From a virus, in IMG/VR virus record IMGVR_UViG_3300040801_001099, positions 1 through 39,953 of that record: 39,953 nucleotides of DNA. One strand, written 5' to 3'. This document shows, piece after piece, positions 1 to 39,953 of the stretch. The position numbers and the translations under genes are program-made. The notes below the pieces were generated by a model. That model was given only the letters and a program-made list of their open reading frames with translations, was not told the origin of the DNA and did not search any database. How positions within the stretch are numbered: position 1 is the stretch's first letter; the number at the start of each line of letters is the position of its first letter.

Positions 1-270
1 ATTGGAAACTATGCGTTCAGCAACTGCTCCGGTTTCACCGGAAGTCTGACTATCCCTGATTCCGTCACCACGATTGGAAGCGGTGCGTTCTACAGCTGCT
101 CCGGTTTGACCAATGTAAACTGCTACGTCACCCGCACGATCATGAACGCAACCAACGCCCTCATGAGCACAGGAGTCACCACCCTCCACGCCCGTGCATC
201 CGATGGAACATGGACGGCGGGCCCAGACACCATCGGCGGAAAAGCCCTCACCGTCATCAAAGACCTATGA
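1..270 (+). CDS. Tail fibre / receptor-binding protein, C-terminal end (continuation of 38155..39953 across the circular junction)
   Basis: Frame 1 is open from nt 1 to TGA 268-270. It translates IGNYAFSNCSGFTGSLTIPDSVTT IGSGAFYSCSGLTNVNCYV..., which are BspA-type (LRR_5-like) leucine-rich repeats. It is absent from the ORF track only because it has no start inside the window. Confidence 0.8.
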   Translation: MGNYAFSNCSGFTGSLTIPDSVTTIGSGAFYSCSGLTNVNCYVTRTIMNATNALMSTGVTTLHARASDGTWTAGPDTIGGKALTVIKDL

Positions 271-1064
271 AAACCATCCACTACACATCCGGCCTCCCAC
301 GCGCTTGCAGTACCCTCTTGCAGAACCTGCTCGCCCAGAATCCACGTGTCCATGCTACGGGAACCTCTGGCGTTCACGAAATCATGTATCTCTCCAAGGC
401 GTTCTTCAAGACAGAGGAGTTCCGCACGATCCCCGACCCGAAGCAAGGGGAAGCCCTATACCTCGACTTCATGCGCTCCGGTATCCAGAATGCCTTTAAC
501 GCCGTTACTGACCGCCCTATCGTGGTAGACAAATGCCGCTCTTGGATTGGCAGCGCAAACCTACTGTTCCAACTGTTCCCCAAAGCCAAGCTCCTCGTCC
601 CCGTGCGGGACATTCGCGGCGTGCTCTCCAGCATGGAAAAGAAGTACCAACAGCATCCCGGATTTCAACTCGAATGCTCCCAGCAGGACACCGGAAGGGT
701 TCAGACCATTGAAGGACGTTGCCAGTTCTGGCTAGACAGTGCTCCCGTAGGCATCGCTGTCCAGCGTATCCACGAACTCGCGAAGAACCACCGGGACAAG
801 GTCCTGTTCGTCCACGCGGAAGACCTGACCACTGACCCACAGACCACCATGAACCGCGTCTGGGAATACTTGGGTGAAGAACCGTTTATCCACAATACTC
901 AGAACGTCGAACAGTGCACGCAGGAACACGAACTAGGCTGGCCTTTCGGAGACCACACCATCCGCCCCGAAGTCAAGCCTTTGAAACCCGATTGGCATGA
1001 CACGTTGGGTCGACAGTTGTCAGAGGCTCTCAACCAGAAATTCGGATGGATCAACCAACTTTAA
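267..1064 (+). CDS. Sulfotransferase-family protein (Sulfotransfer_3-like)
   Basis: ATG 267 overlaps the fibre stop (ATGA). SGLPRACSTLLQNLL resembles the PAPS 5'-phosphosulfate-binding loop (GLPRSGST type). VPVRDIRGVLSS resembles the 3'-phosphate-binding RDxxxxxxS motif. The track ORF 210..1064 has an unlikely N-terminal extension. Confidence 0.7.
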   Translation: MKTIHYTSGLPRACSTLLQNLLAQNPRVHATGTSGVHEIMYLSKAFFKTEEFRTIPDPKQGEALYLDFMRSGIQNAFNAVTDRPIVVDKCRSWIGSANLLFQLFPKAKLLVPVRDIRGVLSSMEKKYQQHPGFQLECSQQDTGRVQTIEGRCQFWLDSAPVGIAVQRIHELAKNHRDKVLFVHAEDLTTDPQTTMNRVWEYLGEEPFIHNTQNVEQCTQEHELGWPFGDHTIRPEVKPLKPDWHDTLGRQLSEALNQKFGWINQL

Positions 1065-1080
1065 AATAGGAGAATAACAA

Positions 1081-1518
1081 ATGAAAAAATATGCAATTTT
1101 AGGACCAAGACTTCGAGTATTCAGAGTTATCGAATCAGAGACCGAGCCTCGAAACTCTCAGAGGTTTGAAGAGATCACCGATGAACAGGCACAGACTATT
1201 GCCGATGGGTCGGGAGGTTTCTTCCTCATTGACGGAGCATTGACCCCGGCTCAGGAACACCTTCAGTCACAACGATGGAATGCTGAGACTGAGAGTTGGG
1301 AAGGGGTCTTGTTACCTTTGTGGGACCGCGTGAAAGCAATCACAGACCAATTACCTCCTACCCTCAAAGTACAATTCCCTTTCGAGAAATATGCCTACTG
1401 GAAAGAGCAAGGTGACGTAGATGCTTGTCGGGCAATCATTGCCGGATTCGACACCACTGGATATCCTGTTGAAATCCAACAGGCACAAGAGGCTATTCTT
1501 GCGGAGTTTGATAAGTAA
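1081..1518 (+). CDS. Hypothetical acidic protein
   Basis: 145-aa ORF with AGGAGA ahead of the ATG. It follows the fibre/sulfotransferase genes. No motif recognised. Confidence 0.6.
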   Translation: MKKYAILGPRLRVFRVIESETEPRNSQRFEEITDEQAQTIADGSGGFFLIDGALTPAQEHLQSQRWNAETESWEGVLLPLWDRVKAITDQLPPTLKVQFPFEKYAYWKEQGDVDACRAIIAGFDTTGYPVEIQQAQEAILAEFDK

Positions 1519-1607
1519 CCCTTAACGCATTGACCCCGCAGCAGAAATCCCGCTCACTCGCCTTGAAAGCTAAACTTTACCTGCCACTTATTGAAGGAAT
1601 CTGACCC

Positions 1608-2060
1608 ATGACAGGCATCATTGACACTCCCAACAAACGTACCTCTGACCACAGCGATGCAGATGTGTGGCGGGTAATCGGCGAAACGCAAAAAGACGTT
1701 TCACATCTCGCCACCGAAGTTTCTGGCCTCAAGGTCGGGGTCGATGCGTTGGCTAACGGTCAAACGCAGCTGCTTCAAGAGTTTCGGTCGGCGAATCGTG
1801 CTAAGCCTATGCGATGGGAGGCGATTTTTGGAGCTTTAGGGATCGCCGCTTATATAGGATGGTCTTGGATTGGTCCTATACAAAAGGACGCAGAGGAAAA
1901 CCGTCATGGCATCAAGGAATCTCAGCGGATGATTTACCGTCATGAGATAGAGGACGCTCGGGAGGCTGGGGCAATGGAGGCACGGATGAAACTTTTGGAG
2001 GAGCGGGTTGGTTTGATTGACCTAGAGGGGTCGCGTCGATTGGTGGGAGGAGCACGATGA
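1608..2060 (+). CDS. Membrane protein with one central TM helix and a C-terminal coiled coil (holin/spanin-like candidate)
   Basis: The hydrophobic stretch WEAIFGALGIAAYIGWSWIGPI is followed by a helical EARMKLLEERVGLIDLE segment. The stop overlaps the next start (ATGA). Confidence 0.55.
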   Translation: MTGIIDTPNKRTSDHSDADVWRVIGETQKDVSHLATEVSGLKVGVDALANGQTQLLQEFRSANRAKPMRWEAIFGALGIAAYIGWSWIGPIQKDAEENRHGIKESQRMIYRHEIEDAREAGAMEARMKLLEERVGLIDLEGSRRLVGGAR

Positions 2061-2668
2061 AAACACACCGACATACGTGCACCCACAAATACCTATGGTC
2101 CATCATCCTGCTTGCGGTGCTTGTAACGTCAGGATGCAACTCCATTCCGCAGGAGTTGATCGACCGCATACCGGAGATCATCAACGCACCAGACGCACGG
2201 GAGCCAGTGCAGGAGGTCCGCCCGCCCGTGGACCCGATGTCAGTACCGGAGAGCGGGGAGTTCGCTCCTGACCCTGTAAACGTCCTCTATCAATTCCGCT
2301 TTGACGACGGCACGCAGGTTATATTCCGTGAGGTCCACACCCGCGATCATTGGGGATACTACCCTGAAGCCGGATTCGGTCAAATCATCTGGCCGGACGG
2401 ACGCAAAGAAGCGTTTGATGCAAACCGCAAGATTCGGCATGGCGGGTTGATTGGGAAGAAACTGAAAACTCCTGTCACGACTTTGGACCACGGCAAACGA
2501 ATGTTCTGGATGGCAGATGCGGAGGAACGCAAGGACGTGAAGAAGGTCACGATCTTTGAGGACGGTTGGAACCCGCTCGTTGAGTCTGCTCTCTTGGGGA
2601 CGCAGGAGGACATCGGCGTGACGGCGAATTTGGTAGAGGCGGAAGTCACAGTGGAGAAGCGAAAATGA
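2057..2668 (+). CDS. Lipoprotein, unknown function
   Basis: Signal peptide with lipobox: LWSIILLAVLVTSG-C. Confidence 0.65.
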   Translation: MKTHRHTCTHKYLWSIILLAVLVTSGCNSIPQELIDRIPEIINAPDAREPVQEVRPPVDPMSVPESGEFAPDPVNVLYQFRFDDGTQVIFREVHTRDHWGYYPEAGFGQIIWPDGRKEAFDANRKIRHGGLIGKKLKTPVTTLDHGKRMFWMADAEERKDVKKVTIFEDGWNPLVESALLGTQEDIGVTANLVEAEVTVEKRK

Positions 2669-3114
2669 GATGGCTCTTGCTCTCAACCCTTCTGCTCTCC
2701 GCTTGCCGATCTAATGATTCGGACTTCCGTGTGACGGGTGGCACGCCACAAGAGCGGGCGATGGTTCACGGCGCAATCAATCACATGGTCCCGCTACTCC
2801 AGAGCCGTGGCTTTGATCGTGTCCGAAAGCCAACCGGAACGTACCGCCTGATAATAAATCCAACCACTGAGATATGGCGACTGCCTGACGGTGGCGAGCA
2901 GGGTGTCGGTATGTTGGGCAATCAGAAAGTAGGCGGTGCTGCAAACATTTCAGGAATGATTATTTACAGACCGCTACACCCGTGGATTGCAAATCACGAA
3001 GTGACGCACGGACTGTTGGCACGGGCTGGCTATCGTGCGGAGTCAGATTCGCACGACAATCGGGCGTTTGATGACGGTGGACACTTCCCGCGTGGATCCC
3101 GGAGGGTCAGATGA
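2665..3114 (+). CDS. Lipoprotein with HExxH zinc-peptidase motif
   Basis: MRWLLLSTLLLSA-C lipobox. ANHEVTHGLL contains HExxH. ATGA overlap with the upstream gene. Confidence 0.6.
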   Translation: MRWLLLSTLLLSACRSNDSDFRVTGGTPQERAMVHGAINHMVPLLQSRGFDRVRKPTGTYRLIINPTTEIWRLPDGGEQGVGMLGNQKVGGAANISGMIIYRPLHPWIANHEVTHGLLARAGYRAESDSHDNRAFDDGGHFPRGSRRVR

Positions 3115-3263
3115 ACCCTGCTTTGACTCTCATTCTCAAAGACGTCGGCGAGCAGTTGCTCAAAGCGTCCCGCAAACCGCTGGCTAAATGGATGCGAAAT
3201 CGTGCGAAAAAACTCAAAAGGAAGCGTGATGAAAAAGCTACTGATTCTACTGGTTCTGCTTAA
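3111..3263 (+). CDS. Small basic protein (about 50 aa)
   Basis: Hand-translated as MNPALTLILKDVGEQLLKASRKPLAKWMRNRAKKLKRKRDEKATDSTGSA. ATGA overlap with the upstream stop. Below the track size cut-off. Confidence 0.3.
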   Translation: MNPALTLILKDVGEQLLKASRKPLAKWMRNRAKKLKRKRDEKATDSTGSA

Positions 3264-3354
3264 CGCTGGATGTGTCAATCAACGGATTTGGCTGTTGGAA
3301 AACATTGCCGAAGGATTGGACCCGAAACCGCAGATTGAAAAGGTGGCGGAATGA
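3229..3354 (+). CDS. Mini-lipoprotein (41 aa), o-spanin/Cor-like candidate
   Basis: Hand-translated as MKKLLILLVLLNAG-CVNQRIWLLENIAEGLDPKPQIEKVAE, a textbook lipobox. Its start is embedded in the 3' end of 3111..3263 in another frame. Confidence 0.45.
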   Translation: MKKLLILLVLLNAGCVNQRIWLLENIAEGLDPKPQIEKVAE

Positions 3355-3452
3355 CCGACCGCACCGAGCGACTCCTGAGTCGTCTGATCCTGTGGGGCAT
3401 GTTTATGGTTACGGTCCTGCTGATTGCGGCTATGCTGGGGGTTATCGAATGA
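3351..3452 (+). CDS. Single-TM mini-protein (33 aa)
   Basis: Hand-translated as MTDRTERLLSRLILWGMFMVTVLLIAAMLGVIE. ATGA overlap with the previous stop. Confidence 0.4.
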   Translation: MTDRTERLLSRLILWGMFMVTVLLIAAMLGVIE

Positions 3453-3550
3453 ATGACATTCTCATAGCGATCATCATCGGCATGTTGATTGTCAGCTCCA
3501 CGAGCCAGGCGTTCCTTCTGTGGCTCATTGCACGGGAGTTGCATAAATGA
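3449..3550 (+). CDS. Single-TM mini-protein (33 aa)
   Basis: This is the C-terminal part of track ORF 3272..3550, starting at MNDILIAIIIGMLIVSSTSQAFLLWLIARELHK. It overlaps its neighbours by 4 nt on both sides. Confidence 0.45.
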   Translation: MNDILIAIIIGMLIVSSTSQAFLLWLIARELHK

Positions 3551-3912
3551 TTTCCCGCTTTGACAGGTATCCTGTGGTGGAGGTCTTGCCCGCAAAAACG
3601 GGTGGCAAAATCTACCGACTCAAAGAGCCACTTTCGTATATCACCGACATTCCGACGACGCACATGATAAAAGTGCCGTCTGGTTTTGAGTCAGACGGAG
3701 CGAGCGTTCCACGAGCGTTTTGGAGATTGTTCCCGCCTTCTGGACAGTATACAGCCGCAGCGATTTTGCACGACTGGCTCTGTATCAAAAAGCCTGTCAG
3801 CTCAAAGGATGCGGCGAGAATCTTTTTGGAGGCGATGGAGAATCTGGGCGTACCAAGGCGAGTACGTTATCCAATGTATTGGGCGGTTCGTTTTTTCGGA
3901 CCTAAGTTTTAA
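3547..3912 (+). CDS. DUF1353-family phage protein
   Basis: The motif VPSGFESDGASVPRAFWRLF ... AAILHDWLC matches the GFxTDGASIP / HD signature I associate with DUF1353. Confidence 0.75.
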   Translation: MISRFDRYPVVEVLPAKTGGKIYRLKEPLSYITDIPTTHMIKVPSGFESDGASVPRAFWRLFPPSGQYTAAAILHDWLCIKKPVSSKDAARIFLEAMENLGVPRRVRYPMYWAVRFFGPKF

Positions 3913-4003
3913 TTGCATTTTTTTTGCTTTTTTTATTTTACTGTCTGTCTGTCTTTGTGGTAAGGGACTTTCAGCAGGAGCGAACCAACCTGCGAAAAGG
4001 AGA
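3913..4003 (+). promoter_or_regulatory. T-rich intergenic region, probable boundary between the late operon end and the early operon start
   Basis: Contains T8, T7 and T4 runs and (CTGT)x3 at about 3941-3952. It is one of only a few gaps over 80 nt in the genome. No clean hairpin was identified. Confidence 0.25.
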
Positions 4004-4009
4004 ATGAGA

Positions 4010-4204
4010 ATGAACATATACGACAGCATTACAGTTTACAACCGAGACGAGGTGCGCCAAGCGAGCGACTACATGGACCGCTTGGCAGACGCACACCGCA
4101 AACGTGCATTCTGGCGATTTGTCGGCGGGCTACTTTTCCTAGTGGTTTGGGGGATGTTTTGGGCATTCGTGCTGTGTGGCTGGCTGGATGGGGGTGTGCG
4201 ATGA
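4010..4204 (+). CDS. Small membrane protein
   Basis: AAGGAG lies 7 nt upstream of ATG 4010. MNIYDS... ends in the hydrophobic stretch FVGGLLFLVVWGMFWAFVLCGWL. The long track ORF 3686..4204 overlaps the DUF1353 gene. Confidence 0.5.
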   Translation: MNIYDSITVYNRDEVRQASDYMDRLADAHRKRAFWRFVGGLLFLVVWGMFWAFVLCGWLDGGVR

Positions 4205-4338
4205 ACGAACCAAACGCCGACCTAAAGCGTGAATCGCTTGCTGACGTATACGAGCGGGAAACCGGAGAGGAACCACCGGAGGACTTGACGGCTCTTGAGA
4301 TTGAGACGCATCTGCGTGAAAGCCAGATGGATTTGTAA
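4201..4338 (+). CDS. Small acidic protein (45 aa)
   Basis: ATGA overlap. MNEPNADLKRESLADVYERETGEEPPEDLTALEIETHLRESQMDL. Confidence 0.45.
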   Translation: MNEPNADLKRESLADVYERETGEEPPEDLTALEIETHLRESQMDL

Positions 4339-4357
4339 ACAAACCGAAAGGATAATT

Positions 4358-5533
4358 ATGACAAAAGAAGAGGCTGAATTTTTATTGCCACACGCATCAT
4401 CTGAAAATCAACATATGCTGTTGCAATATATTATAGACAACGATGGTTGCCCTATGCAACATGCGAGCAAGAACATCGGTGTAACTATGAAATCTGGTAA
4501 TCGTTCAATAAACCGAATAAGAGCCAAGCTTGCAAAAAGAGGTATAGATTACGATAAAGGCATGTTAGGTGAATCAGTCCCAGAAGGATTTCAGCTTACA
4601 AAATCCACCGTGCATATCAAAGACGGCTCGCTCATTCAGCGATGGGATAGAGTACAACAAGACAAGGCTGATGCACAGCAAGCATTGATGGACGCAATCT
4701 CTGAGACTTGCAATGAGCTAAAGCAAGCCCCACGGGTTGCGCAACCCAAGAAAGTTACGCCTAACTTACTTAATCTTTATACAATAGCAGACCTGCACAT
4801 TGGATTGTATGCGTGGGCCAGAGAGAGTGGTGAGGACTACACCACGTCTGTCGCCAAAGAAATGTTGTGGCAATGCTTCTCACAGATGATTGACTCAATG
4901 CCTCCATCGGAATCTTGCATCATTGCCAATCTCGGTGACTTCATTCACTATGACGGCTTGCTGTCACAGACTCCGGCGCATCATAATGTGTTGGATAGTG
5001 ACTCTCGCTATCAGAAGCTGGCAGAGGTAGCATTGGACTTGCAGATATGGATGGTGGAGAAGGCACTGAAAAAGCATAAGAACGTCCATCTCGTCAATGT
5101 AGAAGGAAACCACGACGAGGCTGGCACACCGTGGCTCAAAGTGGCGATGTCACGCATCTTTGCTAAAAATCCACGGGTGTCAGTTGACGTGAACCCGGCT
5201 CCGTATCATGCGACGCTTCACGGCGAGACGATGCTTGCATGGCATCACGGACACAAACGCAAGGATAAGTATCTCGGTGCGCTGTTCGCATCTGATCCTA
5301 AGTTTAGAGAGATGTGGGGAATGTCAAAAAGAACATACATACACACAGGACACCTTCACTCACAAAGCGTCCTAGAGTTACCTGGAGCCGTTGTAGAGCG
5401 TCATCCTACACTCGCCGCACGTTCGAGCTACGAAGCCCGTGGCGGATGGCAGAGTCATCGTGGAGCAAAAGCCATTTGCTACGACGACAAAGGCAACGAG
5501 ACCATGCGTGTAACTGTCGTACCGGAGGTTTGA
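4358..5533 (+). CDS. Calcineurin-like metallophosphoesterase with an N-terminal HTH-like domain
   Basis: Ordered motifs ADLHIG (DxH), NLGDFIHYD (GDxxD), VEGNHDE (GNHD/E), WHHGH and HTGHLH (GHxH). The N-terminal roughly 90 aa is helical and basic (INRIRAKLAKRGI). Confidence 0.75.
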   Translation: MTKEEAEFLLPHASSENQHMLLQYIIDNDGCPMQHASKNIGVTMKSGNRSINRIRAKLAKRGIDYDKGMLGESVPEGFQLTKSTVHIKDGSLIQRWDRVQQDKADAQQALMDAISETCNELKQAPRVAQPKKVTPNLLNLYTIADLHIGLYAWARESGEDYTTSVAKEMLWQCFSQMIDSMPPSESCIIANLGDFIHYDGLLSQTPAHHNVLDSDSRYQKLAEVALDLQIWMVEKALKKHKNVHLVNVEGNHDEAGTPWLKVAMSRIFAKNPRVSVDVNPAPYHATLHGETMLAWHHGHKRKDKYLGALFASDPKFREMWGMSKRTYIHTGHLHSQSVLELPGAVVERHPTLAARSSYEARGGWQSHRGAKAICYDDKGNETMRVTVVPEV

Positions 5534-5534
5534 C

Positions 5535-5744
5535 ATGAGCTTGCGATGCGAACAATACCGCTCGCTATACGAGACACGAAACCTGCTCCACGATTTGATT
5601 GTAGGCAAAGTGTCGGTAAAAGAAGCAAAGGATCGGGCGCATTATTGTGCGAGACACTACCCGATGCTTGACGATCACGGCGCACCGATGTTCAGCAAAG
5701 ACGGATTCGAATGCCCTGAGATAAATAAAATAAAACTTTTTTAA
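5535..5744 (+). CDS. Hypothetical protein
   Basis: 69-aa ORF starting 1 nt after the upstream stop. Confidence 0.55.
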   Translation: MSLRCEQYRSLYETRNLLHDLIVGKVSVKEAKDRAHYCARHYPMLDDHGAPMFSKDGFECPEINKIKLF

Positions 5745-5831
5745 AAAAAGGTATTGCAAGTCTCAAAAAACTGAGTAAGGGATTACAACAGATAGCCGGG
5801 ATGGTCTCGGTTGCAAACAAAGGACAAAAAA

Positions 5832-5981
5832 ATGACTATTGACATCGACGGAATCAAAATCAAGGCCGACACAAACGAAGCGTTGGCAATCGCTCACGAC
5901 ATCGACGCACTCGTGAACGAACAGAGTGAGTGGGATTACAGCGACTGTGACGGCATTGATTTCCGCCGTGGACACGAGTGA
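5832..5981 (+). CDS. Small acidic protein (49 aa)
   Basis: Hand-translated as MTIDIDGIKIKADTNEALAIAHDIDALVNEQSEWDYSDCDGIDFRRGHE. AAAGGAC RBS upstream. The antisense track ORF 5763..6032 is rejected. Confidence 0.4.
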   Translation: MTIDIDGIKIKADTNEALAIAHDIDALVNEQSEWDYSDCDGIDFRRGHE

Positions 5982-6001
5982 GCAAAAAACAAAAGGAACC
6001 A

Positions 6002-6178
6002 ATGAACACACAGCAAACAATGGAAAAGCCAAAATACATTGGCTTCAAGATTGACGCAAGCACCTATCGTGCTATTGATGCGTTAGCCAAGAAGCATTTC
6101 AGCAAGCCTGGAGTGATGGCAAAGAAGATTATCGAACAGAAAGTAGAAGAACTAACAAAAGGACAAAACAATGACTAA
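6002..6178 (+). CDS. Ribbon-helix-helix-like small DNA-binding protein
   Basis: KYIGFKIDASTYRAIDALAKKHFSKPGVMAKKIIEQ fits a strand-helix-helix pattern. AAAGGAA RBS before ATG 6002. Confidence 0.5.
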   Translation: MNTQQTMEKPKYIGFKIDASTYRAIDALAKKHFSKPGVMAKKIIEQKVEELTKGQNND

Positions 6179-6452
6179 TAAAGAGAAACTCATCGCACTG
6201 GCGATTCATGCTAGTGACGAACAAGTAGAGAGTGCTATCCGTGCTCTCAAGGGTGATAGCAAACCTAAATTGGCTGATAACAACGGGCCTAAATTGATTG
6301 GCATGGGTAAGGCCGCAGAATACCTTGGAGTGTCTCGGCCTACTCTTTGGCGGATGTGCAATCGTGGAGTGTTTGAGAAGGTCGAAATCTTGCCCGGATC
6401 TCACCGCTTGCGGGTTAGCGATCTTGATAAATTCGTCGATGCGGGGTGGTAA
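6171..6452 (+). CDS. AlpA/excisionase-family helix-turn-helix protein
   Basis: LIGMGKAAEYLGVSRPTLWRMCNRGVFEKV...RVSDLDKFV is typical of the HTH_17/MerR-like excisionase fold. Confidence 0.7.
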   Translation: MTNKEKLIALAIHASDEQVESAIRALKGDSKPKLADNNGPKLIGMGKAAEYLGVSRPTLWRMCNRGVFEKVEILPGSHRLRVSDLDKFVDAGW

Positions 6453-6453
6453 A

Positions 6454-6789
6454 ATGAAAAGAATAAAACTTCCACCAACTCCCGAAACCTACATGGCTAT
6501 ATGCAAAACTCAACTCAAGAGAGCTTTCTGGGGTGAGTACAGAGATATAGAACCAGTATGGGTAACAAATGTTCTTAAGAGTACCTTCTGTGATGATCTC
6601 GAAAGTTTAATTGACGTAACTATTGACGAGCTTGAGGACTCTGGCTTTTTGCAGTGGACTGAGTGTGGCAATATGTATAACATCACAGAGCCACTTAGCA
6701 TTGACAGCGAACTTAAATGCCTATTGGCCGGATATAAGGAATTGAAAAAATCACAACCAACAACCAAAGGACAAAACAATGACGTTTGA
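6454..6789 (+). CDS. Hypothetical protein
   Basis: Internal ATG of track ORF 6298..6789, 2 nt after the upstream stop. MKRIKLPPTPETYMAICK... Confidence 0.6.
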   Translation: MKRIKLPPTPETYMAICKTQLKRAFWGEYRDIEPVWVTNVLKSTFCDDLESLIDVTIDELEDSGFLQWTECGNMYNITEPLSIDSELKCLLAGYKELKKSQPTTKGQNNDV

Positions 6790-7570
6790 CCCAACGAGCA
6801 TCGGCAAGGCTCATTCCAACTTGCCACCACGAATCGTCCTGAGTGGCGAGCCAAAAGCTGGCAAAACCACTTGGGCGGCGAAAGCACCGAACCCGATCAT
6901 AATTCCAATTGTCGGAGAGGAGGGTAGCCGAGATCTTAGGAACTTGGATGGCTCGACTATTGAAGTGCCGGCAACGCCGACAATAACAACCCATCGCGAT
7001 CTACTTGAGGTTCTTGATTGGCTATATGTAGGCAAACATGACTACAAGACGGTCGTTATTGACTCGTTATCTAGCCTTGATCGAATGGAGACAAAAGAAA
7101 TTTTGGATGGTGATTCAGCAAAGTCTAAATCACTTAATGAGGTTGGCGGTGGCTTTGGAAAGGGCTCTGGACAGCTTGAGATGAGGCAGCGTCTTGTGGC
7201 GCAAGCTTTAACTAAGGTTAATGAGAGTAGAAACATGTTGGTAATTTGCACTGCACACGTTAGGCATCGTGACGTTGTAGATGCAGAGACGCTTAAAGAA
7301 TACGAGGCTTTCGAGCTTGCCTTAAATAACAAGACTATTGAAGTTTATGAACAATGGTCTGACTTTATGCTTTTTGCAAGCAAGGGGTATTACATAGGCG
7401 AGGATGGACATGCAACATCTAAAAAACACAAACTTATCATCCACGGCAAAGCACATCTGCCTGTCGGCGGACGTGGGTTGGCGTCTAAACTGCCAGCCGA
7501 GATTGATCTTGATTTCGGAGCATTCTCCGAAGCGATGAAAAAAGCCAAAGCAACTAACAAAGGAGAATAA
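6779..7570 (+). CDS. AAA_24 / Sak4-like RecA-fold ATPase (recombination)
   Basis: Walker A is LSGEPKAGKTT and Walker B is VVIDSLSSLD. Its size, and its position next to a DUF669-like gene, are typical of this family. Confidence 0.8.
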   Translation: MTFDPTSIGKAHSNLPPRIVLSGEPKAGKTTWAAKAPNPIIIPIVGEEGSRDLRNLDGSTIEVPATPTITTHRDLLEVLDWLYVGKHDYKTVVIDSLSSLDRMETKEILDGDSAKSKSLNEVGGGFGKGSGQLEMRQRLVAQALTKVNESRNMLVICTAHVRHRDVVDAETLKEYEAFELALNNKTIEVYEQWSDFMLFASKGYYIGEDGHATSKKHKLIIHGKAHLPVGGRGLASKLPAEIDLDFGAFSEAMKKAKATNKGE

Positions 7571-7572
7571 CT

Positions 7573-8025
7573 ATGGCTGACTTAAACGAGTTCATGGACG
7601 GCTTCGTGCCTGAGAACGATGGTGATTTTGACAAATTCGAAGGACGCTTTCATTGCGTCATCGACGGACTCAAAATCGAGAGTGAAGACGGCTCCACCCG
7701 TGCGAGCTTCACATTCAAAGTGAAAGGCCCGACGAGAGTTGGACGCTTGGCCTGGGCGAACTGCTACCTGTCGCACAAGAATCCCAAAGCTGTCGCTGCT
7801 GGCAAAGGTACGATTCACAAGATCGCCACCGCCATCGGCGTACCCACCACGAGTGGCAAAGATGCATACATCGGTGAAGAGCTGTATGCGACATTTAAGC
7901 TGTCTGATGACGGCAAGTACCAGAACCTGACGAAGGCAGAGCCGTATGAACCTGAGCCTGAAGCCAGTGTCCCGGCTGCTTCGCCGAGCGTGGACAGTGC
8001 CGATGGCGAGGAGTTCCCATTCTAA
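7573..8025 (+). CDS. DUF669-like single-strand DNA-binding protein
   Basis: It sits immediately after the Sak4-like ATPase. It has a disordered acidic tail ending ...DSADGEEFPF, which resembles an SSB C-terminal tip. Confidence 0.6.
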   Translation: MADLNEFMDGFVPENDGDFDKFEGRFHCVIDGLKIESEDGSTRASFTFKVKGPTRVGRLAWANCYLSHKNPKAVAAGKGTIHKIATAIGVPTTSGKDAYIGEELYATFKLSDDGKYQNLTKAEPYEPEPEASVPAASPSVDSADGEEFPF

Positions 8026-8321
8026 TGCCTACCATCGAACACATGGAAGTAGTAGAAAACTACGTTGATGCCAAGTTGCAGATCAAGGCGCTTGAGCTGA
8101 AAGCGAAGTTGATACAAGACGAAGTGCTTGCCATCGTAAAAGAAGCTGGTGGCAAGCTTGAGTTCAATGGAGCGGTTCTGGCGACAGGAACTCGCAAAAA
8201 GTGGGAGTATCCGTCAGCGATTGCAGACATGGATGACGCACTCAAGCAAGCCAAGAAGAACGCTGAAACCGATGGCGATGCCACCTTCACTGAATCTGAT
8301 TACGTCATATGCAAAGGGTGA
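8025..8321 (+). CDS. Hypothetical coiled-coil protein
   Basis: 98-aa ORF with a TAATG overlap with the upstream gene. Confidence 0.6.
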   Translation: MPTIEHMEVVENYVDAKLQIKALELKAKLIQDEVLAIVKEAGGKLEFNGAVLATGTRKKWEYPSAIADMDDALKQAKKNAETDGDATFTESDYVICKG

Positions 8322-8470
8322 CAAAAACGTTATGTGATGGTTGCGCACCTGGGAGATAGGTTTCTTTCATTTCCCTGCTCCAACTCCAAGGATTGTGGTC
8401 CCGTGATTCTATAAGCCATCACAACGGGACAACCTATTTCACTAATAACCAACATAGCAAAGGAGCTATT

Positions 8471-8650
8471 ATGAACGACAAGACAGCAATGTATAACACA
8501 AGTGACGCAACCGTCACCATTAAAGCAACTATATCAGTTGAGGCGTTTAAGAACGCATTAGAGATGTATTCTAATTCAGAACTGAGCGTATCATTTGAAA
8601 TGTTCATTGGAACTGAGATCGAATCCTTTAAGGATGGCTCAAATGAGTGA
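8471..8650 (+). CDS. Hypothetical protein
   Basis: AAAGGAG RBS before the internal ATG 8471 of track ORF 8393..8650. Confidence 0.5.
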   Translation: MNDKTAMYNTSDATVTIKATISVEAFKNALEMYSNSELSVSFEMFIGTEIESFKDGSNE

Positions 8651-8864
8651 TTGGCATGACATAAACAAAAAGTTAAGTGCCTCCGAAAGGAGGTTTCTTA
8701 ACAAAGAAAGGTTAGACCTTTATGTTCTTGCAGATAGATTGCGTGATTCTGTTAGAGGCGCAACATGGGAGGATGAAATAGGAAAAATAAAATGCGACAG
8801 GATTATGCGCGATATGTCCTCATTGATGGATAAAATAAATCATATTCCAATTCTTCAAAAATAA
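8634..8864 (+). CDS. Hypothetical protein
   Basis: Internal ATG (8634, or alternatively 8643) of track ORF 8595..8864, overlapping the upstream stop. Confidence 0.5.
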   Translation: MAQMSDWHDINKKLSASERRFLNKERLDLYVLADRLRDSVRGATWEDEIGKIKCDRIMRDMSSLMDKINHIPILQK

Positions 8865-8880
8865 CACCAAAGGACTAACA

Positions 8881-9084
8881 ATGACAAAGAAAACAAAACA
8901 ACGCATGTTGGCAATCTCCGCATCACTCGCTGGGCAGTTGCCATTCAAGCAAGAGCAAGCGATGGCGTTCCAACCGACGCTATTGGCAACGCTGTTGCTC
9001 GGATACTACCTTGGACAAGGGCATAGCGAGAAGCGTGCAGCAGAGAAGGCGCAGAAGCTGGCAGGTGAGGTGATGAGTGAGTAA
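8881..9084 (+). CDS. Hypothetical protein
   Basis: 67-aa ORF with an AAAGGAC RBS. Confidence 0.55.
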   Translation: MTKKTKQRMLAISASLAGQLPFKQEQAMAFQPTLLATLLLGYYLGQGHSEKRAAEKAQKLAGEVMSE

Positions 9085-9271
9085 GAAGCTCAATTACGTC
9101 ATCGGCAGATACTGGTATGATGACTCAAATAATCTGTGTTGCTATACTCTTGGCTCTACCGTGTTTCATGGCACAAAGGAGGATGCTGATAACATGGCAA
9201 AGCACATAACACGCAGAGCAAACAACGGCGAGACATACAAGCCGTATTACATCACAACTGACAGGGATTAA
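9077..9271 (+). CDS. Hypothetical protein
   Basis: 64-aa ORF with a GTG start overlapping the upstream stop. Confidence 0.45.
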   Translation: MSKKLNYVIGRYWYDDSNNLCCYTLGSTVFHGTKEDADNMAKHITRRANNGETYKPYYITTDRD

Positions 9272-9275
9272 GACA

Positions 9276-10325
9276 ATGAATGAAATAAAGGACGCAATAT
9301 ACAACGCAATCAAACGTGAGCGTGACGCTGAACCGCCACGTCAGTACTTGGGCGCATCGTCCATTGGCCGTGACTGTGACCGTGAAATCTGGTACGGCTT
9401 TCGGCACGGTGGGACTAAGTCGCAATTCAACGGGCGGACATACCGTTTGTTCGAGCATGGCGACACCGAAGAAGAGCGCATAGTCCGTGACTTACGCCGT
9501 GCCGGGTTCAAGGTTATAGACAAAAAGCCGGACGGCGAGCAAATCGGATTTGAGACGCATGGCGGCATGTTCCGTGGACACATCGACGGCGTGATCCTGC
9601 TTGACGGCGAGCCAACTCTGTTGGAATGCAAGACGGCGAATGAGAAGTCGTTTGACAAGATGGCGAAAGACGGCATCAAGAAGTCGAAGCCAGAATACTA
9701 TGCTCAAGCGCAAATCTATATGCACTACGTCGAGGGCAAGTCTGCTTTGAGAAAGGCTTTGTTCTTTGTCGTCAACAAAAACAACGACGACATCTACACC
9801 GAACTCATCGACTACAACGAGACGAATGCCAAGCGTTACAGTGATAGAGCGTTGTCGATTATCCAAACTACTCACGAGGCCACAGCGTCACCTGGGTGGA
9901 AGTGCGGATTCTGTGCATTTGCCAACATGTGCAAGGCGCATAACAAGCCGAAGGATGAGACGCTACCCGCCGTCCCAGTGGCAATCAAATCGTGTCGGCA
10001 ATGCGTTCATTCGGAGTTCGTGAATAGCGAATGGCGATGCAAAAAGCACGGCGTAACGCTAGACTTCGACGCACAGCTCAAGGCATGTGGCGACCATGTG
10101 TTCTTGCCTGACTTCGTTGGATTTGCCGACGCTGTTGACTTTGCTGATGACGGCATAAACTACCGCAAACCGAATGGCGAAGAGTTCAATCAAGGACCGA
10201 ATGGCATTGACAGCGAGGCAATGATGTTCTATGCACCAGCGTATATCAACAAAGACAACGCCGAAGAACTGATTAAGCGAGCATTCGGTGGCAAAGTAAC
10301 CGAGCGTGAGGAGGCTCCATTCTAA
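9276..10325 (+). CDS. PD-(D/E)XK (Cas4/RecB-like) nuclease with Cys clusters
   Basis: GHIDGVILLDG...LLECKT (D...ExK) and QAQIYMHY (QxxxY). One N-terminal Cys (GRDCD) plus CGFCAFANMC is a Cas4-like 4-Cys pattern. An extra C-terminal CRQC...CKKH...CGDH segment follows. The protein ends EEAPF. Confidence 0.8.
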   Translation: MNEIKDAIYNAIKRERDAEPPRQYLGASSIGRDCDREIWYGFRHGGTKSQFNGRTYRLFEHGDTEEERIVRDLRRAGFKVIDKKPDGEQIGFETHGGMFRGHIDGVILLDGEPTLLECKTANEKSFDKMAKDGIKKSKPEYYAQAQIYMHYVEGKSALRKALFFVVNKNNDDIYTELIDYNETNAKRYSDRALSIIQTTHEATASPGWKCGFCAFANMCKAHNKPKDETLPAVPVAIKSCRQCVHSEFVNSEWRCKKHGVTLDFDAQLKACGDHVFLPDFVGFADAVDFADDGINYRKPNGEEFNQGPNGIDSEAMMFYAPAYINKDNAEELIKRAFGGKVTEREEAPF

Positions 10326-10552
10326 TGAGCAAATACGAGATAAACACAGTCAAGTGCATATCGGCAAAGCTGAAAGGCTTCTGCTATTTATGCGCCGAAG
10401 ACAACGCATACATAACCGTCACAGCGTGGCAGAATGGCGAAGGCCACGAAATCGAAATCCAACGGAAGCACACCACAGAGAAGTTCGGGCTAACGCATGG
10501 CGAGCTTGAAGCACTTGTGTTCTTGCGCAAGGCGTTGGAGGTGGGTGAATGA
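10325..10552 (+). CDS. Hypothetical protein
   Basis: 75-aa ORF with a TAATG overlap. Confidence 0.6.
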   Translation: MSKYEINTVKCISAKLKGFCYLCAEDNAYITVTAWQNGEGHEIEIQRKHTTEKFGLTHGELEALVFLRKALEVGE

Positions 10553-10573
10553 ACGGCAAAAAGGACAAATAAA

Positions 10574-10771
10574 ATGACGAGAGAAGAATACAAACAAAAA
10601 CTGATTGACCACTTCCCAGGGCTTGATAAGCGAGAGCCTATCACATTCGCTCATGGCGATGACGTGCTACGAATGCTGATGCAAGCGTATGACATCGCAT
10701 GGACGCAAGGAAGCAAAGATGAGTCGGAGAAGCGATTTGGCGATTTGATGGATGTATTTGGTGTGTTTTAA
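10574..10771 (+). CDS. Hypothetical protein
   Basis: 65-aa ORF with an AAAGGAC RBS. Confidence 0.55.
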   Translation: MTREEYKQKLIDHFPGLDKREPITFAHGDDVLRMLMQAYDIAWTQGSKDESEKRFGDLMDVFGVF

Positions 10772-10781
10772 CAAAAGGAGC

Positions 10782-11132
10782 ATGATGTGTTATTCAGTTA
10801 AACCAAACAATTCCGGCGGTCCCGGATGGTATGTCGTTAACGCTGATGGTAAAACTGTGTGTTGGGTGTACGAACAGCCATATGGAGGCCCAGACAAGAA
10901 GAGAGCGGGAGCTATTGCACGGATGCTCAACAATAACCTCACCGGACGGGCCGAACAGGACTGTTCGGTGGAGGGAGTGGTTGGGAAGCCTGTCTTAGGT
11001 TATGGTCCAAACGCCGTGCGTGGAGTGAATGGGGGGATCAGTTGCAAGGTTTGCGGTCTGTCAATTCATTCGTGCGGAGGATTTCATCCCAACGCACAGG
11101 ATAATCGGCAAAGCGAAGCGGAGTCCGATTGA
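10782..11132 (+). CDS. Hypothetical Cys-containing protein
   Basis: AAAGGAG lies directly upstream of ATG 10782/10785 within track ORF 10752..11132. Confidence 0.55.
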   Translation: MMCYSVKPNNSGGPGWYVVNADGKTVCWVYEQPYGGPDKKRAGAIARMLNNNLTGRAEQDCSVEGVVGKPVLGYGPNAVRGVNGGISCKVCGLSIHSCGGFHPNAQDNRQSEAESD

Positions 11133-11164
11133 TCCGATTGTTAAAACAAACCAAGGAGAATAAA

Positions 11165-11257
11165 ATGAACAAGACACTATATTGCAATGGACAGCCGTTT
11201 GACTGGAGCGGATACAATCTCGACTGCGTGGCTGATGCCGTGTGGGATGGCGAGTGA
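11165..11257 (+). CDS. Mini-ORF (30 aa)
   Basis: AAGGAGA RBS. Hand-translated as MNKTLYCNGQPFDWSGYNLDCVADAVWDGE. Its stop abuts the helicase ATG. Confidence 0.3.
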   Translation: MNKTLYCNGQPFDWSGYNLDCVADAVWDGE

Positions 11258-12868
11258 ATGCAGTTAAGATACTACCAGCAAGAAGCGGTAGATGCTATCT
11301 GCAAATACCTGCGTGAGCAAGACGGCAACCCGTGTGTGGAGATCCCGACCGGAGCCGGGAAGAGTCTAATCCTATCATCACTAATCCAACGCTGGCTATC
11401 ACGCAAGCCAGATGTCAAGGTGCTTGTTCTCGCCCACCGCAAGGAGCTGGTTGAACAGAACGTTGCAGAATTTGCAACCTTGTGTCCATCGGTGCAGACA
11501 GGCGTGTACTGCGCTGGCCTTGGGCGCAAGGATGGCGAGATGAACATCACGTTCGCCGCCATTGATTCGCTATACAAGCATCCGAGCCGAGTGTTCGCTC
11601 CGCATGTGGTGATTGTCGATGAATGTCATCTTATATCACCAAAGGACGGCACGAAGTATCAAAAGCTACTAGCCAACTTTCGCAATCGCAACCCAAAGGT
11701 GCGAGTGGTGGGTTTGACGGCGACACCATACCGCATGGATTCTGGCAACATCTGCCATGACGACTTCATTCTCAACGAGATCGTGTATCGTGCGGATGTA
11801 GGCAAGCTGATTGATGAAGGGTTTCTGTCACAGATTAGAGCTAAGTTGCAACCTTCACCCGACACGAGCAATGTGCGGAAGAATGGCAAGGGTGACTATG
11901 TGACAGCGTCATTGGCATCGGTGGTGGACGTGCCGAAGGTGGTGCAATCCGCCGTGAAGGAAGCTGTTCGCATCATTGAAGCCGAGAACCGCAAGGGCGT
12001 AATGTTCTTCTGCGTGAATCAAGAGCATAGCGAGCATGTCTCAGCGTGTTTGGCAACGCATGGCATACATGCACCAGTCGTGACGGCAAAGACTCCTGCA
12101 AGCGAGCGTGATCATATTGTAGCTAAGTTCAAGAATCGTGCATTAAGGTGCATTGTGAACATCGACGTGTACACCACCGGGTTCAATGCAAAGCATGTGG
12201 ATTGCATTGTGATGCTTCGTCCTACGCTGTCCAAAGGGCTGTATTCTCAGATTCTGGGCAGGGGATTGCGAATCCATCCAGACAAGCAGGATTGTCTCGT
12301 GCTTGATTTCGCTGGCAACATCGAGCGACACGGGCCGATTGATTGCTTGTCTGGTGATCGTGTCCGAATGCACAAATGCGGTGGATGTGGTGATTCGTTC
12401 GCGTTCCCGCTTGGCAAGTGTCCGCATTGCGACACCCCCATCCCAAAAGAAAAGCGTGAAGCGGTGGAAAAAGAAGAGCGTGAACGTAAGCTCCACGACG
12501 AGCGGATAGCGCAAGCACAGATTCTTGGCGCACAGCCACAGGACCACAAGGTAGACGAAGTGATGGTGCATCGGCATGTTAAGCCAGGCGGAGTTGACTC
12601 GCTCCGTGTCGAGTACCGCTGCGGGCTGAACGTCTACCGTGAATGGGTGTGCCTAGACCACGGCGGACAAGCTGGCAAGGATGCTCGCAAGTGGTGGTTG
12701 GCAAGATTCGATGAGCCAGTTCCCACCGTTGACGACGCACTCGATGGAATGCTCGGCGGATTTACTTTAGGAAAGAAGTTGACAGACATGACAATTTCTA
12801 TAAGCACGAAGAAAGACGGCAAGTACGACCGTATTATCTGGCATCAAATCAAAGGACGAAAATTATGA
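11258..12868 (+). CDS. SF2 DEAH-box DNA helicase with C-terminal zinc ribbon
   Basis: Motif I is PTGAGKS, motif II is DECH, motif III is TATP and motif VI is QILGRGLR. CGGCGDSF...CPHC forms the zinc ribbon. Confidence 0.9.
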   Translation: MQLRYYQQEAVDAICKYLREQDGNPCVEIPTGAGKSLILSSLIQRWLSRKPDVKVLVLAHRKELVEQNVAEFATLCPSVQTGVYCAGLGRKDGEMNITFAAIDSLYKHPSRVFAPHVVIVDECHLISPKDGTKYQKLLANFRNRNPKVRVVGLTATPYRMDSGNICHDDFILNEIVYRADVGKLIDEGFLSQIRAKLQPSPDTSNVRKNGKGDYVTASLASVVDVPKVVQSAVKEAVRIIEAENRKGVMFFCVNQEHSEHVSACLATHGIHAPVVTAKTPASERDHIVAKFKNRALRCIVNIDVYTTGFNAKHVDCIVMLRPTLSKGLYSQILGRGLRIHPDKQDCLVLDFAGNIERHGPIDCLSGDRVRMHKCGGCGDSFAFPLGKCPHCDTPIPKEKREAVEKEERERKLHDERIAQAQILGAQPQDHKVDEVMVHRHVKPGGVDSLRVEYRCGLNVYREWVCLDHGGQAGKDARKWWLARFDEPVPTVDDALDGMLGGFTLGKKLTDMTISISTKKDGKYDRIIWHQIKGRKL

Positions 12869-13146
12869 ATGAATCAAAACATACGCCTGGACCGTGGAGT
12901 GCACACGCAACAGGTCTTTGCAGAAGCGGACTTCCTGAACACGAAATACATTGGTCATCAGATGGTGAATGCGTATGTGAAATTGTACATGGTGAAGCCG
13001 AAGCCCACTTGATTTCCGCTGCGCCTGATATGCTGGAAGTGATATTTAACGTGTGCGCTCTTGGTGACGGCATGGACTCTGAGACGTGGCCGGAAGTGCT
13101 GGAAATGGCGAGGAAGGCGTTGGATAAAGCGGAGGGAAGGGAATGA
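12865..13146 (+). CDS. Hypothetical phage protein (HTPGPW ... AAPDMLE type)
   Basis: 93-aa ORF with an ATGA overlap. The motif pair is common in small prophage proteins of unknown function. Confidence 0.6.
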   Translation: MNESKHTPGPWSAHATGLCRSGLPEHEIHWSSDGECVCEIVHGEAEAHLISAAPDMLEVIFNVCALGDGMDSETWPEVLEMARKALDKAEGRE

Positions 13147-13325
13147 TAGCATACCCAAACGACGACAGCGAGCAATCCAGCGGGCTCAAGATCAAGCTCC
13201 TTCAACGAGCAATACTCAACATGGATTGGCACATCAAAGAGCTAGAGCAATACGTCGCCGAGTTTGAGGAGAAGGTGCGCAATCGTGATGCCGTCATCGC
13301 CTATCTGAACGAGGAGACGGAATGA
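13143..13325 (+). CDS. Hypothetical coiled-coil protein
   Basis: 60-aa ORF with an ATGA overlap. Confidence 0.5.
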   Translation: MIAYPNDDSEQSSGLKIKLLQRAILNMDWHIKELEQYVAEFEEKVRNRDAVIAYLNEETE

Positions 13326-13606
13326 CAGACGATATGGACGACGACAACGTATCTCCAGTCGCCGGGCGAATCAGGCGGATTGCAAGCGTTGACCCCGCCA
13401 CAATTAACATCGGAGATTTGCCAACCGACGAACAGATGATGGAATATGAGCGGATATTCTGGAGTAGGTGCCAGTTGGATCACAGTGGCAGGCGGACGAG
13501 GACTCCACGGGAGAAGCCAGCGTCTGGGTTTGTGCGTGGACAAAATTCTATGTGGTATTCACAGCGTAAATTAAGAGAAATGAAAAGGGCGAAAAAACAA
13601 TCATGA
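13322..13606 (+). CDS. Hypothetical protein
   Basis: 94-aa ORF with an ATGA overlap. Confidence 0.55.
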   Translation: MTDDMDDDNVSPVAGRIRRIASVDPATINIGDLPTDEQMMEYERIFWSRCQLDHSGRRTRTPREKPASGFVRGQNSMWYSQRKLREMKRAKKQS

Positions 13607-15897
13607 TCGAATCAGCATTACAGTATGCGTCACGGGGTTGGCGGGTGTTTCCATGTGTGCCGGGAGAGAAAAAGCCACTAATCAAAGATTGGCAAAAACT
13701 GGCAACTACTAATAACGATCAAATTAGTAAGTGGTGGAAGAAGTGGCCTGACGCTAACATCGCCATGGCTTGTGGCAAGCCGAGTGGCGTGTGTGTCATC
13801 GACGTTGACGTGAGTGATGGTGGCAACGGCTTTCGTGAGCTTGAAGCGTTGGAGATTGAGGAGTGGGAAACATACTACCAACAGACCCCCAGGGGCGGAA
13901 GGCATTACTTTTTCACCGCTCCTTCTGAGAAGGTGGCGAACGCAATCGGGTTCTTTGGGGTTGGGTCAAAGGTGGATGTGCGTGGCGATGGTGGATATAT
14001 AATGCTTGCGCCATCGGTGACGGAGAAAGGCACGTATCATGCCGAGGATTGCGAGCTTGATTCGTTTCCGAAGCTGTTCATCGCCAAGGAGCGTGAGAAG
14101 CAGGCTCCTATTGATTTTTCTGATGTATATCTTCCGAAGTGTGTAGCTGAGTGTTCGACAAGGCTAGAGGAGGCTGAGGCGTATTTGAGAAGAGTCGAGC
14201 CTGCCGTGCTTGGCGATTCCGGGCATGCTAGATTGCTGAAGACCTGCCGTGAGCTTGTTTTCGGATACTTTATCAAGCCAGCGAAGGCTTTAGAATTGCT
14301 TTGGCAAATCTACAATCCGAAGTGTCAGCCACCGTGGGACTCCAGCGACGAAGCGGATGTTAGAGACTTTGAGCGTAAGGTGGTTGAGGTGCTGAAATTC
14401 CCACCGCATGTTATGGGCTTTTTGTTGAAGTGCTATACCAAAGAAGAAGAGGCATACACAGATGTCTTGGTAAACGGCGAGGCACAAGACCTAAACATTG
14501 GTGAGGTGATTACGCAAGAGACTTTTTGTGGTGGTGTGAAATACGAAACAAGAGATAAGGATTTAGAGAGGGAGGGGGTTGCAACTGTATCAATCCCGAA
14601 AGGAAAAGACCCTATCGCACAAATGCAATACGATTACGAGCATGGCAAAACAAAGCTACAGCTCGCTTGCCCGCCTGGGATTGTGGGAGACTTGGCGAAG
14701 CACATCTATTCCACCGCTGGGAAGAGTCAGCCTTTTCTTGCGCTTGGCGCGGCCTTATCCGCACATGCAGCGTTGATGGGTAGAACATTTAGAGACGAAG
14801 ACAACACACGAACCAACATGTATTGCTTTGGCATCGCTCCGTCATCAGCTGGAAAAGACCACCCAACCAAGATGATTGACCGATTGTTTGTAGAGTCTGG
14901 GGTTGGAAATATGGTGGGCGGAAGTGACCTTACGTCTGACACAGCCATGATGAACGGGCTGAAAGGTTTAGAACGGCAATCTGGATTCATGTTAATATGG
15001 GACGAGTGCGGGCATATTGTCCGTAACGTGAAGAACGGCGCGCACGGCGGGTCTTCAAACACCATCATTCCAATGTTGATGAGGCTATACTCCGCTGCAT
15101 CTTCCACTTACCGTCCAAAAATGATGGCCAATAAAGAAGATCAGCTTCAGCCTATTGAACAACCACATGTCTGCTTGTGGGGAGTGACGACTCACGAGGC
15201 TCTGTTTGGCGCAATGAAGATGGAATCATTGCGTGACGGGTTTCTCGGACGTATCCTGCCATTTGTCAGCGATCTTGAGCCAGTGTATGTTAGCGGTAGA
15301 TATGCCCCGTGGCCAAAGCACATACTTAAACACTGGAGTAAAATGTACGATTTGACATTGGAAATAGACGACTCCAATTTATTGGGGCTTCCAAAGATTA
15401 CAGTGATTAAAGAAGAAGATTCTGCTCGTGTGATGCGAGAAAGGTTTTGCCGTTTGTGTGAGCAAGTAAAGGTCGCATACAAAAACGATCATGAGGCTCT
15501 TTGGGGCAAGGCTCACGAGAATTGTCGCAAGATTGCGCTAACCATCGCTGGCGGTACGCAAGAGAAAATGATTACTGGAGAGATCATGGACTACTCAATC
15601 GAACTTACTCGTATGCTTGTCATTGACTACCAACGGCAAGTTGATGAAAACATTTTTGAGACAGAGCATGAGAAGCGTGTAAAACAGGCTGTACAGAAGC
15701 TTAGAAAGAAGGTGGGCGGAGAGCTGTTCTCAAAAACAGACTTTACAAAAGCCAATTATTATCTTAAGTCAAAGGAGCGAGATGAAGTTTGGGAGGATAT
15801 TATTGAAGAGTCGCATGGATTTGTGACTAAGACTAAGAAATCTGTCGCCAAGAAATATAAGTTAGTCGATGCACAAACAAACAAAAAGGAGCAATGA
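13603..15897 (+). CDS. Bifunctional primase-polymerase (PrimPol) fused to a DUF3987/D5-like helicase domain
   Basis: The N-terminus YASRGWRVFPCVPGEKKP...VIDVDV...GGRHYFF...VDVRGDGGYIMLAPS is typical of Prim-Pol. A central Walker A-like APSSAGKD and a Walker B-like LIWDECGH follow. Confidence 0.88.
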   Translation: MIESALQYASRGWRVFPCVPGEKKPLIKDWQKLATTNNDQISKWWKKWPDANIAMACGKPSGVCVIDVDVSDGGNGFRELEALEIEEWETYYQQTPRGGRHYFFTAPSEKVANAIGFFGVGSKVDVRGDGGYIMLAPSVTEKGTYHAEDCELDSFPKLFIAKEREKQAPIDFSDVYLPKCVAECSTRLEEAEAYLRRVEPAVLGDSGHARLLKTCRELVFGYFIKPAKALELLWQIYNPKCQPPWDSSDEADVRDFERKVVEVLKFPPHVMGFLLKCYTKEEEAYTDVLVNGEAQDLNIGEVITQETFCGGVKYETRDKDLEREGVATVSIPKGKDPIAQMQYDYEHGKTKLQLACPPGIVGDLAKHIYSTAGKSQPFLALGAALSAHAALMGRTFRDEDNTRTNMYCFGIAPSSAGKDHPTKMIDRLFVESGVGNMVGGSDLTSDTAMMNGLKGLERQSGFMLIWDECGHIVRNVKNGAHGGSSNTIIPMLMRLYSAASSTYRPKMMANKEDQLQPIEQPHVCLWGVTTHEALFGAMKMESLRDGFLGRILPFVSDLEPVYVSGRYAPWPKHILKHWSKMYDLTLEIDDSNLLGLPKITVIKEEDSARVMRERFCRLCEQVKVAYKNDHEALWGKAHENCRKIALTIAGGTQEKMITGEIMDYSIELTRMLVIDYQRQVDENIFETEHEKRVKQAVQKLRKKVGGELFSKTDFTKANYYLKSKERDEVWEDIIEESHGFVTKTKKSVAKKYKLVDAQTNKKEQ

Positions 15898-15898
15898 T

Positions 15899-16240
15899 AT
15901 GAGTGAATCAAAAGAGCATTCCCTCTTCCTGCCGGATGGGTGGGGGTGGAAACAAAACAGACAAGGTGAGTGGTTCGTTTATAACACCGAGGATGGAGAA
16001 GCTGTTTATCCTGAAGATATGCGAGAATGGTCCGTATTCATTGGTCTCCACCCCAGCGAGGGCGGCGGGTTTCAGCGCTATGTGCCGGGTGATCCGATGC
16101 CGTGTGATGGAGGATTACTTATAGATGTGCCTTGGTTGGATGATATCACGACCTATAAGGCCAACGAGTACTATTGGTCGAGACATATCAAGTATGCGAC
16201 CGTAACAGCATGGCGACCGCACTTTCCGCAGGAGCAATAA
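15899..16240 (+). CDS. Hypothetical protein
   Basis: Internal ATG of track ORF 15869..16240, just after the primase stop, preceded by AAAGGAG. Confidence 0.6.
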   Translation: MSESKEHSLFLPDGWGWKQNRQGEWFVYNTEDGEAVYPEDMREWSVFIGLHPSEGGGFQRYVPGDPMPCDGGLLIDVPWLDDITTYKANEYYWSRHIKYATVTAWRPHFPQEQ

Positions 16241-16241
16241 C

Positions 16242-16637
16242 ATGCCAGAGCAAGTGACGATCATCATGCCAATGCCACCGAAGGTGCTTACGCCTAACGG
16301 TAGGCCGTTCTCACGCCGTGGCATGATAGGCAAGGCGGTGGCATCCAAGAAGCAACGCTTGCTTGCCATCGAGCGTGTCGAGCAACTCGAGCTTGACACA
16401 ATCCCGTGGCCAGCGGTCAGCGTGAAGTACATCTTCTACCATCCAGTCAATCGACGGCGTGATGACGACAATTACATTGCGTCGATGAAAGCGGCTCGTG
16501 ATGGCATTGTGCAAGCTGGCCTAGTGACTGATGACAACAGTGAATTGTGGTTGACAGAAGGAGCTGAGTTTCTTAAGGGAGATCCTAAGCGAGTAGAAAT
16601 TGTGATGACGAAAATTGAACCAAAGGACAAACGATGA
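16242..16637 (+). CDS. rusA: RusA-family Holliday-junction resolvase
   Basis: PVNRRRDDDNYIASMKAARDGIVQAGLVTDDN parallels E. coli RusA [30 protein letters not shown]. Confidence 0.85.
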   Translation: MPEQVTIIMPMPPKVLTPNGRPFSRRGMIGKAVASKKQRLLAIERVEQLELDTIPWPAVSVKYIFYHPVNRRRDDDNYIASMKAARDGIVQAGLVTDDNSELWLTEGAEFLKGDPKRVEIVMTKIEPKDKR

Positions 16638-16792
16638 ATAAGAATGCTTATATTGCCAGCCTTGTAGGGCCAGGCGGTGACTTGTGCGGATATGTTGTGG
16701 TGTATGCCAGCACTGAGCAGGCAGCTCGTGGCTTGCTGATGTGTATGGGTGTGAATGACTATTGTGATCTGCGTTATGGCGGTGAGATTTGA
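16634..16792 (+). CDS. Small hypothetical protein (52 aa)
   Basis: ATGA overlap with rusA. Hand-translated as MNKNAYIASLVGPGGDLCGYVVVYASTEQAARGLLMCMGVNDYCDLRYGGEI. Confidence 0.4.
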   Translation: MNKNAYIASLVGPGGDLCGYVVVYASTEQAARGLLMCMGVNDYCDLRYGGEI

Positions 16793-16793
16793 T

Positions 16794-16970
16794 ATGAGAT
16801 GGAAACGAAAAGAACTGAAAGATTTGACTGTGTGGCGCTCGTGGTTTGCGTGGTATCCTGTGACCATTGGTGATCAGTGGGTGTGGCGTGAAGTCGTTGA
16901 GCGAAGAAGGGTTTATGCCTTTGTAGATTGCAGTTTTTGGGTTTACAGGGATGTGCAACCTTGGTTTTAG
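16794..16970 (+). CDS. Small Trp-rich hypothetical protein
   Basis: Internal ATG of track ORF 16755..16970, 1 nt after the upstream stop. MRWKRKELKDLTVWRSWFAWYPV... It is the last gene of the early operon. Confidence 0.5.
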   Translation: MRWKRKELKDLTVWRSWFAWYPVTIGDQWVWREVVERRRVYAFVDCSFWVYRDVQPWF

Positions 16971-16978
16971 TGATATTA

Positions 16979-17425
16979 CTAATCAGTAATAATGCGCATT
17001 TGAGTGATGCGAAGAACACCCCCCGGTATAAACATTTTCGCCGAAAACCCAAAAAATCTACGGCAAGCGGATAGTGACGCATGAATACTAGAGCATATTT
17101 GCAGAGTTTTGGTGGCAGAATCCAGGCGGATTGCCCGTCTGTTTTTTATGCGTTTTTGATGAGAATGCGCTTCAATTATTGCTGGATATTTTTCGATGAT
17201 TTTTATTTCATTGATAACTTCGGATTTCGTATGCTTATTTCCGGGAAGCAAATCAGATGCTTCGAGCTGATTTTTGAGCGAGATTAGTTTTCGTCGAAGC
17301 GAAAAACTGGCCGACGCAAAAAACGCACGGGAGCTGGGGAAGGTGGCTAGACTCGGGGGACAAGTCGGAGGTTTTCGCATTTTTGAGAATTCGCAAAAAT
17401 GCGAATCGGATATCGGATGTCTCAT
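16979..17425 (-). CDS. Only sizeable non-overlapping minus-strand ORF; possible divergent regulator, but doubtful
   Basis: 148-aa ORF inside the non-coding hub. The middle part (KLISLKNQLEASDLLPGNKHTKSEVINEIKIIEKYPAIIEAHSHQKRIKNRRAIRLD) reads protein-like. The N-terminal third is low-complexity and lies on palindromic DNA. No RBS and no recognisable HTH were seen. Confidence 0.2.
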   Translation of the reverse strand: MRHPISDSHFCEFSKMRKPPTCPPSLATFPSSRAFFASASFSLRRKLISLKNQLEASDLLPGNKHTKSEVINEIKIIEKYPAIIEAHSHQKRIKNRRAIRLDSATKTLQICSSIHASLSACRRFFGFSAKMFIPGGVLRITQMRIITD

Positions 17426-17431
17426 ATCCGA
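17376..17431. promoter_or_regulatory. Chain of overlapping inverted repeats
   Basis: CGCATTTTTG (17376-85) pairs with CAAAAATGCG (17394-403). ATTCGCA pairs with TGCGAAT around an AAAA loop. TCGGATAT (17406-13) pairs with ATATCCGA (17424-31). Confidence 0.6.
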
Positions 17432-17509
17432 ATTATCTGAGATAAATAGGATTAGATTTATCCGAATTGAATGATAATAAAATTGTCAAATCCCTATAGC
17501 GAACCCTTG

Positions 17510-17526
17510 CCCCCCCGTAGGGGGGG
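17510..17526. other. C7-GTA-G7 hairpin
   Basis: CCCCCCCGTAGGGGGGG forms a perfect 7-bp G:C stem with a 3-nt loop inside AT-rich DNA. No flanking T-run on either strand. Confidence 0.7.
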
Positions 17527-17796
17527 TGACATCGAACCGATTCTCACGTTCTCAAACATGCGAAAAGTTTCTCATTCCTGAGACTAACAGAAACGTGTCT
17601 CTTTTGACGTTTTGAGATGACGCCTATATCTCATATCCTGTTTTTTAAAACACTCTCCTAGCAGCCTTAAAATGCGTTTTGCGGCTATCGGCAGTTTTCT
17701 GACAATCATATTGTCGAATATGCTTGTTTTTTCGGCATTCGTGCAGATTTCATGCCAAGTGGTGTTTTTTCGCAAATATTAGAAAATGCCATGTCA

Positions 17797-17817
17797 GAAT
17801 TGAGAATTTCTCAATTC
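17797..17817. promoter_or_regulatory. Perfect 21-bp palindrome, operator candidate upstream of the 17984 operon
   Basis: GAATTGAGAA-T-TTCTCAATTC. TTGAGA/TCTCAA-like half sites recur through 17270-17620. An isolated TTAGAAAAT iteron sits at 17779-17787. Confidence 0.65.
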
Positions 17818-17862
17818 ATAGAACGTGCCAAGTCTGAAAGTATTTTATCGAATTGTGTTTTT

Positions 17863-17882
17863 ATTGAGTAAAATTGAGTAAA
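17863..17882. repeat. Tandem 10-bp direct repeat ATTGAGTAAA x2 (contains TAAAAT -10-like hexamers)
   Basis: Read directly from the sequence, about 100 nt upstream of ATG 17984. The promoter assignment is tentative. Confidence 0.6.
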
Positions 17883-17983
17883 ATAATTTTTCTTTGTCCA
17901 GGCGTAAACTTGGCATGGGAAAGGCTAATATAGATTTATCGGCCACCGCTAACGGCCACAACAAACACAACGGAGAAAAAACA

Positions 17984-18412
17984 ATGAACACTAACGAATT
18001 AAACGAAAAAATTGACGGCATTAAAAAAGACCTTGGATATCTTGCCAGCGAATTACTCGAATATCCGCTAGACTTATCAGAATATGCGCATGAGCAAGCG
18101 GACGCCGATAGCGACGTTATCTACTGTAGCAAAGCTCACGAATTAATCCGCGACGCGTCAATGGATGAAAGGAGCGAAGCTGAAAGCCTGTTGCATGAAA
18201 TGTGCGGGTTGGATGATAAACCTGACTATGACACTATAGCAACGCGCATTGCATATTGGATTGTTTACAATCGAGTAATGACAGAATGTCAGGAAGAGCT
18301 TGCCGCTTATCGGGATGAATTGGAAGAGCTGCGATCTGAAGAGCTGTCGGAAGATTGCGATAGCATGATCCAGGCGGAGTTGGACAAGATCGAAGAATGC
18401 GGGATTTACTAA
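17984..18412 (+). CDS. Highly acidic early protein (142 aa)
   Basis: GGAGAAAAAACA precedes the internal ATG 17984 of track ORF 17894..18412. Asp/Glu-rich throughout. It is the first gene after the regulatory hub. Confidence 0.6.
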   Translation: MNTNELNEKIDGIKKDLGYLASELLEYPLDLSEYAHEQADADSDVIYCSKAHELIRDASMDERSEAESLLHEMCGLDDKPDYDTIATRIAYWIVYNRVMTECQEELAAYRDELEELRSEELSEDCDSMIQAELDKIEECGIY

Positions 18413-18438
18413 CACCAACAAAAAAGGACATAAGACAA

Positions 18439-18618
18439 ATGATTCACTATCGACTATGCCACAACGAAATTGACGCGCTGGAAGATGGCTTGTTCTTCAC
18501 GCTGACTTGCAAATCCCGGCTGCGGGCAAAGCTGCTATTCTTTGCGCTTTGCGTGCTGTCTGTGAACACCAGGAGCGCGACGAAAAACGAAAACAACGAA
18601 AACAAAAAAGGAGAATGA
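18439..18618 (+). CDS. Small hypothetical protein
   Basis: Internal ATG of track ORF 18397..18618, preceded by AAAAGGAC. Confidence 0.45.
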   Translation: MIHYRLCHNEIDALEDGLFFTLTCKSRLRAKLLFFALCVLSVNTRSATKNENNENKKGE

Positions 18619-18621
18619 AAG

Positions 18622-18828
18622 ATGAAAACTAAAGTGATGACATACGAAACACTACAAAAGGAATGCGCATATCGTGGCTTTACTGAAACGCCGTTAAGTG
18701 AGCATGAATACAGGCATTTAATTGTCCTTGGAATGAGTGCGCATGATATATACGGAATAGCTTGTGATATGTATTGTGAAGCCTTTGAAACGCTAAATGA
18801 TGCAATCGAATTTTATGCCAATGCATAA
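18622..18828 (+). CDS. Hypothetical protein
   Basis: 68-aa ORF with an AAAGGAGA RBS. Confidence 0.6.
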   Translation: MKTKVMTYETLQKECAYRGFTETPLSEHEYRHLIVLGMSAHDIYGIACDMYCEAFETLNDAIEFYANA

Positions 18829-18862
18829 CTAACCAATAGCAAGACGCAATCCAACGCAAATC

Positions 18863-18891
18863 AGCCCCGGCCTAATCCGCCGGGGCTTTTT
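18863..18891 (+). terminator. Rho-independent terminator
   Basis: AGCCCCGGC-ctaatcc-GCCGGGGCT followed by TTTTT. Confidence 0.8.
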
Positions 18892-19259
18892 CGTGCCTTT
18901 CCCCATGGGCGTATGATTGCAAAGCAGGCAATGCGCCGCAATGCTGTTTAAATCGCTTGTTAGCGCGTTTTGGACGCTTGCCTATGTGTGGATAAGGGTA
19001 AGCGGGCAAACGTTGTTAGCGGGCGTGTATGTCCGCCTGGTGGGAATGTGGTTGGAATGCAATGCGAATGTCTGGTGAAGGGTGCGCATAGGGCTGTAAA
19101 GGGTGGCATTGTCCGGTATAGTCCCCCATACGGGTCCTAGGGGCTCTATATGGAATTTTTGGCGGTCCACGTCGAACACGACCTATAGGTGGAGGGATAA
19201 AATAAATATTACTTATTCACTCGCATAACATCACACAAAAGCCTAGATTTGTCTATGTT

Positions 19260-19448
19260 ATGAGACGAACTACAATAATTCTTGATGAAGAATGCTACAG
19301 TATTCTTAAGAAGATAAGATACATGAATGGACCTAACTTATCAGAGATGGTTAGGGACATAATCAAATCTTATGCGGTTGAACAAGACCTCGAAAGAAAA
19401 TTCAATAATGAGATCAGCCAAAATGGACAGACAATCGAACCTTTATAA
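19260..19448 (+). CDS. Ribbon-helix-helix (CopG/Arc-like) DNA-binding protein upstream of terL
   Basis: MRRTTIILDEECYSILKKIRYMNGPNLSEMVRDIIKSY shows a strand-helix-helix pattern. The start codon lies in the 8-bp inverted repeat CATAACAT (19224-31) / ATGTTATG (19255-62). Confidence 0.65.
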   Translation: MRRTTIILDEECYSILKKIRYMNGPNLSEMVRDIIKSYAVEQDLERKFNNEISQNGQTIEPL

Positions 19449-19638
19449 AAACTCAAATAGGACAAACGATCTAGACTGTGCTTTAGGCCAGGTTTTATGT
19501 ATGAACCATTTTTTAGGATGCACTCCTGTTGTTTGTACGCCATCAGACCTGCCCCCAGATATTGACTTTAAAGTAGTTTGCAAAAGGTATGGTGTCATTT
19601 TATGTGATGAAAACACAATATCTGAGTTGCTTTCGTAA
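19423..19638 (+). CDS. Small Cys-rich ORF abutting terL (start uncertain: 19423 or 19501)
   Basis: Part of track ORF 19372..19638. Its stop overlaps the terL ATG (TAATG). No recognisable small-terminase features. Confidence 0.3.
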   Translation: MDRQSNLYKNSNRTNDLDCALGQVLCMNHFLGCTPVVCTPSDLPPDIDFKVVCKRYGVILCDENTISELLS

Positions 19639-21680
19639 TGACAATTAGAGATATAGAAACTAGGCTTGTTGCCGAAGAGAAGAAGAAATCTGTTCGTCGA
19701 GCTGCCAAGGTTGTCACATGGGACGAAGACGCTGAGAATAAAGCACGAATCCAACGTGAGCAATGGCGATACGACCTCCGTGGATTTTGCTTAGAGATGT
19801 TTCCAGACACGTTTTACAATGGCTTTGGAAAGTATCATGTAAAAATGCTAGAGAAGATGCAGAACACCATTTTGGAGGGTGGGCAGATTGCTGACGCTAT
19901 GCCCCGTGGATCTGGTAAAACGACTTGCGCACAAATAGCTATTATGTGGGCAGTTCTTTATGGGCATAGAAAGTTCTGCGTGCTTGTATGCGCCGAGGGC
20001 GGTGCGGCTACTGAACTGATGGACGACATTAAAACCTACTTATGGCAATCTCCAAAAATTAAAGAGTATTGGCCAAAGCTTATATCATATATTGACAAAG
20101 GAGACGGGCAGAGCCAGAAATTCAGGCACTTACTAAACTCTGACGAAACTCCACCAATGATCTCCTGGGGTAAAGAGCGCATACGGCTGCCGTCGACGCC
20201 GAAGTTTGAACTTGATGAATGGGCTGGAGCCATAGTTCACTCATGCGGGATCACTGGCAGAATCCGGGGTATGAAAAAGACGTTGCCTTCTGGATACGTT
20301 CTTCGTCCAGATTTTGTTCTCGTAGATGACCCACAAAGCCGTGAGTCTGCAAAATCTGTGACGCAGATAAACGACAGGGAAAGCACAATTAACGCTGATA
20401 TTTTGGGTCTGGCAGGACCAAATAAAAAAATAGCCTGTTTTATGGCGATGACTGTTATTTATCCAAATGACCTTGCTTGTCATTATCTTGACAAACAAAG
20501 ATACCCAGATTGGAACGCCAGCAAAGTCCCAATGCTTATAAGTTGGCCGAACGCCAAAGATACGCTGTGGGAAGAATATAACCTTATCCGAGTTAGATTG
20601 CTTAACGATGAGAAGCCACTTGATGAGGCGTGGGAATTTTATAGAAAAAATCAAGAAGCGATGGATGCTGGTGCTGAAGTTTATTGGGAGGACCGCACGT
20701 TTCCAGACGATATTAGCCCAATCCAACATGCAATGAACCTTTGGTTTAAAGAGCCAAGTTCGTTTTTGTCAGAATACCAAAATGAGCCTATTGAGTATAC
20801 GGGTGGTGCGCCGTTTATTTTAGAGCCAAGGGATGTGATGACCGCGACAAACGGAAGGAAGCGGTTATCAGTACCAGACGACGCACTTATTATATCATCA
20901 TTCACTGACATCAACTTCAGTGGTTTAAACACTGTGGTAGTAGCCAGTACAAATGATGCTGTTAGATACATCATTGATTACCAAACCTACCCAGGTGGAG
21001 GAAAGGAGCTTTATAGAAGGCCGGAACGTGGGCAATCTATAGGAGACTCAGAGCAAGTGGCGATTGCTAAAGGGTTAGACGCTCACATAGCCCAGATCGC
21101 AAGCGCAAGGTACATGCGAAACGGAAAAGCTGTAAAGCCAGACTTAATTCTTATCGACGCTGGATTTAATAGAGATCTGGTATTTAGGTGGTGCGCTTCG
21201 CATCGGCATGTCTTTGGAAACGTCCATGCCAGCTTGGGCAGGGCTTACAGCAAGTATAGACCTTCTAGCGTCGTAGGTAAGCCTGGGGATAATTTCCACA
21301 TTGCTGAAATTGAGAAGCGTGGCCGTGCGATGGTCCACAACGCCGACGAATGGCGTATGAGGGCGCAGAAGGCATTCTTGCTACCAACAGGCTCCAAAGG
21401 TAGCATCAGCTTGTTTGGCAAGTCTCCAGTGGCTCACAAACGCTTCTCAGACGAAGTATGCGCTGAAGTGCTGGAAGAATACATCGAAGCCACAGAAGGC
21501 GGGAACCAGTTCTTCAAGTGGGGCAAGAAAGTCGGCGTGTCCAACGACTTGCTCGACGCATTGGTAGGAGCGGTGGCAGGGACCGCATATCTCGGAGCCA
21601 GCGAGACAGGACTCGGCGCAGTTCCGTCACGTCCAACGAAGCGCAAGCCACGGCGCACGATGCCGAAGATCCGCATCTGA
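19638..21680 (+). CDS. terL: Terminase large subunit
   Basis: 680 aa. Walker A is AMPRGSGKTT and the Walker B-like motif is DFVLVDDPQS. The C-terminal half is the size of a nuclease domain. It lies upstream of the gpW/portal/capsid genes. Confidence 0.85.
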   Translation: MTIRDIETRLVAEEKKKSVRRAAKVVTWDEDAENKARIQREQWRYDLRGFCLEMFPDTFYNGFGKYHVKMLEKMQNTILEGGQIADAMPRGSGKTTCAQIAIMWAVLYGHRKFCVLVCAEGGAATELMDDIKTYLWQSPKIKEYWPKLISYIDKGDGQSQKFRHLLNSDETPPMISWGKERIRLPSTPKFELDEWAGAIVHSCGITGRIRGMKKTLPSGYVLRPDFVLVDDPQSRESAKSVTQINDRESTINADILGLAGPNKKIACFMAMTVIYPNDLACHYLDKQRYPDWNASKVPMLISWPNAKDTLWEEYNLIRVRLLNDEKPLDEAWEFYRKNQEAMDAGAEVYWEDRTFPDDISPIQHAMNLWFKEPSSFLSEYQNEPIEYTGGAPFILEPRDVMTATNGRKRLSVPDDALIISSFTDINFSGLNTVVVASTNDAVRYIIDYQTYPGGGKELYRRPERGQSIGDSEQVAIAKGLDAHIAQIASARYMRNGKAVKPDLILIDAGFNRDLVFRWCASHRHVFGNVHASLGRAYSKYRPSSVVGKPGDNFHIAEIEKRGRAMVHNADEWRMRAQKAFLLPTGSKGSISLFGKSPVAHKRFSDEVCAEVLEEYIEATEGGNQFFKWGKKVGVSNDLLDALVGAVAGTAYLGASETGLGAVPSRPTKRKPRRTMPKIRI

Positions 21681-21740
21681 CCCGAATCACTACAAAAATG
21701 TAGCACAAACACACCGCAATTCATGATTAACCAAAAAAGG

Positions 21741-22120
21741 TTAATTAGAAAAAATCGGGGTAAATTAGAAAATTTGAGACGAAATTAGAAAATTTAGCCA
21801 AAAGTTAGAAAATCCGAAAAATCGGTCGATGAGCGTTTTGAGTAGTATTTATAGTATTTTTTTAAATATATATTTTTTTATTTAATACTATTTTCTAATT
21901 TTCTAGGGTGGGTACACACCTTTCTATATTTTCTAATTTTTCTAATTCTTCTAGCCACCCCCCTAGAAAAATTAGAAAATCGGGTTTTTAAAAAACTAAG
22001 CATCTTAATTATAACAACTTACGCACACTAAAATTTTCTAATGATAATTAGAACTTTTCGAACATCGTCGTAAGTCGTTGATAATCAACACCTGGATTTT
22101 CTAATTCACTTTAGAACGAT
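21741..22120. repeat. Iteron-like array of TTAGAAAA(T) / (A)TTTTCTAA with a central A/T tract
   Basis: Forward copies start at 21745, 21765, 21785 and 21805, exactly 20 bp apart. An A/T-only tract spans about 21841-21890. Reverse copies lie at 21891, 21929, 21938, 22034 and 22097. A further forward copy lies at 21972. Degenerate copies lie at 21899, 21946, 21963, 22048 and 22111. Confidence 0.85.
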
Positions 22121-22194
22121 TTTTTTGATATAAATGCTTGTGTAAACCTAAATGCTCATGTATATTGATATACGTTAACCCAAACCAAGGAAGT

Positions 22195-22395
22195 ATGATG
22201 ACATTCGATATAACTGAATCCCGTGGCAAAGCAATGTTCTTGCAGTTCTATGCGCCAGCCACGTTTGGCGAGTTGATTACTGAACTCTCCGAAAAGACTG
22301 GACACAAGAAAGCCTACGTTTGCAGAGAGCTGATTCGCAACGGCGTTGATGCGTTCATTGCCAAGCATGGCTTGGACATCCAAGTGATAAAATAA
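22195..22395 (+). CDS. Ribbon-helix-helix-like protein immediately downstream of the iteron array
   Basis: AAGGAAG RBS before ATG 22195 within track ORF 22138..22395. KAMFLQFYAPATFGELITELSEKTGHKKAYVCRELIRNGVD fits strand-helix-helix. Confidence 0.6.
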   Translation: MMTFDITESRGKAMFLQFYAPATFGELITELSEKTGHKKAYVCRELIRNGVDAFIAKHGLDIQVIK

Positions 22396-22471
22396 AAAGC
22401 CGAACATTCCGCTTGCAAACCGCCGATTCGTATGGCAAAGAGAAATCTCAAACCAAAAAAAAGGAGAATAA

Positions 22472-22702
22472 ATGCGAAATACTGGAGCAATCACCATTCC
22501 GCAGCATTTTGAGAAAATGCACAAGATTTACGGGATGCCTACTTCCGAGGACCGATTAGAGGGTCATTTGCGACAAAAACAGTACGCAGACTCAATTTGC
22601 GCCCTTATGTTCGGACAAGACAACGCAGAGATGGCGGGACGCGATTCTGAGCGTTCCGCCGATAGTTTGGTTGCAACTGAGGAGAAAACCAATGGACACT
22701 GA
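22472..22702 (+). CDS. Hypothetical protein
   Basis: 76-aa ORF with an AAAGGAGA RBS. Confidence 0.5.
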   Translation: MRNTGAITIPQHFEKMHKIYGMPTSEDRLEGHLRQKQYADSICALMFGQDNAEMAGRDSERSADSLVATEEKTNGH

Positions 22703-22913
22703 ACATAGAGATAAACCGATTTGCCCCCATTGTGGGTATGAAGAAACTGATGCGTGGGAGATGGATTTTGGAGGGCTCGAAGGTTGCGAAGAGTTTGAAT
22801 GTGGTATGTGCAGTGAGCCGTTTTTCTGCACGAAATCTGTTACGATTACCTACAGTACAAAGCCAATCAACGCCAAAGCTGGCCGGATTGCCGACCAAGG
22901 AGAAAAGCTATGA
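22692..22913 (+). CDS. Zinc-ribbon mini-protein
   Basis: Internal ATG of track ORF 22671..22913. Contains CPHC...(24 aa)...CGMC. Confidence 0.55.
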   Translation: MDTEHRDKPICPHCGYEETDAWEMDFGGLEGCEEFECGMCSEPFFCTKSVTITYSTKPINAKAGRIADQGEKL

Positions 22914-23167
22914 AAAACGGAAGCGATGTCGGCAATTCGGCCAAGTGTATTGTTGAAAAAATTTGGATAGCTGTTGGACACAGTGATGAATACGGGCCTG
23001 TAGTGCTCCCTGCTTATGCGGCTTCAAGGGAGGCGGATGTGTACAGGAAAATCGACATGTTTGATGGCCGCCGTGTTGCTAAAGAGCTTGGTTGGGACGT
23101 CATTGAAGCGAGCGTTTCATTCAACGCCGGAGCTGGCCGGATTGCCGAGCGAAAGGAGGACGTATGA
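22910..23167 (+). CDS. Hypothetical protein
   Basis: 85-aa ORF with an ATGA overlap. Its 5' and 3' junctions are copies of the same 89-nt sequence (see findings). Confidence 0.55.
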   Translation: MKNGSDVGNSAKCIVEKIWIAVGHSDEYGPVVLPAYAASREADVYRKIDMFDGRRVAKELGWDVIEASVSFNAGAGRIAERKEDV

Positions 23168-23232
23168 ACCGCGAGACAGGTAAAGGCAATTCGGCCCGGT
23201 GTCTGGTTGAACCTAAGAAAAGGATGGTATGA
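23164..23232 (+). pseudogene. Truncated paralogue (22 codons) of 22910..23167
   Basis: MNRETGKGNSARCLVEPKKRMV* compared with MKNGSDVGNSAKCIVEKIW... It has the same ATGA junction, and homology is lost after about 16 codons. Confidence 0.3.
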
Positions 23233-23233
23233 A

Positions 23234-23539
23234 ATGATGGCTTTTCCAACGACGTGCAAAAAATGTGGTAATGTTGACTTTGACCCAACCGGCAAAGTGC
23301 CGGATGAAGATATATGTGAATGCAACAAAAAAGATTTTGAAGCGCAGAAGTTAGAAGAACTCCTGTCTAGATACTGGGACTTAGCCTACCAAGAAGGAAG
23401 CCTAGGTATATCTTACGGGGATGAAGCTAATAAGGTGCTTCATGAACTTCGTCACATGTTCAACGAAAAGCTGACCGGATCACGCGATAAAGCGGGATTC
23501 GGTCAAGAGTATGGTTGTAAAGTGGAGTCAGAAGAGTGA
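23234..23539 (+). CDS. Zinc-binding small protein
   Basis: Internal ATG of track ORF 23207..23539. Contains CKKCGN...ICEC. Confidence 0.55.
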   Translation: MMAFPTTCKKCGNVDFDPTGKVPDEDICECNKKDFEAQKLEELLSRYWDLAYQEGSLGISYGDEANKVLHELRHMFNEKLTGSRDKAGFGQEYGCKVESEE

Positions 23540-23636
23540 GCACGCACACTATACCCGTAAGTAGGCACGTCAAACGCGGGAGTGACGGGGCGCGTATCGT
23601 GCACGCAACCCCCTTGCGTGCTCACTCTTCTGACTC
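23525..23636. repeat. 22-bp perfect inverted repeat with 68-nt spacer
   Basis: GAGTCAGAAGAGTGAGCACGCA (23525-46) pairs with TGCGTGCTCACTCTTCTGACTC (23615-36). Confidence 0.9.
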
Positions 23637-23748
23637 TTTGTGCCCGTGCTGCAATGGCGTTAGAGTTTTAATCAATAGGTTAGACCATTCGCGTTTTTAC
23701 GATTGCCCTTTGTGTAAGGGCTCTGGGAAATACAACAACAAGGTCTGA
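23536..23748 (+). CDS. Zinc-finger mini-protein (DnaJ-type CxxCxGxG)
   Basis: GTG start overlapping the upstream TGA. Contains CPCCNG ... CPLCKGSG. Confidence 0.5.
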   Translation: MSTHTIPVSRHVKRGSDGARIVHATPLRAHSSDSLCPCCNGVRVLINRLDHSRFYDCPLCKGSGKYNNKV

Positions 23749-23966
23749 TGATGGAGCACATTGACACTTTGCTTTTCCATATACGAGAGGCGCAAAAAGC
23801 ACTTGAGGATGATTACCCGAGATACAAGGATTACGGGAAAGAGCATAGCGTATTAAAAGCAGTTCAGTCTTTGCGCCGGGCGCACCAGGTCGCTACTGTA
23901 ATCAACGCCACCCCTTGCGGACGCAGTTCCGCACAGGGGATGGTTGAAGCTGATGGAGGTAAATAA
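23748..23966 (+). CDS. Hypothetical protein
   Basis: 72-aa ORF with a TGATG overlap. Confidence 0.5.
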   Translation: MMEHIDTLLFHIREAQKALEDDYPRYKDYGKEHSVLKAVQSLRRAHQVATVINATPCGRSSAQGMVEADGGK

Positions 23967-24139
23967 TGTGGAATCCTGACACATGGAAAATACTGATGGC
24001 TGAAAATCCAGCAATGGAAGAAGCTAAATTACACGGCAAAAAAAGCATTTACAAGTGCGATGAAACCGGAGGGACGATCACTGCTTATTTATACGATGGG
24101 CAAATATTCATAGATGAAATAAAAGAGGTGAAATCATGA
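23966..24139 (+). CDS. Small hypothetical protein (57 aa)
   Basis: Hand-translated as MWNPDTWKILMAENPAMEEAKLHGKKSIYKCDETGGTITAYLYDGQIFIDEIKEVKS. It overlaps both neighbours. Confidence 0.4.
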   Translation: MWNPDTWKILMAENPAMEEAKLHGKKSIYKCDETGGTITAYLYDGQIFIDEIKEVKS

Positions 24140-24483
24140 GCTGGACCCACTTATCTGATACGACCCCTAAAGCCCGTAAACAATATCGGTGTGATATTTG
24201 CAATGAAATTATTGAAGTCGGTGAAGATCACGTTGCCAGACGTGGAGCGGGTGAGGGGCGCATAGTGACGATGAGGATGCATCTTGACTGTGAAGAATTC
24301 TCTAAGGCGTGGGATCAAATGGATTGGGAGTGCCACTGTCCGGGTGATTGTACACGTCAGGAGGTTCGTGATTCTCTGGCACGGAAACTCAACGCATCTG
24401 CTAATCGGCACAGCGAGAAACGAGCGGAGTCCGATTCAGCAAGTGGCCGAACAAAATCACCGTCCGTTTGTCAAATAGTTTGA
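24136..24483 (+). CDS. Cys/His-rich (zinc-binding) protein
   Basis: Contains CDICNE...HLDCEE...CHCPGDC. 115 aa. It is the last gene of the accessory block. Confidence 0.55.
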   Translation: MSWTHLSDTTPKARKQYRCDICNEIIEVGEDHVARRGAGEGRIVTMRMHLDCEEFSKAWDQMDWECHCPGDCTRQEVRDSLARKLNASANRHSEKRAESDSASGRTKSPSVCQIV

Positions 24484-24670
24484 CTAAATGCAACTAAGTA
24501 AACTATGAGTTTACATAACAAGCAAAACGTAAACCAACAATTTGCATGGCGAGCGTAGCGTCTGGGCTGTAATGGGCCGAATGCAAACGGCTGTGACTGT
24601 GGCCGTCTATGCGAGACCAGTCCCTTTTTGCTATTGACTAAATCGGACAATGCGTATAAGAATTATACAA

Positions 24671-24913
24671 ATGAGCCGTGCATACGTTAGAAAACTTAGA
24701 GAACATCTCGCCAAAATCGAATCTGCCATTGATGAAGTCCTCACCGCTGGGCAGTCAATGTCACTAGACGATGGCGTGTCATACACCCGTGCGTCACTGC
24801 CACGGCTGGATATGATGCGTAAGCAGACAGAAGCGCAGATTGCACGAGCCACCGGGCGCAATCCGCTGTTTCAATCAGTGAATATGTCTGGTGCATACGG
24901 AGGCTCGAACTAA
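24671..24913 (+). CDS. gpW-like head-tail joining protein
   Basis: LREHLAKIESAIDEVLTAGQSMSLDDGVSYTRASLPRLDMMRKQTEAQIARATGR parallels the lambda gpW pattern ([27 protein letters not shown]...L..YI..LE.Q). It sits directly before the portal gene with a TAATG overlap. The start could instead be 24650. Confidence 0.55.
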   Translation: MSRAYVRKLREHLAKIESAIDEVLTAGQSMSLDDGVSYTRASLPRLDMMRKQTEAQIARATGRNPLFQSVNMSGAYGGSN

Positions 24914-26457
24914 TGCCAAACAAACTTGCGATCTCAAAAGCCATGGAGCGGAATGCATCACGGGAAACCGTGGCCCTTGAATACGAAGCCACTCAGTCCA
25001 ACTCCAATCGCAAGCAAGCGAAGACTGGCAAGAAGTCACATCAAGACATCACGTTCACTCAGTCGCAACGCCAGCGTGCGGAAAACGCCACTCAGAACGT
25101 GTTGGAGAACGTCCCGCTGGCCGGCTGGATGATTCGTCGCCACCTGGACGCTGTGGCCAATTTCTATGTGGACGTTGACTCCAGTGTGCCGAAGGAGCTT
25201 CGTGACCAAATCGAAGCATTATTTAAGTGGGCTGGCAAACCCGACCAGTTTGACGCCGCACGTCGGCACAACATCCAAGAAGCTTGGCGTTTGTACGAGC
25301 TGAACAAAGTCATCGACGGCGATTCGCTCATGGTCAAGATTGATCGGCGCAAGTCTCCACGCTATGGCTCTGTCCAACTTGTCGAAGGCTCACGCATCAT
25401 GACTCCACGGGATTTGCCCGACTACCTTGCTGGCGTTGACAAAGACGGATTCAAGAAAGTCAACGACCACGGTATCGAAGTGGATCCATACGGCGGCGCA
25501 AAGTCGTTTATCATCTGCAAGTACGCTCCCCGTGGACACCAGATGATGTTCGACCGCCGGGTGTTGGCTCGTGACGCTATCTACTCTGGCTATTTCAACC
25601 GCTATTCGCAGACCCGTGGCGAATCTCCGCTTCTGTGCGCTGTGAACCAGCTTCTCGACATCAAAGAAGGCATGGAGTACATCCTGCTCAAAATCAAACT
25701 CCATGCGCTGTTTGGATACGCCATCACCAAAGAAGCTATCTCCGACATCGGCGATGGCCTTGGCTCCACGGCGGAAACCGTAATCGACGAAGATGCCGAA
25801 TACGAAGATGATGCCGAAGTGGATACCAGCCGGGAAGTGGACATCAGCAGTGGCCCGTTCTCCGTGAATCTCATGGAAGGCGAGAAGATTCAGACAATCG
25901 AATCAGAGACACCGCCAGAATCCGTCAAGGATTACACCGAGCTTGCCATCCGCTCTGCGTTGCTTGCGCTCGACATCCCGTTCTCATTTTTCGACGCTGG
26001 CGGATCAAACTTTGCGAAAGTCATCGCTGACCGCAAGATGTACGAGATTTCAGCCGAAGCAAAACGTGCCAAAAACCAATCGGCCTATGAAAAATGGGTT
26101 GACTGGAAACTGGCAATGTGGACATCAGCCGATGGTCCGTTGTCGCAGTACAGCTACCGTGAATTGCGTGACCACATCAGTGTTCGTCCGCACCCGACAC
26201 CTTGGCTTGACAAAGAAGGCGAGATTGCTGCCGAAGAACGTGCCATCGCCCTTGGCATCAAGAGCATCCCAGACCTTGCCCGTGAGCGTGGCGTGGACCC
26301 GTATGAAGTGATCGACAAACAGGCTGAGTTCCTTGCATACGCAGAAGAAAAGAACGTGCCGATTTACATCGGAGACCCTGGGGCAAGAAGCGAACGTGAA
26401 AACAGACTTGACAATGAACTTGTCGAAGATGATACTGAGGAGACAGATGAGCAATAG
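24913..26457 (+). CDS. Portal protein (lambda-family-like)
   Basis: 514 aa, lying between the gpW-like and protease/scaffold genes, with an acidic C-terminus. The family assignment comes from position, size and my recollection of ...QTRGESPLL-type motifs. Confidence 0.8.
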   Translation: MPNKLAISKAMERNASRETVALEYEATQSNSNRKQAKTGKKSHQDITFTQSQRQRAENATQNVLENVPLAGWMIRRHLDAVANFYVDVDSSVPKELRDQIEALFKWAGKPDQFDAARRHNIQEAWRLYELNKVIDGDSLMVKIDRRKSPRYGSVQLVEGSRIMTPRDLPDYLAGVDKDGFKKVNDHGIEVDPYGGAKSFIICKYAPRGHQMMFDRRVLARDAIYSGYFNRYSQTRGESPLLCAVNQLLDIKEGMEYILLKIKLHALFGYAITKEAISDIGDGLGSTAETVIDEDAEYEDDAEVDTSREVDISSGPFSVNLMEGEKIQTIESETPPESVKDYTELAIRSALLALDIPFSFFDAGGSNFAKVIADRKMYEISAEAKRAKNQSAYEKWVDWKLAMWTSADGPLSQYSYRELRDHISVRPHPTPWLDKEGEIAAEERAIALGIKSIPDLARERGVDPYEVIDKQAEFLAYAEEKNVPIYIGDPGARSERENRLDNELVEDDTEETDEQ

Positions 26458-27577
26458 AAACATAATCCGTTTACAAGCATCCTACGCATCGCCAGTCGGC
26501 GTAACCGATGGCGGTGTCATCCGTGGATGTTCCATCACGACTGTAGGCGAAGCACTCGGTCACGGCGTACACCTAGACGAATCGTTTATTCTAGAAGCAT
26601 ACCAACAGGCAGAAAGCCTCCGCCTCGGCCTGAAAGCACGCTTCGGGCATCCGTCGATGTGCAACGAAGCCCTTGGCACTACTGTTGGACGCTTTAAGAA
26701 CTTTGCTATCTCAAGAGATGGCAAAAGACTACTTGGCGACTTGCACTTCGGTGACTACGCCAATGAAGATTACAAGAAGCACATCATCGGCCTAGCTAAA
26801 GAAGATCCAGAAGCATTTGGAACATCCATCGTGTTCAAGGTCGGTGGATATTACCGCAAAGACAAAGACGGGGCCGAAGTGGATGTCGAGCTGTCTGACA
26901 GTGGCACGGAGCGGTACATCGGATTCGACGGAGATCCTGAAGATCTGAGTGAAGAACTTTATGTCGTCTGTGGCGAAATGCTCGGATGCGACTTCGTTGA
27001 CGAACCCGCCGCAAACCCAGGTGGCCTATTTGCATCCGCAACACCCGCTCATGAAGTCAAATACTTTCTTTCAGAAAACCCAGAAATCAAAAAACTTCTC
27101 CAAAGCAACAAAAATGTTGTTGACATCATTGAGAAGTACGGCGTACATATAAAACAATACTTAGGTAAGGAACCTATTATGCAAGAAGAAAACACACATG
27201 ATGAAGAGGCTTTAGACTCCAATTCGGACATCTCACATGAGAATTGTCCTGAATCCGTAGAGGAGATCGAAGTCGATGTTGACGTTGAAGAAACTCAAGA
27301 AGCCGAAGTCGAAGAAGTAGAGGCTATGTCCGCTTCTGATTTCCGTGATCTTGTAGCCGAGTTCGGAGCCGAAATCGCCACTGAGGTGTTCGACGCAAAC
27401 GGTTCTCGCGAACTGGCCTTGTCACTTCAGAACACTAAACTCCAATCAGAATTGGACATCCTAAAGGGCAAAGTCGAAAAGCTCAGTGAAGAGCTGGCAG
27501 ACAAAGGCTCTGACGCAATTTCCTTTCAGGAAAGCCGCCCCGCCAAGCGGTCATTAACAAAAAATCTCAAAATCTAA
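26447..27577 (+). CDS. Prohead protease / scaffold fusion protein
   Basis: Internal ATG overlapping the portal stop. The N-terminal half is globular (GHGVHLDESF...FGHP...TSIVF). The C-terminal part is an acidic linker plus a coiled coil (LQNTKLQSELDILKGKVEKLSEELADKG), as in nested scaffold proteins. Confidence 0.6.
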   Translation: MSNRNIIRLQASYASPVGVTDGGVIRGCSITTVGEALGHGVHLDESFILEAYQQAESLRLGLKARFGHPSMCNEALGTTVGRFKNFAISRDGKRLLGDLHFGDYANEDYKKHIIGLAKEDPEAFGTSIVFKVGGYYRKDKDGAEVDVELSDSGTERYIGFDGDPEDLSEELYVVCGEMLGCDFVDEPAANPGGLFASATPAHEVKYFLSENPEIKKLLQSNKNVVDIIEKYGVHIKQYLGKEPIMQEENTHDEEALDSNSDISHENCPESVEEIEVDVDVEETQEAEVEEVEAMSASDFRDLVAEFGAEIATEVFDANGSRELALSLQNTKLQSELDILKGKVEKLSEELADKGSDAISFQESRPAKRSLTKNLKI

Positions 27578-27589
27578 GGAGAGAACCTA

Positions 27590-28531
27590 ATGGCAAACGC
27601 AACTAATACCCTCGCGGCTATCCTCAATCTGGGGGACGCCAACGTTGACTTCGAGGTCTCGGACTTGCTCCAGGCCGTTCCGGTGGTCAACCGCCTCACC
27701 GCAATCGCGTCCACCCACGGACACACTCACAAGTACATCAAAGAAGAGACCGCCGCTTCTAGCGGATTCCGTGCTATCAACGCAGGTATCAGCAACACCG
27801 CTGGCGAAGTCACTCTGATTACCGAAACCCTGAAGTTCCTCGACGCATCTTGGGAAGACGACATCGCCATTGCGAAGTCTATGTCCTCTCGTAAAGGCGG
27901 AATGGACGCTTGGGTATCTGACCGCACCCGTCGTTCTCTGGCCGCCGCTTTCGTTGGTCTTGAGAAGCAGTTGATCTACGGAGATCAGGCTCCCGGCAAC
28001 ACCTCTGGATTCACCGGACTGATTGACGGCATCGACTCCGAAATGATTCTGGATGCCGAAGGCTCTACCGCAGGTGAACAGACTTCCGTGTACGCCATCC
28101 GTACTGGACCGCAGGACGTGGCCGCCATCTACAACGGCGACAACAGCGGACTGATCGAAGTGTCCGAAGTATACAAAGTGCGCAAAGTTGACGGGTCCAG
28201 CGATCCCTACACCGCACTGCGTTGCGACATCGACGGATACCTTGGTTACCAGATCGGTAACAAGTACGCCGCCGCTCGTCTGGCCAACCTCCACGCATCC
28301 GACAGTGGCGCACAACTCAACGACGACGACCTCGCCGAACTGTTGAGCCTGTTCCCCGCCGCTCAGATGCCTTCGTTCTTTGCGATGACCCGACAGAGCT
28401 TGAAACAGCTCCAGCAGTCCCGCACCGCAACGAACCCCACCGGCAACCCCGCTCCGTTCCCCAGCGAAGCGTTCGGAATCCCGATCATCGTCACCGACCA
28501 GATCGTGAACACCGAAGCCGTAGTGTCCTAA
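27590..28531 (+). CDS. Major capsid protein (HK97 fold expected)
   Basis: 313 aa with a GGAGAGA RBS. It lies directly after the protease/scaffold gene and is followed by the strongest terminator in the genome. The antisense ORF 27587..28315 is a shadow. Confidence 0.75.
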   Translation: MANATNTLAAILNLGDANVDFEVSDLLQAVPVVNRLTAIASTHGHTHKYIKEETAASSGFRAINAGISNTAGEVTLITETLKFLDASWEDDIAIAKSMSSRKGGMDAWVSDRTRRSLAAAFVGLEKQLIYGDQAPGNTSGFTGLIDGIDSEMILDAEGSTAGEQTSVYAIRTGPQDVAAIYNGDNSGLIEVSEVYKVRKVDGSSDPYTALRCDIDGYLGYQIGNKYAAARLANLHASDSGAQLNDDDLAELLSLFPAAQMPSFFAMTRQSLKQLQQSRTATNPTGNPAPFPSEAFGIPIIVTDQIVNTEAVVS

Positions 28532-28542
28532 GCATCAATCAC

Positions 28543-28570
28543 AACCCTCCCCTTCGGGGGAGGGGTTTTT
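28543..28570 (+). terminator. Rho-independent terminator after the capsid gene
   Basis: CCCTCCCC-ttcg-GGGGAGGG followed by GTTTTT. Confidence 0.85.
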
Positions 28571-28583
28571 AAGGAGATAGATT

Positions 28584-29024
28584 ATGGCTATTGACGAAAC
28601 TTTTACTCAACGTGAAGTCCGAGACCCACGCAAATTAGCACCCAAGCTGGATGCTATCAGTGCGGTAGTCGCAGACGTTCCCGTTCTTTCTGTTACATCT
28701 GTTGACGGCGAAGATGGAACCGCATCCATCACCGTTCAGGCGAATGACGGAAACGGCGTTGCTCTCGCATCGAAGTACCTGGTAAGCGTGTGGGTGTCTG
28801 GAACTGATGGAGGCGCACCAAACGCATCCGCAGGGCAGACCGCATTCGCCGTCGCAACTGGTGTTGAGATAGCAGAAGTAACCGATCTCGCAGAATATCG
28901 TGTGCTTACGGACGCAACCGGAACAGCAGTCATTACGCTAACGGGTGCAGACGCAACCTATTACGTGATGGCGGAATGTGTTGGCAAGGTGGCGAGCGGA
29001 GCATCCGTAATCACTGGCAACTAA
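28584..29024 (+). CDS. Ig-like / head-decoration candidate
   Basis: 146 aa with beta-rich Val/Thr/Ala/Gly composition (SITVQANDGNGVALASKYLVSVWVSGTDGG...). It lies next to the capsid gene. Confidence 0.5.
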   Translation: MAIDETFTQREVRDPRKLAPKLDAISAVVADVPVLSVTSVDGEDGTASITVQANDGNGVALASKYLVSVWVSGTDGGAPNASAGQTAFAVATGVEIAEVTDLAEYRVLTDATGTAVITLTGADATYYVMAECVGKVASGASVITGN

Positions 29025-29096
29025 TTCCTTTGGTTCATTCCAATCGTCCCCCTTGCGGTTTATGTCCTTTTTCCGCTTGTGGGACATCTTTTTATC

Positions 29097-29420
29097 ATGA
29101 TAGACGCAACGCAAATCAAGGCTGACTTCAACAAGCTCCGTGACCCCAATCACGAGCATGGAGTCATTGTGACGATGGGCTTCGGTGGACAAACATGCCG
29201 AGCCATCAAATCCACCCGTGTCGAATCCGTAAGGCTCAATGACTTCGGAGAAGAAGTAGGCGACTTGTTCACGTTGAGATTTCTTGTCACAGATTTCAAC
29301 ACGCCACCCAAAGAGAAGGATGTCGTCACCGTCAACGGAGTTGAGTACCAAGTTGGCGAGGTCCGCACCAGCGGATTTGGACAAATCATGAGAGCATACA
29401 TCATCGACGAGGATTCGTAA
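29097..29420 (+). CDS. Head-tail connector/adaptor candidate
   Basis: Internal ATG of track ORF 29079..29420. About 107 aa, in the position typical of head-completion proteins. Confidence 0.5.
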   Translation: MIDATQIKADFNKLRDPNHEHGVIVTMGFGGQTCRAIKSTRVESVRLNDFGEEVGDLFTLRFLVTDFNTPPKEKDVVTVNGVEYQVGEVRTSGFGQIMRAYIIDEDS

Positions 29421-30304
29421 TGGTTTCCGCACAAGTCACAGGCGATAAAGAAATCGGCGAAGAAATGGTCAAGATGGCTGAGATCCTTGGCCGTGACGTG
29501 ACGCAGATTGTGCCGATTGCCGCCAAGGTGTGCGCCCGTGCAGGACGTGACATCTCAAAGCCAGGGCAGATTTATCGTGACATCATTCAGCGGAAGCTAC
29601 CGCCGAGAAAGAAAGAGATCAGCAAGCGGACAGATACCAGCCGAACATCTACGCATTGGGTAGTGTTCCGTAGGCAAGGCAAGAAGCCGTTCTTCGTGCC
29701 TGTGAATCCCAATCCGCATGGTGGTGACTACGATGACCCTGACAACACTCGTGAAGTGAAGGACTACGCCAAGAACGACAGCTATCGCAAGCGGAAGGGC
29801 AAAACCAGCACTCCGAGCGTTTACAAGTATCAACAGACACGCACAAGCACAACTAAGCGTGGTAAACGTGGCAACATTTTGGAATACGACACTCCTCAAG
29901 AGATCATGTCGATGCGTAAAATCGGCAGACGTGGATTGGCGGCAGAGTCTTGGGCGTGGATGGGCAATCAAGTGCCACGTTCTGGGTCCGCCATTGGCTT
30001 AAAGGGTCGTGACATGGGTACAAAGTGGAATCGAAACTCAAAAGCCAATCCCGACGCTAGAGAAAAGCAGAAGGCGCAAGTCGATAGGCACGTCAAGAAG
30101 TGGACCCGTGTTTCAGGTGTACTCGCTAAAGACAACGCCACTGTGAGCTTAGACAACCGACTCACCTACATTCAGAGGGCTTTCCCCGGCATGCAATCAC
30201 GGCTAATTGGACTGACTGCCGAGAAGCTTGTTGGCGATGCCAAACGGCGTGTAAAAGCGGCGGAAGCAAGAGCAAACCGAAAAACCAAAGCGAGGGCTGC
30301 ATAA
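29420..30304 (+). CDS. Head-tail joining protein candidate with a long, highly basic central insertion
   Basis: TAATG overlap. Its ends resemble HK97 gp10-type proteins by position. The centre is Lys/Arg-rich (RKRKGKTSTPSVYKYQQTRTSTTKRGKRG). Confidence 0.5.
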   Translation: MVSAQVTGDKEIGEEMVKMAEILGRDVTQIVPIAAKVCARAGRDISKPGQIYRDIIQRKLPPRKKEISKRTDTSRTSTHWVVFRRQGKKPFFVPVNPNPHGGDYDDPDNTREVKDYAKNDSYRKRKGKTSTPSVYKYQQTRTSTTKRGKRGNILEYDTPQEIMSMRKIGRRGLAAESWAWMGNQVPRSGSAIGLKGRDMGTKWNRNSKANPDAREKQKAQVDRHVKKWTRVSGVLAKDNATVSLDNRLTYIQRAFPGMQSRLIGLTAEKLVGDAKRRVKAAEARANRKTKARAA

Positions 30305-30744
30305 TGGCTGTTAAAGACGTAGAGAAAGACATAGAACACGCCATAGAAGCGTGTATCAACGCACGGCTCGCCACCGACGGCGTGGCTGGCGTAAGCTCCA
30401 ACACGCTGCTCACAGGCGCACCTGGAGAAGAGCCAAACTACCCGTACATCTTCGTGATGTGCCGACCACTCGCACACCGAGGAGCTGGAACCGACCAATG
30501 GACCGGAGACGCATCCGTTGAGATCATGACCAAGCACCAAACGCCAAAAGACAGGGACGCTACCACGATGGCGCAAATCCTTGGTTCCGTGGCGTATGCG
30601 CTCGATTACGACAACTTCAGCACACACACTCAGCGGATTAGCTCATTGGCCCTACGTCGGACTGGCGGCTCGTACACATTTGAAGGAAGCACCAACATCT
30701 GCTCCATCGACATCGAAATCATTAAAGCATGTGGACAGAAATAG
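30304..30744 (+). CDS. Tail terminator / neck protein candidate
   Basis: 146 aa with a TAATG overlap, immediately upstream of the tail-tube candidate. Confidence 0.5.
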   Translation: MAVKDVEKDIEHAIEACINARLATDGVAGVSSNTLLTGAPGEEPNYPYIFVMCRPLAHRGAGTDQWTGDASVEIMTKHQTPKDRDATTMAQILGSVAYALDYDNFSTHTQRISSLALRRTGGSYTFEGSTNICSIDIEIIKACGQK

Positions 30745-30806
30745 GTGTTGACAAAAGCATACACGACAATTAGGATAAAGAATATCCACTTTAAGGAGAA
30801 TACATT

Positions 30807-31451
30807 ATGGCAGCCGGAGATTTAGCAGCAACAGACATCTTTTCACTTGGAGCACCGTTCCATGTGCAGAACTCTTCTACGAACAATCAGAGGAGCCTCA
30901 CCGAAGTGCTTGGAGCCGATGGCGACATCAAATGTCTAAAGCCGTTTAACACCGTTGTAACCGCATCTGCAAGCTACGAGGTTTGCGGTAGTGGCACGCT
31001 AAGCATTAGTCTCGGCGCGGACGTAGGCGGGTATGTAGTCACATCTGTCGAGCTTTCGCACTCAGCTGGGTCAGCACCTACCGTGCAGATCGAAGGCATG
31101 GCATTCGACGGCGGAGAGACCGTAACCGAAAACACGTATGCTATCTCTCAGGCCATCGACATTGCATCTGTCGCTGGACTGATTTCGTCTGGCTTGGATG
31201 CCAACGCCGAAGCAACCGAGATCAGCTATCGGTGGGAATGCCAGCTCACGCAGACCATTGGTTCTGACGGGCAGGTGTCGTTTGCGGTGTCTCGGACTCC
31301 GAAGCTCACCTACACCGAGTCCGGCATCGGGACCGCCACCAGTGCGCCCGCCATCACCGGATACACGATTGAGTCTTACGAGAACAGCGACAGCAACCAG
31401 GAAACCGACACCTACACCGCAACGTTCGTCAAGGAACTTGTTTCCGCATAA
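30807..31451 (+). CDS. Major tail (tube) protein candidate
   Basis: 214 aa with an AAGGAGA RBS and beta-rich composition. It occupies the tail-tube position, separated from the tape measure by the two small ORFs expected at the chaperone position. Confidence 0.6.
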   Translation: MAAGDLAATDIFSLGAPFHVQNSSTNNQRSLTEVLGADGDIKCLKPFNTVVTASASYEVCGSGTLSISLGADVGGYVVTSVELSHSAGSAPTVQIEGMAFDGGETVTENTYAISQAIDIASVAGLISSGLDANAEATEISYRWECQLTQTIGSDGQVSFAVSRTPKLTYTESGIGTATSAPAITGYTIESYENSDSNQETDTYTATFVKELVSA

Positions 31452-31461
31452 GGAGTGACAC

Positions 31462-31773
31462 ATGGCATTTGATCCAGCACCTTCAAGTTTATTCGCCTCA
31501 TGGAGTGAGGACGGCACAACCATCTCTGTGCCTATCGCATCCATCACTGATCTCACCGCCGCCGAAGCTGACGGTACTACTGGCGACTGGCGTGATGTCA
31601 TGGCTCGCATTCTCGATCATGTGTGGGATTACCGTGCCGGTCTCGCCACCGCAGATCAGCCTGCCAAGTTTACGATTACCCGCAATCGCCGAGAATCCGG
31701 AACTTCTATTGTGAAACGATTCGTCATCGACATTTTCACCGATGTTGATGCGGACTCAGTGACGGCGGAATAA
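31462..31773 (+). CDS. Tail assembly chaperone-position protein
   Basis: 103-aa acidic ORF with an AAGGAG RBS. Confidence 0.5.
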   Translation: MAFDPAPSSLFASWSEDGTTISVPIASITDLTAAEADGTTGDWRDVMARILDHVWDYRAGLATADQPAKFTITRNRRESGTSIVKRFVIDIFTDVDADSVTAE

Positions 31774-31857
31774 TGGACAACCCAAAACCAATAAGGCGCG
31801 AGTCAGGAATGCCGATTGAAGATCGGATTCTTGAGCGTGACAAGGCAACATTTGACG

Positions 31858-32529
31858 ATGAAAGCGTACACGAAAGCAAAGATACAGCCGTTGATAGAGA
31901 AGCATCAGCGGATGTTGACGCTTGATGACGTTGACGTAATCGTTGAGTTAGACGAGATCGCAGGGCGCATTGAGAATGCGGTAAAAGTGATTGTTGACAA
32001 GGATTGGTTTGAGATCGATGGCAAGTTTTTTAAGAAGCCTACGTTCGCCCGAGAGCAACTGATTCAACGCATCCGAGAAGCTTACCCAAGCGGTAGGTTT
32101 GATGTCGCAGGTGTGCTTTACGCATTGGACCTCAATCGAACTGAAGCAGAGATCCAAAGCGTACCGTCACGAGCCAGGCTATTGAAATACGTCCTGACGC
32201 TCGACATTGGCATATCGAAAGCCGTAAGCAAGATTGAAGAAGTGTTCGGACTCACAGAAGATGCCGACGAGCCATCCGAGCCGTTTGACCCGTGGCATTT
32301 GTGTGCTGTGTTGTCTCGTGAGATTGGTGGCACACCGGATGATTGGTTTGACGCATCGCCACAGAAGATCAAAGGCGCAATCCGAGCGCACGAAGAGAAA
32401 ATCGAGGCGGAGTCTAAAGCGATGGGTGTGGCATCTGGCCCGCCCCGTGAAACACCGAAGCTGTTGGCTATCGTAGAGTTCAGAGACAAAATCAAAGCGT
32501 TGGAGGCATCATGGCTGGCGGTGGCGTAA
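31858..32529 (+). CDS. Tail assembly chaperone-position protein 2
   Basis: First ATG inside track ORF 31816..32529 (which has a TTG start). Its end overlaps the tape-measure start. Confidence 0.5.
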   Translation: MKAYTKAKIQPLIEKHQRMLTLDDVDVIVELDEIAGRIENAVKVIVDKDWFEIDGKFFKKPTFAREQLIQRIREAYPSGRFDVAGVLYALDLNRTEAEIQSVPSRARLLKYVLTLDIGISKAVSKIEEVFGLTEDADEPSEPFDPWHLCAVLSREIGGTPDDWFDASPQKIKGAIRAHEEKIEAESKAMGVASGPPRETPKLLAIVEFRDKIKALEASWLAVA

Positions 32530-33962
32530 GAGTAGACATCACAGCAAACAGCCGTGGCTTCCGCCGTGGCATGAACAGCAATAAGAGCTTCCTTGCAAGG
32601 TGGGCGAAGTCTGTTGCGAATAAGATGGCTGCCGCTGGGCGAAACATCGGTCGTCGACTGGTGCATGGCATCACGTCCACCATTCGCCGTGGAGCGATGG
32701 TCGCTGGCGGATTGCTGGTGGCGGGAGTCGGCAAGTCAATCAGCGAAGCCGGGCGGTTTGAAGCATACGAAATGCAGTTCGACGCATTGCTTGGTGGTGC
32801 TGAAGAAGCCAAGAAACGGATGCAGGAGATCCGTGACATCGACTTGGAAGTGCCATTCGACATCACGAGCATCACCGACGCAAGCCGAATCCTGACAGTG
32901 TTCACCAATAACGCTTTCGCATCTACTGATGCATTGCGCATGATGGCAGACGCGGCGGCGGTGACACCCAACGACATCAAAGACGTAGCGTTCTGGTATG
33001 GTCGTGCATACTCCATGATCCAATCTGGCAGACCGTTCGGTGAAGCTGCAATGCGCTTGCAGGAAATGGGTCTGCTTACTGGTGAAGCACGAAACGAGAT
33101 GGAGAAGTTTTCTGGAGTTAAGAGTCCACAGGCTATTGCCAAAATGATGGACTTGCTGAACGCTGAGTTCTTGAAGTTTGAAGGCTCGTCCGACAGACTG
33201 ATGAAAACATGGAAAGGTATCTCATCCGTGTTCTCGTCTGCTGTGAAGCAGTCATTCGCCGCCGTTGGCGACGAGATTCTGCCACTAGCGAAAGTGTGGC
33301 TCCAAGAGCTGATTGATAAGATGGCGCAGTTGAGAAACAATGGCACGCTGACTCGGTGGGGGCAGAACGTTTCTAAAGCGTTGGAAGATGTCAGGGATAA
33401 AGTTAAATCTCTTTTTGGCGTACTAAAAGGCAGGTTCGACTTTGCAAAAGCTCATGGTGCAACAGACACGCAAGCTGTTGTAGAGGCAATACTAGGGGAC
33501 AAGCAATCTCTTTCAGCCGCTATACATGACAGGCTTAATGGTGTATTGAAGTCAATCGGAAATTGGGTTGAAAAAAACAGTCCTGCGATAGCTCAGGTCG
33601 GGTTGACAATTGGTGGTGCAGTCGCAAAAGGAATTTGGGACGGTTGGACGAGCTTCGTTACAAAAGATAAAATACAAACCTGGATGCGTGATAGCGTCCC
33701 GCTTGGGAATTTTATTGGTTCTTCGGCAGACGTGGTTGGGTCTACTTCAGGTGGGTCAACGGACAAAGACGCTTTGATGAAGGCTGTCTCGGAAAGTTAC
33801 AGACTAACATTCAAGGCGTTAAATCCTGTCATTTATGGTTTAACAAAATTACAAATGTCCATGCCACAAGGAGGGCTTTCTCCAGCACAAGAAAAACAAA
33901 GGCAAATTGAATTGCTACAAAGTATAGATAACAAGCTAACTAAACCACCGGAGGCTCCGTAA
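32511..33962 (+). CDS. Tail tape measure protein
   Basis: 483 aa and helical. GKSISEAGRFEAYEMQFDALLGGAEEAKKRMQEIRDIDLEVPFDITSITDASRIL resembles the TP901-type tape-measure core. Several antisense track ORFs here are shadows. Confidence 0.8.
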   Translation: MAGGGVRVDITANSRGFRRGMNSNKSFLARWAKSVANKMAAAGRNIGRRLVHGITSTIRRGAMVAGGLLVAGVGKSISEAGRFEAYEMQFDALLGGAEEAKKRMQEIRDIDLEVPFDITSITDASRILTVFTNNAFASTDALRMMADAAAVTPNDIKDVAFWYGRAYSMIQSGRPFGEAAMRLQEMGLLTGEARNEMEKFSGVKSPQAIAKMMDLLNAEFLKFEGSSDRLMKTWKGISSVFSSAVKQSFAAVGDEILPLAKVWLQELIDKMAQLRNNGTLTRWGQNVSKALEDVRDKVKSLFGVLKGRFDFAKAHGATDTQAVVEAILGDKQSLSAAIHDRLNGVLKSIGNWVEKNSPAIAQVGLTIGGAVAKGIWDGWTSFVTKDKIQTWMRDSVPLGNFIGSSADVVGSTSGGSTDKDALMKAVSESYRLTFKALNPVIYGLTKLQMSMPQGGLSPAQEKQRQIELLQSIDNKLTKPPEAP

Positions 33963-34372
33963 TGGCACAGCAAGAATGGATTTTAGGCAACTTTAGAGAG
34001 TACTACGACAGGTGGGAAGACGACGACCAGATTACTGGTGAAAAACTTCAGTATCGACAATACCGCTATTCTGTCGAGCGGTTCGCAAAATATGTTCCGC
34101 CATTTACGTTAACCTTGTTCACTATTGACTATTCGGGAAGCCCTAGCGAAGTTGATGTCAATGCCTGTGGGCAGTCTGTAGATGTTCAAGATCTCCGAAC
34201 ATCTAACGAAGAAGAATATGGCGAAATAAGGCTCATGGATAGAACCTTGCAGTACAATCAAGGTGAATCCGGTATTCTGCTTGTATCAGAGTCTTGGGAA
34301 AGCGACGGGTACGGCGTTGAGTATTGGTCTGCCACAGATGGACAATGGAAGCCTGTGGTGAGCGAGGCGTAA
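33962..34372 (+). CDS. Distal tail protein candidate
   Basis: 136 aa with a TAATG overlap with the tape-measure gene. Confidence 0.5.
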   Translation: MAQQEWILGNFREYYDRWEDDDQITGEKLQYRQYRYSVERFAKYVPPFTLTLFTIDYSGSPSEVDVNACGQSVDVQDLRTSNEEEYGEIRLMDRTLQYNQGESGILLVSESWESDGYGVEYWSATDGQWKPVVSEA

Positions 34373-34953
34373 TGAGCGCAAACATCCGCAGAGTAGGGTC
34401 GTCTGTATCTGAAGCCAGCCCTTCTTTTTTGAGAAAGGCAAAGAACTTCATGTCTAATTGGGAGGTGAGCGGAGGCTCGTTCTCTTTCGACGGCTATCGG
34501 GTTAGGTTGCGGATACCGACGACTACATCTTCTTTGACGCCTTCACCTTGGCAAACCACACGCAATGACGATGGCGATACAAAGCGGGTTAGCGTAAGAC
34601 CCGGCACGATCAACAGCATCGTCCCTACAGACATCTTTGACCCTATAGAGATAACAGGAACGGTAACCGAGTACATTGTGTTGACCATGACAAGCACTGC
34701 CGGAAGTCCCGTTTCTGCATCATTATCAAAAGAAACAACATATCCTGTTCCGAGTGCCACAACCCCCAGCCATCCACCAACCGAGGTGAAGGATGTTATT
34801 GCCGTCATTGGCAATGGAGTTGTATACCAAGTGCGAGACACAAATCTTGTGGCTACCAGCGTAGAGGTATATCAAGAGACGGTGGCAAATCCCGCTGTTG
34901 GAGAAAGACAATACATACCTTGGTATAGATGGGAGATAACATCAAGTGATTAA
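34372..34953 (+). CDS. Tail tip / baseplate protein candidate
   Basis: Internal ATG of track ORF 34324..34953 with a TAATG overlap. Confidence 0.5.
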   Translation: MSANIRRVGSSVSEASPSFLRKAKNFMSNWEVSGGSFSFDGYRVRLRIPTTTSSLTPSPWQTTRNDDGDTKRVSVRPGTINSIVPTDIFDPIEITGTVTEYIVLTMTSTAGSPVSASLSKETTYPVPSATTPSHPPTEVKDVIAVIGNGVVYQVRDTNLVATSVEVYQETVANPAVGERQYIPWYRWEITSSD

Positions 34954-37108
34954 CGGAAACACAATAGTAAATTTGACAGATAGATTTCCTCAAGAATTTA
35001 CGTCGAAGACATATACATCTCATACTGGTGACACAGGCTCATATACAGATGTTGTTCCTACATCTGTATCCACTGGTCCTGTATCAAGAACAACAACTCA
35101 GTTCTCTGGACATAGAGGCGATTTTTATAGTGATGCATTAAGGTCTACTTTCTCAGATGTATCTTTTTATGACAGATGGAATAGCACTATTTATAATGAG
35201 AAACCAAACGCACTCGCAAGTGCTCATTTATCTTATTGGACAACTTATGAGTATACAGGTAATGTATTAGGTGTAACCTATGGTACTATTAACGGATATA
35301 CTTATAATAATGCGCAATCTTGGCCTTTCACTCCTACCACAAACACTACAATCAATGAGACTATTTTAGATTCTACTAGAAGAACAACATATGGTCAAAC
35401 AGATTATACCGCTAATGGTACTACTACTTCTGGTTTTACAAGCTTTTATACAGACACAGATACAATACCTACGACTGGAACATACGGCATTGTAACTTAT
35501 GGAGCAATAGGTACAAGCACTGATAGTGGATTCTATACCACAACTGCTAGTAAAACAGATGTTTCAACTTCATCAACTCGCAGAACAATTACTACAGATT
35601 CTTCTCTACGTTCGACAACATTTACCTCTTTTTATACATTAGGTCAAACCACTGTACCTGCATATTGGGCCAATTACAATGAAAGACTTGCTTATGTCTT
35701 ACCTGTTAGTGGATATCCAAGAGATGTCGTTGAGTGGTCAGTTGCTTATAGTGATTTAGGAACAAAAATTGATGCTGGTGCGCAATTTCCTTCTGAAGGT
35801 GCTAATTTCTTAACATCCGTATATGATACTCAAACAGAGATAAAAACGAAATTAAAAACAACTACAACTAATACAACTTCGTTTCAAGCTTTCTCTCTAT
35901 GGCCTACTCATAATGCAGAGGCTACTTATCATTCTACTTCAAGTTCAACTGTTTCTACAACGTATCAAGAGCAATCTGTTGACACGGATGGTAAATTATT
36001 CGTATACTCATCTACATCTTCGCATCCATATACTAATACGTATACATTAGCATCTACTATACCTGTTACTATTTCACTTACAACAGCTACTACATCTGAG
36101 TGGACTGGTGGATTTTATACCGAGGCAAGAAGTAAGCTTGGGAATATCACATATTCATTGTCAGGTGGAAGATATATAATGTCAAAAAATGGTAATGAAA
36201 TAACTTATTTGACTACTTATGGAGGTTCTAACAATAGTGTAGATGCATTTTCATTAGCTAATGTGGTAAGATTAAGCACTCAATATACTACAGCTGAGAA
36301 CGTAGCTATGACATATTATGGTGGACCAACATATATAACCTCTGACACAGGTTTTTACTCATACGTAGACTCGTATTTAAGCGATGCAGATTCTACCGTA
36401 ACTCAAGCAAAAATTCAAAGAAGTGACATGTTATCCGTTGGAGGTACTACTTCTTCTATACCATTTACTCAAGCATTTGGTCTTGCTCAAACTTATCAAA
36501 CAGCAGCAGGAATAACTCCATCTGGTGACATGTCATATGATAATGGGTTTGGATTAGGATTTTCTATTCCTGCAAACATCTCTTTTGTTGATTTCACTAC
36601 ATCATCTGTTTATAATGGTGGAGTAATGTTAACAACTGCAACTGGAGACTTATATAAGGCATCTCAATCGATAGACTCTGTATCAGCTACAACCTATGGC
36701 ACATCAATTAAGACAACTGGCACTGGCACTGGCACTGGTACTGTATCCACTACAGATGCATCTCTCACAACGTCATATAGTGGATTAATAAACACTGAAA
36801 TATCATGGGATGCTACTCATTATACTAATAATTTAATTCTTGCAGGAGAAGGAGAAGCATCTTTTGCTAATAATGGTTTTGACGGAGATGTTGACTTACA
36901 CATAAGAGGCGTCTATAAGATCACTACTTTTGACCCGACTGGCGGTGAAATTGCGACATATAAATCGACATATGCAGGAGATAACACTATAAGTATTACA
37001 GGCGGAGATGGGCTAGTATTATATAAAGGTGGCACTAAGTTATTAACCCTTGGATTTAGCTCAGTTGCGTCTACTTTTAGGAGTATAACAAAATTTACAA
37101 AAACATAA
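34946..37108 (+). CDS. Thr/Ser/Tyr-rich, Cys-free 720-aa fibre/adhesin-like protein (low-GC gene)
   Basis: GTG start with GGGAG 10 nt upstream. It is an uninterrupted 2.16-kb ORF with an abrupt drop in GC. Contains runs such as TTTTNTTS, TSSSTVSTTY and TTGTGTGTGTV. Confidence 0.7.
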   Translation: MINGNTIVNLTDRFPQEFTSKTYTSHTGDTGSYTDVVPTSVSTGPVSRTTTQFSGHRGDFYSDALRSTFSDVSFYDRWNSTIYNEKPNALASAHLSYWTTYEYTGNVLGVTYGTINGYTYNNAQSWPFTPTTNTTINETILDSTRRTTYGQTDYTANGTTTSGFTSFYTDTDTIPTTGTYGIVTYGAIGTSTDSGFYTTTASKTDVSTSSTRRTITTDSSLRSTTFTSFYTLGQTTVPAYWANYNERLAYVLPVSGYPRDVVEWSVAYSDLGTKIDAGAQFPSEGANFLTSVYDTQTEIKTKLKTTTTNTTSFQAFSLWPTHNAEATYHSTSSSTVSTTYQEQSVDTDGKLFVYSSTSSHPYTNTYTLASTIPVTISLTTATTSEWTGGFYTEARSKLGNITYSLSGGRYIMSKNGNEITYLTTYGGSNNSVDAFSLANVVRLSTQYTTAENVAMTYYGGPTYITSDTGFYSYVDSYLSDADSTVTQAKIQRSDMLSVGGTTSSIPFTQAFGLAQTYQTAAGITPSGDMSYDNGFGLGFSIPANISFVDFTTSSVYNGGVMLTTATGDLYKASQSIDSVSATTYGTSIKTTGTGTGTGTVSTTDASLTTSYSGLINTEISWDATHYTNNLILAGEGEASFANNGFDGDVDLHIRGVYKITTFDPTGGEIATYKSTYAGDNTISITGGDGLVLYKGGTKLLTLGFSSVASTFRSITKFTKT
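36716..36742 (+). repeat. Hexanucleotide microsatellite (ACTGGC)x3-ACTGGT-ACT encoding (TG)4T
   Basis: Read directly from the sequence. Confidence 0.9.
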
Positions 37109-37125
37109 AAACCTAAAGGACAACA

Positions 37126-38142
37126 ATGAAAATCGTATGCACAATCGCAGGAACCCACTCTTATCAATACGCCTTGGACAACTGTGTCCGCAGAATACAG
37201 GCGGCGGTGTTTCACGCAAGAAGCAGATATGAAATTGATTTTGAGATTGTTATTTCAACCGATCAAGAAGGCGTAGAGTATGCCAGAAAGGTATGTCCGA
37301 ATGCACATATAGAAGTGTCAACGAGGTCTGAAGATAAAGTAAGGTACAAAGAGAAGGCGCAGTTGTTAATTGCTGACTTACAGCAAATGGGATTCCGCAA
37401 AGCCATAGAGCTTGGCGCAGACATGTGCTGGTGTGTGGAGTCTGATATTCTGGTCCCTTATAATGCCCTGTCTTGCTCCTTGGACATGCTACAGTTTGAT
37501 GACGGGTATTATGACGTGGCATTCGTGACATACCCTTCCCACAGCGGAGCAGCGTTCCTCGGCGGTCACGGAAGCCCGTCGCATCCGATAGAAGAAGACC
37601 ACTTGCCTGAAGAGCGAGATGTACCTGAAGAACTTCAAACTCGATTTGACGAGGCAAAAGCAAAAATAGAGAAAAAAGACCCGAAGGCAGAAGACGTTAA
37701 AGCCTTCCACGACATCATGGAAGAGGTCAAGAAATGCCCACCGAAGGGGAACATATTTGAGCTGAATGCGAAGAAGTGGAGACGCAGGGGCTGGTTTGAC
37801 AATGCACACCCTGGTATCGGTCGGGGAGCTGTCCTTGAGACAGATTGGACGGGTCTGGGTTGTAATCTATTATCACGGCGTGCCTTGGCTCTTGCGGCAT
37901 TTGACGGGTATGAAGGCAAAGGCACTCAAGATTTGTTCTTAAACTGGAGACGCTGGAAGGCTAACGATTTGAGGTTCTGCGTTATATCACATTGCGTTTG
38001 CGAACACGTTGTAACCAGAGATGACGGGTCTAGAATAGTTGCCTTTGCCCATCACGAACCGCAGGGCGAATGCAAGGGGCATTTGCGGATTCAGCAAGTG
38101 CCGTATTTAAACGGCGTTGACAAAAACGTAGAAAACGTATAA
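37126..38142 (+). CDS. GT-A-like (nucleotide-sugar transferase-like) protein; function tentative
   Basis: The 338-aa ORF is solid (AAAGGAC RBS). The function is inferred only from its layout: an N-terminal MKIVCTIAG strand, an acidic WCVESDILVP where a DxD motif would sit, and a later GLGCNLLSRRAL. Confidence 0.45.
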   Translation: MKIVCTIAGTHSYQYALDNCVRRIQAAVFHARSRYEIDFEIVISTDQEGVEYARKVCPNAHIEVSTRSEDKVRYKEKAQLLIADLQQMGFRKAIELGADMCWCVESDILVPYNALSCSLDMLQFDDGYYDVAFVTYPSHSGAAFLGGHGSPSHPIEEDHLPEERDVPEELQTRFDEAKAKIEKKDPKAEDVKAFHDIMEEVKKCPPKGNIFELNAKKWRRRGWFDNAHPGIGRGAVLETDWTGLGCNLLSRRALALAAFDGYEGKGTQDLFLNWRRWKANDLRFCVISHCVCEHVVTRDDGSRIVAFAHHEPQGECKGHLRIQQVPYLNGVDKNVENV

Positions 38143-38154
38143 GGTGAAAAAATC

Positions 38155-39953
38155 ATGACAGACACAGCCACAATCAGAAAGCATCTAATCAAATCAGATT
38201 TCAGCGGAGCGTCTGAGGCTGAACAGTTTGAGTTCTACCAAGCGGAAACACTCCAGCTTGAGTTCGTTGCCACATCCAAGTGGGACGGACGTGTGGACAT
38301 GCCTCAAGGAGGTTCTTGCAAGCTCGAAGCATGGCTCGCATCAGACCCTAGCACACTTTACGTCAACAAAGTAGGCACAGTATCCGCCGACACCGACAAA
38401 GCCACTGTGTCGCTGTCCCGTGCCGAGAGCAATATGCCAGCGGGAACGTACACGTACACCGTGAAGGTATTCGACGCTGACGACACCATGACGGGTGTTG
38501 TCGCTGGTGGCACATTCGTCGTGAACTATGCTCCTGACAGCGACGCTGTGGACTACGTTGGCACAACGACCTACCCTGTTGCGAGCGACATCACGTATGA
38601 CAACGCCACGAGCGGATTGACAGCAGACAATGTGCAAGATGCGATTGACGAGCTGGAGGACGAGATTGACGTCGCTCTTGTTGGCGAATGGGGCGAGATC
38701 ACAGGAACGCTGTCCGACCAGACGGATTTGCAAGATGCTTTGGATGGAAAGGTAGGCACAGGTGACTCCCGCCTAACAGACGCACGAGAATGGACAGCGG
38801 ATACAATCGACCAAGCGGAAGCAGAAGCAGGCACAGCGACGACAAGACGGGCGTTTACTGCATTGCGTGTCCGGCAGGCGATTGCGGCTTGGTGGGCGGG
38901 AATCACAAGCATTACCATCAACACAGTCAAAGCCCTGACCGCCTCCGGCATAGCCCTGAAAGACTCCGACGATGTAACACAAGCGACGATCAACAACCTC
39001 GGCATTGTGACGGGAGACGGAACGCGAACCGCCTCAACCGGATGGGCGCGTATTGCTAGTTTTGCTGCTGCATCGATAGCGCAAATGAACCGGGCTACAC
39101 CGTCAGATTTCGCATCGTTTAATTTCAAAACCAATAATGTGGATTATTGGGCGATGGGGCTGTCTTCAAACGAGACGTCCGCCAACGCGTGGACGTTTCG
39201 CAATCTGATTTCAGGCGTCAACACATTCTGGCTGGATGTGACAACGAACTTCGGACACTTTTTGATTGGTATCATCTCGCCAATCATCAAAGCCGCCAGT
39301 GCCGCAGGCATCGCATTCCAAGACGACACAGGCACGACGCAAGCGACGATTGACAGCACGGGACTTGCGCTGACCACCGACCTTGCAGTCACACACGGCG
39401 GTACGGGTGCGAGTACGGCGGCGGATGCACGCACGAATTTAGGCGCACTCGGCATAACAGAAACAGCCTCCGACGTAAACCCCGCAGGAACGCAGATTGC
39501 GGCGGCTTTGGGAGCTTTGGCGTTCACCCTCAACGACGTTGCCAACAACGCCGCAAAGCTGGCCCTGACCGGAATTGATGCGGGACACATCGTGCGTGTG
39601 ACGGTTGAGGCGAACAGGGTTGAGCAGTACATCGGTGGGACGATCAGCGATGAGTCGAGTTGGAGGACACTACCAGCTTCGTCCGACCTGCAACATACGC
39701 AAACCCCGACCTTCGTCAAGACCGCCAGTGCCGTCACCGATTTTATTCTCGGGGACATCCCGGATAACTGGAAGGGCGCCGTAGGCACACTCACGGGGCT
39801 GTCCTTGGGGTCTTCCGTCACCACGATTGGAAACTATGCGTTCAGCAACTGCTCCGGTTTCACCGGAAGTCTGACTATCCCTGATTCCGTCACCACGATT
39901 GGAAACTATGCGTTCAGCAACTGCTCCGGTTTCACCGGAAGTCTGACTATCCC
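38155..39953 (+). CDS. Tail fibre / receptor-binding protein, N-terminal 599 codons (continues at nt 1-270 or 57-270 across the junction)
   Basis: I translated frame 1 from ATG 38155 (GGTGAAAAAATC upstream) to the window end and found no stop. It contains classic fibre motifs: GDSRLTDAREWTADTIDQAEAEAGTATTRRAFTALRVRQAIAAWW and THGGTGASTAADARTNLGA. It ends in LRR units. It is missing from the track because it has no stop in the window. The antisense ORFs 38341..38733, 38571..39134 and 39144..39824 are shadows. Confidence 0.85.
   Translation, partial: MTDTATIRKHLIKSDFSGASEAEQFEFYQAETLQLEFVATSKWDGRVDMPQGGSCKLEAWLASDPSTLYVNKVGTVSADTDKATVSLSRAESNMPAGTYTYTVKVFDADDTMTGVVAGGTFVVNYAPDSDAVDYVGTTTYPVASDITYDNATSGLTADNVQDAIDELEDEIDVALVGEWGEITGTLSDQTDLQDALDGKVGTGDSRLTDAREWTADTIDQAEAEAGTATTRRAFTALRVRQAIAAWWAGITSITINTVKALTASGIALKDSDDVTQATINNLGIVTGDGTRTASTGWARIASFAAASIAQMNRATPSDFASFNFKTNNVDYWAMGLSSNETSANAWTFRNLISGVNTFWLDVTTNFGHFLIGIISPIIKAASAAGIAFQDDTGTTQATIDSTGLALTTDLAVTHGGTGASTAADARTNLGALGITETASDVNPAGTQIAAALGALAFTLNDVANNAAKLALTGIDAGHIVRVTVEANRVEQYIGGTISDESSWRTLPASSDLQHTQTPTFVKTASAVTDFILGDIPDNWKGAVGTLTGLSLGSSVTTIGNYAFSNCSGFTGSLTIPDSVTTIGNYAFSNCSGFTGSLTI
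39826..39953 (+). repeat. Nucleotide-identical 72-nt (24-aa) LRR units in tandem
   Basis: 39826-39897 equals 39898-39953 over the 56 nt available, and also equals window nt 1-79 (divergence begins at nt 80). Each unit encodes IGNYAFSNCSGFTGSLTIPDSVTT. Confidence 0.9.

Follow-up and report, generated by a model that had tools for sequence, protein, structure and literature searches.

The spacer downstream of the large terminase gene (terL) in the window, the whole 39,953-nt stretch of viral DNA analyzed here (IMG/VR record IMGVR_UViG_3300040801_001099), contains an array of short repeated words at approximately 21740–22120, which we consider to have about an even chance of being an origin of bidirectional (theta) replication of the iteron type, like ori-lambda and the SaPI origins. 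Of the readings suggested in a preliminary description of this DNA (an origin or partition site, a packaging site, or a super-operator), the comparative evidence favors the origin: relatives keep the architecture but not the word, the orientation of the module is variable, the array of one relative (L006) follows the primase–helicase, and an initiator-like protein is encoded. For almost no uncultured phage has the replication origin been located, and sequence seldom reveals it; this lambda-like environmental phage family offers a clear, testable candidate.

Word array, A/T tract, and inverted repeat downstream of terL

The features of the array and its surroundings are as follows, with the strand given where there is one.
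19638–21680, + strand: large terminase, gpA (lambda) type, left neighbor of the array (Pfam GpA_nuclease, 3.4e-7; PHROG 38, 2.2e-31)
21690–21703: small dyad CTACAAAAATGTAG, common to the arrays of relatives
21744–21813, + strand: four direct words (A/G)TTAGAAAA(T/A), proposed iterons, with start-to-start spacing of 20, 20, and 20 bp
21841–21890: A/T tract (92% A/T), proposed DNA-unwinding element
21890–21981: large inverted repeat with the GC-rich core CTAGGGTGGGTACACACC ... CTAGCCACCCCCCTAG (repeat listing and fold)
22033–22054: palindromic word pair ATTTTCTAAT-GATA-ATTAGAAC (repeat listing)
22069–22089: conserved palindrome half CGTAAGTCGTTGATAATCAAC, read as an IHF-type bending site (relatives, viral contigs, and IncW)
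22096–22117: another palindromic word pair, ATTTTCTAAT-TCAC-TTTAGAAC, at a distance of 63 bp from the preceding pair
22118–22194, + strand: putative promoter/leader region, ...AACCCAAACCAAGGAAGT-ATG, with duplicated TAAATGCT(T/C)(G/A)TGTA (repeat listing and by-eye similarity)
22195–24650, + strand: cassette of approximately 10 small orphan ORFs, separating the array from the head–tail adaptor gene and absent from L004, L006, and L011–L013
24650–24913: head–tail adaptor (PHROG 118)
24913–26457: portal, lambda type

The window contains 12 copies of the exact word (TTAGAAAA/TTTTCTAA), whereas 100 dinucleotide shuffles of the whole window gave an expectation of 1.43 ± 1.08 copies and none reached 12 (maximum, 4 copies). 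Ten of the 12 copies fall in 21745–22104, those of TTAGAAAA on the + strand at 21745, 21765, 21785, 21805, and 21972, and those on the - strand at 21891, 21929, 21938, 22034, and 22097. A control for local composition used the A/T-rich 514-nt spacer alone: in 2000 dinucleotide shuffles, the most frequent 8-mer had at most 5 copies, against 10 observed. The array coordinates reported in the preliminary description were confirmed, and the enrichment withstood comparison with shuffled sequence. The two copies outside the array, at 17779 and 24687, are at chance level; the first had been located correctly, but it had been counted as the only further copy, and the second was overlooked. These isolated words were considered as secondary sites and rejected on their chance-level count (expected, 1.4). 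The array is the sole word cluster of such kind in this genome, which appears complete on the basis of a 56-nt overlap between its ends.

Iteron origins are recognized by at least three direct repeats at helical phasing and an adjoining A/T-rich element. Here, four words lie exactly 20, 20, and 20 bp apart, as first described, and are adjoined by the A/T tract. The tract itself is real, but to call it A/T only, as was done initially, is an overstatement, the pure A/T run being confined to 21855–21887. This 33-nt run, the proposed unwinding element, is the longest in the genome (the next longest is 15 nt) and sits within the genome's lowest-GC 60-mer. The orientation of the words across the array is + + + + / A/T / - - - -, such that opposed words stand on either side of a central AT-rich region, as in SaPI-type origins. 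The extended form of the word is ATTAGAAAAT; a TCGG extension, previously attributed to three copies, directly follows two words (21745 and 21972), whereas the copy at 21805 reads TTAGAAAATCCGAAAAATCGG.

The inverted repeat noted in the preliminary description was also confirmed, with inner arms (21928–21944 and 21964–21980) that match perfectly over 17 nt and an outer stem, 21890–21981, with a single-strand fold z of -4.6. It contains words in the minus orientation at 21890, 21898 (degenerate), 21928, and 21937, and in the plus orientation at 21962 (degenerate) and 21971. A likeness of the stretch GGTGGGTA...TCTATA in its core to the R388 nic region was considered and rejected, on account of the different spacing and the absence of the stretch from relatives.

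The spacer is non-coding throughout its 514 nt, close to the 510 bp originally estimated, and its longest internal ORF encodes 41 aa of low complexity. Scans of the window detected no Rfam family and no tRNA or tmRNA, the array DNA had no match in GenBank phages or PLSDB plasmids, and no DnaA boxes were identified. GC skew gave no origin signal, and is uninformative because nearly all the genes lie on one strand. The only terminator-like site in the spacer is the left arm of the GC core. The promoter at 22118–22194 is a putative one because a sigma-70 consensus scan of the + strand of the spacer found none.

Conserved architecture and changing words in relatives

In relatives whose terL is 63–79% identical to that of the window, terL is followed by an array built on the same plan but from another word in each case: TGTGATAT in L003, AATTCACA in L009/L010, and CGTGAAT in L008. 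The blocks between the words are conserved among these arrays. Within the core, GG(T/C)ACACAC and a C6 run recur in the window, L003, and L008, and TACAAAAATGTA (≤1 mismatch) also occurs in L003 (two copies), L006, L026, and L008, each time at an array and never elsewhere in the 328 kb of loci. Inverted repeats equivalent to that of the window are found in L003, L008, and L006 (fold z from -3.3 to -7.0), and pure A/T runs of 17–29 nt are found in the arrays of L003, L008, and L009; L006 has no long A/T run. This combination of a constant architecture, changed words, and conserved non-word blocks is the pattern expected if the sites co-evolve with a specific binding protein. The window is identical to contig Ga0450792_172582 of its source metagenome (JGI 3300040791). 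Beyond these relatives, an exact look-up of the window terL found no record, a terL search of IMG/VR returned only relatives of 31–33% identity, and a genome scan returned only distant terL relatives (≤41%) in MAGs of Planctomycetota, Lentisphaerota, and Alphaproteobacteria.

The arrays of L008 and L009, which also show the opposed word orientation across the A/T run, are inverted relative to terL and the head genes, indicating that the array is independent of the flanking transcription units. There is no array after terL in L004, L006, and L011–L013, which have the same terminase family, and in relatives of this kind terL leads straight to the adaptor and portal. In L006/L026, eight ATGTCCAGA words and the same GC-rich palindrome are instead located directly after SSB–primase–helicase, an order that reads from the sequence as a pri-rep-ori layout.

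These comparisons bear on the reading of the array as a regulatory super-operator or enhancer, in which the words would bind a phage transcription factor that represses or activates a promoter at approximately 22120–22190, from which the small-gene cassette and head genes would be expressed, the A/T tract would be an UP or curved element, and IHF would be architectural. This reading is unlikely in our judgment, although not negligibly so. It accords with the promoter- or leader-like sequence that the array abuts in every relative with an array, with the position of the last word pair (22096–22117) just upstream of the leader, with the resemblance of the palindromic word pairs to dimer operators, and with a plain sigma-70-like promoter, seen by eye, between terL and the adaptor gene in the array-less L011 and L012. 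However, the flanking genes are unchanged in orientation where the arrays of L008 and L009 are inverted, the L006 array precedes replication-module genes and not head genes, and no DNA-binding gene is conserved beside the arrays. About a dozen sites over 380 bp, together with the 33-nt A/T run and the GC-rich inverted repeat, exceed the needs of an operator, and the word is no commoner than chance at the early control region.

The preliminary description had linked the words to ribbon-helix-helix (RHH) proteins, and an RHH protein is indeed encoded at 19260–19448 (Pfam RHH_1, 3e-4), but no cognate RHH gene is both linked to the repeats and conserved with them. The downstream ORF, of 66 aa, had been called an RHH gene; this assignment found no support, the ORF having no Pfam match even at E ≤ 1 and no homologue, and its AF2 single-sequence model (a disordered N-terminus, then helices at 23–34, 38–48, and 50–57) is compatible with, not diagnostic of, an RHH fold. 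The leader-like right edge of the array is similar, by eye, in the window, L003, and L009. The gene that follows differs in every array-bearing relative (it encodes a secreted protein in L003 and a Cys-rich 70-aa protein in L009). Upstream of terL, L003 has a methyltransferase-like ORF rather than an RHH gene, judging from the translation. The RHH super-operator is not supported in the form in which it was proposed.

A centromere-like site for the partition, incompatibility, or handcuffing of a plasmid-like prophage state is improbable. Arrays of short direct and inverted repeats are typical of the type Ib/II centromeres bound by RHH proteins, two small RHH-like ORFs are present, and no integrase was found among the ORFs scanned. 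Nevertheless, a scan of the larger ORFs in the window found no ParA, ParM, or TubZ-type gene, which weakens the partition half of the original suggestion, and no repressor or lysogeny module was identified. Neither an A/T unwinding tract nor a conserved GC core is a centromere feature, and the L006 array is at the 3' end of a helicase gene.

Contig ends, packaging, and a widely shared palindrome

A packaging-recognition site had also been suggested. The ends of the relatives' contigs place the cohesive end elsewhere:
19100–19130: predicted left cohesive end (cos cleavage) at approximately 19115, from the contig ends of relatives

The contigs of L003, L004/L005, L008, and L009, from four samples, end at one homologous base 240–310 nt upstream of terL, and most other relatives' contigs end 80–312 nt upstream of it, whereas six contigs run through the array unbroken. 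The common contig end indicates, if indirectly, that cos is located there and that the array is not the packaging site; in these assemblies, as distinct from virion DNA, the array does not coincide with a terminus. The cos base was placed on the window by hand via the common CTATATGGAAT block and is approximate because the motif AAACTTCCACTTCC, found where the contigs of L003 and L004 end, does not occur in the window. That the array serves as a packaging signal, whether cos or pac, or as an additional site for terminase binding is therefore hardly probable, and the earlier packaging proposal was not borne out, even though the array adjoins terL and the palindrome at 22069–22089 is often near terminase genes (assigned by eye) in other viral contigs. 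The conserved core, variable flanking words, and IHF site are formally like cosN, cosB, and I1 of lambda, but the lack of any array after terL in L004, L006, and L011–L013, despite the shared terminase family, argues further against such a role.

The block at 22069–22089 is read as an IHF-type bending site from its apparent match to the IHF consensus WATCAANNNNTTR, judged by inspection. IHF-type sites are present in many iteron origins. The block occurs in the opposite orientation in L008 and in degenerate form in L003, and its exact 20-mer was found in 91 IMG/VR viral contigs representing 70 distinct contexts. In those contigs, there was no consistent DNA-binding neighbor beside the palindrome; its neighbors included the GP88 family, putative terminase genes, and a tail-fibre-like protein. 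Literature searches found no paper for the palindrome sequence and nothing relevant for sbaA/sbaB.

The consensus palindrome matches, at 29–30 of 31 nt, a repeat in the oriT regions of two plasmids, IncW R7K and one from Bordetella, where it abuts IR2-nic on the 5' side. The IHF site of the R388 oriT is reported to be IR3 (PMC4814116), and the repeat matched in R7K and the Bordetella plasmid would be IR3, judging by its position beside IR2. The near identity of the window block to this inverted repeat could suggest an oriT-like site or another site of single-strand nicking or recombination, as in mobilization by a conjugative element or the start of rolling-circle replication. Regions of oriT are intergenic, rich in A/T, and dense in repeats, both direct and inverted (PMC4853378), and the array is likewise A/T-rich, repeat-filled, and intergenic. 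However, only the IR3-like block is common to the window and the IncW (R388/R7K) oriT: the window lacks both TrwC IR2, which is the relaxase-binding inverted repeat, and the nic sequence GTATTGTCT/ATAG, and no relaxase or HUH gene was found in it. The block is also approximately 100 bp from the GC-rich inverted repeat rather than adjoining it. Neither of the two small RHH-like proteins could be aligned with R7K TrwA by BLASTP. The common block is most simply a host IHF site, used in many nucleoprotein complexes, and an oriT-like function is very improbable.

A broader variant of the origin reading is that the array is a portable, invertible origin cassette moving between phage genomes, inserted behind terL or, elsewhere, behind the helicase gene, and built on a 29-bp palindrome that is exactly the same in at least 70 unrelated environmental viral contigs and in IncW-type transfer origins. 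We put this forward only as a speculation with a rather small chance of being correct. If it is true, the palindrome marks a previously unrecognized, widely exchanged cis-module, or a site for a conserved non-IHF protein, and the module would tie phage replication to conjugative transfer and to the boundaries of packaging modules. So widespread a palindrome is also a lead in its own right.

Candidate initiator and comparison with known origins

The iteron-type origin favored here calls for a protein that binds the words, and the window encodes a candidate:
13603–15897, + strand: candidate initiator, Prim-Pol + AAA+ (of DUF3987/D5-like type), ending in a winged-helix-like domain at aa ~688–754 that includes the putative recognition helix, aa ~711–734 (Pfam, PHROG, AF2, and Foldseek)

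This 764-aa protein matches Pfam Prim-Pol (5.9e-41), weakly DUF3987, and a PHROG DNA primase. Its AF2 model (pLDDT 87.6) contains an MCM/ORC-like AAA+ domain followed by C-terminal helices and a beta-wing, and its Foldseek matches were pRN1 ORF904 and the NrS-1 prim-pol, then MCM/ORC AAA+ proteins. No sequence match to the SaPI Rep was found, and Rep was absent from the 50 best Foldseek matches. The protein is most diverged at its C-terminus: identity to the closest homologue is 53% over the whole length but 20% in the last 40 aa. The link that this draws between word and winged helix comes from one divergent pair (the window and P0121) and assumes that L030 and L010 are one phage by their shared sample alone. 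From these sequences and the fold model, the winged-helix C-terminus of the Prim-Pol/AAA+ protein is the likely binder of the words. The array begins 5.8 kb after the Prim-Pol stop codon, beyond the predicted cos and terL, which speaks against the origin reading; only in L006 is the array immediately downstream of the helicase gene, in the place that the origin takes relative to rep in the SaPI type.

In the mechanism that we propose, a phage-specific initiator, for which the winged-helix C-terminus is the best candidate, would bind the words of approximately 10 bp. At the four words that precede the A/T tract, with their phasing of two helical turns, it would line up on one face of the helix, and on the far side of the tract it would occupy the oppositely oriented words of the large inverted repeat, so that two oligomers could assemble head to head. 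A host IHF-type protein would bend the DNA at 22069–22089, the 33-nt pure A/T run would melt, and the same initiator protein would then provide helicase and primase activity. At the promoter-proximal words (22096–22117), the same bound protein may in addition regulate the adjacent promoter, which would read into the small-gene cassette and on to the head genes.

Between close relatives the words change, and the scaffold of A/T tract, GC-cored inverted repeat, and IHF-type site is constant; the module as a whole changes place and orientation. If the origin is confirmed, this family would provide a natural series of matched initiator/iteron specificities for Prim-Pol/AAA+ initiators, an example of an origin inside the late (packaging–head) region, and a practical signature for origins in metagenomic phage genomes.

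Among known systems, one comparison is with pRN1, whose ORF904 is matched by the N-terminal prim-pol domain of the window protein in both sequence and fold. Proteins of the pRN1 type (prim-pol + SF3 helicase + winged helix) have been proposed to assemble at an origin, itself proposed to be a stem–loop of approximately 100 nt that still functions when moved on the plasmid (PMC4234260). The window array similarly holds an inverted repeat of approximately 92 nt, but the pRN1 origin, whose role is itself inferred, lies 3' of rep and has no iterons or A/T tract. In the satellite phage P4, the ori and crr sites carry an octamer iteron, direct and inverted, that is bound by the C-terminal domain of the alpha protein, a primase–helicase fusion. 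Two separate sites are needed in P4, the second cis site being kilobases from the gene; the alpha primase is of the toprim type, unlike the Prim-Pol of the window.

The virion module of the window is lambda-like, with a gpA-type terL and a lambda-type portal, and ori-lambda has four initiator-binding repeats at a spacing of about two turns with an AT-rich unwinding region next to them (PMC7466680). The window likewise has four repeats at two-turn spacing, then an AT-rich region. In ori-lambda, a palindrome lies beyond the AT-rich region. Nonetheless, ori-lambda is located within the O initiator gene and its 19-bp inverted-repeat iterons are bound by O, whereas the window element is non-coding, lies in the late region, and has extra inverted words, in a genome without O/P homologues.

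The SaPI origins have 6–12 short iterons around a central AT-rich region, each flank having two or more, and the two flanks point in opposite directions; the iteron sequence is element-specific and is bound by the C-terminal winged helix of Rep, and the initiator comprises a primase and a self-loading AAA+ helicase, which in some cases form a single protein, PriRep (PMC9371898). In the window the sites are laid out likewise, and the candidate initiator is a Prim-Pol/AAA+/winged-helix-like fusion. It differs from a SaPI, where the origin is immediately 3' of rep, in that its array stands 5.8 kb off, with terL on one side and head genes on the other; its words are 8–10 bp long rather than 5–6 bp, four of them keep a strict 20-bp phase, and both a large inverted repeat with a GC core and an IHF-type site are present in addition. 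The statement in the preliminary description that no equivalent had been described at this genomic position is fair for lambda-like gene orders, but the kind of element is already well known, and it is its place among the late genes that is unusual.

The repeat array in the phage genome

The window is a phage. The 56 nt at its start are identical to the 56 nt at its end, inside a 72-nt tandem repeat, so it probably represents a complete genome assembled as a circle. At the end of the window the tandem repeat is exact, and the 56-nt overlap joins the two ends (regions 1–130 and 39813–39953). The translation of the repeat, judged by eye, resembles a leucine-rich-repeat protein extending across the circular-assembly junction. 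A sulfotransferase-family gene is also present (210–1064; Pfam Sulfotransfer_3, 2e-16). The ORFs scanned in the window included no integrase, partition ATPase, protelomerase or relaxase gene, and Rfam and tRNA searches of the window gave no match.

Features of the phage genome and of the array
4295–5533: exonuclease, replication/recombination set
13603–15897, plus strand: 764-aa Prim-Pol/DUF3987 protein, replication/recombination set
Other replication/recombination genes: Sak4-like AAA_24, PD-(D/E)XK nuclease, SNF2/DEAD helicase, RusA
About 17430–17890: early control region
19260–19448: RHH gene
19638–21680, plus strand: terL
21890, 21898 (degenerate), 21928, 21937: opposite-orientation words, right of the A/T tract
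The same four words with 21962 (degenerate) and 21971: large inverted repeat around the GC-rich core CTAGGGTGGGTACACACC ... CTAGCCACCCCCCTAG
22033–22054 and 22096–22117: palindromic word pairs flanking the non-word block 22069–22089
24650–24913: adaptor gene
Structural genes: gpA-type terL, lambda-type portal, GP7-type capsid protein, tail genes

A spacer of 514 nt with 29% G+C separates the stop codon of terL (21680) from the next credible start (22195), and no ORF of more than 41 aa was found in it. The array in this spacer is real, conserved and functional-looking. For its word, TTAGAAAA/TTTTCTAA (extended form, ATTAGAAAAT), dinucleotide shuffles of the 39,953-nt window give an expectation of 1.43 ± 1.08 copies; the observed number is 12, and 10 of these copies fall within 21745–22104, where the preliminary description had correctly placed all ten. 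Because the spacer is A/T-rich, it was also shuffled separately; in 2000 such shuffles, no 8-mer reached more than 5 copies, compared with the 10 observed for the array word. The array is the sole word cluster in the genome, and the outside copies at 17779 and 24687, the second of which had been overlooked, are at chance level. The four left-hand words start exactly 20 bp apart, as had been reported. The stretch at 21841–21890, described earlier as consisting of A/T only, is 92% A/T; its pure run of 33 nt (21855–21887) is the longest in the genome (next, 15 nt) and lies inside the lowest-GC 60-mer. The inner arms of the inverted repeat, also recognized earlier, match perfectly over 17 nt, and the repeat folds as a single strand with z = −4.6. 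A database search proposed for the array DNA returned no match in GenBank phages or PLSDB.

In terms of other repeats, a dyad, (C)TACAAAAATGTA(G), occurs at the arrays of five phages (window 21690–21703; L003 2499–2528; L006 3215–3226; L008 2358–2369; L026 1209–1220), at varying positions within the array, and the rest of the 328 kb of loci has no copy. A −10-like element or a binding site for a protein would be possible identities. The early control region contains a GC hairpin (GCCCCCCCGTAGGGGGGGTG), a 21-bp palindrome at ~17797 and divergent genes. Its homologous region in the contig L029 (14740–15010) has four TTGGCTAAAT-like repeats, so the early operators use words unlike that of the array.

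Arrays and contig ends of related phages

Homologues of terL at 50–79% identity were found in metagenomes only. In five relatives (L004, L006 and L011–L013), terL is followed by one small adaptor gene and then by the portal gene, and the window array, together with ~10 ORFs (22195–24650), is therefore an insertion relative to this order. These small orphan ORFs are absent in several relatives, and the L003 version of the cassette has a different content, including a MazG-like gene. Positions 22864–22957 and 23118–23211 share 73% identity, which suggests paralogous small genes. A 71-nt stretch with 86% identity (window 16046–16116; L006 5668–5737; L026 3662–3731) lies within ORFs of 123 aa and 282 aa, the replication modules of the window and of L006/L026 being otherwise unrelated.

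Arrays occupy the same post-terL place in L003 (79% terL identity), L009/L010 and L008 (63%), sharing parts with the window but differing in the word: TGTGATAT in L003, AATTCACA in L009/L010 and CGTGAAT in L008. Each has a pure A/T run of 17–29 nt; a GC-cored inverted repeat and non-word blocks are common to the window, L003 and L008, and the inverted repeat of L009 is weak (z = −1.9). The order of parts in L003 is colinear with the window. With respect to terL, the arrays of L008 and L009 run in the opposite orientation; in L008, the A/T tract has the phased words on its right, and the block CGTAAGTCGTTGAT(A/T)ATCAACAC is on the opposite strand, on the opposite side of the core. L006 and L026 have no post-terL array; they carry eight ATGTCCAGA copies and a GC-cored palindrome directly after genes for SSB, a primase and a DnaB/AAA_25-type helicase.

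On its right side, every array adjoins conserved leader-like sequence. This favours the main rival to an origin, namely that the array is a regulatory platform, which we consider improbable. The inversion in L008 and L009 speaks against a promoter element with a fixed direction; given that leader, the array may plausibly also have a secondary influence on the regulation of the adjoining promoter. A narrower reading, a simple operator for the neighbouring RHH gene, conflicts with both this inversion and the change of adjoining genes between relatives. The product of the first gene after the array is secreted in L003, whereas in L009 it is a Cys-rich protein of 70 aa, and upstream of terL in L003 a methyltransferase-like ORF, identified by reading the translated sequence, replaces the RHH gene. 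In the window, the 66-aa ORF after the array, previously called RHH, had no Pfam match at E ≤ 1 and no homologue among 5.8 billion proteins, and its single-sequence model is compatible with, but not diagnostic of, a ribbon-helix-helix fold. Judged from gene content and orientation, the array is unlikely to be a simple operator for that gene.

A packaging site, also suggested previously, fits poorly with the contig ends. Those of L003, L004/L005, L008 and L009, from four samples, fall on one homologous base 240–310 nt upstream of terL (position 1 of each contig), 16 nt before AAAyTTmCACTTCC in L003, L004 and L009 and 74–75 nt before a common TTGACA promoter-like box in L003 and L008; most contigs of other relatives end 80–312 nt upstream of terL. 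Such coincident ends are best explained as a physical end of virion DNA, that is, a cos upstream of the terminase genes, at the lambda position; hand alignment puts it approximately at ~19115 in the window. The terminal 16 nt vary between phages, and the neighbouring AAAyTTmCACTTCC, present in three, is absent in the window. All contigs read through the arrays without a break. The evidence that the array would not be the packaging site is indirect but consistent.

The conserved palindrome

The non-word block contains the exact 20-mer GTAAGTCGTTGATWATCAAC, which was found in 91 IMG/VR contigs with 70 distinct flank contexts and 34–61% G+C, nearly always intergenic and often beside a GC-rich hairpin. 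The full 29-bp palindrome is CGTAAGTCGTTGAT(A/T)ATCAACGACTTACG.

Sites of the palindrome
22069–22089: window
L034–L124: matching loci
3001–3030: L125
3001–3029: L126

In some contigs, the block stands beside other word arrays, as in L048 (~60–290 of the locus), L057 and L093, which are unrelated viral contigs. L048 appears to be T7-like, going by inspection of its terminase; its elements are, in order, four repeats of ~22 bp (GTGTATAAtttttatacag), an A/T-rich stretch, the palindrome and GTGACA repeats.

In PLSDB, the palindrome matched IncW plasmid R7K and a Bordetella plasmid at 29–30 of 31 nt, directly 5′ of GCGCACCGAAAGGTGCGTATTGTCT/ATAGCCC, the TrwC IR2-nic of oriT. In the R388 oriT, IR2 is reported to be bound by TrwC, IR3 by IHF and IR4 by TrwA (PMC4814116). 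By position, the matched plasmid repeat should be IR3, and on inspection each half of the palindrome agrees with the IHF consensus WATCAANNNNTTR; on these grounds, the block is read as a putative IHF-type bending site. A site of this type suits an origin, and it would equally suit a cos, attP or oriT. Its exact conservation across unrelated elements would seem to exceed what IHF alone appears to need. Because the window has neither IR2 nor the nic sequence, and no relaxase gene turned up among its scanned ORFs, oriT function of the array is unlikely.

A possible replication origin and its candidate initiator

The array is most likely an origin of replication belonging to a general type that is already known, a reading to which we give about even odds; partition, nicking/transfer and packaging rank below the regulatory alternative. 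The configuration of such an origin would be unusual: mobile, invertible and located within the late region.

The 764-aa protein is the candidate initiator that may act at the array. Its AlphaFold2 model (pLDDT 87.6) comprises a prim-pol domain with matches to pRN1 ORF904 and NrS-1, an AAA+ domain with matches to MCM and ORC, and a C-terminal helix-helix-helix-wing unit. The closest homologue, P0121, belongs to a syntenic replication module and has 53% identity overall, which drops to 20% over the last 40 residues. L030, which carries the P0121-type module, comes from the same sample as L010 with its AATTCACA array; no word cluster was found in the replication module of P0121/L030. The diverged C-terminus would fit a changed DNA specificity, in a single pair of proteins and with the linkage of L030 to L010 assumed.

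Among known systems, SaPI origins have 6–12 short iterons, specific to each element, which flank a central AT-rich region and point in opposite directions on its two sides. A self-loading helicase, sometimes fused to a primase, binds these iterons through its C-terminal winged helix (PMC9371898). The layout of the window array fits this published description. The array also resembles ori-lambda in its iterons at about two-turn spacing beside an AT-rich region (PMC7466680). The 764-aa protein shares its build with the pRN1-type proteins, for which assembly has been proposed at a stem-loop origin that can be relocated (PMC4234260).

Follow-up and report, generated by a model that had tools for sequence, protein, structure and literature searches.

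A mosaic tail module pairing a hypervariable Thr/Ser/Tyr-rich protein with a predicted GT-A-fold glycosyltransferase in uncultured long-tailed phages

The stretch of viral DNA analysed here in full (39,953 nt, hereafter the window) carries a tail module of three genes, in which a large Thr/Ser/Tyr-rich protein, T720, is encoded between its 5' partner p193 and GT338, which on the basis of its modelled structure can be assigned with confidence to the GT-A-fold glycosyltransferases (Table 1). The explanation that we tentatively prefer is that T720 is a hypervariable tail-tip or host-recognition protein and that GT338 may be its dedicated O-glycosylating maturation enzyme.

Table 1. Genes of the tail block in the window (p193, T720 and GT338 form the module)
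Feature	Position	Strand	Basis
Tape-measure protein, 483 aa	32511..33962	+	PHROG 973 tail length tape measure, E = 4.9e-9
p136, small tail-module protein	33962..34372	+	No Pfam, PHROG or NCBIfam match
p193, 5' partner of the module	34372..34953	+	tblastn homologues
T720, Thr/Ser/Tyr-rich, Cys-free protein, 720 aa	34946..37108	+	GTG start; composition, codon usage
GT338, predicted GT-A-fold protein, 338 aa, 3' partner of the module	37126..38142	+	AF2, Foldseek
Tail fibre with BspA-type LRR tip	38155..39953, on to 1-270	+	PF13306 LRR_5, E = 8.4e-11
PAPS-type sulfotransferase	210..1064	+	PF13469, E = 2e-16; PF00685, E = 6e-7

The tape-measure gene, whose product also matched further tape-measure PHROGs and, weakly, PF20155, is the start of the tail-tip gene block. 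The next product, p136, gave no match in Pfam, PHROG and NCBIfam searches or by tblastn over 87 related loci, and its conservation is confined to the closest relatives. The mechanical ORF of p193 begins at a TTG (34324), the likely start being the ATG at 34372. With an overlap of 8 nt between the p193 stop and the T720 start, and a gap of 17 nt between the T720 stop and the GT338 start, which is preceded by an AAAGGA ribosome-binding site, p193, T720 and GT338 are translationally packed. The fibre frame runs past the window end and, since the two ends of the contig share an overlap of 56 nt, continues at position 1 to a stop at 268-270; its N-terminal 193 aa share 62% identity with the fibre of L009, the closest relative of the window by head and tail genes. 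Directly 3' of the fibre lies the sulfotransferase gene, the true start of which is probably near 270. Both of these genes had been named in a sequence-only reading of the same DNA, and the profile matches agree with it (PF13306, E = 8e-11; PF13469, E = 2e-16). Among PDB sequences, the sole matches of the sulfotransferase were protein-tyrosine sulfotransferases with marginal E-values (~2e-3). Since it was found in only 3 of the 87 related loci, it is regarded as an accessory gene outside the conserved module. Any functional link would be expected to keep genes adjacent; the O-antigen-converting gtr genes of P22-like phages also adjoin the tailspike gene.

Related loci were gathered with the GT as query, so that the rate of GT presence is not readable from them. 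Directly 5' of the conserved GT-A gene, in what is referred to here as the slot, 76 related viral loci have a large ORF rich in Thr, Ser and Tyr. The median length of this ORF is 749 aa, its median Thr content is 14.6% (background median, 5.5%; 95th percentile, 12.4%), and its median T+S+Y is 35% (background, 15.6%). At least 34 clusters without BLAST links to one another can be distinguished among the slot proteins, with hhalign probabilities below 3% between them; none of 60 slot proteins matched Pfam, one gave a marginal PHROG match, and their profiles found no match in the PDB. What the families have in common is composition, predicted beta-strand Thr ladders and depressed GC3. The GT-A, on the other hand, keeps 38–88% identity across loci, while the recognition proteins next to it diverge until they no longer look related. 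If one conserved enzyme acts on acceptors without shared sequence, these would have to be recognized by composition or structure.

The other partner, a protein of ~190 aa, is also conserved. Homologues of p193 were detected by tblastn in at least 34 related loci (identity, 24–66%), in most of which they lie 1.8–4.4 kb 5' of the GT-A gene, and a reverse search with p193 as query found a GT-A gene ~2 kb downstream in nine out of nine loci. PGTiN and WYRW motifs are conserved in the p193 alignments (A3, A4), and the protein has no relative in PDB or PHROG. The gene order tape measure, small protein(s), Thr-rich protein, GT and fibre is kept in loci L001, L003, L005 and L007, which speaks for a place of the Thr-rich protein at the tail tip. 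Directly 3' of the GT, L005 has an NDP-sugar epimerase and L007 a 52%-Ser SSxSS repeat protein. In two genome loci, L100 and L101, a GT-A homologue is present without a Thr-rich protein upstream.

The comparison with L001 demonstrates that the block moves between phages. The window and L001 share only the stretch 34542-38106, that is, the C-terminal part of p193, T720 and the GT, at ~72% nucleotide identity; no match was found for the major capsid protein (MCP), tube, tape measure, p136 or head genes, and the capsids differ (HK97-type PF05065 in L001, PF20911 in the window). Thus, the block is a mosaic (exchangeable) phage tail module, present among otherwise unrelated structural genes. In L009, the slot holds a different protein, in which T720 is conserved only at its C-terminal third (515-696), a pattern that is the reverse of the usual fibre layout, where the N-terminus is kept. 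GT338 is 88% identical to the GT of L001, which stands beside the same T720 family, and 72% identical to that of L009. The sequence-only reading had proposed a horizontally acquired cassette and a comparison of relatives for exchange as a unit; the part of it concerning joint travel holds, while that concerning recent foreign origin does not, as described below.

T720 consists of 19.9% Thr, 12.2% Ser, 9.2% Gly and 7.2% Tyr, and is devoid of Cys, in agreement with the earlier estimate by eye (about one residue in five Thr, and no Cys). In the other 33 plus-strand ORFs of at least 100 aa, Thr amounts to 5.9 ± 2.7%, with a maximum of 12%. Searches of Pfam, PHROG, NCBIfam and PDB gave no match for T720, its AF2 model was unusable (pLDDT, 27), and only five relatives (P0121–P0125) were found in protein libraries of 5.8e9 and 1.84e9. 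Four full-length homologues (62–66% identity) and a dN/dS of ~0.19 against the L001 homologue indicate that the gene is real. The T720 gene is located beyond the tape-measure gene in the tail module and evolves fast, as is characteristic of fibre and receptor-binding proteins. T720 neither resembles any known family of fibre, spike or hub proteins nor has a conserved N-terminal anchor followed by a variable C-terminal tip.

The mucin-like stalk suggested earlier as one possible nature of this protein was rejected; an O-glycosylated stalk of this (PTS) kind would be rich in Pro, Thr and Ser, of low complexity and usually in tandem repeats. T720 contains only 2.6% Pro, its longest S/T run is six residues, and self-BLAST revealed no internal repeat; over the 34 unrelated slot families, TP (z = -6.9) and PT (z = -5.4) dipeptides are depleted, and [ST]x[ST] (z = 9.4), TxTxT (z = 7.5) and [ST]Y (z = 7.4) are enriched. 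Judging by its residue pattern, the [ST]x[ST] periodicity points to a folded, beta-strand-rich protein. The bacterial sequons D[ST][AILMTV] (z = -0.6) and NxS/T (z = -1.9) are not enriched in slot proteins. Beta-structure together with binding surfaces could alone account for richness in Thr, Ser and Tyr.

The sequence-only reading had also described the composition of 34946..37108 as unlike its surroundings, and both the GC-window and the codon-usage analyses strongly confirm this; its hand counts of G+C (23/60 at 35041-35100, 17/60 at 36181-36240 and 33/60 at 33001-33060) were reproduced. The GC content of the T720 gene is 0.363, versus 0.485 for the whole window, and by codon position it is 0.362/0.534/0.193, whereas GC3 of the neighbour genes is 0.47–0.69. 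The region has the lowest GC among all 2163-nt windows of the stretch and, given that those without T720 overlap have a mean of 0.489 (sd, 0.033; minimum, 0.420), the gene lies ~3.8 sd below them. The 5' edge of the dip is sharp and coincides with the gene boundary (0.49 to 0.33 at ~34900), and the 3' edge is softer, with recovery over 37100-37400. In comparison with 18 other genes of the window, T720 prefers TAT (90% vs. 39%), TTA (63% vs. 9%), AGA (78% vs. 17%) and ATA (47% vs. 15%).

Such a dip could be un-ameliorated DNA, in which case T720 and the GT-A gene would constitute a foreign host-range cassette recently received from a low-GC donor. The codon usage of T720, typical of a ~30–35% GC genome, and the sharp 5' boundary are in line with this, and so are the existence of low-GC module relatives (L007: GC, 0.34; GC3, 0.15), the different protein in the L009 slot and the occurrence of the module in both the window and the unrelated phage L001. 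Nevertheless, we consider a recent import highly improbable, given that the atypical composition is confined to T720: p193 and GT338, which would have been co-transferred, have a normal GC3 (0.47 and 0.50, respectively). In the L001 module, too, only the Thr-rich gene is AT-rich (GC3 of 0.28, compared to 0.19 in T720) and the flanks are normal, despite dS values between the two modules that are not low, but 1.5–1.8 or saturated; the bias therefore appears to have been maintained rather than recently imported. The same is seen beyond this pair. For representatives of the slot clusters (34 families), the median dGC3 is -0.066 (Wilcoxon p = 6e-5), and in 13 out of 34 loci (expected, 3.1) no gene of the locus has a lower GC3 than the Thr-rich one. 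The dip recurs in 79–85% of loci with almost never a positive deviation, a pattern that random transfers would not generate. The low GC is an AT-rich codon bias peculiar to this gene and maintained in the slot.

The AF2 model of GT338 (pLDDT, 93.1; pTM, 0.89) gave 289 Foldseek matches in the PDB at E ≤ 1e-3. All enzymes named in the 50 best of these are glycosyltransferases of the GT-A fold; matches in BFVD are giant-virus and phage glycosyltransferases. The GT-A-like layout noted in the sequence-only reading is thus well supported by the structure prediction (pLDDT 93, all top PDB and BFVD matches GT-A). The best match is COLGALT1 (GT25, 9evj; E-value, 1.7e-10; TMq, 0.48; 11% identity), with other GT-A families scoring within a few orders of magnitude of it; further neighbours include mimivirus R699, SpsA, TarP and ppGalNAcT-2. 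An acidic motif, E105-S106-D107, is predicted at the end of beta4 (after strand 100-105) and represents an ExD variant rather than a strict DxD; D46 is placed at the end of beta2 (strand 38-45). In 42 family sequences, D107 is invariant, and D46 and E105 are conserved in at least 90%. A total of 278 homologues of GT338 were found. GT338 itself has no Pfam match even at E ≤ 1, PF00535 (Glycos_transf_2, CAZy GT2-like) is matched by four of the 42 members (best E-value, 1.9e-6), the family profile (A1) found no match among PDB sequences, and a tblastn search of 50,697 phage records with GT338 was negative. Overall, GT338 is predicted to be a compact, soluble, cytoplasmic and divergent GT-A enzyme.

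Three of the best structural neighbours, COLGALT1, mimivirus R699 and ppGalNAcT, glycosylate proteins. COLGALT1 and the R699/L230-type enzymes (9dyt), which gave the best Foldseek matches (E-values, 1.7e-10 to 2e-8; TMq, 0.45–0.50), share with GT338 the GT-A fold and an acidic motif for metal binding, and modify extended structural proteins, fibrils of giant viruses among them, at hydroxylated residues. GT338 differs from them in its low identity (only 9–12%, at a TM of ~0.5), an insertion of ~90 residues (about 140-235), and the lack of a lysyl-hydroxylase partner and of a match to any Pfam GT model.

GT338 could have some other role in the tail module, acting on the downstream fibre, another virion protein, a lipid or a small molecule, or serving as an idle GT-A-fold assembly or structural protein, with the composition of T720 reflecting only a beta-rich fold and a binding surface. 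Tyr/Ser/Thr/Gly-rich surfaces are typical of binding sites; the serine-repeat fibre 3' of the GT in L007 and the absence of a sequon signal in slot proteins are also compatible with such a role. We regard it as unlikely, since a hydroxyl-rich composition is not general among the ORFs downstream of the GT (median T+S+Y, 16.5%), and the invariant nucleotide- and metal-binding motifs argue, at the level of sequence conservation, for retained catalysis. Moreover, GT338 has 3% Cys and T720 none, which would fit an intracellular enzyme rather than a part of the virion.

Somewhat doubtful, too, is a GT-A enzyme directed at the host, which would glycosylate a cytoplasmic-face precursor of a surface glycan or glycoprotein receptor, and so exclude superinfecting phages or keep progeny from adhering to debris; the position of its gene beside receptor-binding genes would then mean that receptor specificity and receptor masking are inherited together. 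Receptor-modifying phage genes are known to adjoin receptor-binding protein (RBP) genes, as gtrABC and gene 9 do in P22 and llp and the pb5 gene in T5, and this linkage, the envelope-glycan enzymes among the structural neighbours (TarP, which is prophage-encoded, TarS, ArnC, KfiA and chondroitin/hyaluronan synthases) and the two genomic copies without a Thr-rich neighbour all speak for it. The accessory sulfotransferase and epimerase of some loci fit glycan remodelling equally well. Conversion genes, however, are usually sporadic morons, whereas in essentially every recovered locus the GT is found inside the tail operon with the Thr-rich gene and the fibre gene on either side, and a hydroxyl-rich composition is limited to the ORF that immediately precedes it. 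A masking enzyme would also be expected to vary with receptor specificity, rather than to keep 38–88% identity, and the predicted fold is that of a compact, soluble GT-A. Phage-borne GT-A enzymes of the P22/SfV GtrABC and Staphylococcus aureus prophage TarP type (the latter, 6h1j, being a structural match of GT338) are often linked to the tail/RBP region as well. They are sporadic accessory genes, GtrB is membrane-bound, and their acceptors are bactoprenol or wall teichoic acid; GT338, by contrast, is predicted to be soluble, and is conserved across related loci inside the tail operon.

Glycosylation of T720 by GT338 would have a precedent in mycobacteriophages, which encode glycosyltransferases that act on their capsid and tail-tube proteins (Freeman et al. 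2023, Cell Host Microbe, cited in PMC11600133 and PMC11256854). As far as these accounts go, Che8/Corndog-type phages (clusters F and O) are the only established case of tailed-phage virion glycosylation that we could cite. The likeness is that structural proteins of the phage are modified in the cytoplasm by enzymes from its own genome, as may occur here; according to the same accounts, their targets are capsid and tail-tube subunits, their hosts are actinobacteria, and the GT genes lie near the genome 3' end or in a tandem GT and methyltransferase cluster, unlike the single divergent GT-A gene of the present tail-tip operon, beside a hypervariable protein. In Gram-positive bacteria, the loci for glycosylation of serine-rich-repeat adhesins (SRRPs; GtfA/B and accessory GT-A) likewise place the gene of a hydroxyl-rich surface protein next to that of its dedicated cytoplasmic GT, and the SSxSS repeat protein adjoining the GT in L007 resembles this arrangement; SRRPs, though, are low-complexity repeats exported by the accessory Sec system, whereas T720 is free of repeats and looks like a folded, beta-rich protein. 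In stf-tfa of lambda, gp37-gp38 of T4 and H-G of P2, which pair a tail-fibre gene with its assembly factor, the host-range gene evolves fast, has a dedicated non-structural gene for maturation immediately behind it, and is exchanged along with that gene as one mosaic module. Proteins of the Tfa type are small chaperones that co-vary with the fibre tip and are not enzymes, whereas the partner here is a conserved GT-A.

In the scheme that we propose for the conserved p193, Thr-rich protein and GT-A module, T720 would be the beta-strand-rich, variable component at the tail tip that serves host recognition, and GT338 would occupy the position where fibre genes usually have a dedicated maturation factor. 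With a nucleotide-sugar as donor, the enzyme would most likely glycosylate hydroxyls of Thr, Ser or Tyr on exposed T720 faces, and this step, taking place before tail assembly, would yield a glycan-decorated tail tip. The carriers of the module are long-tailed phages that form a large uncultured group. Only a few copies were found on bacterial genome contigs; these, seven out of nine of which are in PVC-superphylum assemblies, point to hosts among Planctomycetota, Verrucomicrobiota and Kiritimatiellota, and the module hints at a sugar-coated tail tip in these phages.

The window is at its most AT-rich in the gene of T720, a Thr/Ser/Tyr-rich protein. The G–C content of this gene is 0.363, against 0.485 for the window overall and a mean of 0.489 (sd 0.033, minimum 0.420) for 2163-nt windows not overlapping the gene. 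The sequence-only reading had noticed this low GC from hand counts on three 60-nt lines, all of which were exact on recount, and formal window analysis agrees with it. Most of the anomaly is seen in the codons: the three codon positions have a GC of 0.362/0.534/0.193, whereas GC3 of the 18 other genes of the window ranges from 0.47 to 0.69. Synonymous choice is inverted relative to these genes (TAT 90% vs. 39%, TTA 63% vs. 9%, AGA 78% vs. 17%, ATA 47% vs. 15%), and codon usage thus supports the compositional claim as well. The fall in GC is abrupt at the 5′ end of the gene, while recovery extends about 300 nt into the next one. No tRNA genes able to offset the rare codons were found. Promoter-like matches are concentrated within this AT-rich gene and are regarded as a compositional artefact. 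The protein contains 19.9% Thr, 12.2% Ser, 9.2% Gly, 7.2% Tyr and no Cys, as had been judged by eye, against an average of 5.9 ± 2.7% Thr in the other ORFs of the window. Four full-length homologues (62–66% identity) and a dN/dS of about 0.19 show that T720 is encoded by a real gene.

The window also encodes a gpA-type terminase, a lambda-type portal and a GP7-type capsid protein. The tape measure gene is followed by p136, p193, T720, the glycosyltransferase (GT) gene GT338, an LRR_5-tipped fibre and a sulfotransferase (Table). The p193 and T720 genes overlap by 8 nt, T720 and GT338 are separated by 17 nt, and each has a ribosome-binding site. Since the first and last 56 nt of the window are identical, lying within 72-nt LRR repeat units, the record is probably a complete genome of ~39.9 kb, either circularly closed or terminally redundant. 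The LRR repeat number of the fibre may have been collapsed by assembly.

Table. Coordinates of features in the window and in related loci.
Feature	Position	Strand	Remarks
Tape measure	32511–33962		
p136	33962–34372	+	
p193	34372–34953	+	
T720	34946–37108	+	GTG start, 720 aa
T720 residues 515–696	36488–37033		matches L009:9348–9914
GT338	37126–38142	+	338 aa
LRR_5-tipped fibre	38155–39953, continuing at 1–270		gene spans window junction
Sulfotransferase	210–1064		PF13469
Terminal overlap	1–56, 39898–39953		
Stretch common to window and L001	34542–38106		p193 C-terminal part, T720, GT
p136 to T720	33962–37108		
NAD-dependent NDP-sugar epimerase/dehydratase	L005:11033–12019		directly 3′ of GT
SGNH/GDSL-hydrolase tail protein	L003:12412–14808		798 aa, two genes downstream
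Ser-repeat protein	L007:11083–12471		462 aa, directly after GT-A; Kiritimatiellota B1221 contig

Sequence searches of Pfam, PHROG, NCBIfam and PDB did not detect GT338, although it has at least 278 homologues. Its AF2 model (42-sequence alignment; pLDDT 93, pTM 0.89) matched only GT-A enzymes among the best Foldseek hits, with COLGALT1 (E-value, 1.7 × 10−10; TMq 0.48) and mimivirus R699 at the top and SpsA, TarP, KfiA, ppGalNAcT-2 and STIV A197 further down, while the BFVD matches were glycosyltransferases of giant viruses and phages. Residues E105-S106-D107 at the end of β4 occupy the DxD position, D107 being invariant, and D46 ends β2. The GT-A-like layout suspected earlier for this ORF is thereby upheld, and the model presents GT338 as a catalytically equipped, predicted-soluble GT-A enzyme. 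Because only 4 of 42 family members reach PF00535, GT338 represents a divergent GT-A family that current sequence models do not cover, a new sequence family in a known fold. Besides the ExD motif, proteins of the family contain 8–14 Cys each, and C246, H289, C292, H294 and H319 of GT338 (GLGC, H-x2-C-x-H, GHLR) are family-invariant, so that a second metal site, structural or catalytic, may be present.

Unlike GT338, T720 gave no usable AF2 model (4-sequence alignment; pLDDT 27). Searches of Pfam, PHROG, NCBIfam and PDB with T720, p193 and p136 were all empty. Five relatives of T720 (P0121–P0125) are known among 5.8 × 10^9 and 1.84 × 10^9 proteins; a full HMMER scan of the 1.84 × 10^9 representatives with the family profile returned 3 proteins only, and jackhmmer started from T720 over 62 slot proteins (those occupying its place in related loci) recruited L001 alone. 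Conservation within the family and its most distant relatives is confined to a 12-residue N-terminal motif (MINGNTIVN), block 232–311 and the C-terminal third. The last was compared with L009 and P0125; the first ~500 residues are otherwise unalignable with L009. Fibres usually have a conserved N-terminus and a variable C-terminus, and the retention of the C-terminal third in L009 is the reverse of this pattern.

An IMG/VR scan gave 209 GT-encoding loci, of which 80 were kept; slot statistics come from 76 loci, drawn from those kept and four additional ones, in which the upstream DNA was long enough. Four contigs reached via homologues show the same order of tape measure, small protein(s), large protein, GT and fibres. 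Immediately 5′ of the GT lies an ORF with a median length of 749 aa, a median Thr content of 14.6% (background median 5.5%, 95th percentile 12.4%) and a median T+S+Y content of 35% (15.6% and 27.8%, respectively), whereas the ORFs 3′ of the GT are ordinary (median T+S+Y 16.5%). Homologues of p193 were found by tblastn in 34 loci, mostly 1.8–4.4 kb upstream of the GT. The reverse search used a profile of 6 p193 sequences, the full set of 26 being too divergent to scan loci with, and yielded 9 loci, all nine with a GT ~2 kb downstream. The GT is strictly coupled genetically to a hydroxyl-rich, beta-rich, hypervariable tail-module protein, with loci L100 and L101 as exceptions. In 50,697 phage records, neither blastn with positions 32000–39953 nor tblastn with GT338 gave a match; no cultured phage record carries the GT, and no description of the module was found in a literature search. 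Single loci carry further genes near the GT, those of L005 and L003 being accessory and carbohydrate-related (Table). The protein of L007 consists of a folded N-terminal domain of ~120 aa and ~330 aa of SSxSS(E/D) repeats (52% Ser), and resembles serine-rich-repeat adhesins.

Homology among the slot proteins could not be demonstrated, because all-against-all BLASTP left at least 34 clusters without a link and hhalign profile–profile probabilities between clusters were below 3%. Sixty slot proteins had no Pfam match and one marginal PHROG match, and three slot-family profiles found nothing in PDB. A set with one protein from each cluster is enriched in [ST]x[ST] (z = 9.4), TxTxT (z = 7.5) and [ST]Y (z = 7.4) and depleted in TP (z = −6.9) and PT (z = −5.4); this is the signature of beta-strands with hydroxyl-rich faces rather than of a mucin-like stalk. 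In T720 itself, Pro makes up 2.6%, and neither an internal repeat nor a long S/T run is present. Thus, the beta-rich half of the earlier proposal is retained, and the mucin-like stalk is rejected in view of low Pro, absent repeats, TP/PT depletion and beta-type periodicity. Sequons known from bacterial O- and N-glycosylation show no enrichment in the slot proteins. With p136, p193, T720 and all 60 slot proteins examined lacking Pfam or PDB relatives and almost lacking PHROG ones, the putative adsorption apparatus of these phages is complete structural dark matter.

Locus L001 encodes an HK97-type capsid, and its head, tube, tape measure and p136 have no detectable similarity to the window; the only common stretch (Table) shows 71–73% nucleotide identity. 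Judged by head and tail genes, no relative is closer than L009 (MCP 70%, tube 79%); its slot keeps only the C-terminal part of T720, at 31% identity, and its GT is 72% identical to GT338, against 88% for that of L001. These patterns indicate that the module is exchanged as a unit, a point that the sequence-only reading had proposed to check, and that T720 and the GT have been co-transferred. A recent foreign cassette, which would also explain the shifted composition, is nevertheless quite improbable in its simple form. The Thr-rich gene alone is AT-rich in both genomes (GC3 0.19 in the window, 0.28 in L001), between flanks of 0.47–0.50 and 0.37–0.44, respectively, while synonymous sites are saturated (dS 1.83 for p193, 1.49 for T720, not computable for the GT). 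Slot GC3 is below that of other genes in 85% of 61 non-redundant loci (median −0.108); with one representative per cluster the median difference is −0.066 (79% negative; Wilcoxon p = 6 × 10−5), and in 13 of 34 loci no gene has a lower GC3 than the slot gene, where 3.1 such loci would be expected. Since random transfers would not yield so one-sided a distribution, we conclude that low GC3 is a maintained property of the slot gene and not a mark of recent import. Slow translation, low expression and AT-biased mutation in a fast-evolving gene are candidate causes.

A scan of 185,579 species genomes yielded 9 loci, 7 of them in PVC-superphylum assemblies (Kiritimatiellota B1221, three Planctomycetota, Opitutales, Verrucomicrobiia and Terrimicrobiaceae). 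In most of them, the GT still comes after a Thr-rich gene. L100 (Planctomycetaceae MAG, 1.19-Mb contig) and L101 (Opitutales MAG) have GT-A homologues of 42% and 37% identity without an upstream Thr-rich protein, that of L101 apparently being a fused part of a 681-aa ORF. Both may belong to cells or to degraded prophages and could show the role of the enzyme outside the module.

T720 may be a tail-tip or host-recognition component, given that it is hypervariable and encoded after the tape measure, and GT338, placed where fibre genes usually have a maturation factor, would O-glycosylate it in the cytoplasm. The module would then be a variation on two known themes, the glycosylation of phage virions and the pairing of a fibre gene with a maturation factor. 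Mycobacteriophages offer a precedent, their own glycosyltransferases being reported to modify capsid and tail-tube proteins (Freeman et al. 2023, as cited in PMC11600133 and PMC11256854). Further hints are the protein-glycosylating nearest structural neighbours of GT338, the epimerase of L005 and the Ser-repeat protein of L007. However, receptor-masking enzymes also adjoin RBP genes, and modification of a host glycan by GT338 is a rival reading, though rather unlikely. The lack of a sequon signal and the two partnerless genomic copies likewise count against glycosylation of T720; another acceptor or role is unlikely. Taken as a whole, O-glycosylation of a recognition protein T720 by GT338 remains tentative, its chance falling a little short of even. 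The composition of T720 was correctly observed, and its interpretation is supported in part.

The sulfotransferase has only the protein-tyrosine sulfotransferases TPST1 and TPST2 as PDB sequence relatives (marginal E-values, 2 × 10−3 to 7 × 10−3), and NCBIfam gave only a far-sub-threshold match to the carbohydrate sulfotransferase NoeE. Given the Tyr content of T720, protein Tyr sulfation is a lead, but just 3 of 87 related loci have the gene. In a wider and rather doubtful reading, a large group of uncultured phages, whose few copies on genome contigs point to PVC bacteria, would coat their tail tip with glycans through a system defined by composition: a Pfam-invisible GT-A would recognise Thr-ladder beta-faces instead of sequence and O-glycosylate a diversifying recognition protein, the glycan or Tyr would in some members be sulfated by the TPST-like enzyme, and AT-rich rare codons, kept in the Thr-rich gene only, would slow translation for folding or modification.

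What stands out is a pairing that recurs across many related loci, a slot conserved in composition alone, and a maintained codon bias. The slot is a natural example of a protein that keeps composition, size, beta-ladder periodicity and codon bias while all alignable sequence is lost, and its gene-specific GC3 dip despite saturated synonymous divergence is a testable evolutionary signal. The GT338 family, without a Pfam model and recognisable by structure alone, offers a practical metagenome marker for such modules. To our knowledge, phage virion glycosylation is documented essentially only for mycobacteriophage capsids and tail tubes. A dedicated GT, conserved in many related phages and tied to a hypervariable tail-tip protein, would, if true, extend it to the host-recognition apparatus and to phages of PVC bacteria, and the wider reading would make this the first phage tail-tip glycosylation system, one defined by composition.
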